A stretch of DNA of 63,983 nucleotides, filler included, from Basidioascus undulatus (Eukaryota): the NCBI GenBank assembly GCA_000826855.1. It is 3 parts of 3 records of this genome, joined end to end, with 100 filler letters (N's around TTAATTAATTAA, not from the genome) between each part and the next. Parts side by side here need not be neighbours in the genome. Positions count along the whole stretch, not along the records: positions 21,879 to 43,625 come from JTLS01000321.1; 2 more parts are not named here. One strand, given 5' to 3'. Of this stretch, positions 1-63,983 are shown piece after piece. Below the pieces are notes generated by a model, which did not search any database, had not been told where the DNA came from, and worked only from the letters and a program-made list of their open reading frames with translations. Position 1 is the first letter of the stretch. Each line of letters opens with the position of its first letter. The position numbers were made by a program, and so were the translations under genes.

Positions 1-672
1 GCCTCGGCGGAGGGCGCGGAGGGGTTGATGGGGAGGGGGAAGGCGGTCAGGGGCGCCGGGGCGGGGGAGAGCGAGCGGGATGGAGAGGCGGCGGGGGCGA
101 GAGAAGGGGAATCAGGAGCCAGAGGAGGAGCGGGAGAGTCGGAACGCGCCCGGTTCTTCTTGCGCTTCTTCTTGTGGGGGGGAGAGGTGGGAGCAGTGTC
201 GGCTGGGGCAGGTGCTACAGGAGCGGGAGCGGGGGGAAGTGGACATGCGGTGGTCGGTTGCTCCTCGGCAGGGGAGTCGTCCTCCCCATCGGCCTCGGCC
301 TCGCTCCCGCTGCTGCTATCGCTCTCATCCCCACTCCCATCCTCCTCACCAGCCTCCTTCTCGTCGCCCTCGCCCTCCTCGCCCTCCTTGGCCTTCCGGA
401 TCCGCTGCCTGCGCTTTTTAGGCGCCGAGGCGAGGACGGCCTTCCTCCGGATCTTCTTGCGCTTCAGGTAGCGCTTCTTCGCTGCGGTCTTAGGCTGTAC
501 GAATGCACCTCCCAAGGAGGCAACTTTGAGCCGAGAGCGGACAGAAGACCGTCAGGCCGAGGGAACGCACCTTGTTGATGCTCGCCGTCTTCGTGGAAAT
601 TGTGGTCGCGGGAGGCGGGACCGCATCCGAGTCGGAGAGCTTGCGCCTCTTTGTCGTGGGTGAATCAGACAT
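1..672 (-). CDS. DBP6: 5' part of a nucleolar DEAD-box RNA helicase, Dbp6-like (runs off the left edge)
   Basis: ATG at 672 gives MSDSPTTKRRKL; an intron follows, then KTAAKKRYLKRKKIRRK, an acidic/Pro-rich linker and LTAFPLPINPSAPS. These resemble N-terminal motifs I recall from basidiomycete Dbp6. The helicase core is outside the window. Confidence 0.5.
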
Positions 673-826
673 GATGCGGTGCGGTTGAGGTACGGAGGAT
701 GAGAATAAGAAGGCAGGTTAAGTCGGATGGAGCAGCGAGGAAGACAAGATTCCGTGGGAATTTCAAACCAAGCGAATTTTGGCCCGTTTCATAAGAGGGG
801 AAATACAAAGTCCAACCCAACAACAA

Positions 827-899
827 GCCTCGCTAGCTCAATCGGTAGAGCGTGAGACTCTTAATCTCAAGGCTGCGGGTTCGACCCCCGCGTGGGGCT
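827..899 (+). tRNA. tRNA-Lys(CTT), intronless
   Basis: Cloverleaf: acceptor GCCTCGC/GTGGGGC, D arm GCTC-AATCGGTA-GAGC, anticodon arm TGAGA-CT-CTT-AA-TCTCA, T arm GCGGG-TTCGACC-CCCGC. Confidence 0.97.
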
Positions 900-1058
900 C
901 TTTCCTTATGTTTTGCATCCATCAACCCGCGCAAGCCAAGTCAGTGCCAGCTTGAGCCTTCTCGGGCAACCCTCCTTTTTATCGAATATACTCTGCCAAC
1001 GTGAATCTCTCCAGCCCATCTATCTAGTCGTCTAACCCATCCCTTCCATCCCGTATCC

Positions 1059-2725
1059 CTAATCCACATCCAGCCCCAAGATCCTCACAGCGTTCGCGCC
1101 CCGAACGCCCTCCCTCTGCTCCTCCGTCCACCTAGCAACATTCCGCACAGCCTCCAAGTTCTCCGTGACGCTCATCCACTTCTGGTCCTTCTCGCCCGCG
1201 ATAGGGGGGAAGACTGGGAGCAGAGGAGACTTTCAGCGGCCGGAAGTGAGGAAGACAGACGGTGAGGAAGACAGATGGGGAAGATGGACAAATCTTACAC
1301 GGATGGTCAGTCCCCCACATAATCCGCTCCGTCCCGTCCGTGTGCGCTTTGCTTTGCGCTCCTGTAGCGTACGACGCGCCGCGGCCAATCACTTTGGAGA
1401 CGAACTCGAGCTCCTCCTGATCGATTCGCAGGCAGGTCAGCTCAGCTTCGAGAAAGCGGGGAGAGAGGGATAAGTGACGGGAAAGAGCAGGAACGCACAG
1501 GCCCGTACGACACCGCGTCCAGGTAGAGGAGCGCGAGGTAGTACCGCGGGTCGTGCTTCAGGCGCGAGGCGACGAGGGGGTCGTGCGCGACGCAGCTTGC
1601 GAGGCGGGAGGAGCTGGTGCATTCAGAAAGAACATGCAGGATGAGTTGTGGGTCTGGGCGAAGGAAAGGGGTGGATGGCACGCACAGCTGCGGCAGCGCC
1701 CCGCCCGAGTGCGCGAGCATGATCTTGAGCGTCGGGTGGCGGTCGAACACGCCGGAGAGGATCAGGCGCGTGATGGCGACTGGGAGAGCAACGATTGAGC
1801 TGGGTTAAGCAGGGATGAAATAAAGGAAGTGACCAATGCCCAACGACGCACTCGTAGTCTCGAACGGGAACCCCAACGCCAGTGGCAGCACATGCCCGTT
1901 CTCCTGTTCACCCCAGGCCTCCGCCGCTCCGCTACCCAATCCATAACTACCCCACCACACCTCCTCTCATCAGCCTCCTCCCCTCCCCATCCCCCTCCCC
2001 CCTCACCCCAGCGCACTCACTGCGGATGCAAAAACACCATCAAGCCCGCCTCTGCGATCTTCTCCCAGACGACATCAAGCGCGGGGTCGTCGAGCCCCTT
2101 GCCAAGCCCGCGCGACCCGAGGATGAGGCCTTTGACTTTGGGCAGGGAAGCCAGGTGCGCGATGGAGGAGAGGAGCGCGGGGATCGGCACGTCTGGCGCG
2201 AGGGGGAGGACACCGAACGCGTAGAGCCGCTTGGGGGGGCCGGAGGAACAGTAGGTTTCGATATCGTCATTCAGCTGTAGGTGGGGGAGTGTGCATGCGT
2301 GGCTGGGGAAACGAGTTAGGAGTGTGAAGAAGACGGGCGCACAGTCTTGGCGGCTGAGACCGCCTCGGAGGGGGAGAGGAAGTGGAGCCACGGGTTGGCC
2401 TGGCCCCCGCCGACCCGTCCTTCAGCGTTTCCTATACCTTCTTTCCTTCCTTCCAGAGCGCCGAACAACCCACCAGCGACACAACAGAAATGTCAATCCC
2501 ATGCCGATCCATGAACCGCAGCTTCTCCTCGCGGCTGTAGTACTCCGGTCCGATCGGGCGGCCCCCCGAGGGCTCGTCATCGAGGATGACGAGGCGGTCG
2601 CCCTTGTCCGGGGTGGAGACGACCTTGGGGACGGACGTGCGCGCGCGGAGGAGAGCCATGTATGATTCGAGGTAGAGGTGCGTGTGCACGTCCACGAGGA
2701 GCTTGCGTGCGCGCGGAAGGGCCAT
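1059..2725 (-). CDS. Amidohydrolase-2 family decarboxylase, uracil-5-carboxylate (isoorotate) decarboxylase-like; multi-exon
   Basis: Spliced motifs VDVHTH, GRPIG, GIDISVVS-LANPWL, FLHPH, GFPFETT, MLAHSGG, SSRL, LYLDAV and WGTDHP; ends ...GANAVRILGLDVD*. Confidence 0.85.
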
Positions 2726-3281
2726 GGTCAGTGTGAGTGGGCGTCAGTCTATGTGAGAGGTGAGGTGGGATCGAAAAGGGAGCAATCGAAGATGCGCTTG
2801 GGGTGGTGGGGTTCAGTCGCGGTGCGCATGCGTATGCCTGCGGAGATTGCGATGGCTTTGGTCCGAGCAGCAGGAGGACGCGTCGAGATAAGGCAAACGA
2901 TCAAACGCGGACCCGCACGCTATCTAGAGGGCCATGACCTGTAGAAAGCGTGTATCGTCGAGCTAGCCGATGAGAAGATTCTCTGGTCCACCCCTCCAGT
3001 GAGGATTGCACGAGAATAAATGGGCGCAAGGAAGGATTCGAGCGCAATAGAGCGTAGAGACGAAATAATTCGAAGAGGTAGAAGACGAAAGATAATGCTC
3101 GAACTTGCCAGCAAGCCCCAGGCACGGATGGAGCGCCAAATAACATAAAGGAACGCCGGCAGATGACGTCGCGAAGCGCTCTGAAAGCTCCCTCCATTCT
3201 CCTGCACCCATCCCCATCTACACGACCGCAGTTTACACCTCACACTTAGCGCGCACGAATAGATAGACATATTACGACATT

Positions 3282-4290
3282 ATGGTTGACTACTGTGAGT
3301 ATCATTCCTTTCCTTGTCGTTGGCGCTGTGGTGGGCGGGGATGGAGCGAGATGGAGGGCAGCGTGTTCTCTCCGTTTCTACGCCCTACCATATCTTTGAG
3401 GTGGCCATAGCGGGACGACACGCTCGAGAGAGGAGATGGAATGGCGAAAAGCCAATGTTGAATGGTTATCGCTTGCCATCCCGGTGTCCTTCGAGCTGTA
3501 CAGTGGGCGACTGCGGCGAGGTCGTCCGACCCCCCCGCAGCGGCGTCTTCCCCTTATGCTGCCGTGGCTCCTCCAACTCCGAGCTCTTTCGTGTTTCGAG
3601 CCGACCCGGACTTTGGGCCCTTCGAAACACCTAGCTGCGAGTACACGTGCTGATATCCTCATCTCCCGCTCAAGACCAAGTTCTCGGTCTCTCCAAAGAC
3701 GCTTCAGAAGAGGACATCAAGAAGGCGTACAAGAAGGTGAGCCTTCACATGTCCATGCTCATTACTTTCAGAATTTAATGCTGAAACATCTTCCCAGGCC
3801 GCACTGAAGTACCACCCTGACCGGTACGTCTTCTCGCATTTTCCAAGCTGAGGTACCCGAACGCTGAACTCTCCCTTGCACCCAACAGTAACAAGGGCTC
3901 TGAAGCCGCTGCAGCCAAGTTCAAGCAAGCCAGCGAGGCATACGAGGTGCTATCAGACAAGAACAAGCGATGTGCGTATCCCCTCTCCCTCCAGCTCCAG
4001 CCATCCTCTGACCCGCTCTCGCACACAGCGATCTATGACCAATTCGGCGAAGAAGGGTTGAAGGGCGGCGTACCCCCAGAAGGCGGCGCGGGCGGCTTCC
4101 CAGGCGGAGGGTTCGGCGGCTTCCCAGGCGGTGGCGCAGGGGGGTTCCCGGGCGGGGGCACCTTCCGCTTCTCGACCACGGGCGGCGGGCCGCGCGGCGG
4201 CGGCTTCGGCGGCGGGTTCACCCCCAGCGACCCGAACGACATCTTTGCGAGCCTGTTTGGGAACCTTGGTGGCGGGGGCGGGCGCGGGCG
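3282..4290 (+). CDS. SIS1: Sis1-type class B J-domain (Hsp40) protein; 3' half missing
   Basis: Exon 1 ATGGTTGACTACT|gtgagt, then YQVLGLSKDASEEDIKKAYKK, AALKYHPDR (HPD), FKQASEAYEVLSDKNKR, AIYDQFGEEGLKGG, a G/F-rich region and FTPSDPNDIFASLFG. No C-terminal substrate-binding domain follows. Confidence 0.9.
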
Positions 4291-6616
4291 CGAAGTTCGC
4301 ATCCCAGAATGTGCGGAGCTCGTCCGTCTGTGGGTGTGTTGCAGATCAGCAGGTGAGATGCGAAGGAGGGAGAAAGGGTGAAGAGAGAGAGACGCACCAG
4401 TTTCCCAGCATCGCGGTCCGCCGCTGTGCCGCTGGTGGCGGCAGTGCTGCTGCTCACGGGCGCCATCGTCCTTCCAAACATGGCCTCCTCGATGATGCGC
4501 TGATAGTGCGCCTCGTCGACTTCCCCATACTGGTCGCGCACCGCAGCGCGGGCGTCGCCGTCCCTGCCGGCCGGGCTGCTGAACGGGTCGGCATGGAAGA
4601 TCAAGCTCGAGATGGATCCGAAGCTCGTCTCCGCCGGCGCGGGGGGACTCGACTGGCGGACGGGCTGCCGCTGGCGGGGCGTAGCGAAGTCGAGTCGGCG
4701 CGACACGACGGCTGCCTCGTACGCCTCGCGGGCGTAGCGGTCCGACTGCTTGCGGAGCTGCTGGCGCGGGGAGAACTCGCGCGGGGGCGAGTATATCGGG
4801 TCCTGGTCCGTGTTCGCGCGCGGGCCGGGCCGGTCCGTCTGCGGGGGGACGAGCATCGGCGGCGCGGCGGGCGCGGAGGGCATGGTGCTCACGCGCGGGC
4901 GGCGGCGCGGCTGCTGGACGGTGGGCGAGCCGGGGGTGTGCAGCGGCGGCGGGACGAGGGGCACGGAGGGCGTCGCGAAGAGCTGGTCGACTGCTGAGAG
5001 GGCGGGTGCGCGCGCGGGGGACTCGGGGAAGGGCGCGGAGAGGAGGCGCGGCGCGCTGGGAGGCGAGGGAGTGGGAGGAGGAGGGGAAGACGCTGGCTCG
5101 GGGGGGAGGGGGTAGTAGTAAGGTGCGGAGGACGCCGGCATCTGGTACTCCGGCACGATGTAGTCCGGTACGGGCCACGGCATGGATACGGGCGCGTACT
5201 CGTACTCGATGTACGGCTGATGCTGCGCGAACGGAGCCCCAAGGCCCGCGCCGTAGTCCATGAGCTCGGGCGAGGGAACCGCCAGCTGCGCCGGAGGGAG
5301 GACCGGTTCGGGCATGCGTACCGGCGGGCGCGGGTTGCGCAAAGGGCCGCCCTTGCGCGTGATGCTGTGCGGCAGCGGATCGGAGACGACACGCTTACCG
5401 CCGCCAGTCCTGGTAGATAAAGAGAGTGAGTCCGACGATGAGCCAAAGGATCAAAGAGGGGGAGGAGGAAGACAGACATGGCTTCGCGCTCGGCGTCCGT
5501 CCAGGTGAGCCAGCCGCCGTTGACCAGGCGCTCCTGGCCGAAGCTGGAGAGCAATCATGGGTCGCGTCGTTCGTTGGTAAAGGGAAGAAGGGAATGGCGG
5601 CTCACTTCCTATACGCATCGCCGCGCAGGTCCTCGTACCGGAAGTCCTCCCGCGCGGGCGGGTAGGCTTCCTCGGGAAGCCCGAAGACGTGCTCGAGGGT
5701 CCCGTCGGCGGAGGCGATGAATGCGTCGATGCCGGAGCTGCGCCTCACGTCGGCGTCAGCAAGCAAGCCAGGTCTCTTAACAGCCCCAGAAAGCGCACGG
5801 GTTACGGCAGTACGGGAGCTTGAGCGGCCCATGCAAGCTCGGGATCGGCCTGGGCGGGTCGGCGTCGAAGGCCTGCTCGACCCTGCGCTGGCGTTCCTCG
5901 GCCTCTCTACGCCCCTTCTCCCACACCTCCTGCAGGGCTATCTCGCCCCTCGCGGCGCTGGCGAGGTCCGCCACGCTCGCGGGGATGCCCTCCGCGGTGG
6001 CGAGGCGGATCATGCCTGTCTTCTTGGGCGGGCGGTAGTACGAGGCGAGCGCGCCGGGCGTGGGCACGGCGGCGGCGGTGATGATGTCCGGCGAGGGGGA
6101 GGGGGACGGCGGAGAGGGGGAGGACGGCGGGGAGAGCGAGAAGAGGAAGGGACCCTCGGGGTGATGTGCCGGAGGAGGGCGCCGGGGGCGCGGGCGGTGT
6201 GGAGTGGGGAAGGGCGTGCGCGAGATCCGGGGAAGGTCAGGGGCGGGGGCGAGGAAGACCATGTCCAGCCAGGAGGGGAAGGGCGAAGGCGAGCGGGTGT
6301 TCAACGCGTCGTCCTCGCCTTCGTCATCGTCGTCGCTGGGAGTCGACGCCCGTCTGGTCGTGCTCGAACAAAGCAGCGCGTTCGTTAGCGCTGCAATATC
6401 CTCCTCAACGATAGGCACCAGCATGCTTCCTCCCGCGCCCCCACTGCCAGCGAGGGCCCCACCAACGGGCGCCGTCTCGGAGCGCGGCGTGCTGGGTCCG
6501 CTCGAATCGGGTGAGATGGACGTGAGCGGGCGCGTCGAACTGGAAGATACCGACTCTCCTGGCGCTGGGGAGGAATCATCGACGGGGCCAGGCGATCCGA
6601 GAATAGAGCCGAGCAT
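4272..6616 (-). CDS. Pro/Ser-rich hypothetical protein, multi-exon; 3' end missing
   Basis: Long GC3-rich ORFs (5777-6718, 4218-5342) joined by GT-AG introns. Contains IPSLHGPLKLPYCRNPSG. The last visible exon (TDELRTFWDANFAPAPAP) runs into the antisense strand of SIS1. Confidence 0.65.
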
Positions 6617-6829
6617 GGCTGGCGAGGAGGGTGGGTGTATGCGAGCGAGCGAGAGAATGGTAGGGGTTCGAAGGCAAGTTGCGAGAATGAGGACGTGAGC
6701 GAGCGACGGAAAAGGCAATCAGCGGAGAGCGAGTCGGTGGCGTCCACACAGTCCGCCTCGTGTGCGGAAGGCGGAGAAATCTCGTCGCCCGGGCCCTGGC
6801 CGTCCTCGGAGCGTTTCAGACCGTGTCCA

Positions 6830-8383
6830 CCCTGGAATAACTTCGAAGGGTGATGAGCGCTGCATAGTGCAGTATTGGATCTGTGTCAGCGCCTGGGCTG
6901 CAGTAGTTTGCGGCATTCGGCGGAGCAGGAAGTGGCAGGCCGATACGTGATCGAGGAAACAGCTATCCATGGCTTTGAAATTACCTGCAATTCTGTCAAC
7001 GTCAGCGGGCACAATGCAGGAATACTGCGAATGCTCGGGATGATACGCTAGAGTAGACTCACCGCATCCTCGTAACCCTTGTGCCCATGGTTCCCTATCT
7101 GAAGCTGCGCTCTGGACACTTCAACAACTGCTCTCTCAGGTCCTGCCTGGAGCGCTCAGCGTGAGCAAGGCGTTGAGGACCAGAATCAAGCGAAGGAGAG
7201 CAGACGAAGTCGTGTTGGCTCCTTGTTTGCTCCTGTTGTTTGCTCTCCTCCGCGGAGAGTCCACGGACAAACCAGTCAACCTCGATAAATTTTGGCACAT
7301 TTATCATACGTCAGTAATGTTTATGGAGAAGGCATTATTAGTTGTATCTATTAGTCCAATAGCGAGCGCAAAGTGCAGGGCTCAGAAGTCATTCCACAGC
7401 TTTCAACTGTCCTCCTGCCCGCTCGTCTGTCAAATACAACTAACCAGTCGGATGGAAAGTAACCCTCAAGAGCTTTGGATACCCGGTTAACATGCGACAG
7501 GAGCTATCACTGCTGTGCGGCTTCGGACCGGATTACCTGCGCTCGCGTGCTGTCGGTTGTGCCACGCGCAGCTTCACCTCTTTCGGATTCAGAGAAGCAC
7601 AACCAGAGGGAAGTTCCAAAAAGCGCATGCTTTTATCTTTTACCTTGGGCCGAAAAGCACGAAAGGAAACAAAAACTTCGGCAGGCAGATCTTGCGGGTG
7701 AGGGCGGCTCTGTACATGCTGCACATGGCATGCCGGTTCGCGAGCTGGCTGGCTGCTGCATCCTCTTGACTCGGTCATACACTCTAAGTTGGTTCACAGA
7801 GCAGGGATAGTGGCGTTGGCTTTCCCTGCATTGGACGCTTCTACGCTACAGCCTGTGCAAGGCCACATGCCCCTCGCCTGCCTTGGGTGACCGTGAGAGA
7901 GAGCATCCACCCAATCCTCGAAATCTGGGTGATAGTACAGTTGCGACCGTGCGCCGCAGAAATCCACACTCACGAGCCCACTGCAAGCGCGGAGGATCGC
8001 CCGGAGGGAGTCGGTGGGGATGATCCCATCGAGAAGGACATTGCAGACGTGCAATCCGAGCTCGGAACGGGTTGTGAGCAGGTCTACGATTGCGGCGCTA
8101 TTTCTGTACGTGTTTGGGGCCTTTGCCCGAATGAGCTCGACGGTCAAGTAGACAAAGGCGTCGGCCAGCGTACGCCCGACTATTCGCAGGGAGAGGCGCT
8201 CGGACTGGGTGAGCAGGAGCTGCGTGTAGGCGAGAATCTCGGTGGAGCTCGACCGGCCGGTAGCGAACGCATGGTCTGCGGGGATGACGAGAATATTAAA
8301 AGATAACGCTCCTTGTGAGACAGTAGCTGGTGGATGACCAGTGTCAAACATACATACCCTATGGAACGGAACAGAGTGGCCAT
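6830..8383 (-). pseudogene. Degenerate F-box-like/LRR orphan gene
   Basis: STEILAYTQLLLTQSERLSLRIVGR is an F-box-like segment in ORF 7794-8351. Intron-like signals continue to ~6830, with in-frame stops. Confidence 0.3.
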
Positions 8384-8755
8384 TGTGATTTGAGGTGGAT
8401 CCGGGCGTTGCGGACGTTGTGGAGCGAGGTCAAGAGCAGTTCGAGCTGGCGGGCGATAAGCTGAACACCTGACTGTAACGTACGAACGAGCAGCCTGCCG
8501 GTTTTGACTATTGCCATCGAAGTTTCCAACGTATCCCATACACGAGGCGGACACGCTATGATGTGGGCTGTTACGGGCCTTCCCGATGGGCTCGGTGAAG
8601 TGCAAAACGCCATGAGAACGAGTGACCGGCTAGAAAGGCACATCACAGACGATCCAACGCCCATCTACAACATTTTCGAATAGCATCATGCACACACTCC
8701 CGCCTGCACGGTCCACATCCATAGCCCCTCAGCCGTTTGCACCGCTCGCCTCCGC

Positions 8756-11307
8756 CTAGTCCTCATCCTTCATCGCCCGCGCCGTGTCCCAGTACCCAGC
8801 CAAGTTCGGACCGAGGAAGTCCTTTGCACTGTGTTCACCATCCATCATCCGCACATCAGCATTCGGCGACCAAAGATCATACAGAGGTTAAGGGGGAAGA
8901 AAGGTCGAACGCACATGCTATCCGTCGGCGCCTGTTTCGGCCTGAACGTCTTGAATGCCCGCTCCCGGATCGGGCCGGCCCAGACGAGCTCGCACTTGTT
9001 ATCCTTCAGGCTCTGGGGCTCTTCCTCCCCCTCCGCGCGCTCCCTCTCCCCGTCCGCCTTCTTCTCCCCGCCTTCCTCGTCCTCGTCGTCCGACGCAGCG
9101 GCCGCCGCGCGGCCCTCGTCCGTCCAGTCGATGCGGACGAGCATGAGGCGCTTGTACGCCTTGACGGACTTGTCCGCGCCCTCGACGTAGACAAGCGAGA
9201 ACTTCGGGTTGAAGATGCAGCACCCCGAAAGGCCATGCTGTTCGGCGTTCTTGCGCACTTTGAACTTGTGCGACGGGTTCGAGAGGTACTTGATCCTGCG
9301 TGTTCCAATCCACGACAAGTCAGCCAGTGCGAGGGCAAGAACAAGGGGAAGAGATGGGACGGAATAGGAATGAAAAAGCAAACGCACTTGAACACCGCGC
9401 CCTGCGGCCCCGCGACCTTCTCGTTCTCCGCGCGCTTCGCGTCCATCTTTTCGTGGCGCTCTTCCTTGGTGAGCTTGCGCTCCTCGTTCGTCTGCTCGTG
9501 CCCGAGCTTGCGCTGGTGCATCTCGCGCCGCACGCGCGCCTCGATCTTGGTCGGGTCTTGCACGGCGTCTGACGTCAGGACGCGCATGAGGTTCGAGAGT
9601 TTCACTGTGGGCGGGAAGACGACCGGCGGTCAGTCCTCAAGTCCCCAAAAGGGAAGCCAGAGAGGGAAGGTGAAGGATAATAGGCGGAACGCACCCTTCG
9701 GCGGATCCGGCGGGATCAAGCCCATCCGCACGCGGTCCTGCCGGTCCTGGAGCTCCGCCATCCGCCGCTGCTTGCGCATCTTCTTCATCTCCTTCTTGGT
9801 GAGCTTGAGGTCCTGCGGCGCCGTCTTGTTCTTGTCCCACGGCGCGGGGATCGGGATCGGGTGCTGCACGTAGAGCGTGATGAGGCTGTCGGGCGTGCGG
9901 ATCTTGGTCTCGGACGCGAAGGCGGGGTCGGAGGGCGCGGAGGTGGAGGGGTAGGAGGCGTTGACGAGGAGCGGAGCGTCCCACCACTCGACGTCGGGAG
10001 GGGGCTCGCGCTGTGGGAGGAAAGACGGAGCAAGGTTAGGAGTAGGCTGAGGAGGAAGGGAGAGGAAAGAAAACGAACCCGGACGGCTTTCTCGGAGACT
10101 TCAAACTCCGCCTCGATACCGGCCTTCTTGGCACTCTCCATAATCCGCTGCTTGAGCTCTTCAAGCTTGGCCTAGATCCCCACGCCCAACGCATTAGTCC
10201 CTCCATCCTGCCCTCGGCCAACCCATGCCATCCCGGAATGGAAGGAAGAACGCACCTCCTTGCGCTTCTGCTCTGCGATCGCGGTGTACTTGCCCGGCTG
10301 GACGAACTTGAGCTGCTTGCGCCCGCGCTCCTTGGGCATCTCGGCGCCCTCGAGCGCAGCCTCGTCGAGGGTCGGGTCGACGTAGGGGTTGTGCTTGGAC
10401 TTGGTGGCCGCGCCGGCGGAGGGCGTCGCAGCGCGGGCATTGGCCTGTTCATCCATTACGAGACTCAGTACGCCGCCGTCAAGCAAACGTGGGGAAGAAA
10501 GAGCGAAGCAGAGAAAGAATGCACACCTTGATGGACGTGAATTTCGGCTGCATCGGCTTGTACTTCTCCTTGCCCTTCCCCGCGCCTGTCGGGGTGGACG
10601 CGCCCGAGCTTGACGGCGAGGTGAGGTCCGCAAGGAGCGGGTGAGCAGCCATGTTGAGGCCGCTGCCCTTTGGGCCGGTGGGCGCCTTCTTGGACTGCTG
10701 CGCGGCCTGTCCATCCCACCATCCACACCTATGAGCACCAGGGCCCGCACAGAGACTCAAAGAAGGAGAAGAGACGTACGAGGTACGGGTTCACGGGCAG
10801 ACTCTGCTCCTTGCCTTTCTTCACCAGCCGCTGGATCTCCGCGATCTTCTTCTGCACGTCCGTCACGCTCGGCCCAGCGGGGATCTGGAGCGGCGGGACC
10901 GCCGGCTTCGGCGGTGCGGCAGCAGCAGCAGGAGCGGCTGGAGTAGCGGGTCCAGCCGTCGGACTCTCGCCAGCGCGCTGCCCGCGGGACGCCGTGAGCT
11001 GGGCGGCGCGCGCTTTGGCAGCTGCAATCTGGGCGGCGATCTTGTCCGCCGTGGGCGGGCCGCCCGAGGGCGGGGGGATAAACGAGGGTGCGCTCTGCGA
11101 AAAACATTCCGTTAGCTCCGGTTCAGGCGGCGGCGGACTATCGGTCGGTGGGCGCACGCTTTGTCTGTAAGGGGGGCAGAAGGGGGATGGTCAGCTCCCA
11201 AACGGCCGGGTAGGAGGGACGAGAGAAGCATACCCTCTTGGACGCTTCTGCCCGGCGCTGCCCTCGTCCTCCCCCAGGACGTTGTGCGGTCGCTTGCGGT
11301 CAGACAT
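8756..11307 (-). CDS. PRP3: U4/U6 snRNP splicing factor Prp3
   Basis: Motifs KFVQPGKY, DVEWWDAPLL, VQHPIPIPAPWD, LKLTKKEMKKMRKQRR, MGLIPPDPPKVKLSNLMRVL, VQDPTKIE, LSNPSHKFKVRKNAEQHGLSG, YKRLMLVRIDW and NKCELVWAG. Confidence 0.96.
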
Positions 11308-11697
11308 CGCGAGCGCAGGTAAAGATGGAAGCAAGGCAAGAGAGTGTGGCGGTCGAGCGCCGAGTTGGGAGCACATCGTTGACAGGAGCCGTGAGGCGCT
11401 TACGTAATGACAGTCGCTTGCATTCGCAGTTTCAGACAGTCCGGTAGGTCAACTCCAAGCCTTTATGAAAAGCATGCGGTATACATCCATAATCCTCAAC
11501 TGAAGAAGTTAGTGGAACCCGGGCTGTTGTTCTGACTCGGCGCCGGTTTGTGCACCCACTCCCGACATCGCACTGCAACTTCAACGCCGCCAGCCCCGCC
11601 AACAGGGTGCTCATCAAAGACGTCTTCATTATAAAACCACAGTGTCCCACAGTGCAAGAAACCCAGCCAGTAAGGTCCATCATCGTCAACAACGTAT

Positions 11698-12720
11698 TCA
11701 CCACAGCTCGCCGCCCCTCCAGAACGGCAGCTTGTTCCCGCTCTTCTGGCGCTTCTCGAGCTCGTAATAGAGTGTCCTGGCACAGCGAAGGTCTTCAGCA
11801 AGGTTCTTTTCAGGCCGTCCGAAGGCAAAGATGAGGTAACGTACCCGTCGTACTGCTGCCGTACTGTCTCCTTCTCCAACACGCCCGTTTGCGGATCGGC
11901 GGCGAGGAGGTAGAGATATCTGGAGAACGATACGCCGTGAACTGCTTGCCCGGGTAATCAAAGACTTGAACCTACATACGTCCACAGGAAAACTTGGAAA
12001 ACCTGTTGTGAGCGGAGTGTCAGCGAAAGTACTCGCCGGTTTGAAGTCCTCATCCACCAACGCACCCAGCCGATAGGATCGAGCACGTTCCTGTTGCCGG
12101 CCCACATGTCGAAGATCTGTTTGAAAAACACCGTTCAGGGCTATGATATTCATGAGAGATACGACAGCTCACCTCGCGGAATGTCAGACCGCCCTTCTTA
12201 TCCCTGCACCGACCGACACGCTCAGCCTCCTGGTCGCCCAAGGAAAAAACACCAGCACTCGCCGATCATATTTCTCAAAGTTCCGCTCAAACCTCCTCTC
12301 GTCGAATCTCCCCTCCGTATCGTAGCTTTCCGTATCGCTACCACCCACCTTTATCTCTTCATTTCCTCTCCCCCCTTCCTTCCACACCGCTTAACCACAT
12401 ACCTCCCATGTTTCGCCCTCCCAATCCTCCGTACCACGACCGGAAACCTCAAATCCGGGATCCAGCTCTCCTGCGTGGGGTACGACACGTGGAGGAGGTG
12501 GAACGCGAGCGCGGAGACGAGCGAGAGGAGGATGTTGAACCCCAGCGCGCGGAAGCCGGCGTACGTGTCGGAAGGGTAGAAGACGCCGCAATTGCGCCGG
12601 TCGAAAAAGGAGACGTGGTGCTGGAGTGCTGGGTCCTGGAGGATTGGGGAGGTGAGAGTGCGGTGAGGGGAGGAGGGGAGGGAGGAGAAGTACAGTCGGA
12701 CCGTCTTTCACCGTGTGCAT
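11698..12720 (-). CDS. Caleosin / peroxygenase
   Basis: Spliced: ALQHHVSFFDR..GVFYPSDTYAGFRALGFN, proline knot SYPTQESWIPDLRFP, AKHGSDTESYDTEGRF, FEKYD, GNRNVLDPIGW, LEKETVRQQYDGTLYYELE. Confidence 0.9.
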
Positions 12721-14067
12721 GCTGAGGTGTTGCTGTAGACAGGGGCGCGTGCAAAAGAGACTTTCAGAGCGTTGCTTGGGTGGGGTAATAAGTAGGACTT
12801 CAGGTGCCCGGTACTTCAAGTGCCCATTCGGATTGACCGGGTTGTCTCGGTGCGGAACAAATCTGCGGATGCGACGTACCGTGAATCACCGTCATCGCTT
12901 TCAATGCCGTGGATCATTGCCTGTCAGAACCAGCGGCACAGCACCTGGTCCAGCGGATGCATTTGTTGCATCTTGCCGAGAAGGGCTTCCCATTTGAACA
13001 AGCTTGTGGACAGAACGTACCTACAGTGAATGGAGATGCTGCCCCTGTACTACTGTCTTCGCAGCCTGTCAGTTCGCGGTAAAATGGTGTGCAGCATTGA
13101 CTTATTCCAAGAGTGTACATAGGCGTAAGGCTTGTTATGTGGGATGTGGTCATCATTGTTACCTCGAGGTTATGAAAGAAGGTATGCAAAAAGTCAGACA
13201 GACCACTCTCGCGTTTGGCGTTGATTCTGCCTTCGTCGACCGTACGCCGTTTCAGAACAACGTGACACTGTGCGTCAAAGTATGCCGGTTTAATAGATAT
13301 CCTCAGATAGAATTCCCTCATGTTTCCTCAAGGCCTGGCAACCGAAGCAGCGAAGGGTCGACGGGATGACAGCCTGTGGAGCAACTCCAGGATGGGCAGC
13401 GTGAACAGACTGAGTGTACCTGGAAGAATATGGTCACTCAAGATCGTGGTTACCGTGCTGATCGATACGATGAGGTTCCTCCCTCAGCCTCAAAGGTCGC
13501 TGTTGACGGTTCGAGGGGTCTGCGCACTGTCTGCAGTGACATGCGCGTGAAACATGGGAGGACCTGTGAGCTTTTGAATAACCGACTCAATTCCTCAACA
13601 TGTCCTCCCTCAACATGTCCATTTGGGTCTACAGGCTGAACATCTGGACTGGGCCGGGCGCAACAACCGGCGGTTCCGCAGATTGGAGCCTTGCTAGGTA
13701 CACATACCATTGTCCATTGGAGTGAGAGCTTGAATACATTCAAATTAAAATGAAATACTACGTTCTGATCCCACAGTCCTGCATACCGCAACAACACCTA
13801 GCATTGTTCGCCTGTCACCTACCCTAGGGCAAATCCGGTACTTGCCACCTTTCCGAAAGTCAAACGTTTCTCGTATTATTTATCCGCCCAGATTTTGCAA
13901 GGGGAAAAGCAAGAGAAAAGCAAAGCTGGTCTGCTGGTCTGATGATAAGGCGGTGCAATCCGCGAAATGACGTCCAAGCCGTCCGCGTCCTCGACGTGTG
14001 CAGGCCAACAACCTGGTCTGTTTCGTACATCACTTCACCCCTGCCATCGCCAGCTTCCGCACTCGCC

Positions 14068-15992
14068 ATGCCCCCCAAGAAGCAGCTGCGCACGCCCGAC
14101 GACTCTACGGGGGGAAGTCCCGCTCGCAGTCCTCATCAATCGCCTCAGTCGCCCGGCGCTGGAAGAGGCGTACCTCGCCCTCGCGGCTGTCTGGGCTTGG
14201 AAGGTCTGTTCGACGCTCTGCCTGGTGAGGTCTTCCTGCACATCGTCGGCTACATGGAGCTCAAGTATATCCTTACGATAATAAGGACAAAGATCGTATC
14301 TGGCATGGAAGATGGGTTGATGGTTAGTCGGGCTGCTTCAGGTCTGCGGGCATGTCTGCAAGAGCTGGAGGGCTGTCCGGACCGAGCCGAAGTTGGTTCC
14401 TCTTATTGGCCATGTTTATCACGGTTAGGTTTTAGCTGCTTAAGGTCCGAGTGTGGAAGGCTCTGGAGGAGGATCGATCCGGGACAGAAGCCCTACTCGG
14501 GTACTTCTTGGATCAATGCTGCCGGCTTGATGCGGTTCGTCTCGCGCTATGACCTATGTTGCCATAGTCTGATTACATTGCCCACCCAAATGGGCTCCTC
14601 GACAATGTGATCCCGGAAGGCGCCATCCACAGCTTGGCTTTCAGGGACTTCCTGAGCGTGAGCGCTCCCCCCCTTGGCGTCGCGCAACACGTCCCCCGAC
14701 CGCTGATAGCGACTATCGCAGCCCACCGAGATCAAGAAGATCATCCCTTTATTGGTTAAGAAGAAGGACATCTTGCGCTCGTATGTCGCCCTTGAATTAT
14801 TTTCTTCGAGCAGAAGGACGTCTGATCCGGTGTTTATCGCAGGCTCGTGCTCGACAGCCAAGGCGTCACCTCCACCGTCCTGGGCTTCATAAACAAGATT
14901 CTCGACCTCTCGCAGTTCAAAAGCCTCACCGTCACCAGTCCGCTCAGCACCAAGCTCACTGCGCCCGACCTCGTCTCGTTCTGCAAGGAGAAGCCCAAGC
15001 TCAGCGTGCGCTCGAGGCTTCCTTTCGACGAAAGGCGCCACGCCCTGCTGAGGAATTACCTCTGTCGATCTGAACAGAATGTCAGAACCTCGATCGAGTT
15101 TGATGAGTGGCAGGTCTACAATCTCGCTGAGGCGCACAACGATCCAAACGGAAGCAGGTCGGTCCCTAGGATAACCTTGGTGTCGCTTTGAAACGAAGGC
15201 TGCGCGTTGCTGACGTCGCGTTTTGTCTTGTGCGGGAGGGGTAGCTTCATCACAAAGCTGAACATGGAGCAGTGGCACATGGCGATCGACATGAACTTCC
15301 TCTCCCGCATCGGAGCTTCGTGCGTCCTTCTCTACCTTCAGCTTGTCCAACTGCGAACGCACGCTTTGTTTGACATCGGGGCAACAGTCTTCCAGAGCTG
15401 CAAGAGCTCCATTTCCTCCAGCTCAGAATGCCTAGCGTCCCTGCCGGCTCATCTCACTTCGGCATCTTCAGGGAGCTCTCCCACCCGTAAAAGAGCTTTC
15501 CGCTGCCTGGCCTGCGGGTCTTCCAGAATGACCGCCTCAACGCGTACATGGTCCGTCTCCATTCTCCCCCTTCCGTCCCTGGACCTCCTTCTCATTCCCC
15601 GTATTTCTTTCAGGCTCTCATAACCAACTCCGACCAATTCCTCTGCGCCACCTTCCGCGGCTTACTCTCCGCCGCGCCCAACCTCGAGCACCTGCGGATC
15701 AGCCGCGGTATCCAGCACCTCAGCGGCGCGGAAAAGAAAGCCGGCATCGCGCTCGCCCCGCTAACGAGCCTCGAGGGCCTGTTCGGGCCCGACATCCCGT
15801 TCAAAAAGCTGAGCCGGCTCGAGCTCGGCTTCTTCAAGGTTGACTGACCGGCGCTCGTCTCGATCGACGCTGGCCACGCTCGCGCTGCACGAGTACACGG
15901 GTCTGCCGGGTGACTGGAAAACACGTGCTTTCGAGTTGTGCTTGTTCAAGAAGGTGGGAGGGCGGATGAGGGTGAGGGTATTTTGGTACTGA
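14068..15992 (+). CDS. F-box / LRR-like hypothetical protein
   Basis: MPPKKQ start; LFDALPGEVFLHIVGYM F-box-like motif; later exons carry LRR-like segments (APNLEHLRIS, FKKLSRLELG). End position approximate. Confidence 0.55.
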
Positions 15993-16805
15993 ACGAACCT
16001 GTTGTTCTTCTTCTTGGGAGGCCGCCTTGATAGCTCTCGCATCAATTGCTTGAGAGCCGCTGTATGCTGTATGTGTGTGCGGTTTGGGCAAGTGTCTTTC
16101 TGGGATGCTTATTTTTTGATGCTGCTTGATTTTGATTGTGCTAATGGTGAAACGAAAGTCCTGATATATTCATTGGGCGTGCGTGCGTTCAGACAAGGAC
16201 TTGGCTGGGTTCCCGGCGCACAGCGGGTAGATTCGGAGGCTACTGCCTGAATAGATGCCTATGGCTTATAAAACAACCGGCTTCAAAATAATCAGCCCAT
16301 GAAGTAAGCAAAGCGAGGTTCGCGTGAAAGTTAACTGGTTTGCCGCACCGTTCAGAGGTCCCATATATCTCTGCGCAACTGTGTCTTCGCACCCTGTTGC
16401 GTACCGTTTCAAAGACCCATCCCAGGGCTTTCTTTCATCTTTCTAGTTTCATGCAGGCTCTTTTTGCTCTGATCGGGACCGGCAACACTTGCTTGTCTGC
16501 GCACGCAAGACAACTAGCGAGGTATGCTGCTCAACTTAACGTATGCTTTGACCACGCAATACTGCTAAATGTGAGTGGTATTTTCAGTTGATTTATGGCG
16601 GCTGTGTGGAAGAGCAGAGGGGGGAGAGGAGGAAAAGCGACCACCATTGGACTGTGAACAGTTATGTTTACCTTTTCTGATGTTAGTTAATACTTTAATA
16701 CACCAAGCTGTCAACAAAGGGCTGTAAATTTGGAATATTCAGATGGATTCTCACTTCCGTGACTGGCGGGCCTTGACGAATTACGAGAAGATGCAGAGCA
16801 AAAGC

Positions 16806-16887
16806 AGTTGCGTGTTCTAATGGTTATGATTTCTCTTTCACACTTAGGAGGCAGAGAAGGTTCCCGGTTCGATCCCGGGCGCGACTA
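16806..16887 (+). tRNA. tRNA-Val(CAC) with a 9-nt intron (16843-16851)
   Basis: Acceptor AGTTGCG/CGCGACT+A; anticodon arm TCTCT-TT-CAC-A[CTTAGGAGG]C-AGAGA; T arm CCCGG-TTCGATC-CCGGG; T run just downstream. Confidence 0.88.
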
Positions 16888-17674
16888 CAATTTTGCCCCT
16901 TGATTGAAGGGGCCCTGTGCAAAGAACGGGAAACACTCAATTTGGATTGGAAGACGGAAGTAAGTTTTCCACCCTCGTTGTGGCTTATGAGCTAATACAA
17001 CTTTGGACTGTATCGGGCAGCTGTTGCGGGTATGGAAGAAGTCACACCTTTGACTGCGCTCGTCCGCCGGTAATTGCAATGCCAAGTCCATATCCCCTTA
17101 TGTAAGGGTTAAACGCAACGGGGATGGCCCAAGGTCAATTACGATCCTCAGCTGCCATCTTGTTCCGTTACTCCAGGTTCCAGAGACACCGCGTGGTGTG
17201 TCTGTTGCACAGCGTTCGTAGAATCGTCAAAAGGCCCCGCGCCGTCCTTATCAATGTTCTGGCAACCTTATTCTTCGATCGTTTCTCGAGGCGCGTATGG
17301 CGAAGCCGATCACCGAGCTCCACTTTTCCGTGTGTTCAGTTTGCGAAGTATTCCGTGGTCACAGCACCGCACATATGAAAGAGCATCGATCACCTCACCC
17401 GCTCTGTGCAGGTACCACTCCTCTGACAATGGCGTATATTCCCTACCTTCTCAAGCTCCCGGATGAGCTTCTAACCGCTATGACCTCCACGAGCGCCGTT
17501 CGAAAGGTGCAGCAAAAATTGGCCAGCTGCATAACCAGTTCGGACGCGGCTAGGCGAGGGGCAGGGTGGTCGTATGAGAGCGTTAGACGCAGTCGGAGGT
17601 GATGAAGGTGGCGAAAGCGGGAGAGCCAGGCTACGAGCTCAGCCTGTAGAAGAAGACCCCGATAATCTTCAGCT

Positions 17675-18562
17675 TTACATCAACCCATAACTGCCCGCGG
17701 GTGGGTAGGGAGGGGATTGAAACCGTGAAACTAAACTACGCACGTCGGAAACACCGCACCCTTGGTTGCCAGGCTCCCCGCGTAGATCCAGGCTGCGAAC
17801 GCCCGGGAATACATCGCTGATGAGCGGAAAAGCAACACCAGAGCCTGGAAGTGACAGAGCTCGAACGGTTGTTGCTGAAGTCAGTTGGTCAATTCCCTCG
17901 TGCAGTGAGCCGCACACGCGGACTTGGCGTAGATTGGGGCAGTGCGGGAGGAGTCTAAGGCAGGTTGGCCATGCAGCTTCGAGGAACGTGAGTTTCAGGT
18001 GGTTGCCCAACCTGTGAGGATTTGGAAGCATTTCGTTGGCGAAGAGGGTCCAGGATGGAAGACGCAGCTGTCGAAGAGTGTGCCGGCGAGCAAGGACAAA
18101 GCTTTCTAAAGCTCGCTTGAGCTCCGGATGTGGGGCGATCAAAAGCGAGGAGATGAGCTCGAATTCCAGCACAGCTAAGCTTGGAACGTGCCTGGGCTTC
18201 AGCAAAACCCCGAACGCCTCTTCGCTGTCCTCATCGAGGGTACCTTTGATCTGCAGCGCCCGAACATGCGGCATAGTCTCGAGCAAGCCGTACGTCGACT
18301 GAAGGTCGCTTCCGGGCTGGACTTCGAGAACAAGGCTGCGAACATAGCTGCCAGCCCCGGTCGGGAAAGTTCGAGCAGGACTTCGAATGACCGCGCTGCG
18401 CAAGAGGATCGGGAAGGCCGCTGCATGCGTGGCAGAGCAGACGAGTGCGACAGCGGCAAGATCAGGCTTGTCGAGAAGCTCGAGGGGAGGCGGTACGAGG
18501 AATGGCTGCACTTCGACATCGTACGGAGGATTTTGGGCGGCGAGGGAAAGGAGGTGGTGCAT
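17675..18562 (-). CDS. F-box-like / LRR hypothetical protein (main exon; probably continues leftward after an intron)
   Basis: ~300-codon ORF with LDKPDLAAVALVCS followed by LRR-like repeats (PHVRALQI, TLRQLRL, CPNLRQVRV, FPGVRSLDL). Confidence 0.55.
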   Translation of the reverse strand: MHHLLSLAAQNPPYDVEVQPFLVPPPLELLDKPDLAAVALVCSATHAAAFPILLRSAVIRSPARTFPTGAGSYVRSLVLEVQPGSDLQSTYGLLETMPHVRALQIKGTLDEDSEEAFGVLLKPRHVPSLAVLEFELISSLLIAPHPELKRALESFVLARRHTLRQLRLPSWTLFANEMLPNPHRLGNHLKLTFLEAAWPTCLRLLPHCPNLRQVRVCGSLHEGIDQLTSATTVRALSLPGSGVAFPLISDVFPGVRSLDLRGEPGNQGCGVSDVRSLVSRFQSPPYPPAGSYGLM

Positions 18563-19773
18563 GGTGCAGTTGATTTGCTGTGTGAGCACGGGCGATGGCG
18601 GGTGAGTGTGGGCTAACTGAGTGGGAGATTCCTGTGTCGTTGCATCGTTGAGCAGTTGCTCTCAGACCTGACAGAAACTCCACACTTCGCCACAATCCTA
18701 GGTTGGCGGAAAAGTTTCTTGATATAACCGGCGAGAGGGTTGAGCCCCAGAATTTTTACAAGCAAAACACCCAGGCGCCCCAGGACGCGATGACAAAGGA
18801 AGAAGGGGCGAGGAGGGAAGAGCATGCAGCATCGGAAAGCAGGCTCAGCGTTGGCGGTTCTGAAGGCTAGGGACTCGGGCCGTGTCGAGGGGGGGATATT
18901 TGGAGTGGAGACGTTGGTCCTCATAAGGTGTGTTAGACTTCTCAAGCCATTGTGTCTTGGCATCTGGAAGACCGAGAGACCGGTCGAGATTGGCGTGCAT
19001 TCGCACGTACTTATCGTCTGTTGCACGCGCAGTTCATGGGGATGCCTGCACAAAGTGTAGTGTCTTTGCAGTGTCGACGGTCTTGTGTGGGCACTTGATG
19101 ACTCCGCCAGTTGCAACAGTGGAAGCTGTGTGCCTAAAACAAAGCTCGCGCTCGAGACGAAAGTGCCTACTAGCAAACGACGAACACCATCCTGAGCCGC
19201 CAGAGCGGCTACAGCCTCAATGCTTCTAAAGTAACATTAAAATTATACTATAATTTATGATATTAAACTATACCTTACCGTTTGCAGTTTTACGACATGC
19301 TGTTTTGCCTGAACGAGCACACGTGCATCTGACCGGCCGGCAGCTGCGCCTGCAGCACGCCAAACGCCCCATCGGGATCGAAATCCTAGACATCTCAAAA
19401 GGTAAACGGCCGGACAACCTGGCCAGTAAGGCGAACGGCCGTCACCCGGCCTCCGCTGTGCTTTCCTCCCTGCCACATTCTTGGAGGTGCACTTGAGTTC
19501 TAGCCTCCACTAACCCGGTGGTCTCTGTTCCACTAACTGTTCTGCAACTTGCATACTCCCGTGGCTATTCACGAAGCAGGAACGTCGGCACTGGTCGGCA
19601 CTTCACATCCCACTCCAACCATGCATCGATCGCACACGTAGAATCCCACGTCGCAAATGTTCCACTTCGGTTCATACATTATGCAATAACGATATCCACC
19701 ATTAACTAGTCTTATTATTCGTCCTCGGTATGTATTCTTCGCTCGTCATGAAGGTTTGTCTCCTCCCCACCCC

Positions 19774-20936
19774 TCAAGCCGCCGCGTTCGCAGCGTGCAC
19801 CTCCGCCCTGCGCGCCTCGTGCTCGCGCTTTTCCGTCACCACCACCCTTCGTCAGCCTCTTCATCCCGACGCATCCTTCACCTCCACCCCGTCTTCTCGG
19901 AAGATAGGAATGCAGGGGAGGGGGAAAGGGGAAACGCACATCAGCAGCCTCCTTCGCCTGCCGCGCGCGCTCCAGAGCCTGCTGCTTCTCTGCATGCTCC
20001 TTCTCGAGCGCCGCGTGGTGTTTCTTCTTGATCTGCTCAACGCCCACCGCATTAGCGTCCCTGATGGAGCGGAAGCGCGGGAAATGGGCAGAGATAGGAG
20101 AATGGGATGAGGGAATGGAGAAGGGGTAAGACGCACGTCGATATCCTTCATAGCCTTCTGCTCGTCCGCTATCGCTTTGTTGTGCTCGTTCTCGGCCTGT
20201 ACCCCCGCAGAGAGATGAGCGAGCGGGGAGGGGAGGAGGGGGGAAAGCGGACCTTGCTGAGTGCTTTGGCGGCCTGGAAAAAGGGGAGTTGGGTAAGTAC
20301 ATCGGATGTGAGGGATGATGGGAGTAGGGAAAGCCCACCTTGTGCTCCACCTTCTCCTTCTTCTCATGCGTCGAGATGGCCTTCTGCTCGGTCTGTACCC
20401 GCCCGCTCGGGGTCAGCTCCAACTTCCAATTGTATGCTCGGGAGACCGGGGGGAGGGAGGCGAAAGAAGATGCTCGAAGGAGATCAAGGAGAGAGTGGTG
20501 GAAGGGAGTGGATGTGGGAAGTGGGAAGTGGGACGAGGGAGGCAAGGAAGGGGAGGAGGACACCTTCTCAGCCTTGTGCAGCGCCTTCTTGGCGCGGTGC
20601 ACCTCCTTCTCGGCGTGCGAGAACGTCTTGGAGTCGTGCTTCTCGGCGCGGTGGAGCTCTTTCTCGATACTGCACCACCATCCCAGCACACAGAACTCAG
20701 CTCTCTCCCACCCAAACAGAGGTAGATGGTAGGGGACGGCGGGGAGAGAGGTGGAAGAGGGGAGGAACGCACTGCTTGATATCCTTCTGCGTATAGTGGT
20801 GTCCTCCCGCTGCAGCACCAGCGCCGGCAGCGCCAGCGTGGTCGACGGCGGACGAAGGCTGAACGACGTTGTGCGGCGCCTGGCCGGCGGAGGTCGTGTG
20901 CGGGGGGAGTTCAGGGGCGGTGGATGCGGTGGACAT
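19774..20936 (-). CDS. His/Lys/Ala/Glu-rich hydrophilic coiled-coil protein (hydrophilin/LEA-like), about 7 exons
   Basis: MSTASTAPELPPH..., IEKELHRAEKHDSKTFSHAEKEVHRAKKALHKAEK, 21-nt exon AAKALSK, AENEHNKAIADEQKA, ...REHEARRAEVHAANAAA*. Introns are canonical. Confidence 0.75.
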
Positions 20937-21778
20937 GGTGTGTTGTTGTCGGTTGTTAGTCGTGCGTGAGGGAGCGGTGGCGAAGACCTGGGTGGTGAGA
21001 GGAAGAGAGGAGAGGGGATGAATTGGAGAGGAGATGGGAGGGGGTAGGGCGTGGGAGGGGAGAGAGGAGGCGTAAGAGGCGTGTGAAGATTGGGATGGCG
21101 ATCGGAAGGTCAGGCTTCGGTGCGAAGAAGAAGAGGAGGGCGATGGAGATGAGCAGGAAGCTTGAAGGGGAAGTGACGTCATTTTAGTTGGGCGGTTTGG
21201 ATGGACGTTGGGCTGTTGACTGTGAACGACTGAGGCGGCGTCGAAGGATTAACTGCGGATCAGAGCCGCGGAATGGAAGGGGGAAGGAAAGTGCGTTGGA
21301 AATGGAGAGGACGAATGACGGGAGGATGGACTCACATGGTGTTGGACATAGCGGATTGGGTGAAGGTGTTGAGGAGATCCTGCAGACTCGGTCGACAACC
21401 CTGCATCTCCGACACGGCGCCTGGAGGAGCGGTTGAACTGTGTTTCCTGACTCTTATATTCACAGTGCCCAATTGGTCCAGCACGTCGTTTCTCGCCTTC
21501 CCCCTCTGTTTGGCAGCAATGCCGGAAGCAGTCCGATAAGGTGTGAGAACAGCTTAAGTCAGCATCGCGAGCCATGTGTCGCGACTGCCTTCCCGCTTCA
21601 CATTCACGCCTCATCGTGAGCCCGTTCGAGCGCCTTATCACCCACCTGCTCTCGGCGCTCGAACCGCACTCCCTCGCCCACCGCTCTGTGGTTAGGCCGA
21701 GTTTGGGATGTCGGCACAACCATGCCCTACACCATCGCGTGCGTCTCCCCTTCCCCCTTCCCCTTCCCCTCCCGCCCC

Positions 21779-21878
21779 NNNNNNNNNNNNNNNNNNNNNN
21801 NNNNNNNNNNNNNNNNNNNNNNTTAATTAATTAANNNNNNNNNNNNNNNNNNNNNNNNNNNNNNNNNNNNNNNNNNNN
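21779..21878. other. Artificial contig-joining linker
   Basis: 44 N + TTAATTAATTAA (stop codons in all six frames) + 44 N, exactly 100 bp. Confidence 0.97.
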
Positions 21879-21978
21879 AGCTCCCCGGAGGGGAGCAGGG
21901 AAGAGAGATGCAGAAAAAGCGCATGCAGTCCGCAGGGCTTCATCTCCTTCTCTCTAACATGACTTGCCCACTTCCCCA

Positions 21979-22327
21979 GGCGCCCTCCTCCGCCCGCACA
22001 GCCGGTCGCACCCCCACGCCCGCCGACCTCCAGATCCTCACCTCCTCCTGCGGCCTCCGCCCAAGCCGGAAAGACGGCGTGCGGATCGAGGCGGACGCGC
22101 TCGGTACGTGCTCTTCCTCTTGGAGCATACAGCGGGGGAAGCGGGCGCTGATGATTGGGCGGTCGGGCACAGATGTCGGCGACGGCCGCCAGGTGCTCCT
22201 TGTGCACAACTATGGGCACGGCGGGTGGGGGTACCAGAGCTCTTGGGGGAGTGCGGTTAGGGCGGGGAGGCTGGTGGAGCAGGGGCTAGGGCTGGCGAAG
22301 GTGAAGGAGGGGAAGGCGAAGCTTTGA
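21979..22327 (+). CDS. D-amino acid / D-aspartate oxidase, 3' fragment with peroxisomal PTS1
   Basis: CGLRPSRKDGVRIE and VHNYGHGGWGYQSSWGSA (DAO C-terminal signature); ends AKL*. The 5' part is lost at the linker. Confidence 0.9.
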
Positions 22328-23429
22328 TTGTGTGAGCGGCGTTGATGTTGCGGGAAGAGAACAGTTGGTGAAGGGGGTCAGGATGTAGGTAGCTGGGACG
22401 GGAGTCGGAACGCATCCACCTCTCCATGCGTACTTCACTACATTCCCCCAGAGACCGAGCCTCTACGAATTATTATGGTCTCACTCAACGAACTATTTGA
22501 ATATCTCCCCGGCCATGAACAGCCTTTCCACCCTCACTCGTCTGAGTACCCCGCCTTCTGATACTCGTGCTCGTCTGCAGCATTGCGAAGATGGTGGGCG
22601 GCGGACTGGAGCTGGCTCGCCACACCGCCGGGCACGACTATCCCCACTGTTCGCTATTCCCTTACCTACTGAGCAACCATCTTCCTCCCTGCTCCCGCAG
22701 ACAACAAAAACGACGCACGCGCCCTCTCCTCCCTCGCATTCTCCACATTCGCATCCGTCTGCACCTCCGCCACAATGCTTTCTAGATCCACATCGTCGTC
22801 CGTCGCCCTTACGCGGCGCGTCTCGCTCACCGGCAGGCCATGCTCGGCCGCGACGAGCCCCGCGAGCCGGGCGACGGCCTCGTCGGCCTGTTCCGAGGCG
22901 CGCTCGCTGGAGGATAGCCCGTGCGTGACGCGGTACTTGATCGCGCCGGCTACGTTCTACAGTAGGGTGGGAAAGGGTATAAGAGGGGGCATGGAATGAG
23001 GGAGGGGAGAGGGGGGGGGTGCCTTGGCATCGGCGAGGTCACCCATCTGTAGAGGGGTGGACAGGGCGGAAGAAGTGAGATCGAGGGTCGTGAACGGTGT
23101 GGTAGGGCCTACGTGGTTCGCCGCATCGTGGACCCGCGCGGGTTTGCTCCTGTTTATGTCCATATGTAGGGTGAGATGTATAGGCCTGGAAGTCTCGATG
23201 AGGTGAGGACGCACAAGGGAGTGGGAGCTGTTAGGCCCTGCGAAAGTTGAAAGCATGATAATGGATTTGGACATGACTTGTGTTATAGCCGGTGTTGTAT
23301 TGGGAAACATCGCCGATGTGTCTCTGATTTTCCCATATTAATGTTTCATGGGTACCTGACAGAAACAAATCGATGTGCGCTGGGACACTTTCAACAAATA
23401 GAGTTGCTCTTTTAAGGCAGCGAAGAGCA

Positions 23430-24325
23430 GTACACGATGGCACCGAGCGAGCTGGGAGGGAAGTAAGGAAGACTGGTGGTGTGCAGAGATACCGCACGAA
23501 CCGGGGAGAGAAAGACAACCTAAGGAATCGAACGAAAAGGACAAAATGGAAAGTGCGCAGAGCACAGGGGACAAAGACGCACGGAGTACGTAGAGGGATC
23601 GTGAACAAGGATCGAATAACTTTTGGGCCCGATTCCAGGACGCTCGCAGCGTCTCGGCGAACTCCGAGGGAAGAAAGTCAGGTTTACATGCTCCGAGGCA
23701 GCGAAGAAGCAGCGAAGAAAACGAGAGGAGTGCGCAGAGGCACCGGGAACGCGACGAACTGAGTGCTCAGCGGCATTCCGGACGAAGAATGGGTGAGCAG
23801 CGGTGCCGTGACGGAGGGATGAGTAACTTTTGGGACAGGTAGAAGGGAGGCAACCCACAACATCGTGGTAAAATCTGTGAGAAGGGAATTAGGGGTACGT
23901 TTTCCGAGGTAGCGAGGAAGAAGCAGTGCGTGGTGGCACGGAAGAACAGCGGTGCCAAGAGACACCACAAGAAACGGAGAAACAAGAACCCACACAAGGA
24001 CGTGGGCCCAGGGGTACGAAACGAGAAGGAGAATGAGAAGACGTGCGCAGAAGCACCTTGAAAGAAGAGGAGCAGCGTGCGCACAGGCATCCAGGAAGAA
24101 GAAGAACGGTGTGCACAAAGGCACGAGAAAGAAGAAGGGCTGAGTGCGCAGAGGCACCCAAGAAGAAGAACAGTGTTGTACACAGAGGCACCCTGAAAGA
24201 ACAAGAACAAAGTGGGCAGATGCACCCACGAAGAATAACAACCACGGAGCGCAGAGGCACCCGCGAAGAAGAGAGTGCGCTGAGACACCAAAGCAAAAGG
24301 ACGAGCGGTGGGGCGCAGAGGCACC
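23430..24325. repeat. Degenerate ~34-bp-period tandem array with core GTGCGCAGAGGCACC and A/G-rich spacers
   Basis: Core copies at 24043, 24077, 24111, 24144, 24178, 24212, 24247, 24275 and 24311. Further copies at 23730 (exact core) and, more degenerate, at 23430, 23481, 23553, 23763, 23927, 23952 and 24002. Confidence 0.85.
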
Positions 24326-24729
24326 CCGTGATCGACGCCCCGTATCTTAAGGATACCGGGTTGTAGATGCGGGCGGTATGAAGTGAAGATGGTGAGAGGA
24401 GTGGCGAGAGGAAAAGAGGGGAGTGCGGCGCGGTGCCAGCGGAACCGGAAGAAGAGCGAGGAATGGCGCGCACAATGGTCGACTGCCATACCGCTTGCGG
24501 TAGTGCGTCTGTAGACTTGGATAGAACTTGAAGAAGAAGTAAAAATCAAGAGGGATTTCATTAGGGGAACCCCAGTGGGGAATGTTGGGTGGAACCGCTG
24601 CAAAATCTCTGGTTGCACAATTATGAACAAGACAGCTGACACGATACCACAACCGAGCTCCATTGCGACACACGGCCCAAGGTTTATTTGTAGCTTCTCT
24701 TATAAGTTCAATTTCTCATAAGCCTTACT

Positions 24730-25133
24730 CATAGTCCCCTTCCTTGGAGAGTGCCATTTTGGGGCATGCATAGCAATTGCGGACATTCCAGTTGTGCAGG
24801 CCTCTGGGCTATGCGCTTGCAGGATCCGTGGCATCCCAGTGCTGATCACTCGACTGGTGCTACCATGCTTGTCCTTTAACTCCCTTCGAAGAACTCCTAT
24901 CCTACCGGCCGTTGCGGAGGATCCCTACAAGTGTACATTGGACGTTCCTAGTGGCAGCGCATGAGCCAGCCTGGCTTGTACAGACAGATGTTTGCCAAAT
25001 CACATCACCTAGGCGGGTGGATGTGTTGTTTTTGACCCATACTGTGACCCCACTGAGGCTTGGCCCAACTTTTGAAGAATGGGTGCAGAAGGCCTGCCAG
25101 TGCACCGGAACGGTCACTGTCCTGCAAGGATGA
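24730..25133 (+). pseudogene. CpG-poor degenerate coding relic
   Basis: A protein-like frame (LESAILGHA*QLRTFQLCRPL...PLTPFEELLSYRPLRRIP...LGPTFEEWV) is interrupted by stops. TG/CA is visibly in excess over CG relative to neighbouring genes. Confidence 0.35.
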
Positions 25134-25696
25134 GGCAGACCACAGACCCCTGACAATGCAGGCAGGACTGAGGACGTAATTCTCTCTTGATTCCAACCTT
25201 CTATATACTTTTATGGATAAACACATCTCCAGCTTATCTCGAGTGATGGGCAAGCCAAGCAGCAGCTTAATTGCAGTGCGCCTGGGCAGTGCATAAGACC
25301 GAACGCAATGTCCTGCACGTATGACTATAGGGGCTCACAATCACATTCTCTAACAACACATTTAACTTTCAAACCCCAAATCACACTAGTATATAGAGCT
25401 GAAGGACCGGCACAGCGCAGTGCACTCACAGCTCAAGAAGAACCGGCTGTCAAGTCGGCGATCCCTCAGGGTTTAAGACGATACGAGCTGGGGTCGGAGA
25501 GTGGGCCATCAAAGTGTCTTTAATATACGGTCTAAATGTGGACTATGAGAAAAGGTAGAGAGTGAGAAGAGCGACAAGCAAGTGAAATAGTCAAGGAAGG
25601 TGCGCAGTGCGAAGACACTGAAGCGGCGCGTCAGCGGGCGCGCTCGTCGCTGCGCTGGTCAGCCTCCGACCATCATCTGCTGCCCACACGCTCGCC

Positions 25697-26674
25697 ATGC
25701 ACAACACTGTCGCGCGCTTGAACTCGCTGTCGGCGTTCGCGACGTCGACGCTGATGGTCCTCCTGGCCGCTATTGCGTTCACGAGCCTGGTCAGGCCTGC
25801 GCCGGCGCTGGACGGCCGGGTGGACGTGAAGGGACTGAACGTGTGCGTGCTGGCTAGTTGGCTCAAGCCCCCCTGGAACTAATGGAGGCAGCCGTTGGAC
25901 AGCGTGATGGGTCGGGCCAGCCCGTATGCTCGGAAGGAAGAGGAGTTTGTGTTTGCGAGGTTTGACGTCGACGCAGGTGCGCTCGCTTGACCTTCCACGT
26001 CAACCTGGCATGCCTCACCTGGAGAGCTGACGCGCCATCTCTCTGCAGACGTTCGCCCGCTCTTCCAAGACTGGAACACGAAGCAGGTCTTCCTGCACCT
26101 GACTGCGGACGTCGTTCGCGATGGGGTGCGTCCAGCCGCTCACGAGCGCTGCATGGTCCAGACGCGGCAGCTGACGGCGTCTGGCTTGGCTGTCACTCCT
26201 CCACTGAGCAGAAGCCGTCCAGGACGGTGCTGTGGGATCGTATTGTGAGGAGGAAGGCGGACGGGCGGGTGAGGATTGAGGGGGCGAAGAACAAGTACTC
26301 GTGGAAGGGCGGGGACAAGGGTTTCCGGTGAGTCTGAGCTCTGAGGGCTACGTGGGAGCAAGACTCGCTTGGCAATTTTGGCGGCGCTTTCGGTGGGATG
26401 TGTGGCATCGCCAAAGAACGCCGTCGGGACCGCATCGGGCGAGACCCACCCGCCGCTCGCTCGCTGTCCTCGGCCCGCTCCTCGTTCTGATGCACTGCCG
26501 TCCTCAGCCATACTGACGCCCTTCGATTGCCCCCCAACCCACAGCAACGCCCAAAACGTCACCCTCTCGCTCGGGTACGACATACAGCCTTACGTGGGCA
26601 TCTTGCAGAGCGGGGTCGTCGCGCGCACGTCAACGCCTGTTGACCTGCCGCCGGTCAAGAGGGGGGTTGCTTGA
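25697..26674 (+). CDS. SPC3: Signal peptidase complex subunit Spc3 (SPC22/23)
   Basis: MHNTVARLNSLSAF followed by a transmembrane segment, FDVDADVRPLFQDWNTKQVFLHLTA, VLWDRIV, KNKY and YDIQPYVGIL. Confidence 0.93.
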
Positions 26675-28309
26675 TCTCATTTCCGGGCTGACCATGGGCT
26701 TTTGTCATTCTCCGGTGGTCACATGAAGATATTGATACCCGCTTCAATGCGCCACCACGCGGCAGGACGCTTCCTGCGTTTACTAGCTACTGTGGCTCGA
26801 TATCTGACACTTTAAAAATTGGGCGGAACTCTTCGATCACACACAAGTTCCAGATGTTGCTAAACGCACACGGCATGTCCCTCCGCTGCCCCACTTCCTC
26901 TGGACCACCTGTACATGCGCCTCCATCAGCGCGACTGTCATTTCCTTGGGAGTGTCGAAATCCGCGCATGTGAAGGCTTGTCCAAACCTCATGTATTCCA
27001 TCCACGATGGGCAAGCCCAGCAGGAGGGTCCCGGTACGCAATGCGGGCAAGGGGCAATGACCATCACCACGTCCGTCTGCGGAAAAGAGGACATAACAGA
27101 CTTTCAGAGAGTCGTCCGGGAGTCTTCTACCTGTTGCGCAATCCGCCTCGGCTTGAAGTGAAGGAGACCCATTAATAAAAGAAGGACTAGAAACTCCTGC
27201 AGCTGAGCAGGGGTGCACCAGCTTCGCGGCGAATGTAATGCGGTCTGGGACGAGTCGACGACGACCCGTCGACCATGAGGTGGTAGGGTCATCGTCCGGC
27301 ACCTCAGCCTGCTGCATGATTACACTGCTGTGTAAAAAGTCGGAGGCGCTTGTGCATACGTCAATTATGTATATCGTAATAACCGCGCTCCTCCCCAAGC
27401 GCACTCACCATCCCCTTAACCATCTCGGCAACCCCCACGACAACGCAGAGCTGTTTATCCACGACAACATCGCATCAAAGCAACTTTTGCTTGCACCTCG
27501 GGTACTTTTTGCCAAAAATTAATCTGAGTCCTCCGCGTACTGAAGTAACCAAATGATTATTCTTTCAAGCTTGTGCGTGTATCCGACATCCACGAGCTTT
27601 TCTGAATCATGCTAGGGTCGACACGAGGCGGGGCGTGCTTTTCCGATACAGGTGTTGAATATACCTCACAGGTGAGGAGACTAAGAAAAACTCTGGCTTG
27701 CGCTATCTCATCGGGCAGCTAGTCTAGCTGAGGGAAGGCAGGCTGCCAGGATAGAGTCGTCAGCGCCAGAGAGTGTCGTGTAGGCTCGCACAGGAAGGAT
27801 TTGCTAAGCACATCGTTCCGTATGCTGAAACTTTAACATAATGGAAATTAAGGTATCAGAAAAGGACTGGTATATTCAGACTTGTAGCGTGAGGTATCAC
27901 CGGTGTGTGACCACGACCACAGCCGTGTCCGCAGCCAAAACACACACAAAACATCGCGCCTGCTTTAGTCTTTCTCTTTCTGCCCACAAGATCATAAAAG
28001 GATCAAATTTCCTCTCGTTTTTCAATCGCTTGATGACACCTGGTGAGAATCTGTCGCCGCATGCCCATGAAGACTGGTGCTGTCCCCAATCGGCCGTGGG
28101 ATCTGCTCGTGTTGGCGAAAGAGACAATGTGGCTGTATTTCATGAATCTATTGTAAAGGGTTCGTTACATAACCCTCCGTTTGGGCGAGCATCCGCATAC
28201 CGCGACCGCCGTGCGGTCCGCGCTTCCTCGATCTACATGCCCTCAGATTGCCTTGTGATCACCTTGAACCTTGACTGACACCTTCCTTCTGCTCGTCTGT
28301 CTGCTTCCA

Positions 28310-29645
28310 GAATCGACACGCTCACTGCTCTAGCACTCATTATGGGTCTGTACTTCGAACCTGGGCTTGATCCTGCAGGTCGCTCTCTATGTCGCAGTCG
28401 GCGCCGCACTCACCGCGCAGTTGTCGTTACGCATCTGGCTCGCCGTCAGCAAGCCCTGACCAGCCCCAGCAGGGGAGCTCTGAGGCGGAAAAGATGAGTA
28501 ACATCATGTCTTTCTTCCTGTATTTTTCTATGTGTACGACGTACTGGGTGCTCGACAACTTGATGCCTCATTGCTATTCTGCCATGATTTTCGGGTTTGT
28601 CGTGGTGAGTTGGTCGGTCGTTTCCGGGCAAATGTGACACTAATAGTATATGGAAATGGATATGTTCAGTCGCTCATGCTGCGCTACGGCCTCGGGGAGC
28701 TCTTGGTGCCCAGCGCAACTACGCTGCCATTACCCGCCGAGCTGACGGTCGTAAGTGCTTTGTATTTGTTTCATCAAAGACACCTCGCTTGGGTTGCCCG
28801 GCTATCTGCTCTGCTCTACTTGGCGACTCTCAGCGACGCGGTCGCCGTTGTCTGGGCCGCAACAGCACAGCCCGACAGCATTATCTATCCTTCCATCGTA
28901 CTGTTATGTGTATTGTTCAAGGTCGGGAGCAGCTTCAATCACATAGTCAGCTTCGAGGAGGCCCTCGAGAACTTGCTCTCTGGGATGGTTCGTCCCCCCG
29001 TGCTGTCATCTGCGTAGAAGTTGGCCTCTCACGCTCATACGGCCTGCACCTTCACAGAGCTCGCAACTAACCATATTGTATGCCGGGACTAAAACTCTCG
29101 AGCTCGTCGCACTCAAATTGGGGCCTCGGCCGCCTATGTGCGAGAGGCGTCCGGCGACTTGTTTATTCAGACTCTCTTCTCCCAGCTTCCCTCTTCGGCG
29201 ACCTGGCGAACGTCCCTGCATTTGCCTACCGTCTCAACTGCCACCTCGCAGGAGCTCACACGCCCCCTCCACGTCTCCTCCGTTTCGAGAAGAGGCTGCA
29301 GAACCACCCGGCCGACACCGGCGTCGCTGTCCAAATTCCCCCGTGGCTGCCAATCGACCGCTCCCTTCGCTTTCCTTACTTTTTCACTGTGATTCTCTTG
29401 ACAATATGGCCTCTGCTCACCTCGGCCTCCATTACCTGTTCGACAGCGCCAGGACGCTCTCGCTCAGTGCGTCCATCGTGGCTATGCCATTTGTAGGCGT
29501 CCGGCTCGCAGTCGCTGTGTACCTTCGGGGGGAATGGGAGGTTGTGTGGGCCTACAGCGAGGAGTGGAAATGCCATCGTCGAGGTTCCGAAGTCTTGAGG
29601 TGGTCCTACAGCTCACGGAGACGACTGGGGCGGGAAGACGTTTAA
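28310..29645 (+). CDS. Possible multi-exon membrane protein, perhaps degenerate
   Basis: Several hydrophobic exon-like segments bounded by GT/AG signals. No family recognised; the most hydrophobic early frame contains stops. Confidence 0.25.
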
Positions 29646-30430
29646 TGTCGGGTTTCTCTTCGTGTTGACCTTTTGTTCCGGAACTCGCACCGTTGCACGA
29701 GCGTTTCATTTGTATCGCATTCTTTTTCGCGCATATGCTTTCAGCAATCGTTTATCTTCGTATGCAGGTGTTTTACTCTGGCCTGTTGCTGGACCACCTG
29801 GGTAAGGCACGACAGGGCTCTTTCAAGCACGGTCGCTAGCTGATTCTCCGCCAAGACGCATAACAGTGAAGATACACTTCGATCCTTGCCCAAGCGGTTG
29901 TGCAACTGATACATTGTTTAAGGGTGAACTATTTTTTAAAATTTCAGCATATTCAACACGGAATGCATCACATTTGTTCCAACGACAGGGACGCAGTCAT
30001 GCAGCGAAGCCCTCTCGATTCAAGTGCAAATGTATGCATTATCCACCTCAGTACGCTCCCTACCCTGTCTACGGCGCAATGATATTGCTCCCAAACCCAT
30101 GAACAAGCACGTCCCGCATCGTCAACGCCCAGTTCGTCTTAGCTCCCAGGCTGTGAGACGCGGGGTGGGAAATGATGACGAGCCACTCCTCGAACCACTT
30201 CTCCTTATTCTTATACGCCTGGCGGGCACAGCTACTACGCCAATCCGTTTCAACTCTCCTCCCTTTCTGGTGACTGGCAACTTACACTGTTGTGTTGCTC
30301 ATATTTTATCGCGCTTGCCAGCACATCCCCTGATCAAAGAGTTGTTCATTCCATTTCGCACTCATTCTGCTACATCAATGGCATAGGCCTCTCCAGGTTA
30401 TCTCGGGTGGTGTGAGCTCCAATAAAGGGC

Positions 30431-30921
30431 TTAGTTGCAGTGTGCCTGTGAAATACCCATTGCCAGTCAGTTCAGAAGTCGACGCAAGCTGTACCAGAAG
30501 AGTTTCCACAGCACGCACCGACTGGAGGGCCTCGGCGTTGGCGACGTCTCCCGGGCACTGGGACTCGATGCAGCTCCGGGCGGCGTCCTTGAAGGGCTGG
30601 GAGCCGCAAACACAGCCGAAGTCGGTGCTGAAAAGGGGAGGTCATCAGAATCGAGTGTCGGCGACAGGTCGTGGAACAGGAACGCAGGAGCGGACTCACA
30701 TCGCCGAGCAGCCGCCAGCGGAGAGGGAGGACTGGAAGCAGTTCAGGACCTGGTTTGGAAGAGGATATGCATGTTAGCCAGGCTCGGAGACTTAGATAGC
30801 ACAGTGGATAGATGGTGGTGTGCAATTAACGAGAACTTACGCAGACGGTCGGGGCCTGAGCGGAAACGAGGGCCGGGAGGAGGGCAAGCGCGCCGAGGGG
30901 GATGAGGCGGGTGAACTGCAT
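30431..30921 (-). CDS. Small secreted stand-alone CFEM-domain protein (~90 aa, 4 exons)
   Basis: Signal peptide MQFTRLIPLGALALLPALVSA, then PTVCVLNCFQSSLSAGGCSAITDFGCVCGSQPFKDAARSCIESQCPGDVANAEALQSAHCN*: eight Cys in CFEM spacing. Confidence 0.88.
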
Positions 30922-32401
30922 TATGATGAATGGAGCTGAGAGTAGAGGGTGGTGGGTGTAATGTTCTTTTCGGTTCAACGAGTAGGACGCTGGTTGAGAA
31001 TAACACGATCTTCCCCTTGCAGCGTCTGGTTTTTATGTGCTCGCATTCTCCACCCGCGAGCACTCACTGCTCCCCTCCCCCGGACCCATGACCAGCTGCC
31101 CACCGCTCCCATCGTCACACGGCCAACACGGCCACCAAAAGGATGAATTATTACGGCAAGTCCACAATGTCGAGGAGGGTCTGTGCGGCATATACCTACG
31201 CGAACAACCTGCAGGAGGAGGAGCGCAGTCGGATTGTTGCTAATTTCGCAGCAGTCGCATGACCACATACTATATTAGCGAGAAAGAGTCGCCCTCACCT
31301 ACCTTTGGCGTTTTCACATGTTGCTTTCCACTATCCAGCCCATGGTCTGAGGGAGAATGAACCTGCATATGAGTGCCGGTAACTGAGCAGCCCGGGCGGC
31401 CATGGCGGCACGGAGGACGGAGGACGGAGGGCCGAGGAAGTTGCAGGTGATCATCATCATCAATGAATGGTCTGGGTTGGCCTTGGTAGTTGCAGGAGGA
31501 ATAAGGGGCATTAATGCACAGCTCCATTTGATGGATCCACACTGAAGAGTTTGTCCGTTGGAACGATGGTAGGAAGACCTTCCGTTTGCAGTGCACACTT
31601 GATCCGAGCCTCCTCATGTCTGCATATCTCAACGACCCAGAGATGGTGCTCATCATTTGAACCGTGTTATTTTGTGCATCAAACATGAGCTGTACACGTG
31701 ATGATCATTCTAGGCAGCTTCTCTTTTTTTGGGACGCGCTGTCGAGTTAACCACGGTTGAGGAACTGGAGAGATCCACCTATTGCTACCTCCTCCGCCAT
31801 GCTAACTGTGCAGACATATGTGAATAAAAGCGGAGTGAATGTACCAAATATTGTGTCTTAGACGCGTACCTACGGGGAGCAATAATTGCGTGAAAGGTGA
31901 GCCGCCAAGTCGTCGACAATTGCAGCTGTCCAGCCACATTGCAAGAGCAACGTAATACGCCGATGCAGGAGGATCAGCCAGGTTGTTGTTCTTGGGCTCA
32001 ATTGTTCTCCAAGAAGTCATATCTAGAATAAACTTCCTGTAGGTATACGTAAACGGAAGGGCAGAGGCTCTGATTTCCCGCATCACGCACACTGGCACTC
32101 ACTGCGACAGTGGCTGCGCTGGGAACGACAGACTGTGACTCTTGGTAGAATTCATCGAGATCGACTCAATCTTCTGGAGCAGCTTTGCCCATAGGAGGCA
32201 CGCAAAAGACCGGAGAACCTGTATTACTTTAGCATGCGTCGTGAATAGCACGGACTCCAGTGCCGCACAAGGTCGCTCGACTCATCTATCGCGTTACTTC
32301 AGAACTCACAGCATGGACATGGCGGCTCGTGAAAAGGGAAGTCGATGAAGGGTGCAAGTGCACATGAACCGACTTGTTAGACACTCCAAGCCTGCTCAGG
32401 G

Positions 32402-33019
32402 ATGCCGGCAGCCGAGCAACCTCGCAGCGCACCGATACCCTTCCTCGACCCATCCAACTTTCTGTCCCTACCCACCCGGCTTATGCCAGAACCCCCTCCA
32501 CAAACTCCCCCCCGACCACGCTCACCATTCACCCGGCATGCGCCCAAGCCGTGGTGGGCCGCCTGGGACGCGGTGCTGCGCAAGCTGCACGCTGAGCGGA
32601 ACCGGACCCGGCGGAAGCTGCAGAAGCTGCGTACGCCTGAGGCGGAGCTTGCGTACAAGCACGCACGGAGAGAATGGAAGGCGGGCGTGCGGATGGCTAA
32701 GAGGAATTTTGAGCGGAAAAGGGAGGAGTGGAGGGAGAGTCTGTTGAGGGAGGAGGGGCAGGAGGACGAGCGGGAAGACCTCCGGCAGGAGGAAGACGCG
32801 CGCTCCTCGCCTTCTCGCCTTCATCAATCCGCCGCCGCTGACGCCGCTGGCGCCAACGTCGACGACGAAGACGCCTGGTTCATTAACGCCCACGACGGCG
32901 GCGACAACCTCGACGATCCTGACGACGAAGACTCAGACGACGAGAGCCTCGCGCGCCTACATCAGCGTCACCAGCAACCCTCGACCCCGACGCGCCTGGA
33001 CGCGCCGCCCCTCCATACC
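32402..33019 (+). CDS. 206-codon in-frame upstream extension of PAN2 containing a LINE-ORF2-linker-like helical domain
   Basis: Open frame with no stop before the PAN2 ATG; coding-like codon use; KPWW..LRKLHAERNRTRRKLQK..YKHARREWKAGVRMAKR followed by an acidic tract. Confidence 0.55.
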
Positions 33020-36000
33020 ATGGCTTCCTCCTGGCACTTTCAGGCGCTCCTCCCGCCGTACACCCTGCCCGCCCCCATCACCGCCCTCGCATTCGACCCG
33101 TACTCGGAGCTTCTCTGGACGGGCAACGCGTCGGGACAGGTCACGTCTCTCTGGTCCGCCGCGCAACCGACGCGCTACACGAGCTTCAACGCGCATCGCC
33201 CGTCGCCCGTCAAGGAGCTCCTCGTCGATGACCGAGGCGTTGTGAGCTTGGGGGAGCGGAGCGTGAAGGGGACGAAGAGGACGGGTGTGGGGCGGTGGAT
33301 TTTGAGGTGAGTCTTGCTTGACAGTCCTGCGCAGGCAGTGGCAGGGCAGTGCAGACGCGGTAGTTCGCTGTCGCTGTATTTTGCTAGGCGGCGTAGAGCA
33401 AAGAATTTTTCATGCCTGATAGTTCCTTGAACTGACCCGTATGGTGTCTCATTTTCTTCAACCAGCGAGCCCCGATTCTCCCTCAACTCCATGTGCTCCC
33501 AGCCCCGCTCCTCCGAAGTCGTCGCTGGCGGCGCGCAGCTTTCCCTCGTCGTAATCAACACCAACAGCGGTAGCATAGTCCGCAAGGTAAACATCTCCCT
33601 TTCCTACACCAGTACCCTAGCTCGTTCTTATCGACCTTCCCCTCCCCCCTGCGCAGGCCGACGTCACGTCACCTCTCCTCTTCCTCCAAGCCGGCCCGCG
33701 GAACTCCGTGATCTGCGGCCATACAGATGGAAACATCTCTTTGCGCGATACACGCACAACCATGAGCGCGCAGCACACCGTCCAGGCGCACCGGGACGGC
33801 CTGCTCGGGCTCGAGTCGAGCGGAAACCTGCTCCTGAGCTGGGGGTGCACGACTCGGTGCGTTTCCGACCCCTAGCGCCGTGTTGTTTAGCTGCTAACCT
33901 CACAAGGTCGGATGGAACCAGACTCGGTCGGACAGTCCCGGATCCCCTCGTTAAGATCTACGACGTCCGTACGCTCAAACCCCTCGCACCCGTCTCGTTC
34001 CCCTCTGGCCCGGCGTTCGTCCGCGTCCACCCCCGCCTGTCCACGACCATCGTCGTCGCGGACATGCACGGCTCGTTCCAGGTAACGGACATCAGCATGC
34101 CTGGTCCGGCGAGCTACCATCAGGTGAGGAGCATTCGTTGTGCGGTATTTCAGAACGATGTTGAGGAGAAGACCGGGGATACAGGTCGAGCTGCCTTCGT
34201 ACCTCACCTCCATGGCGATCAGCCCGGCGGGCAACCACCTCGCGTTCGGCGACGCAGACGGTCAGATCCACCTTTTGACGGACCTCGACCCAGAGCATGA
34301 GCCGGGGACGTTCAACCAGTTCGAGGGACTCGAGCCCGAGTGGCCGGACGTGCCGGAACCCCTTCCGAACGTTGACTGGAACGCGCGAACGTGCGTTTTC
34401 TTTGGTGTCCCCATGGTCCCTGGTGTTTTCCTGACGCTCTGCTGTATTCCTCGCCACCCAGTCCCCTCAACTCGATCGGCATGCCGTACTACAACGCGCC
34501 GCTCCTCTCCTCCATGCCCCTGCACACGCCCTTCCCCGACACCTCCCCGCTCTTCAACCCGGCCCCGCCGATCCCGCCCATCGTCATGTCCAGCCTGCGC
34601 ACAGGCGACTTCCCCGCGAACGCGCCGAACCCGATCGAGAACCGCGGGCGGCGCAACCTCGCGTACCGCCGCCCGGGCAAGAGCGGGAATCCCGGCACGG
34701 GGAGGAGGAACAGCGAGCCGCGGTTCAGGAGCGAGCAGGCCAAGGAGCGGATACGGAGGGGAGGCGTTATGGAGGAGGAGGATCAGGTGAGTGCCCACAA
34801 ATGTTTTCGCCCGAGCGAATGGCACGCTGACTTAGCGTGCTGTTTAGGCCGATTCTGCGCCCGCTGCTCCGGACAGTCCGAGCGCTGTACACTTCACAAT
34901 GCCAAAGCACTACCGCAAGGTCGAGATCAAGTACTCCAAGTTCGGCGTGGAAGACTTCGACTTCGGGTGCGCACTTCTCTTCCAGTTTACTTGTCTCTTG
35001 TTCGCTCAACTTCCACTCTTCTTCTCTTTCCAGCTTCTACAACAAGACGCGCTACAGCGGACTCGAGACGCACATAGCCAACTCGTACACCAACGCGCTC
35101 CTACAGGTCCTACATTATACCCGCCCCATCCGCGCAGTCGCGACCGCGCACATCGCGCTCCCCGACCCGCGCGAGAACTGCCTGCTGGCCGAGGCCGGGT
35201 TCCTGTTCCGCATGCTCGAGGACGGGAAGGGCGTCAACTGCCAAGCAAGTAACTTTTCGCGGGCGCTGTCGTCTGTCCCGCAAGGTGCGTCTTCCGTCCA
35301 CGCCGCCATCGTTCTGTGGGCGGTCGGCTGACGAGGGTTGATGTGATAACGTGGTGCGCAGCCAAGGCGCTCGGACTAATTGACTACGAGAGCGACGGCG
35401 AGGCGCCGTACGGGAGCATGATCCAGAACTTCAACCGCTTCCTGCTCGAGCAGATGGCGGTCGAGAGCGCGGCCTTCCAGCCGAGCCCGCACCTCATCCG
35501 CAACGACGCGCTCGAATCTCGCCCCGCGTCATCGCCCATCACTCAAGTGCTCGGCATCGAGGCGACCACCGTCAGCTCGTGCACAGACGGGTGCGGCACG
35601 CAGGCCGTCCGGGACGGTACGACCCACGTTGTCGACATGATGTATCCGCGCAAAGTACGCATGGCTGGCTGGGTCCGGTGGGCATTATTCATGGAGGACG
35701 CAGCTGACGCCCGACGGCATTTGCGCAGACGCTCTCGAACGAAGCGCCCCTCCCCACCGACTTCTGCTCCATCCTCCGCGCCTCCATCATCCGCGACAAC
35801 TTCGCCAAGCACACCTGCCCGATCACCAAGCGCTACGTGCCTCTCCACACGCGCCGCATCCTCACCTCCCCCGGCGGACACCTCCCGCCCGTGATCGCGA
35901 TCAACGCGGCCGTGCACACGCCCGAGCACCTCGGCGTCTGGCTCAACCCAGCCAAGCCGCCCAACGCCAGGCCCGAAGACACCGCGCCCGCGTCATTCTT

Positions 36001-37822
36001 GCCTACCTGCATCGGCATGCAGAGGCTCGAGGACGACGTGGTCGTTACGGCTAAGGAGCACTTGTTCCACAAGGATACGCTCGTTTACCACCTCCGAGTA
36101 TGTCGAACCGGCTAGAGAGCATGTTCGGGGTGCTTGGTGTGCTGACGCTGCGGCATTTATGGTCCAGGCTGTCATCGTGCAGATCCAGTCGGAGCGCGAG
36201 CCAGCCCACCTGGTGTCCATTGTCCGCAGTGCGTCGAGCGCCAAATCACTCTCCTGGATATGCGGCTCATTCCTCTTTGCTCTCCAGTTCCCGACGACCT
36301 CCTTCCCGAGAACGCGACCAGCCCGTGGTTCATCTTCAATGACTTCCTCGTCCGCAACATCAGCGAGCGCGACGCGCTGACGTTCACAACTTGGAAGGTA
36401 TGCTACGCTGCTCGTCCGATATGCTCGGCTCACCCACGCTAACCGACCATTCGGCCTCGCGCAGGTTCCGTCTGTGGTGTACTATGAGCGCTCCAACTCG
36501 CAGGAGGTTCTCAACTACTCAGCCCTGCCCAGGGGCATCGACCCGTCCATCCTCTACCAGGATTTCTCCATTTCGTGGTGCGCTGGATCCTGTTCTTGAA
36601 GTAGACTGCTTGTGGACGCTGACGGGGATGTTCAGGGATCGGGACGAGTCGCTTATCAAGCACGAAGTCCTCGGGCCGGACGAGGTGCCGGGCAAGGGCA
36701 CGCTTGTTGCGATCGATGCCGAGTTCGTTGCGATGAACAAGGTCCGCCACGCTGACTTGCTGTCAGTATCTGCAACGACTGAGATGAACGTTTGAACGTC
36801 TGCAGGAGGAGGTCGAATTCCGCTCGGACGGCACCAAATCGGTTATTCGTCCTTCGCGCCTCTCGCTCGCCCGAGTGTCCGTCCTGCGCGGCGACGGTCC
36901 CAAGCAGCGCGTGCCGTTCATCGACGACTACATTCATACAAGCGAGGCCGTGGTGGACTACCTCACCGAGTTCTCCGGAATCAACCGTACGTCCTGCAGA
37001 GTGTGACGTTTGGTCCACAGATACTGACGCGGGGGCTTTTGCGCAGCGGGTGATCTGGATCCCAACACTTCGCCGCATACCCTCGTTCCGCTCAAGGTCG
37101 CGTATCGAAAGCTCCGCCTGCTCGTCGATCTCGGCTGCGTCTTCGTCGGGCACGGTCTGGCGAAGGACTTCCGCATCATCAGTACGCCAAACTGTCCTTG
37201 TGATCTTGCCGGTCGTTGCTGAACCCTGCCTTTCTCGCCAGACATCTACGTCCCGCCCGAGCAGATCATCGACACAGTCGACCTCTACCAGAAGAAGGGC
37301 AACCAGCGCAAACTTTCGCTCCGCTTCCTCTCCTGGTTCCTCCTCAAGCAGGACATCCAGCAAGCCTCGCACGACTCGATTGAGGACGCGCGCTCCGCGC
37401 TCCTACTCTACAAGATGTACAAGGCGTTCGAGGCAGACGGCCGGCTCGACGATGTGCTGGACGACATTTACGCGGAGGGGCGGAGACTGGTACGCCCTCC
37501 GCGTTGCACATAACCGCTGTTGCCATTTTGCTGACTTTCGTATCTCTTCGAACAGAACTGGAAGCCTCCAGCACCGCACGTCCCGACGACAGCCGAGATC
37601 CTCGCCACGCCGTCCGCCTTCCCTCCCTTGCCGACCACCTCGCCTCGACAACCCCCCCGCCTCGTGACACCGTGGCATCAGCAGCCCGGCAAGCCCGGAA
37701 TGGCGATGGACTCGCCCATGTCCATCGCCTCGCCCCCGCTCGCGCCGACGCCCGGGTCCGAGGCATCCGCCTGGGCACCGAGGCCTCCCGGCACTGGCTC
37801 TGTGGGGCCTTGGCGACCTTGA
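33020..37822 (+). CDS. PAN2: Poly(A) nuclease catalytic subunit Pan2 (WD40 + pseudo-UCH + DEDD exonuclease), many exons
   Basis: [121 protein letters not shown]. Confidence 0.97.
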
Positions 37823-38126
37823 CACCGCGAGAGATGACTTGGACTGTTTTGCTTCGTCTGTTGTATTGCTAGCTTGATTCATTGAGCATTATGCATCGCT
37901 GTCTATCCGTGGGCGGGTTTGCCGGTAAACGGCATGGCGAGTTTGTCGAGAATCGGACAGAGAACGGCGGTCTGCGCCGGCGCACCTTACGGCTACTGTG
38001 TTGGCCACTGTCGCTTGTAGACTTGCGAGGCACAGCGTTCTGAATCACAAGTCCGCCAGCTGGCAATCGATGCACACGCTCGATCGTCAAGTAATACCAG
38101 AAATGACTGTCCTCTCAAGCAACACT

Positions 38127-39612
38127 TCATGGCAGCGTCGAAGCTGGGAGGGTCGTCCAGTCCACCCCCTTCACGCTCGAGCATCAGCATAGGCACGCCA
38201 TGGGCAAATTGCAACGGTCGCACCTTCCCGTAGCGCTCCTTTATCCACTCGTCCGCCTGCTTGAAGTGGCCCGTGCCGAAGAAGCCTCTACGAGCGGAGA
38301 GCGGGGAAGGATGCGGCGACTGCAGGACGAGGTGCTTTGACTGTGCGTAGACGTAAGTCGGAAGTCATCGGTCGTGCCCAAGGTGTATAGGGGCTGTGAT
38401 TACGCACCTGGTCGATATCTTGCACCATCTTCTGCGCCCACAGCCCCCAAGCGAAGAAGACCAACCCCTTCTCGCTATGCCTTTGCGCAACGACTTCCAG
38501 CACGCTGTCATGGCGGAGAAAAGTCAACTGTGGCTGCGCATCGCAAGTAGAGTGAACGTACCGCTTGGTGAAGGCCTCCCATCCCTTCTTTCCGTGCGAC
38601 CCGGCCGCCTCCTTCCGGACCGTCAGGGTGCTGTTGAGGAGCAGGACGCCCGACTCCCTAGACCAGCGCGCAAGGTGACTGCAAGGCAAATAAGCTTAAG
38701 TAAACCGCCGTGGCCCTGGATAATGGAGGAGCGTACCCATGCGTAGGAGGGGTGAACCCTGGATATTCCGCTCTGCAGAAGAGGGCGTCAGCTGCAGTAA
38801 GGCAGCGGATGGAGGCCAAGAGGCAATCGTGGCGTACGCGAGCTCCTTGTAGATGTTCTTCAGCGACGGAGGAACCTTCACTCCCGGCTGGACGGAGAAT
38901 GCCAGTCCATGCGCTTGGCCAGGTCCGTGGTAGGGATCTTGGCCGCTGTGAGCGACGGTGCGTTAGCATCGCGCACGAGGGCGCGTGAAGCGAGAAAAGA
39001 CGTACACGATGACACAGCGCACATCGTCGATCGAGGTCAGGCGAGACCATGAGTAGATGTCCTCGCCTACGGACCAGCGATAGTTAGCCATCAGTCGCGA
39101 TGAACCCGGAAAGGGCAGGACACACGAGCAGGGAAGATCTTGTGTCCTGCCTTCTTCTCTTTCTCCAGGAACTCCTTCAACTGCCTCCGCCGGACAGTGA
39201 GCTGGGCGCGCGGGTATCGTAGAGATTGGACACTCACCTTCATGAACGACTCGCTCCGCATATCGCTCTCCAGCGCGTCCCACCACGACTTCCCCATCGT
39301 CGTCCGCTCCAGCTCGAGCAAGTCCGCATCCGCCTCCCCGTCTTCGTCCGCCTGTGCTGGAAGAAGGCGCTCAGGCAGCTGATTCTCCGCCGTGGACGGC
39401 GCGAGGACAGCCGCTTTGGCTGCGGCCGCAGGCTCGAGAACGGTCGTGAGCTTGTAGGATGCTGATGCCGCCACGGCCGCTGGGCGCGAGCCGTGCCGGA
39501 TCTTCTTGGAAGGAGGCGACACGGCGGATGGGACGCTCGCATGAAGAGCTGCGGAGGGCGGGAGGCTTGAGCTGCGGCGACGGACGAGCGTCGATGGTTT
39601 GGGGGGTGTCAT
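38127..39612 (-). CDS. UNG1: Uracil-DNA glycosylase (family 1)
   Basis: [67 protein letters not shown]. Confidence 0.97.
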
Positions 39613-40128
39613 TGCTGGTGGATGGTTGTGGAGAGAGGGCGAGAGCGATTCGGAAGACGCGACCAAGACGCGTCGCAAAGCTCAGCGCGTCCTACCGCTT
39701 CAAAGAACGGCAAACAATGCTGAGTGTCCCTGCGGATGACCGGAGATGTACATTTTGCTCCATATCGTATACATTTCTCATATCTGCTCCATTTCACGAC
39801 GTGTAGTCTCATGATGAATGTCGGCGTTGACCGTCCGGCGTTACAGCGTTGAGGAGACCCTGCCGTTCCGGCGTCTGATGAGACACCATTTAACGAGCAC
39901 CAGGCATTCGCTCCTGGGGAATTTTCTGATAATAAAATCGTGGAAAACTACCAGTCCAGAAGTTATGCGGCTCACTAGACAGTGGATGGAGGGCATTTTG
40001 TTGTAGCCCGAGCTTTCCTCATTCAACATCTGCCTAACGCAGCACAGCTACGCATTGCACCCTAACCGGACGTCCCTTCCTTAATTTGAATCCGTAAAAT
40101 CAGCAGAACGTGATTCATCTTATTCAAC

Positions 40129-40925
40129 CTAGTGAATATGGCGAGATGGGCAACAATTGATCTGAGCGACGTACAACTCCTCGCGGCGGAACCTCCGCTG
40201 TTTGCCTGCCATCCATTCCTCGCCGTCCTCCGCCCATTCGAGCACGTATGATTCCGCCTCTTCCTCCGAAACTTCCTGATCTAACCTAGAGGTCCAGTCA
40301 GGAGTGGGTTGAAGTTGACTATTGCATGAGCCCGACCACTGCAACAAACATAGCGTCGCAATGTAGAGAGATTTTGCGTAACTCACAAGGCTATGCATCC
40401 CATGAAAAAATCCGCCAGAGTCACTCCGTTCGGGTTCTCAACCCGTTGTACGACCTCAAACCGGAAGTCGTTGAGGACAATCTCCAGCTCGGTCGCGGGC
40501 GGCTGGATGGCGAGCGCGCACGCGAGTGGCCGGTGCGATAGAACCGGCGCACGCCAGGTGTCATCCCACTCCCACGGGAGCACAGATGTCGGCCACGTTG
40601 GTGACGTTTGGACAGAAACGAAGCTCCCATGTTGCGAACTCGGGGAGCGAATGAGTACGCCGGCCGCCTTTCCTTCGGTTCCGACGATTGCAGGGCGGAA
40701 CGCCCCCACTGCAGCAGCCCAGTCAGGCACGCCTAGCTCTCGCTTGCCGGAAAAGACACTGGAATGCCACAGCCGAGGGCGCGCAAGGCCGCGAGCTAGC
40801 GCTTCGGGAGTCGAGTGCGCACGGAAGGCGCGACAGGTGCGCAAAGGTGCGACGATTGACGTGAGATCGAGTGGAGCGAAAATTTGATCGAGCAGTTTGA
40901 CGGGCTGGTCAGGCAGTGTGGTCAT
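40129..40925 (-). CDS. F-box-like hypothetical protein
   Basis: MTTLPDQPVKLLDQIFAPLD...LRTCRAFR at the N-terminus; VENPNGVTLADF motif; one intron near 40330-40385. Confidence 0.5.
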
Positions 40926-41342
40926 GGTGGTCGGCAAGAGGTCAAAGATGAGAGCTCAAGTCAAGAGGGTGGGGCCTGTCCACGGGCCTACTACGCTTTT
41001 CTTGAAATCTGCTTGTCGGCTTCATAGGTGTGCGGCACGCCGTGTTCTAAGTGCATTTCGATCTTTGTCCGAATGAAAGAAAGTAGTATAAAGTGAAATG
41101 CAATGCAACGTCGAAATGTCAGCTGATAGTTTGCAGTGTCAGACGCAGCGGACCTGGTTCAAAGGTGGTATTTGGTTCATCCAGATCACTGCGAATGATG
41201 TACACTACGGAATGCCGGAACAATGCGCTACTTGTCGAAGGGTAACAGTGCGATGCGAAGAGAGAAAAAGCAGAAGTGTCAAGAACCCAATAAGAAAGGC
41301 TACCGGTGATCCGGTCCGTACGCTGCACCCTGCAGCGCGCCG

Positions 41343-43522
41343 TCAACGCCTCTTGGAGGCGGAGGCGGAGTTGCGCGCGGCTTGCTTGCTGCATGTCCAG
41401 ACACGCTCAGTCAGCCATTTCCCACGAAATAGAAAGAGTTGCCGAGTGTGTGCAGAAGAGAGAGGAAGAAGGAAGACGCACGCTGCCTCCGCCGCCCTCC
41501 GCGCACGCTTCTCCTCCTCCATCATCGCCGCCTCGCGGTTCATCGCAGCGACTTTCTGGGTAGAGGGGAAGCCCTGCGCGAAGGAACGAACAGCAGATCA
41601 GCCTTATCAGCCTTCTTTAGCATCGCAATCGGACGAGGTGGGAGAAAGGCACGCACAACTTCCCTGGTGGGCGTGGAACAATCCAAGGTCAGGTCAGCCT
41701 GTCCGCCACGAGAAAAAGTCAGGGAAACGGACCAATAACCCGGTGGAGTCTTCGCGCGGTCCCTGTTCGTCCCCCAATCCTCGATCAATCGGTGCTTCCG
41801 CCTCCCCTCCCCAAGCTGCGATCGCAGACACACCACTTCGCGCGATGCCGGGACGTATCGTTCTTGTGCATCTCCATCTCCCGCTTCCGCCTCCTCTCCG
41901 CCTGGCGGGCACTCTCGACGGCGGCGTCCCGCGTCGGGCTACGCTCGTTGTCGTCCGCGTCCTCGTCCTGCCAGATCGGACCTTGCGGGCGAGGGACGGG
42001 TTTGACGACTTCGTAGTACTATCTCGCGGTCCGGATACAGTCGGTCAGCGCGGGTTGCAGGTGAGAAGAGCGAAAGGAGAGGAACATAAGGGAGACCCGA
42101 TGCACCTCGCGGCAGCACTCGCAGTCCCCGCCGTGGAGCGCGGCGCGCTCGTCCCGCTTGCGGACGACGGCGTCGTACGCGAACGGCAGGCCGTCGTTCG
42201 TCTTGGGGTCGATGGGGTACAGTCTGTTGAGGCCCTCATCCTCTGGGCTGTCGTCCGTTCCCATTTCAATCAGACTTAGCTTCAAAAGCACTTTCCTTGG
42301 ACGCACCGAGGGATAGACGTCGCGTAGCGACCGCGGCCCTTGTACTATTCGGCGATGAAGACAAGAGTTTCAGCAACGACTGATCGCCTACCGGGAACAT
42401 GGCCGGAAGGGCTAACGCACCTTGTATGGGTCCTTCTCCAATTCCGCTATGCCCTTCCTTCGCACCGAGCGAAGGTAGCGCTCCCACTCGAGTCCTTCCA
42501 GCGGCCCAGTGGGCGTCTCGAACTGCCCCTCCCCGCCGCTGCCGTCCTCCCTGATCGGCGTCGCACGTCCGCCCTGCGCCGTATAAAGTGGACATGTGAG
42601 TCAAACCCCACCGAGCTGATGAGAAACTGCGCACGCACATCTTCCACCCGCGGGCGCTTCGACCCAGGTGTCTCTCGCGCCTCCCCCCGCGCCTTCTTCC
42701 GCGAGCTTCCGATGACGTCGCTGCACGACGGAAGGCGCGATGGGCCCGTGCGATTGACGTCGGGGCTCAGGTCCGCCAACGCAGCGGAGCGCTTTAGCGG
42801 CGTAGAGGCGCGCTCCTGTTGATGGGAATTGTTAGTGGAAGAAGCTGAGCGAATGAAAGGATTCGCGAGAACGAAGACGCACCTTGCGCGAGCTCCCGCT
42901 GTCATCGCCCGCCCGGGCGCTCCGCATATTGGTCTAGCATGAAGGTCAGTAGAAAGGTCGAACACAAGGGTGGGAAGCGCAGCGAAGAATAAGATACGGA
43001 GGAAAAAGAAGACGCACCTTTCTCGCGCCCTCGCTGCCGTAGGCAGTAACTCCGCCCGCGCTGCTCTGCGTCTTCGTACCTCCGGACTGTCAGCAATCAC
43101 GCACGAGAACGCTTGAGACCCAAACGAACAAATACGCACCTTCCTCGCGCTTCCAACCTCCTCCCGCTCCTTGCCCTTCGGCGTCTTCGCATCAACGCCA
43201 GTTTCAGCCCAAAGCACCAAGGAAAGGAGAAGGACAAGCAACACCAAAGACGCACCTTCCCCGCGCTCCTGGAATGCTCCCCTTCCTTGCCCTGAGGCGT
43301 CTACGTGCGGCATAGCTGTTAGCCAAACGCCGCAAGGGGAAGGGTGGGGGGGAGAGCGAAAGACGATGTACCTTCGCCTGTGCATGCGGGGAGAAGAGGA
43401 TCTCGAAGTCGTCCGGGGTCGGATTGGGGTCTGCCCCAGAGGCGGCGGGGGGTGAGCGCTTGACGTCTGCGGGCGTGCGGATCGTTCGGGGCGGGGCGCT
43501 GCGGACTATTGCGGACCTTCAT
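41343..43522 (-). CDS. SAE2: Sae2/CtIP (Ctp1) DNA end-resection factor
   Basis: C-terminal domain: FAYDAVVRKRDERAALHGGDCECCREYY, SRHR, KTPPGYWEVGFPSTQ (via a 7-nt micro-exon). The start codon is tentative. Confidence 0.88.
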
Positions 43523-43625
43523 TGGGCGGGGTGGGGCGGGTGAATGTGAGTGGAAGATGGGAGACGGAGCGGTGGAATGTGGAATGCGGGTTGAGACGAG
43601 AGGAAAGGAGACACACTTCCGAAGG

Positions 43626-43725
43626 NNNNNNNNNNNNNNNNNNNNNNNNNNNNNNNNNNNNNNNNNNNNTTAATTAATTAANNNNNNNNNNNNNNNNNNN
43701 NNNNNNNNNNNNNNNNNNNNNNNNN
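43626..43725. other. Artificial contig-joining linker
   Basis: 44 N + TTAATTAATTAA + 44 N. Confidence 0.97.
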
Positions 43726-44209
43726 AGAGGAGGGGTTTCTGGGTAGTGGGGGTCTCATTTCATTGCGGTGAGGGTGAGCGCTCAACCTCGGTTGGTTGCC
43801 CACCCACCCGATGGACAGAGATTCCACGCCCGGCGCCTCCACGTATGCGCGCACAGAGGGCGCAATACCACCATCCGCAGTGAGTGGGGCACAGAAGACG
43901 CTCAGTGAATCTCGACCCGAGGTTGCACACGAACCACCCACTGGAGGACCCCTCTTCAACCACCCTTGTGACTGGCAGTCGACAGTGGAGCGCGGCATCG
44001 ACGCCCGTCTCATAGGTTGCACTTTCCTAGTACACAAGCTCTTAGAAGAGGCTGATCAGCCTCCAGCTAGGATCTTCGAGAACAGCCATCTATGAGCCAG
44101 TGCCAGAGGCAGGTAGGTAGTCTAAAGGCGCACAATGCTGATCAATGTCCGCCAGGCCGTCCAGCCTCGAGGCACAATATTGGATGAAGCGCCTCGTGTT
44201 TCTGGCACT
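43726..44209 (+). ncRNA. Candidate structured non-coding RNA, family unassigned
   Basis: Many nested complementary segments with G-U pairs favouring the + strand (listed under findings); no credible spliced ORF. Confidence 0.35.
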
Positions 44210-44760
44210 CAATATTTTCACACACACCCATGTCTTGAGATATCATACAGATCAGAGTAGTCTTTTGTCGGAATGGTTGCTGATGGTCGCAGCGACCGTT
44301 CCGACATGTGTTTCAGCGCGTTTGCTCGGAAAAGCGCAGAAATTGGCACGAAACGCGCTGAGGCCGCCTCGTGTGCGACACTGCCGCAGCAGGGACGGCT
44401 GACCGTTCCTCAAAAAAAGCCCTTTCCCGGTAAACTCCTAACCTCGAGCCTGGCTGCATCGTTGCAAAAATTCAGTGCATCGCAGTCGCATATCAGCCAG
44501 AGCCAGCATGAAACCAGCCATCTTGCCAGGCTCGTTCGGGGATTCGCGAAAGCAGGATTGGGTCGTGTCTAATAAAGTTGACTTGCTTTTCGGTCCGGAA
44601 TGGAAAGGCAGGGCGAGAACGCGCCGAGCCTTGTCCGCCTCCCGTGCTGCCCCTCTCTTTCTTCCATCCACTACCGCCTCCTCGCTCGGCATACCCTTGC
44701 CCTTACTTTCGCGCACGCTTTCCTTCTCCCACCCATTTAATCCCCCAGAGACTGCCAACC

Positions 44761-45828
44761 ATGGTCCGCATCCTCACTATCGCCGCCGCAGCCGCGACGC
44801 TCGCCACCGCCGCGAGCGCGCTCGAGTTCTACCTCCCTGATGAGGTGCGTGCTTCCTTGGGGCCCAGTGGCGGTTCTCCATGCTGAGCTCAGTATCTTGG
44901 ACTCTGTAGAACCACTGGTGGATCTCTTCGCGCTCGCAGCTTGCGTGAGTCCTTCATTTGCGATGCGAGAGCGTGGCGAGGTGGTGTTGATAGACCGGGA
45001 TGGTGGGGGGGCAGCGCGTGGACCCGCAACTCGACGGACCAGCCCAACTTCGACCTCTGGGTGACCAACCCGGACGAGAAGCTCCTCCCGCCGAAGTGCG
45101 TATCCTCGCGTTCCCTCCACAGCCACGTTCCGTCGCGTGCGGGCGGGCACTGATCGTGCTGGGCTGCGTCGCGCAGGATCGCCATCGCCCAGGGCAACGT
45201 CGACATCACCCGCGAGTCGCTGGAGATCCCTAACAACGGTCTGTCACCCTCCCTCTGCAGCACTCCTGCCCCTTCGTAAACGCATCGCTCATATCGCACT
45301 GTGTCCCCTTCCACAGCTGGCGTCAACCTCAACCCGGGCGACAACTACCGGCTGATCGCCGTCCAGGTCAGCCAGGACCCGGTACGTTTGCGGTCTCGCT
45401 CGATCGGATCCCTTGTGGGTGATGGTGTCGTTTCTGACTAGGAGTTAATCTTGGGGATTACAGCGTGACGAGCAGTACATCTTCGCGACGTCCAAGCCGT
45501 TTACCATCAAGGCCGCGGGCGGTGAGCACCTCTCCCCTTCCCTTCCCCCCACTTTCCCCTTCCCCACTACCACATTCCCTGCTCGGGCTCGCCCCTCAAT
45601 CCGAAACGACAAACTGATCTGCTCCGTTGCCGCCCAATAGCCGCCTACCCCGACGCCCCCGTCACCACCCCCGGTGCGACCCCGTCGAGCGCGACGGACA
45701 GCACCGCCGCCGCGACGGGCACGTCCGCGGCGGACGACAACAACGGCAACAACTCTGCGGGCCGCACCGCCGCCGGCGGCGTCCTCGGCGTCGCTGCTGT
45801 GCTCGTCAGCGCCGCTGCAATGCTCTGA
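44761..45828 (+). CDS. Secreted GPI-anchored Ser/Thr-rich cell-surface protein, paralog 1
   Basis: Signal peptide, LEFYLPDENHWW, beta-rich domain ending IFATSKPFTIKAAG, S/T/A-rich stalk, hydrophobic C-terminal GPI signal GVLGVAAVLVSAAAML*. Confidence 0.82.
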
Positions 45829-46491
45829 GCGCCGCGCCGTGCCTCCCATTCCTTATGGACCTGTTCCCCACTCTTTCGCTCGCTCGCTGTTGCCTTTTCA
45901 ACTTTTACTTTTTTTCGACTTCTACTTTCACTGGAACATGTTTTCTGAAGAACTCTCGTATACTCCTCGATACTCCCAGCGCCCGTAGAGGCGGCTGATA
46001 CTCCCTCCCCTACCCTTTGCATGCCTTCGTCGCTCGTATAGTTTAGTCGGTCTTTACACGAATTAGCATGTTGTGCGTGATTTTCTCTGGGCATTGCCGT
46101 GTGCGGACAGGCGAGGGTTGCTGGAGTCCATTCATATACGCGCCTCACCCTGCAGCGAGGCTGTCAACGACCTCGACGTTGCATTCCGTGGAGCACGCGT
46201 CGTCTCAGCACCACCCATAAACCTGTTAAAAATCCCTTTCACCATTGTCTTCTGTCATCTTTGTTATAACATTTGGAGCCGCACACCAAAAAAGAAACGA
46301 CTGCGGTTTCTCGACAGGCAGCCCGACCCCGGCCTTGCTAATCCTGGCGCGTCGAGGCCTATGTTCGCTTCGTGCCTCCTCGTGCCTTCTCAGGACTCCC
46401 CCTCTTTCTCTCCATTGATCGTTCCTTCATCATCCTCCCCTCCCCTTTCCCTCCTCCCATCTTTACACCCAGCCATCTACACGACCTCACG

Positions 46492-47442
46492 ATGCTCGCC
46501 CGTCTTGCCGCCGTCGCGCTCGCTAGCGCCAAGCTGGAGCTTTATCTGCCGGACGATGACCACTGGTGGTGCGGGCGATCTCAGTGCAGTATTCTTGAAG
46601 ATAAGGAGAAGTTGACGTGAGGCATCGCGTATGAAGGATCGCCTCGACCAACCAGACGTTCGCGTGGACTGGGACGGACCTGACTGAGTTCATTGCGTGG
46701 GTGCGTGTGTGCTCCGCCCCGCACCGATTTGGGGCTAGTGTTGAAATTGGGGGGAACAGATCACGAATAACTACTCGTCCCTTCTCGCTGGCGGGTGAGT
46801 GCTTTTCTAGTAGGACACTGGGCGAGAAGGGTTGCTGACTTGAAATGGGTGGGACGCGCAGTCTCGGTGCTGTTTCTCGGACTGTGCCTTATAAGTGGGT
46901 TTGTACTAAGGGAGGAATGAGAATGGGACCTGATTATAGGGGACAGCCGCCGACCTCTCGTACGAGCTCAAGGACACCGACGCGGTCACGTTCAACGCCG
47001 GAAAGGGGTATGAACTGGTTCGCTTCCGGTCTTGTTCAATGCGAACAGGCGGAGTGCTCACAGCATGTTTGTTTTCTTGATAGATCCTTGTGAAGTGGCT
47101 CTGCTGATTCACCTACGATGGTTCTGGGAAACACAGCGCAACGAGGCCGACATTTACGCGAGGGGTCCTTCTTTCGAAGTGAAGGCCAAGGGCAGTACGT
47201 TCATTTGCCTGTTTCTCCGTTTCTTCCCACTGAGCCCATCCACGGATTGTCCGCAGGTGAGTATCCCACCGTCCCCACGGCGACCGCCGGCGACAGCGCG
47301 AGCTCGTCCACCGGCACCGACACGAACACCGCCGCCTCTTCGATTTCCACCAGCTCCGACAACAAGGACAACGGCGCGTTCGCAGACGCACCCGCGGCGG
47401 TCGGGCGTGCTTGCGGCCGTTGGTCTCGCCGCGCTGCTCTGA
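46492..47442 (+). CDS. Ser/Thr-rich cell-surface protein, paralog 2 (frameshift in the GPI signal)
   Basis: LELYLPDDDHWW, FAWTG, DIYARGPSFEVKAKG and an S/T stalk. The GVLAAVGLAALL* tail is out of frame by one extra G at 47403-47405. Confidence 0.75.
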
Positions 47443-48046
47443 GCGATCATGTAGTGGACTCGCATTCGGAGAGACATCGTCGCTCGACCCTTCGCGTCTT
47501 GACTACATACCCTGTTCAATCAACACCGTACCGGGAGGCGAAACTATCACACGAGTTATTTTAATGTCATTCGCTTTGATTGATCTCGCAATGGCGCGGG
47601 CTTCGGCATGAGTGTAGATACTCACGCGTTAGCGTCTGAGTCTGGTTGTTCGGCCGCCAAGCACTGTCCCTCAAGGCGCGGAAGGACGCGTCGCCGACGC
47701 GTCGCGTCTGTTGATCATGAGAACATTTCTTACCATTTGCAACACAAAAATACGCTCAAATTATATTGCTTTTATGCGATCGGTCGCTGAAGGCCTGGCG
47801 GGCCGACCGCCTAAAAGTTGGCACGAACCCCGACATCCGCAGTCGGCCTTTCTGCACGAAGACCCTCTTCGCTCGCCCACTAGCGACTATTATCGCACAC
47901 ATCTGCATTCTGCACCGGTCGTGCCTCTTTGCATCACTCCCCCATTATTTCCTCCCTCGTTCCTTCATCTCTTTCCTTCCTCCCACCGTCACCCCCCTGC
48001 CAACTCTCACGCCCGTCCGGCACGAATCCGAGGAACTCGTACCGTG

Positions 48047-49058
48047 ATGCTCGCCCGCCTTGCTGCCGCTGCTTTTGCTGCCTCCGCGCTCGTCGCGACT
48101 GCTAGCGCGACGCTGGAAGTTTATTTGCCGGATGAGAACCACTGGTGGTGAGTAACCGCAAGCTGCGAGCGTCGATGGCCAGAGGTGAACGTGGCGGAGG
48201 TGCGGGCAGGGTCACTGGCAGCGACCAGCTTTTCGCGTGGACCGGTAACGACCCTCCTGAGTTCATCGCTTGGGTAAGTACACTCTGGGTAAATAAGGGC
48301 GCAAACACGTATATTGAATGAGAGGGGACGTACAGATCACCAACAAGGACGAGGCGATTCTCCCGGGCGGGTGAGCGTCTTCTCAGAGCTGTGAGTTGAG
48401 GGGTAGGGTTGCTGAGGAGACACTCTCAGTCTCGGTGCCGTGTCCAACAAAGTCCAATGTACTTTCAGCCCCGAATCCTGACTCACGAAGGAGGCTGACG
48501 GTTTCCCATAGCCTACGACCTTTCCCACGTCCTCAACTCTACGGCTGCCACTGCGTACAAGGTCGGCAAAGGCTACCGCCTGGTACGTATTTCTCGCTTC
48601 CAGCTAGAGTTTAGTCAGAGGATTGAATCCAGAAACCTCCCAAAAGATTCTTGTGAACCCTGACGGTGACCCTGTGAGTACATTTTGTATCAAGCTGACC
48701 TTGATCACGGTATACTGACCCCTCTGCTCAATACAGCACAAGGAGTCTGACATCTTCGCGACGTCCGCTGAGTTCGAGATCAAGCCCAAAGGCAGTAAGT
48801 GCTGCTGGCCGCAGGCTTGAGCACTCAATCACTTGGGCGTCCTGAGCTGATGTGTCTTCTTCCTCAGGCACTTACCCTGACGCGGCTACGTCCACCGGCG
48901 GCGCGGGCGCCACGAGCAGCGCCGCGAGTGGCACGGACACTGCCTCAGCTGCGGGCGCGTCCGCAACCGACGGTGCCAACAACGACAACGGCGCTCTCGC
49001 TGCTGCCCCCGCCGCTGTCGGGATCCTCGCTGGCTTTGGGCTCGCGGCCCTCCTCTGA
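48047..49058 (+). CDS. Secreted GPI-anchored Ser/Thr-rich cell-surface protein, paralog 3
   Basis: MLARLAAAAFAASALVATASA, LEVYLPDENHWW, FAWTG, DIFATSAEFEIKPKG, S/T/A stalk, AVGILAGFGLAALL*. Confidence 0.82.
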
Positions 49059-49595
49059 GAGCTTCTAACAACCCGTTCTTGAACTGAGCTCACCGAGTAC
49101 TCTGGCATTCGCAACGTGACTCCGGCGGGTTGGGATAGTCGCTCTTTGCTGTAATAGCAATCTTTACGCCTTCAAGCGCTGCTGTCCATCATTTTAGATC
49201 TTTAATCACCGCCTTTATCCACCGCCTTTATTATCGAATTCCTGCTGCTACGGCTCTTGGATCGAACGTGATAAACGACCTGCGCTGCACTGACGGTCTC
49301 GCAGTTGATCAGCGGCCCAGCGCGCATCCGAAGACGAGGGGATCAGGGCAAGGTATCGCCTTCGACGTGAGCGACTGTAAAGGTTCCAACCAGTGTTATG
49401 CAGTTGTGTGCCAGGCTGCCCATGCCCATAGTGTGTCATTATTCGATTAAAAATTACATGCCAATCGATGGATAGGTGCCCATAGTAGGTGGCAGTACAT
49501 AGCTGACACTGTCAGTATTTTCGTCGCGTTCTCCGTCTTCCACCCTCCCTCCCTCTTTCCTCTACCTTCGCCTCGCTCCTTTCCTTACCTTCGCA

Positions 49596-50439
49596 GCGAA
49601 CATTGCCCAGTACCATAAACTTCCACCCGATGTCCTGCTGACGATCTTTCAAGATCACTTGCTCCCCTCATTCAATTCGACTGTGGATGGCCGTGCAAAA
49701 GCGGGCACAACCATGGCCCGTCTCGCTCGCGTCTCGAGGGACTTCTTCGTCGTCCGTCATCTCCCTTCATAGCAGAGGTCTACACGATCGGCATCATTGA
49801 CTGCTCTCCACCCTACTACTAGCTCTTCAACGAGCGACTCTATACTTCACCGGTGGTGATCACCAATGCCTCCGCGTCCTCGCTGGCTCGAACGCTCAAG
49901 TCGCGTCCGGACCTCGCTCGCCTCATCAAAACACTCTACCTCGCTAACACCGACGTCATGCTCTGGGTCGCCCTTTTGTTCCACGTCGGGCCCTCTATAC
50001 AATCGCTCTACCTTCTCCCGACCGAGCCCGTGTTCAGACCGGGTTGGCGCAACCCTCCCGCCGGCCGCGCCATGCGCACCGTCGAACCGATCCTCACCCA
50101 ATCGCTGCCGCCTCTGCCTCCTACTGGGCTGTTCACGGCATTCCCTGTACCCCGCCGTCTCTCGAAGCTCTCTGGTTCGTCAACGTCCCTCCTGTGCACC
50201 TACAGGCCATGGTCCGCAAGCATGCCGGGCTGAGGATGGTCCGATGGATCGACAACGCTGCCTCTCGAGAAATAGTACCCCTGAGAGAGGTGACCGCTGT
50301 GGTGGAAATTTTGGAGGAGGTGGATGGAGAGGGAAGGGTGATGAGGTTGTGGAGAAGGGATACAGAGACGGGCGAAGTGGAGTGCAGCGAGGCGGAGCGG
50401 GGGCAGGCGGTCGACTGGGAGAAGCTTGGAAAGGCCTAA
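49596..50439 (+). pseudogene. F-box-like gene with an apparent frameshift
   Basis: KLPPDVLLTIF...LARVSRDFF and LARTLKSRPDLARLIKTL. The protein-like frame switches near 50160, and no clear ATG is visible. Confidence 0.4.
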
Positions 50440-50588
50440 TGCATCATCCGTCCTTGGTGTATGTTCTGAGATCATACAGTAGATGTGCAGGGCGAGTGGT
50501 CACAGCCTCTCCCTCTCTACAGCTTGTCGGCCAAGCAAGGCGGGTGCGTCTGCTTAACCGCTTTGCTCAGTCGCAAGCACACTAAGGC

Positions 50589-51371
50589 TTACTTCAGTGG
50601 CGAGATCCGAGGGAATAATTTAAGAGTGAATAAATCGAGCTCGGCGTTGTTGCTCCACTTTCCATTGAATTGTTCGACTAGGTCATAGGGCCGCATCAGC
50701 GCATCAGCTTGTTCGTTTTCTCCACCTATTCCCACTGTGGGGGATATGCGGTCTTCCGCAAACCAGTCTCCCAATCCGAAATACAACACGATACAGCTGA
50801 ATAAACTGCCGGACTCCCTCTCAAAACTCGTAAACCCGCGGTGACCGCATGCACAGGCAGAGTGTCCATCAGGACGCGTGCTCTGGCGAGCGAAGATATA
50901 CTCCATGAAAGCTGTGAGGCCTACGGTTTGCGCCGCTTTCTTCGAAACGCTAGCGAGCGCTTTGTTCTGTAAAACCAGGAGCAAACAACGTCGACGGCAC
51001 GCTGAGCTGCATACTTTTGGGCTGTACGGAGAGTACTCTCTGCATCTGTGATGGTGCTGACAGAAGGGATGCCCATGTCCGGGTGGATGAGGCGTAAGAA
51101 CCGCTCGAGCTCGTCCTCGTTCTCCTCGACGGGAACGACCTCGTGCGGACCTGTATTGCTGTCGCCAGGCTGAGGCAGGGAGAGGATGTCGCGAAAAATA
51201 GCCGTAAGATACACGGAGGACGTCCATTGGTATGTGGAAGAGGACTTTGTCCTTCGAACGTAGAGTAAAACCGGCTGAAGAGTCGGTAAATAGCTCAGAG
51301 ACCTTGGGCGGGATTGGCTTTTGCAAAGCCGGGTCAAACATGGTCCGACGTTTGGCTCTCTTAGAGGGCAT
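50589..51371 (-). pseudogene. BTB/POZ-domain gene with frameshift(s)
   Basis: FTLRSKDKVLFHIPMDVLRVS, then a frame change at ~51205 into TAIFRDILSLPQP...VPVEENEDELERFLRLIHP...AQKY, a typical basidiomycete BTB. Confidence 0.7.
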
Positions 51372-51713
51372 TGCGTGGTTGCAGAGGGCAGAGAGCTCGA
51401 GAGGCGCGGTTTCATCGTGAACAGGACGGCGGCGGATACGAACCCAGGTTAACTTTGCTACCGGCAGGTTTTCCGGAGTTTGAAAAGATGGTGTGCTTTT
51501 CACCAGCTTTATTATGGTGCTCCTCCGATAAGATCACTCTTTGGCCCCCTGGTAAAGGAATTGCGCAAGATTGTGCCACGATTATTCAAAAACGCGAACC
51601 GGTCTGGAGACCGAGGATGACATACTGCTTCCGCTAAAGGGTTTCCTCCAACATGCCTGGACCAGGCAACGTTGCATTGAATACTAACCACCACGGGAAG
51701 TCCCATCCCTGCC

Positions 51714-52995
51714 ATGCGTTTGCCGCAGTTCCTCCTCGGGCTAGCCGCAGCTTCTGTGCACCCTTCCCAGCCGTCCGAACCACCCGCACACCTCACCTCC
51801 TCATGGTCGTTTGACTCATCTGGGCAATCGAATCAGACTCTTCCGAACGGGCGCTCCTTCCTGGTTCACCGCCCCGACACCTACAATGAGTCCACGCCCC
51901 ACCCAGTCGTACTCTCGTTCCATGGCTACTCGCGAGATGAGGCGGTTCAAGAAAAGAAATCGGGGTTCTCGGAGGATGGCTTGACTATTGATGGGAGGGT
52001 GAGTTGTGATGTTTGTTTTGGAACTCAGCTCGTGGTTTATGAGGACTGATCGTGAGTAAGATGGCAGCCCATCATCGCTGTGTATCCTAGGGGGACCGTG
52101 GGACCGGGCAAGCATGGAACGCCTGAGCTGGCGTGGCAGGGAGCGCCGTATGCAAAAGTGAGTCTCATGAAGTAATCGCTTGTACGGCTTCTGATGCTCT
52201 CGGACCCAAAGCCTGGTGTGGACGATGTGCATCAAAAGCCCTCACGAACAAGCTGAACCTGCTGGCTAACACTTTTCGAAGGTCGCCTTCACGCACGCCA
52301 TTCTGGATGTGCTGGCTTCCAACCTCAATGTTGATACCTCGAGGATCTACGCAGCCGGAAAATCAAACGGCGGAGGCTTTGTATGTTCCATTGGTCCTGG
52401 ACCTCTCGCTGAAAATGGAGCTTGGCTGATGTCTTAGACCCACGTACAGGTCAACCTGCTCGCCTGTACGCGCTCCACAGCTCGACGCATCGCGGCTTTC
52501 TCTCTCGTCTCAGCCGCGCTCTACGATTCCACACACCCATTCAAACGATGCCACCCTGGCCGAATCGTCCCAATCCAGGGCTTCCACGGCACAGAGGACG
52601 AGATCATCCCGTACCGCGGGCGGTGGGCCAACAAGAAAGGGGATCCGAGATGTGCATAAACGCTTTTTTGAGGCCTCATTTTGTCCAGGACACTGAATTC
52701 GCTTCTGTTTTCAGATGCGACGCCCCACCTTGAGTCGTTCTGGGCAGGCTGGGCAGGACGGAATGGTCTGTCGGTCCTACCGGACAACGTTACGCATCCA
52801 TACAAGAACACCACAAAGTTCCACTGGGGGCCTCAGGGGAGAAAGAGGGGAATTGTCGAGGGGTTCAAGATCTGGGGGCTCGGGCATTCGTGGCCCAATA
52901 CAGAGGGGCTGGACAGGGGACAGAAGGCACCGTTCAATGCGACGGAAGAGGAGATTGTACCATTCTTTGAGGCCTACAAGCTTTCTCAGCTTTAG
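51714..52995 (+). CDS. Secreted carbohydrate esterase family 1 (feruloyl esterase-like alpha/beta hydrolase)
   Basis: Signal peptide, PVVLSFHG, IAVYPRG, WQGAPYA, VDDVAF, RIYAAGKSNGGGF (nucleophile), FHGTED (Asp), GLGHSWP (His). Confidence 0.9.
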
Positions 52996-53286
52996 CAACT
53001 AGCCTTCATAAAGTCAAGATTTTTGTGCCTCGGATGTAACTCGCGTCTTCATGCACTTGCGACAGCAGCTTAAAGCTGGGTGAAGTAGGAAAGACAGCGC
53101 TTCCAAAGCATCGTCGATAGAGTGAGTACGCTTTCCTGGTAACGCACTGGAAGTACTGGAAGGATTGGGTCTGACAAGAGTGGCAACAGCAGTGCTCCAG
53201 TGCGATTGACGCAGACAAACAGCCACAGCCATGGTCGCTCAATGAGCAGGCATGGGAGTGAACATTCCACTGCAAGCTCGATAATA

Positions 53287-54470
53287 TCACATCAACCCAG
53301 ATACTGCATATAGAATAACAGAAATCACGAGGAACACCGAGCACTGCAGCCGACGAGCATCTGACTGCTCTGGCGCTGCCGCACCACCAGAGGCACCTTG
53401 CTCGACCGCCCCTACAATACTCGACGTCCCGTTGATAACGTATTGCCCCAGGACGCCTTGGGCCATGGGACTGCCCAGACCCGACACAAAGACCTGCGTG
53501 ACCTGATACGCGCCAGCCGGGTTGGTGTGGATCTGTAAAAGGCTGAAAGCAGCAGCTGAGACGCTGTTTCGAGGACAGGTGGACTGACAACGTCCCACAG
53601 GTAGTACTGAGTCAGTCAGGTTCTTCCCGAGCTTCTCGGAGAGCTGGATGGTGGACTCGAAGTGGTTGACGAGTCTCGTTCGCGACGAGCTGCATATGGC
53701 CAACGAACTGACGGCCGAGGGATGTCTGTCAATCTGCGAGGAATGGCAGAGAAAATCGGAGAGACGGACGGGAATAGGAGAATTAACGATTGTAGAGCTG
53801 TTCGAGTGCGGGTTGCTGGGCTTGACGGCTGTCGACTGAGTGAATCACGCTTCGATAGAGCATAGCTTCGGGGGACTCACAGTTTGGGAAGAAAGGATGG
53901 GAGTGGCGCCAGCGGTTGTCACGTTCGCGACGAATGTGCGGATATATCTGTGAATATAAGGTGGTAAATAAAAATGGTCATGGTGCTTTAGACTCGAGAA
54001 GATTTCGAACCCAGGAAAAGTCTTGAGGACCTCGTCCGTCCCGTTGACAGTCGCAGTCTCGTTTCCAGCTCCGGGGAGCGGCGCCCTATCGTCCGTGTCC
54101 GGCGACCCACCATCATTGTGCCCAAACTCGATAACGACCTCTGGTCCACATTCAATCAAGTCATTTCAGCAAGCTCATGAAGTTCAGCGATCATGAAAAG
54201 AAAAACTTCGCACCGTCCCCCGGCTTCAGGAGCTCCACTACGCTGTTCCACCACTCCTCGCGGATGTACGTCCGCGCGCTCCGCGCGCTCCGCGCGCTCA
54301 CGGATTTATTGGCGATTGTGATGTTTGGGAATTCGGGCGCCTAGACGCACCACCCCTGCCGCGTGGGCGAGTCGGGTCCGTGGGAGGCCATCGTGCTGTC
54401 AAGGTAGAGCGTCTGGGCGGCGGCGAGCGCGGGGAGAAGGAAGGGTATGGGGTGGAGGATAATTTTCGGG
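53287..54470 (-). pseudogene. Rhamnogalacturonan acetylesterase-like (CE12, SGNH) pseudogene with a GPI-like tail
   Basis: TLYL-DSTMA (Gly of the GDS motif missing), QGW, (SAR)3TY, VVIEFGHNDGG, GATPILSSQT, HTNPAGA. No ATG before the signal-like segment; frame break near 53670. Confidence 0.75.
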
Positions 54471-55985
54471 AGGGAGTGGGGGGAGTTGCGGATGAATGAG
54501 GGGAGGGGAAGGAGCAGGAAGCAGCGAGGAGGAGGACCGCGGGGATCTGGGCGCCTGGTCGGTTGGTCTGGTTCGTGTGAGTCAGGAACGAGAGAATGTC
54601 GGTCCAGTCGTGCATATATCCCGGTCAGTTCATGGACATTGTGACCATCCTTTCCCTGATGAGGCGTTGCCACTGTTCAGTCCGCCTGTGGAAGTGTACG
54701 AAAAATTGACATCAAGCGACGCCACATGCTGCCGGGCGGTTCCAGCCCCGGCCAGCTGGTGCGCCCGTTGTTCGGCGACTTCGCCAAGTTGATGGATCAC
54801 CGGGTGGAAAAAACAACATCAACAAAAGGACAGTGTATAATGTAGTGGAAGCCAAGAAATGGAGGCATCCGACGAGATGTAGGTGAAGGATACTCTGTGA
54901 GGGAGCCTCAGGGAGGCATGCACAGCCAACGCACGCGCTGTGCGTTGTTCCGTTGCACATTTCTTTTGTTCGAAACGGAACGCCCTGCTGAAGTCTTTAA
55001 GGGGGTTCTTTCATACGACGAGCAGCCGTTCCGTGCCGACCTGCGAAGGCGCATTATATTCGGCGTGCTCGTCTCATTCCGTCGCAAAGTTCGACTGCAC
55101 CAGACCCAACCATATCCCGTGTTGAACAAGGACAGGAAGGAGTGAGAAAAATGCGCCATGTAACCGTGATGATGTTGAGTGCCTGCAATCTACCGACAAA
55201 CGTCGCAAGACGACGCAAACCTCGCCTTACTTAACTGCAACCGCAACGCCGCCTTGTGCGTTAAACCAATCCTGAGAAGCCTGGTAACAGACGGTACAAC
55301 GCCCAGTCGGCGGGGTCCGCGGTGGAGGAACATAAGAGCTCGGCGGTGAGGCGAAGAGGGGTGAGGAAGCAGCCTGGTTCGCTCGAGAGCAGTGCCAGCG
55401 CTCCACCATAAGGACGCCCGTCTTTTCGACTTCCATCGTGTGCGCCGATGCGCACCCTAGTGTTCAAACATAGCGAGGTGACCACCGTCGGAGAGATGAG
55501 CCAGGCACAACTGCGGTGCACAGTGGTCGTAACGCAACACAGCGACTCCCAACCGCGAACGACGCAGTGGAACAGGAAACGATGGGTTTCGAGCAAAGAC
55601 AACGAGATCGCGGGAAGTAGCGCGTTGATGCATAATAACGAAGATGGGGTTCGATGTCGCGGAACCCGCGTGGCGAAATGAGCATTAAGGGACGACTTCC
55701 TTCGACGGACGACGATCGAGATGAACTAGTACACGAGTGCAATGTTCGATTGAAACCAGCGTGGACCGATCCGAATGAGCTACGGCCAAGCACGCCGACG
55801 GTTGCACACGAGCAGAACGCGCCGTGTAGAGCACAAGAGACAACAGAGGCCGCGTTCAGGGGTATGATCTACAACAGCTTCGGAAGAGAGACCCATCACG
55901 AAAGACCCATTATCGACGATGACGATTATCAACAGCGGACTGGTAGGCTTGACTGCGAGACGTTGCACGGTCCGAACGACGACGT

Positions 55986-56612
55986 TTACTTCTTCTGTGG
56001 ACGCGTCCACGGGGGGTCAGTAACGGCGGGGTGCAGAGAAGGGGAGATGAGGAGATGGAGGGGGCCCACGTTGGCAGGGTTCTCGGGGCTCTCCTTCCAA
56101 GCCTTCCCGACCTGTTTCCATCGAGATGTGAGCAAAGGCGACACAAGAGTGGTCGAATCGCGTCGACTCCACGCGACGGTCTAGCAACGCACCTCCTTCA
56201 TCCGCTCCGCTGTAGTCGCGACGTTCCGTCAGCACGCGCGCGTGAATCAATATCACGGACAAGACGCACTCTGCTTCATGTCCGGCTTGCTCTCCTTGAG
56301 CTCCTTAAGCATCTTCGAGGCGAAGAGGTCTGCGTGCGCCTCGACGCGTCAGCACGCGCGCCGCGCCCGACGCGTCCCGCCCCGCCGTCCACCAGCCCAC
56401 ACCGAAGACGAATACACACTGTACGCAGACGGGGCACGCTTGGCCTTGGTCCCGCCAGTCGCGGCGGCTGTTCAAGCCCCAAAATCGACGTGTCAACGCG
56501 TGCGTTCAACGACCTCGACACCGCCAGCGCCGACGTCGCGTCGGGACTCGGACGTACACTTGGCGGCGCGCGGCGCGCGGGTGCGCTTCTCGGTGGTGGT
56601 GCCCTCGGCCAT
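55986..56612 (-). CDS. Small YABBY-domain/HMG-box-like DNA-binding protein, split over about 6 short exons
   Basis: MAEGTTTEKRTRAPRAAK / AAATGGTKAKRAPSAYN / LFASKMLKELKESKPDMKQ / ... / VGKAWKESPENPAN / KK*. Confidence 0.78.
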
Positions 56613-57619
56613 TGTTAAGTTGAGATCAAGAAGGTGGTTAAAATGGGAAACTTGGGGTGGTGCAAGTGGTCGAAGGTGGTGGTGGTTGAGGAACAGGAGG
56701 GAGGGAGACAACGCGAGGGGGGAAAAGCGACCGCGCCTGCCTGGGTCGGTCAGTCAGAAGGCCGCGCGCGTGCTCGCCAGCCCGCGTCGCGTCAAACGAA
56801 TGCGCTGATAAGCTTCAAACAATTGCAATACGGTCACGTGAGGGGCTTGAAAACAGCCTGCATGGACAAACACCGCGAAAACGATGCATGTCAAAAGAAA
56901 TATTTGCTGCTGAAAGGCCGAGGTCGATGAGAAATGGGAGGCCATCTGCAGGGCAGTCGGGAGCGAAACGCACAGCGCTGGCGGAATTGCGTGAAATTTT
57001 CCTAGCCTATCACTCGAATTGCCCTTTACCTCCAATAGGCGAAACTGTCTTGGGAATGTAGAACCAGAAACTAAATCTACTCTTTTTGACCCTTAACAGG
57101 GGTCACTGGCCTTAAAGTTGTGGTGAGTTTGCTCGAATGCAGCGCGACAGACAACTGTGAATGTCATGTTGTTAGTAAACAAGAACAGACGAAGGAGCAG
57201 GACACAAACGCCAAAAATACGGTGAATATCCTTTGGCCATGTAGCTGAAAATGATATGATACTCAGAAATTGCGCCTCAGAGCGGCCTGCGGACTCTTCC
57301 CTGCGACAGCTGCGACTCGAGTTATCTCAGAACACACGTCCACCGGTGCCTTCGCAGAGCTTGCACGACTGCCTTTCTTGTTGGCGTACTCAGCATGGAG
57401 GTTCGAGTTCATCTCCCGCGAGCGGATGAGCCGTCTTTCACGGCGGCGAGCGGTCAAACCTCGAGCCTTCGCTGCCTTCGTTATTTCCTCGCACAGCCTT
57501 CTTTTCAGCGCACTTATCGGGCCGTACGCCTCTCCCTTTCTCTCAACGATCTCCCCCACAGTCGGAAATATCTCCTTTATCCATCCGGGTGGTTGATATA
57601 CCATCTTTTGTCTGTCATC

Positions 57620-58929
57620 ATGCACCCAAAGACCCTCGACCTCACCGCCGCGCAAGCGCTCCAAGAAAGCTCCGCCACGGTCGACGCTCGAGCTTCAGAG
57701 ATCATCGCCCGCGACCTGCCTGATAATGTGAAGCTTTCGTTCCTCTCAGAAGGTTTCAAAGGCTCAAGCCTGCTTGAATATCCTCGTGCTTGCAGCTCCG
57801 GTGAGCAAGCTCCGCCTCCTTTAACAGCCACTCCGCCGTTCACCTCCCCGAACCCGTTCCAGCGACAACTCCTCTCGCATCTCCACCCTGAACCCTCCCC
57901 TCTCCCTATGACATGATCTCCCAAACAGACTACACCCTCTACCCGGACCCCGCCGCGCACCCACCACGGGACAAGCACGCGCGCTTGGAGCCGAACGAGA
58001 CTGTTATTGGCCTGCTCGAGGAGGGTAGGGTGTTTGCGGAGGAGTTGATTGAGATTTACTTTGTGTGAGCCGTTTTATTATGCTTAGGATTATAGCAGAT
58101 TATTGTTTGCTGATGAGGACGGTGAATGTGAGACAGACTGCACCAGTGCGTCCGCTTAAAGAGCCCTAAGTCGGTACTTTCATTGAACGATCGGCTTGTA
58201 TCGGTCCTCACTTTTTAATTTCAACATACTTCTCCTCCAGGATCGAATATGGCGCGACCTTCGTCGTCGAAGTCCAAGAATCGGCCGTCGGACTCATCCT
58301 GAGTGCGCCCTTGCTTCCTTCTCGGCAAGCTTGCCACGCTTAGGGTCTGAAGCCCATCACAGGTTGCCTGGAGACCCTCCATGAAATTTGTTACGAGTGA
58401 GCCTTATCCCGACTGCTGATTGGTAGTCATGCTGAGATCCTTTACCTCGAGGCGCTCGGAATACCACAAGGCACGCGCCAGCCTGATCGCTGCGTATGCG
58501 AAGTACCCACAGACGAAGTTCTATCTGGTATGGTTAGCTTCTTCTTAAAAGGTCCTGTCCACTTACTCGACCCTGGGGCATCTAGCTTGAGATCAAAGAG
58601 CTCAACACTAGGTACTTGTCCAACGACTGCATTATCCTGTTTGCGCTCACACTGTCCGGGACTGCCTCAGACAGCTTCACAGCAGGTAGGCATACATTTA
58701 CAATCTTCAAAAGTATAGGAAAAATGACGTCACGTACCCCTCAGCCGCCGCAAACTTACGCACATGAAGCAGGGCAGACTGCTTGTGCTGGACCACCTCA
58801 TCAAGAACCTGGACAAGGTAAGTGATTTTGTTTGAAATTCCGGGGGGAGTCTAATCTGAAGCTTTAGATGGTTTCTATAGGTCCTCCAGCTTGAAGGGAG
58901 ACCAGGTCGCTGGGAGCCTTATGTACTGA
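57620..58929 (+). pseudogene. Proteasome activator PA28/11S (REG)-like gene, divergent, with a frameshift in the last exon
   Basis: LEPNETVIGLL, SPKIEYGATFVVEVQE (canonical PKIEDGNNFGVxVQE), YHKARASLIAAYAKYPQ, VLDHLIKNLDKV, and a terminal ...SLMY* that is one base out of frame. Confidence 0.7.
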
Positions 58930-59687
58930 GGCGTTTGAAAGCTTCATGAGGCTGTCGTGGAGGGCTTTGCTACGGCTGCTAATATTTTGTAGACGACCTT
59001 TGACTGGTTACGCTGGTATGATTGCGATGTATAATAGATACTTTACATGTATGGCGCGCAGCGGTTCGCATTTCACGCCCACTCCTCCACAGCACAGGGC
59101 TTGCTCGCAGCGCGTTCGAGTCTCAGATAGACGGGGGTGAGGAGAAATGTCTCAAAAATGTCTAATCACATTCGCTGGAAATGTGCAGCGTAAATGCGCC
59201 TGCTGACTTGTCGTCTGTGAGGTCGGAGGTTCGCCGCAGGCCGAGGGGGCGGGCGGCGCGCTGCGGGCCTGTCGAGTCGGGATGACCAAAGCTAGCGTCG
59301 GTGTGCTCCACTGGGGTTCACCGTGGTAATCAATCATCAATGTCGCTGAAATATATTACTCGACCGATGCTGCGTGAGCCGCATTTCGTCCCCTGCGAGG
59401 CGGCGGTGGGTCGCTGCAGGCCTCCAGAGCGGAGCGGGCGGCGCGGCGGGCGTCGGGATGTTTGACCGCTGCGCCTTTTGTGCCTCAGTGTGTTTATAAG
59501 TAAAACTACTCCCCTTCAAGCCTCCACTATGCGCGCGCTGGGAGGATGACACCAAGCGGAGTCGAGGGGGCGTCGTTACTTGCCGACTGCCCCTTTGCAG
59601 TGCTCTGCCTGAAAGATCAGCGGCAAACACTGCAGTTGTATTCCCCATCTTCAGCTTTCAGATATTGAAAACCGTAGGATAAGACTT

Positions 59688-60400
59688 ATGACTTCCGAGA
59701 TCAAAACGCTCGGCCAGTTCGAGACGCAGGCGGGCTTGGTCGTCCCCGTCGCCTTTCTCGCATACAAAACCTTCGGCGACCCGGGGCTCCCTGCAATCAT
59801 GTACCCAGCCTGGTGAGCTCTTCCAGCAATTATCAACGGAAGTCTTTCCCATGTACAGTCTCTGACGAGCTGCAATTCTTCTCAGGTTCTCCGGCTCGAT
59901 CGCAGACAACGAGTGGCTTATCGGCGACGACAAGACGCTCTCGCCCAAGAAGAACTTAATCATCATCCGTACGTTCTACTCCTTCAAATGGCTCAGTAGA
60001 TCCTGCGGAGAAAAAAGCTAAGGCCACTGCCGTTATGCTTCCAGCGGCCTTGTTCGGAGCTGGCCAGTCGTCGTCGCCATCGAACCAACCCGAGCCGTGG
60101 AACGGCCCAAACTTCCCACACACCAGCTTGTATGACAACGTCAAGGTATGTTCAGAATTTTGAGCAGCTTCATGGAGAATTGATCTGACCGTAGGCTCGT
60201 CTGTCTTGTTGGTTCGGGCTCAGCATCGCCTCGTCTTCGAGCATCTTGGCGTCAAGGGCAAGCTGTTCGCCGTCGTTGGATGGTCGATGGCAGCCTGCCA
60301 GGTCCGTTGTTTTATTAGCCCTTTGTATGGATAAAGACTGTTACGGTAGGTAAGTAATGAGCTCGCTTACGCTTTCCTGATACTAGACGTTCTTCAGGAA
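59688..60400 (+). pseudogene. Homoserine O-acetyltransferase-like alpha/beta hydrolase, 3'-truncated
   Basis: AFLAYKTFGDPGLPAIMYPAWFSGSIADNEWLIG, ALFGAGQSSSPSN, YDNVKAQHRLV..LG, VVGWSMAACQ. Similarity stops immediately after the nucleophile elbow. Confidence 0.75.
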
Positions 60401-60699
60401 GAAAGCCAAGAAAATCACGCATGCCCCATCTTCCCCAGCTCACATCCTGAAGCAGCCTGATTGGATATCTTAGTCTAGAGTCCGTTATATAACTTGCTCG
60501 TCGAACCCACTCTGCCCATTGTATTGCATTGGATTAACCTGCCTAGGCTGGCGGCATCAGTAGGTTGAGCCGTCCCCCCCGGCACTTTTCTCAAGCAAGC
60601 ACACCTGCCTGCTACGGCGAGCACTGGACATCCGCCTGAAGACCAGCATGTTGCCATGCTAATTATTTGGCAACCATTGGTTTCTGTTTTACTTTCAAC

Positions 60700-61487
60700 C
60701 GCATGCATCAACCGTTCAGGTGGGGTATCGCTAATCCTAGGCGTCCTGGATCTCATCCTTCAACCATCTCACCAAAGCCCATCCAACATCGTGGGGGTCT
60801 TCTGGCCCACTGTGAATAAGTCAACGGAGACCGCCACAGGTCCAAACGCCAACTGTAGGACCGCCCTGGGATCCTCCTGGCCGTCCTCCTTCAGCCTCCC
60901 TGTCGTGGGTCCCGAAGCACCGTCAGCGCGCTGCTTCCATCGCGGGGGTAGAGCATGAGAAGGCGGGACTGCACCGCACTTACGCGTCTGCCTGTACCGC
61001 CCGATTTTCTCCTCCCCTGACTCTCGAGCTGGATGATTTTGTACCCAAGTATTGCGAAGCTAGGCGGATTGGAGCTGATGGGCTGAAACTCCATGCGAAG
61101 TGCGTGCCTCAGGCGGTTCGACGGTCCTCGCGAAGCCCCAGAGCGCAGCCGAGAGCGATACTGAGACAGTGCAGAGGAGAATTGGCCCAGACATCGACTG
61201 CTTCGGCGAGATGATGATCGTCGTCGGATTGGTTTCTCGGAACGATGCATTCTGCGCACAGTCGGCCTTGTGCAAGGGCCAGTCCGCCCTTTGGCACTGC
61301 TCGGAGGAATACCAGGCAGGTGAAAGCGATAGAAGGCATCAGCCATTACGGCGTAAGCGTAGAAGTGCGTAACGACCCCGCCCTACTCACCAAGCTTGCA
61401 CCTCCCGCACTTGCGGTACATTGGGCCGCCCGCCGGCTCGGGCTTTAAGCAGCTGTGACAGTTTAGATACTTCGAGCGGTCAGCCAT
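60700..61487 (-). pseudogene. zf-MYND domain gene, degenerate
   Basis: MADRSKYLNCHSCLKP..RKCGRCKL|AWYSSEQCQRADWPLHKADC, with one Cys ligand replaced by Ser. Frame breaks and stops follow; the left boundary is approximate. Confidence 0.65.
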
Positions 61488-63553
61488 AGTTGGGGTATGG
61501 CATGGGGGTGGTTGATCTTGAAGCAGAAGTGCCTTTGGGATGGGGCGTTCTTAAGCGATCGCAAAAGTGCGCCTGCGACGGCAGGGGTGACGCCGGACAA
61601 CAGAACCGGAGGAATGGCGGTTCATAAAATCGAGGGCTTGCACCCAGCATAAGGTATGTCGAATTCAAGTCTTCAAGTTCAACGAGAAACAGTGAATCCA
61701 AAACATGCTTGACATAGCTGGCATCCGCGTGAGTTTAGTTTCAGCGAAGGCCGGGGGGGTGGTTTCAGGAAAGCACCACTGCCGGAGGAACGATAACGGC
61801 CACCGTGGAGGAACCTTGCAATCGATAGCACACTTAGTACGCTCTAGAGGTCTTCACATCTTTCATACAGACCGTATACAGATAGAGCATACTCTGCTCA
61901 GCAACTCCCTGCAGCCAAATACGCCGCTCCGGCATTTGCCCTGGCGCAGTTTCACCAGGAATGCTTGAGGTCCCATAGGCCTTATAATACATTGGAAAGA
62001 TTCCATATTTTGGGCTTATGGACTGAGGCTGAGAAGCTGGTTCGGCTTGCGGTACTGTGCTGTTGAGACTGCGTGGGGAGGTGCCTTGGGTGCGGCCTCA
62101 GCTCATTAGCAAGCGCACCTTAAACGTGCCCGCCATCTCATTGCGGAGTTCAGGAGGAACACAGAACTTTCATCCAAGTCCGCGATGGCGAGTAGCTATA
62201 TCCCAACAGAGACGAGCGTGGCAGCTCCAAGCGGGTGCGGCGTCATCACCACGAACCAGCCCATTTGAAACAAAGCCTTGTAGTGTGTGATCGTATCGCA
62301 CCTAAGTCGCTTACTTTTTGTCTCCTGGCGTTTTAAGCCCTCCTTTATAGGGGACTGTTCCTTTTTGGCTGGCTGGCTGGCTGAGGACCGGAAGAGATTC
62401 GTAGAGCCATTCACGTTTCCTCGATCGGCAGGAGGTCGTTGAATAGGAATTGACATTGCTTGGTTGATTTCGGAGACCCTTCCACACAAGATGCAACACA
62501 AGAAGATAGGCGTCTCTCAAAAACAAATTCCCAGATTCGTCAGGTCCGTGACAGGAGCCTGTTTGCGGCTGCAGCGTCGGCAAGTGGAGCCTTTGTGTCC
62601 AGTACGGCAGCCGGGGCAAGCACATTTCTCACCTACTCACCTTAAACGTTATAGGGTCCCGTACCCCCCAGCATAGTCCAAATACTCGCTCTCTCACTTC
62701 GCTCGCACCCACTCGGTAGTCCCGACGGACGTACCGTACCCTCAAAAAACCCAGGCACAAGGGCGCCGAGTGAGATTGTCGTTGGCTATCTTGTTCGGGT
62801 CAAAGCTTATAGAGTACTATGCGGTTTGTATTGGGTTTCTGGCCGGGTAGGCAGCAGAAAGTATGACCTTGAGGTGGAGTCTTGAGGCCGACTGACACTC
62901 TCGTCTGTGGAGCCTTCAGCTGCGAGGTTGGATGCACATTGCAAGTGTCGAAATACATGCAGGAGCTTTACTTTGCACCTTGAACTCTCGCCTAGAAAGT
63001 GGTCGCACTTACTGTACTGTCGACGACGTCCAGCTTCGGGAGAGGAGGAAGGACTGTTGTGCGGGCCTGGGGAGTATACACCGCACATGATGACTGTGAA
63101 GGCCTTTTATTAAAGAAACCGCTACTCCAATAAGCACTTACTCGTGCACTGCTGTCAAGGAGCAGACGATGACAGATCATCGTCTGTGGACACTATCTAC
63201 ACGATAACAGGTCCTGCCTTATCGTCGACCTTTCTTTCGCAAGCCTTTGCCTTTCGCAGTAGTCGCCTCGACCTCGCACGTCCCGAATCGCCGACGCTGT
63301 CCGCGATGTGTTGTTTTTAGAAAATTTGTACGCAGCGTCGGGCCCCGTTCTCGGGTGTGAAAGTCGGCTCCCGATGCCGCTGAGCACATGTCAGCGCGGG
63401 GTCCGGGGGAGTGATCGCCGGTGGAACCTTAATGATGTAACTTGAACGTTGCTGCCCTCGAGGTCTCGCTGCCCCTTCGCCTGCACTCTTTCCCCTCGCA
63501 CATCTCAACCATCAACTTCGCTATCGACAACGACACCGGCACACTCACAGACG

Positions 63554-63983
63554 ATGACGCTCCTGTCGCGCCTTCGGTCAGTGCGGTCCAAGGCGTCCTC
63601 GCGCGCGCTTTCAACGACGACGGGCGACGGCGACAGCGAGGACCACAACGAGTCCGAGTCGTGCACCGGCATCGGGCCGCCGTGCTTCTTACGTTTGTTT
63701 GCCCACGCGGCCATGACGGGCAATAAGGACAAGGACGGCGCGTCGACGCCCAACACGCCGAGGACGCCCTACACGCCTGCCCCGTGGGCGGGCGACGCGA
63801 CACCCCGCTCTGGCCCCGCGTCGGGCGCGTCCACCCCGACTGCCGTGGGCAGCGACGCGGACGCGTACGGCGTGGTGGACCCGCATCTGCTCGGGAGAAG
63901 GCTCGCGAAGCTGTCGGTGCATGATCTGCAGGAGGCGGGGGACGGCGTGGACTCTGATGGGGAGGAGAGCGAGGAGGAGGAGG
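63554..63983 (+). CDS. 5' end of an unidentified gene (runs off the right edge)
   Basis: Open GC3-rich frame MTLLSRLRSVRSK...GASTPNTPRTPYTP...SDGEESEEEE continuing to the end of the window. Confidence 0.6.
   Translation, partial: MTLLSRLRSVRSKASSRALSTTTGDGDSEDHNESESCTGIGPPCFLRLFAHAAMTGNKDKDGASTPNTPRTPYTPAPWAGDATPRSGPASGASTPTAVGSDADAYGVVDPHLLGRRLAKLSVHDLQEAGDGVDSDGEESEEEE

Follow-up and report, generated by a model that had tools for sequence, protein, structure and literature searches.

Where does the PAN2 protein of Basidioascus undulatus begin? In the window, i.e., the whole stretch of DNA analysed here (63,983 nucleotides, three joined parts of the assembly GCA_000826855.1), the conserved PAN2 start is directly preceded by a long stop-free stretch in the same frame (Table 1). 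A first-pass annotation had read this stretch as a LINE-retrotransposon-like domain fused to the N-terminus of PAN2. We asked what kind of sequence it is, i.e., a translated extension of the protein, an untranslated leader, a captured piece of a retroelement or a misread gene structure.

The gene and the frame ahead of it

The frame runs from stop to stop over 32381..33310 on the + strand (309 aa) and is closed by a TGA (33308-33310) that lies within the GTGAGT donor (33307-33312) of PAN2 intron 1. Stop-free codons ahead of the normal start had been described before, and their extent is confirmed here, as 206 codons separate the first in-frame ATG (32402) from the conserved PAN2 ATG at 33020 (MASSWHFQ...). 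The open frame of 32381-33019 exceeds chance expectation (given the frame, it stays open in 135 of 20000 mononucleotide shuffles), and the remaining five frames across the stretch are open for just 132-165 codons.

Table 1. Features of the PAN2 locus and its surroundings, in positions of the window
Feature	Position	Strand	Basis or detail
Divergent upstream neighbour, CFEM-domain secreted-protein gene	30378..30923	-	CFEM E 1.8e-6
213 codons without a stop, immediately ahead of conserved PAN2 start and in its frame	32381..33019	+	sequence
First in-frame ATG (M1), candidate long-isoform start	32402..32404	+	context tcagggATGC, G at -3
C/T-rich tract encoding proline-rich aa 12-45, no codon periodicity	32436..32535	+	sequence
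Second in-frame ATG (M28)	32483..32485	+	context cggcttATGC, weak -3 C
Predicted helical hairpin, aa 49-135	32546..32806	+	AlphaFold2, single sequence
Third in-frame ATG (M98), within helix 2	32693..32695	+	sequence
Acidic tract, predicted disordered, aa 136-206, linking hairpin to PAN2 start	32807..33019	+	pLDDT 49-67
PAN2 exon 1, conserved start, begins WD40 domain	33020..33306	+	homology to solved chains
PAN2 intron 1, GTGAGT donor	33307..33465	+	crude gene model
Remaining PAN2 exons	33466..37819	+	crude 18-exon, 1185-aa dynamic-programming model

The conserved start has the best context of all in-frame ATGs (cataccATGG, with A at -3 and G at +4), an optimal one, and the ATGs upstream of it all have weaker contexts. 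It corresponds to the N-termini of the solved fungal PAN2 WD40 domains, with query aa 218-302 aligning to residues 23-107 of these chains (4d0k_A, E 2.1e-12, and 4czv_A, E 2e-8, both aligning exon 1). The same N-terminal WD40 domain is found in 4d0k_A, 4czv_A, 4czy_A and 6r5k_A, aligned from their residue 23-24, whereas the 206 additional in-frame codons are matched by none of the PAN2 chains in the PDB. The Pfam family PAN2_N reaches E 0.0037 on exon 1, i.e., below the cut-off because only one exon was submitted. Farther downstream, a UCH-like domain is spread across three frames, with three UCH_1 matches (E 9.1e-36, 4.5e-20 and 3.3e-14) that cover contiguous profile positions 1-274 on exon-bearing ORFs; judging by these profile matches, the gene that starts at 33020 carries the inactive UCH-like domain of PAN2. 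As to the C-terminal exonuclease domain (DEDD/RNase T type), Pfam assigned neither it nor any other family to the unspliced ORF pieces of 36343-37510 at E <= 0.001. The exon-intron model, a crude one made in this analysis by dynamic programming, predicts a canonical protein of a length near the 1150 aa that the available text of PMC13042520 gives for the PAN2 of Magnaporthe oryzae.

On the upstream side, the CFEM neighbour, which has a signal-peptide-like start, bounds an intergenic region of 1.48 kb (30924-32401; GC 0.52, no periodicity). Within the stretch itself, out-of-frame ATGs occur at 32538 (69 codons) and 32674, and the C/T-rich tract could be 5' leader or core-promoter DNA instead of coding sequence; CT-rich blocks occur near transcription starts in fungi. 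Rfam searches at E <= 1 returned two sub-threshold chance matches only, and the stretch is not explained by a repeat, an RNA family or the signal of a separate gene. A gene on the minus strand was considered and rejected, since the in-register antisense frame (32522-32932, open for 136 codons) has a low-complexity product and a lower score.

Coding signal and predicted fold

GC content rises from ~0.50 to 0.63-0.67 at ~32300, matching the gene body, and GC by phase is flat over 32360-32480. Three-base periodicity, which was not found across 31400-32480, begins at ~32520 and carries on into PAN2 exon 1 with neither a break nor a change of phase; the closest ATG upstream of this onset is that at 32483 (M28). 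Third-position A+T amounts to 0.19-0.24 in codons 41-206 and to 0.15 in PAN2, with codons 41-125 favoring G at this position (0.65, A+T 0.19) and codons 126-206, which encode the acidic tract, favoring C (0.57). The coding-like codon use that the first-pass annotation had seen in the segment is present from ~32520 onwards (codons 41-206) and absent from codons 1-40, which score as non-coding-like (-0.71 bits/codon, third-position A+T 0.42). Its remark that the segment keeps its CpGs agrees with our counts, as observed/expected CpG is 1.08 in the stretch, 1.20 in the PAN2 CDS and 0.80 in the upstream intergenic DNA.

Codons 41-206 have a codon log-odds of -0.004 bits/codon, the top value of the six frames and one reached by 0 of 2000 shuffles. 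This beats all 108 non-coding windows compared (108/108; maximum -0.18) but stays under all 28 PAN2 windows (minimum 0.056). The cumulative coding log-odds climb to +42 bits at 32750, the PAN2-like codon signal being strongest in the acidic tract, while a model of coding versus non-coding sequence scores the hairpin part as neutral. Expansion of a triplet repeat was rejected as a source of the periodicity, given that the only arrays detected by Tandem Repeats Finder were four short ones with periods of 7-9 nt, none of them made of triplets; two small arrays with units of 8-9 nt lie at 32806-32854. Taken from codon statistics, the in-phase bias favours translation of the extension.

AlphaFold2 predicts that a helix (aa 49-76), a turn at T78-P79 and a second helix (aa 79-135) form a hairpin, with pLDDT values of 77-88 across aa 51-130. 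The hairpin opens with PWW (aa 50-52), has AKR at aa 99-101, and is basic over its first two thirds and acidic at its end. The peptide that first drew attention to this region, KPWWAAWDAVLRKLHAERNRTRRKLQKLRTPEAELAYKHARREWKAGVRMAKRNF, corresponds to aa 49-103 and, as had been noted, an acidic tract follows. A Foldseek search against the PDB gave 0 matches at E <= 0.001, returning generic helical hairpins only; this is no test of a LINE origin, because the tower helices of L1 are unresolved in solved structures.

Relatives of the extension and the LINE ORF2 linker

No relative was recovered by any of the protein searches. A phmmer search of the extension against 1,835,955,588 proteins gave 0 matches, homologous-protein searches with the extension at longer and near lengths found none, and neither did a search with the extension joined to exon 1, PAN2 orthologues included. 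Peptides taken from the window itself led to no related locus in metagenomes or viral contigs, and a second copy of the extension is absent from the 64-kb window (blastn, tblastn). In Pfam, the extension and its sub-segments matched just Cwf_Cwc_15 (E 0.083) and DUF6366 (E 5.6), both far below cut-offs. The closest named ESM-Atlas clusters to aa 40-125 are those of PF28493, fs1K10_C (female sterile K10 C-terminal domain), at 0.94 and 0.93; the family is shared by seven of the best 10 named matches, although it is carried by 10-33% of the cluster members and the shared features (168 and 157 of 256) fall slightly under the guide value of 170. A Pfam scan of aa 40-125 at E <= 10 gave no fs1K10_C match, the model possibly being missing from the Pfam copy scanned, and our literature search found no mention of fs1K10_C or PF28493. 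We regard this resemblance, seen in ESM-Atlas feature scores, as a lead only.

The proposal of a LINE origin had started from a PWW-led helical segment said to lie between endonuclease and reverse transcriptase, and such a segment does occur in metagenomic LINE ORF2 frames: PWW stands ~70-90 aa after Exo_endo_phos_2 in all four long ORFs (4/4) and ~185 aa before RVT_1 in the three that reach the reverse transcriptase. In human L1 ORF2p, according to the available text of PMC10830420, tower helices lie between endonuclease and reverse transcriptase and are predicted by AlphaFold to form a hairpin. What the extension has in common with the ORF2 linker and the L1 tower is a long helix opened by PWW and, beyond a turn, a second helix bearing a basic AKR-like patch. 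Against a linker profile built from 13 sequences, all chosen for the motif PWWNEEC, the extension aligns in the register first proposed (PWW, turn, Y, AKR), and its PWW heads the predicted helix 49-76 as in the first helix of the linker. Extension and profile also differ: the alignment takes three inserted residues after PWW in the extension, the NEEC for which the profile sequences were selected is missing from it, and no endonuclease or reverse transcriptase flanks it.

The scores for this comparison depend on how they are computed. By default, HMMER assigned the extension 0.0 bits after a composition correction of 18.8 bits, equalled by 782 of 2000 shuffles; without the correction (--nonull2) it scored 18.9 bits, a value reached by 0 of 5000 ordinary shuffles and by 134 of 5000 that kept PWW fixed. 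The uncorrected score of the tail alone was reached by 9 of 5000 shuffles. With hhalign, the probability was 28% (P 6.3e-4), and 8 of 160 PWW-fixed shuffles reached the score. Among 1034 ORFs of the window the extension scored highest (14.7 versus 10.6 bits), with one in 40 shuffled sets giving a window-level maximum as high, whereas under bias-corrected scoring its ORF was outside the window's top 8. We consider the statistical match of extension and linker profile equivocal. Searched against the PDB, the linker profile found de novo designed helical proteins (filaments, E 2e-4) and no LINE chain, so generic hairpin features can produce such scores.

In agreement with the first-pass annotation, no remnant of endonuclease or reverse transcriptase lies nearby. 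Pfam detects none of Exo_endo_phos, Exo_endo_phos_2 and RVT_1 in the extension, 0 of 86 ORFs between 22389 and 42276 match RVT_1 or Exo_endo_phos, and when seven LINE ORFs were compared with the window by tblastn, the lowest E value was 0.093 and no match in 31000-33020 went under E 8. Named ESM-Atlas clusters near the extension include Exo_endo_phos_2 and RVT_1 fragments (0.77-0.81), again as a lead only. Elsewhere, the linker profile found no locus in viral contigs, where the PWWNEEC DNA pattern hit a single locus with an unrelated 977-aa ORF, and four loci in prokaryote genome contigs, all obtained via the PWWNEEC pattern and left out.

Weighing the readings and what they would mean

The reading that we favour, and to which we give about an even chance, is that of a translated orphan (lineage-specific) N-terminal extension of PAN2. 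Transcription starting upstream of ~32480 would allow translation from the ATG at 32402 or 32483, and the long form would gain 179-206 residues before the WD40 domain, i.e., a short proline-rich lead-in, a part-basic helical hairpin and an acidic disordered linker; the canonical protein could still be made from ATG 33020, via shorter transcripts or leaky scanning. As to function, the basic hairpin may confer nuclear targeting or an unspecific affinity for RNA, with the acidic tract perhaps serving as its mask. We favour this because the open frame is rare in shuffles, the periodicity is in PAN2 phase with PAN2-like third positions, GC is that of the gene body from ~32300 and two long helices are predicted with pLDDT 77-88 from a single sequence. 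What speaks against it is that no relative was found, that codon log-odds stay below those of PAN2 windows with a neutral hairpin part, that codons 1-40 look non-coding, that the upstream ATGs have weaker contexts and out-of-frame ATGs intervene, that the solved fungal PAN2 proteins start at the equivalent of 33020, and that the PAN2 of Magnaporthe oryzae, with its 1150 aa, compares with 1185 aa in the canonical model. Several of these points would suit an untranslated 5' leader or promoter-proximal DNA, with PAN2 starting at 33020 as in other fungi, a reading that we consider rather unlikely though a serious competitor. Openness would then stem from GC-rich, purine/acid-codon-like DNA, maybe a decaying relic of earlier coding sequence, and neighbouring frames are likewise open; the CT-rich tract could mark the transcription start, and the codon signal of the acidic tract might reflect a GAC/GAG-rich composition and not translation. 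However, a periodicity of 166 codons in the exact phase of exon 1 is unexpected for non-coding DNA, a triplet array that might have produced it was not found, such an open frame is rare in shuffles, and the translation of PAN2 would suffer from a leader of ~500 nt that contains an out-of-frame uORF of 69 codons.

It appears improbable to us that the hairpin descends by exaptation from the endonuclease-RT linker (the 'tower' helices) of a non-LTR retrotransposon ORF2, which a fungus would have captured without its endonuclease or reverse transcriptase, joined in frame to the front of PAN2 and come to translate as part of a long isoform. The position of PWW in the metagenomic ORFs, the in-register alignment, the uncorrected and hhalign statistics, the rank within the window, the LINE-named ESM-Atlas fragments and the hairpin-like L1 tower (PMC10830420, in its available text) all point towards such an origin. 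Set against them are the default and bias-corrected scores, the low hhalign probability together with the PWW-fixed shuffles, the designed filaments found in place of LINE chains, the failure of phmmer, BLAST and Foldseek to find a match, the lack of any remnant or second copy in the window and the top ESM-Atlas matches, which are fs1K10_C clusters; besides, a 5'-truncated insertion would retain the 3' end of the element and not an isolated internal 250 nt. It would be very surprising if the stretch belonged to a different structure altogether, i.e., an upstream exon spliced to an acceptor near 32546, a small and once separate gene that lost its stop and so became fused to PAN2, or a faulty assembly. 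A putative acceptor (cccaAG|CCG) does lie near 32546 behind a pyrimidine-rich tract, the coding-like signal sets in right after this tract and AG (~32520-32546), and a good start codon is missing at the onset. Yet 30924-32400 has no coding signal or family match on either strand, protein searches found no free-standing homologue of 113-361 aa, a terminator and promoter would not fit before 33020, and no donor that is in frame and fits the consensus well was spotted by eye.

At present, the locus chiefly raises a question of gene modelling, for a single orphan extension at the N-terminus. If translated, this extension would give the PAN2 of this lineage an extra charged hairpin and an acidic tract on its WD40 domain. 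In PAN2-PAN3 structures this domain is the docking part for PAN3 and the sensor of the poly(A)-PABP particle; an extension of it could therefore alter where this general mRNA decay enzyme is localised or how it is recruited. Should the hairpin come from a LINE, it might bind RNA in the long isoform or redirect PAN2 (e.g., to the nucleus or to retroelement transcripts), and PAN2 would be the first example of a host protein with an ORF2 linker as a building block, a rare co-option of this linker and of LINE ORF2 sequence in fungi; caution is advisable here, as helical-hairpin motifs can pass shuffle tests without homology. Neither an extended PAN2 nor an exapted ORF2 linker turned up in our literature search. 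The closest published case that we found, in the available text of PMC12129022, is that of ORF1-derived vertebrate exons, e.g., the L1 ORF1-derived exon of MYL4 ('Lyosin'), a host-gene exon born from LINE coding sequence. If the LINE reading were right, both would have a nucleic-acid-binding piece of a LINE added in frame in an alternative isoform. The PAN2 case would differ in its source (the ORF2 linker) and its host (a fungus) and is known here from the genome sequence, whereas cases of the 'Lyosin' type, as described there, stem from alternative splicing, with expression and purifying selection as supporting evidence.

The frame upstream of PAN2 and its coding signal

On the plus strand, the reading frame in which PAN2 starts carries no stop from 32381 up to a TGA at 33308-33310 (309 aa stop to stop); this TGA falls within the intron 1 donor of PAN2 (GTGAGT, 33307-33312). 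As the first-pass annotation had stated, 206 stop-free codons (the extension, P0001) precede ATG 33020 (MASSWHFQ), counted from ATG 32402; the peptide it quoted corresponds to residues 49-103, with the acidic tract (residues 136-206) next. When 32381-33019 was shuffled 20000 times by mononucleotide, a given frame remained open in only 135 cases, and the remaining five frames of this DNA are open for 132-165 codons, so the GC-rich background contributes, yet is insufficient for 213 codons.

When the extension was joined to PAN2 exon 1 (P0002), residues 218-302 aligned with solved WD40 chains of fungal PAN2 over their residues 23-107 (4d0k_A, E 2.1e-12; 4czv_A, E 2e-8; 4czy_A, E 3.5e-8), and none of the PDB PAN2 chains covered the 206 residues of the extension. 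Of the four in-frame ATGs, ATG 33020 lies in the best context (cataccATGG; the others are tcagggATGC, cggcttATGC and gtgcggATGG), and judged from sequence it is the conserved PAN2 start. From there, our own crude dynamic-programming gene model yields 18 exons and 1185 aa; Magnaporthe oryzae PAN2 is reported to have 1150 aa and an N-terminal WD40 domain (PMC13042520). UCH_1 matches in the PAN2 ORFs span three frames with contiguous profile positions. The model contains about 17 short introns (~40-120 nt each), and the frame of the UCH-like domain shifts twice inside 1 kb.

Periodicity sets in at ~32520 and is carried in the same phase into PAN2 exon 1. Third-position frequencies (A/C/G/T) are.06/.51/.34/.09 in the PAN2 CDS, and.30/.40/.17/.12,.08/.16/.65/.11 and.09/.57/.20/.15 in extension codons 1-40, 41-125 and 126-206, respectively; the high G of the predicted helical hairpin (within residues 49-135) is probably accounted for largely by its K/E/Q/R/W/L content. 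Under a codon model trained on the crude PAN2 gene model, codons 41-206 score -0.004 bits/codon, the top of six frames (reached by 0 of 2000 shuffles), with references of 0.31 ± 0.15 (min 0.056) for 28 PAN2 windows and -0.77 ± 0.20 (max -0.18) for 108 non-coding windows, while codons 1-40 score a non-coding-like -0.71. A coding-versus-non-coding trinucleotide log-odds, cumulated upstream from 33019, reaches its maximum of +42 bits at 32750, is approximately flat over the hairpin and declines upstream of 32522. Based on periodicity, composition and codon-model scores, ~165 codons look coding-like and in phase with PAN2, with a weaker signal than the body of the gene, and codons 1-40, which form a C/T-rich tract, resemble a leader. 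The coding-like codon use claimed at first pass thus holds from ~32520 onwards and fails for codons 1-40. Candidate starts of the extension are ATG 32483 (M28) and ATG 32402 (M1); two other ATGs are out of frame, one at 32538 that opens 69 codons and one at 32674 that opens 8.

Comparison with LINE ORF2 linkers

Scanning metagenome contigs with a degenerate DNA pattern for PWWNEEC, which we take to be a short LINE linker motif, gave 60 loci, 20 of which continue into a basic helical stretch in the matching frame. Thirteen were kept as a linker set (A1) and 47 left out: four duplicates or near-duplicates (L020, L038, L039, L061), three short fragments (L016, L042, L047) and 40 whose frame lacks the basic helical continuation, among them a distinct ...YQPWWNEECTGSL... 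family and, separately, frames stopping at the motif. Exo_endo_phos_2 ends 72-87 aa before PWWNEEC in 4 of 12 Pfam-scanned ORFs (L013, L015, L024, L032) and RVT_1 begins ~185 aa past it in three of these four, which places the PWW-led segment between endonuclease and RT, just where the first-pass annotation had put it. L026 has an RVT_1 start below cut-off, and the other seven, short fragments, matched no family. Seven loci (L005, L007, L031, L043, L046, L048, L053) have a common non-LINE context, ...AATGSYQPWWNEECTGSLT..., around PWWNEEC, so the heptapeptide also occurs in an unrelated conserved family. Two LINE-type linkers, L062 (1501-1737; tblastn E 2e-14) and L063 (1501-1692; E 6e-5), are filed under bacterial MAGs (a Brevinema sp. 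and a Peribacteraceae bin), which suggests eukaryotic DNA binned into bacterial genomes.

Against residues 40-135, the HMM built from these 13 linkers scored 0.0 bits with default HMMER (18.8 bits taken off for biased composition; equalled or bettered by 782 of 2000 shuffles), in an alignment that keeps the proposed register of PWW, turn, Y and AKR. Uncorrected, it scored 18.9 bits (reversed 3.2; shuffles 5.4 ± 2.2), a value reached by 0 of 5000 shuffles and by 134 of 5000 with PWW fixed; residues past PWW alone gave 15.3 bits (9 of 5000). Among the 1034 ORFs of 40 aa or more in the window, the extension ORF ranks first uncorrected (14.7 versus 10.6 bits; 1 of 40 shuffled ORF sets attains 14.7, and the reversed set tops at 9.1) and falls outside the top 8 with composition correction. 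hhalign of A1 against the same residues returned 28% probability (P 6.3e-4, 44 columns), a score reached by 0 of 160 full and 8 of 160 PWW-fixed shuffles. Searched against the PDB, A1 itself matched no LINE ORF2 chain and picked up de novo designed helical filaments (8ub3_A, E 2.1e-4). Such scores can thus arise from helix-turn-helix features by themselves, and a null based on shuffling is too permissive, a warning against homology claims built on helical hairpins. As noted at first pass, no EN or RT remnant was detected, here by tblastn of seven LINE ORFs against the whole window (the best of 38 HSPs at E <= 10 has E 0.093).

Predicted product and competing readings

From the extension as a single sequence, AlphaFold2 predicts, at a mean pLDDT of 67.5, helices at 49-76 and 79-135 (pLDDT 77-88) with a turn at T78-P79, the rest being disordered except for short helices at 42-45 and 181-189. 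In human L1 ORF2p, the helices of the "tower" between EN and RT are reported as an AlphaFold-predicted hairpin, unresolved in structures (PMC10830420); the topologies appear compatible, both hairpins being known from prediction. A Foldseek search of the PDB with the model returned 54 rows at E <= 10, none of them at E <= 0.001 and all of them generic hairpins. No relative emerged from phmmer against 1,835,955,588 representative proteins (0 matches at E <= 0.001), from word-indexed protein searches at near and longer lengths, or from scanning metagenomes and viral contigs with peptides of the window itself, and Pfam returned only rows far below threshold. ESM-Atlas neighbors serve as leads only: fs1K10_C clusters (0.94, 0.93), for which we found no paper and local Pfam no match to the extension, and fragments labelled Exo_endo_phos_2 or RVT_1 (0.77-0.81).

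The most probable reading, which we hold at about even odds, is a lineage-specific PAN2 N-terminal extension, of open origin, translated at least as an isoform; such extensions are a known kind. Ahead of the WD40 domain, the product would have a short P-rich lead-in, then the hairpin, its first two thirds predicted to be basic, and then a disordered acidic linker. From its composition, the hairpin may bind RNA or serve as a nuclear-targeting signal, with the acidic tract masking it. An untranslated leader, open by composition, or a relic is possible at a clearly lower probability; codons 1-40 fit it, and the in-phase periodicity over codons 41-206 speaks against it. Exaptation of a LINE linker, the original proposal, appears doubtful: the register and uncorrected scores speak for it, the default HMMER and hhalign results, the designed-filament match and the missing EN/RT against. 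Host isoforms with co-opted LINE coding sequence are described for ORF1 in vertebrates (PMC12129022). In the literature, judged mostly by titles and abstract openings, we found neither such a PAN2 extension nor exaptation of an ORF2 linker described. A gene fusion, an assembly error or an alternative exon structure is very improbable.

Genomic surroundings

Features around the extension
Feature	Coordinates	Strand	Remarks
Extension	32402-33019	+	
PAN2	33020-37819	+	crude model
CFEM-domain gene	30378-30923	-	CFEM E 1.8e-6; upstream neighbor, divergent from PAN2
Signal peptidase subunit SPC22-like ORF fragment	25966-26328	+	E 8e-5, just below Pfam cut-off
395-aa ORF, the longest in the vicinity of PAN2	41092-42276	+	no Pfam family at E <= 0.001

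The CFEM gene has a signal-peptide-like N-terminus (MQFTRLIPLGALALLPALVSAQ...) and starts near 30923. The 1.48 kb from it to 32402 (GC 0.52, CpG o/e 0.80) lacks three-base periodicity and family matches on either strand (86 ORFs scanned across 22389-42276); GC climbs to 0.63-0.67 at ~32300 and is held through PAN2. Rfam/tRNA-like searches gave two sub-threshold rows only, and the extension stretch has no second copy in the window. Tandem Repeats Finder reported no triplet array and four short arrays with periods of 7-9 nt; 32806-32854 holds two of the four. The four N runs, of exactly 44 each, come in two pairs whose members lie 12 bases apart (21779-21822/21835-21878 and 43626-43669/43682-43725) and resemble masked or withheld stretches rather than assembly gaps.
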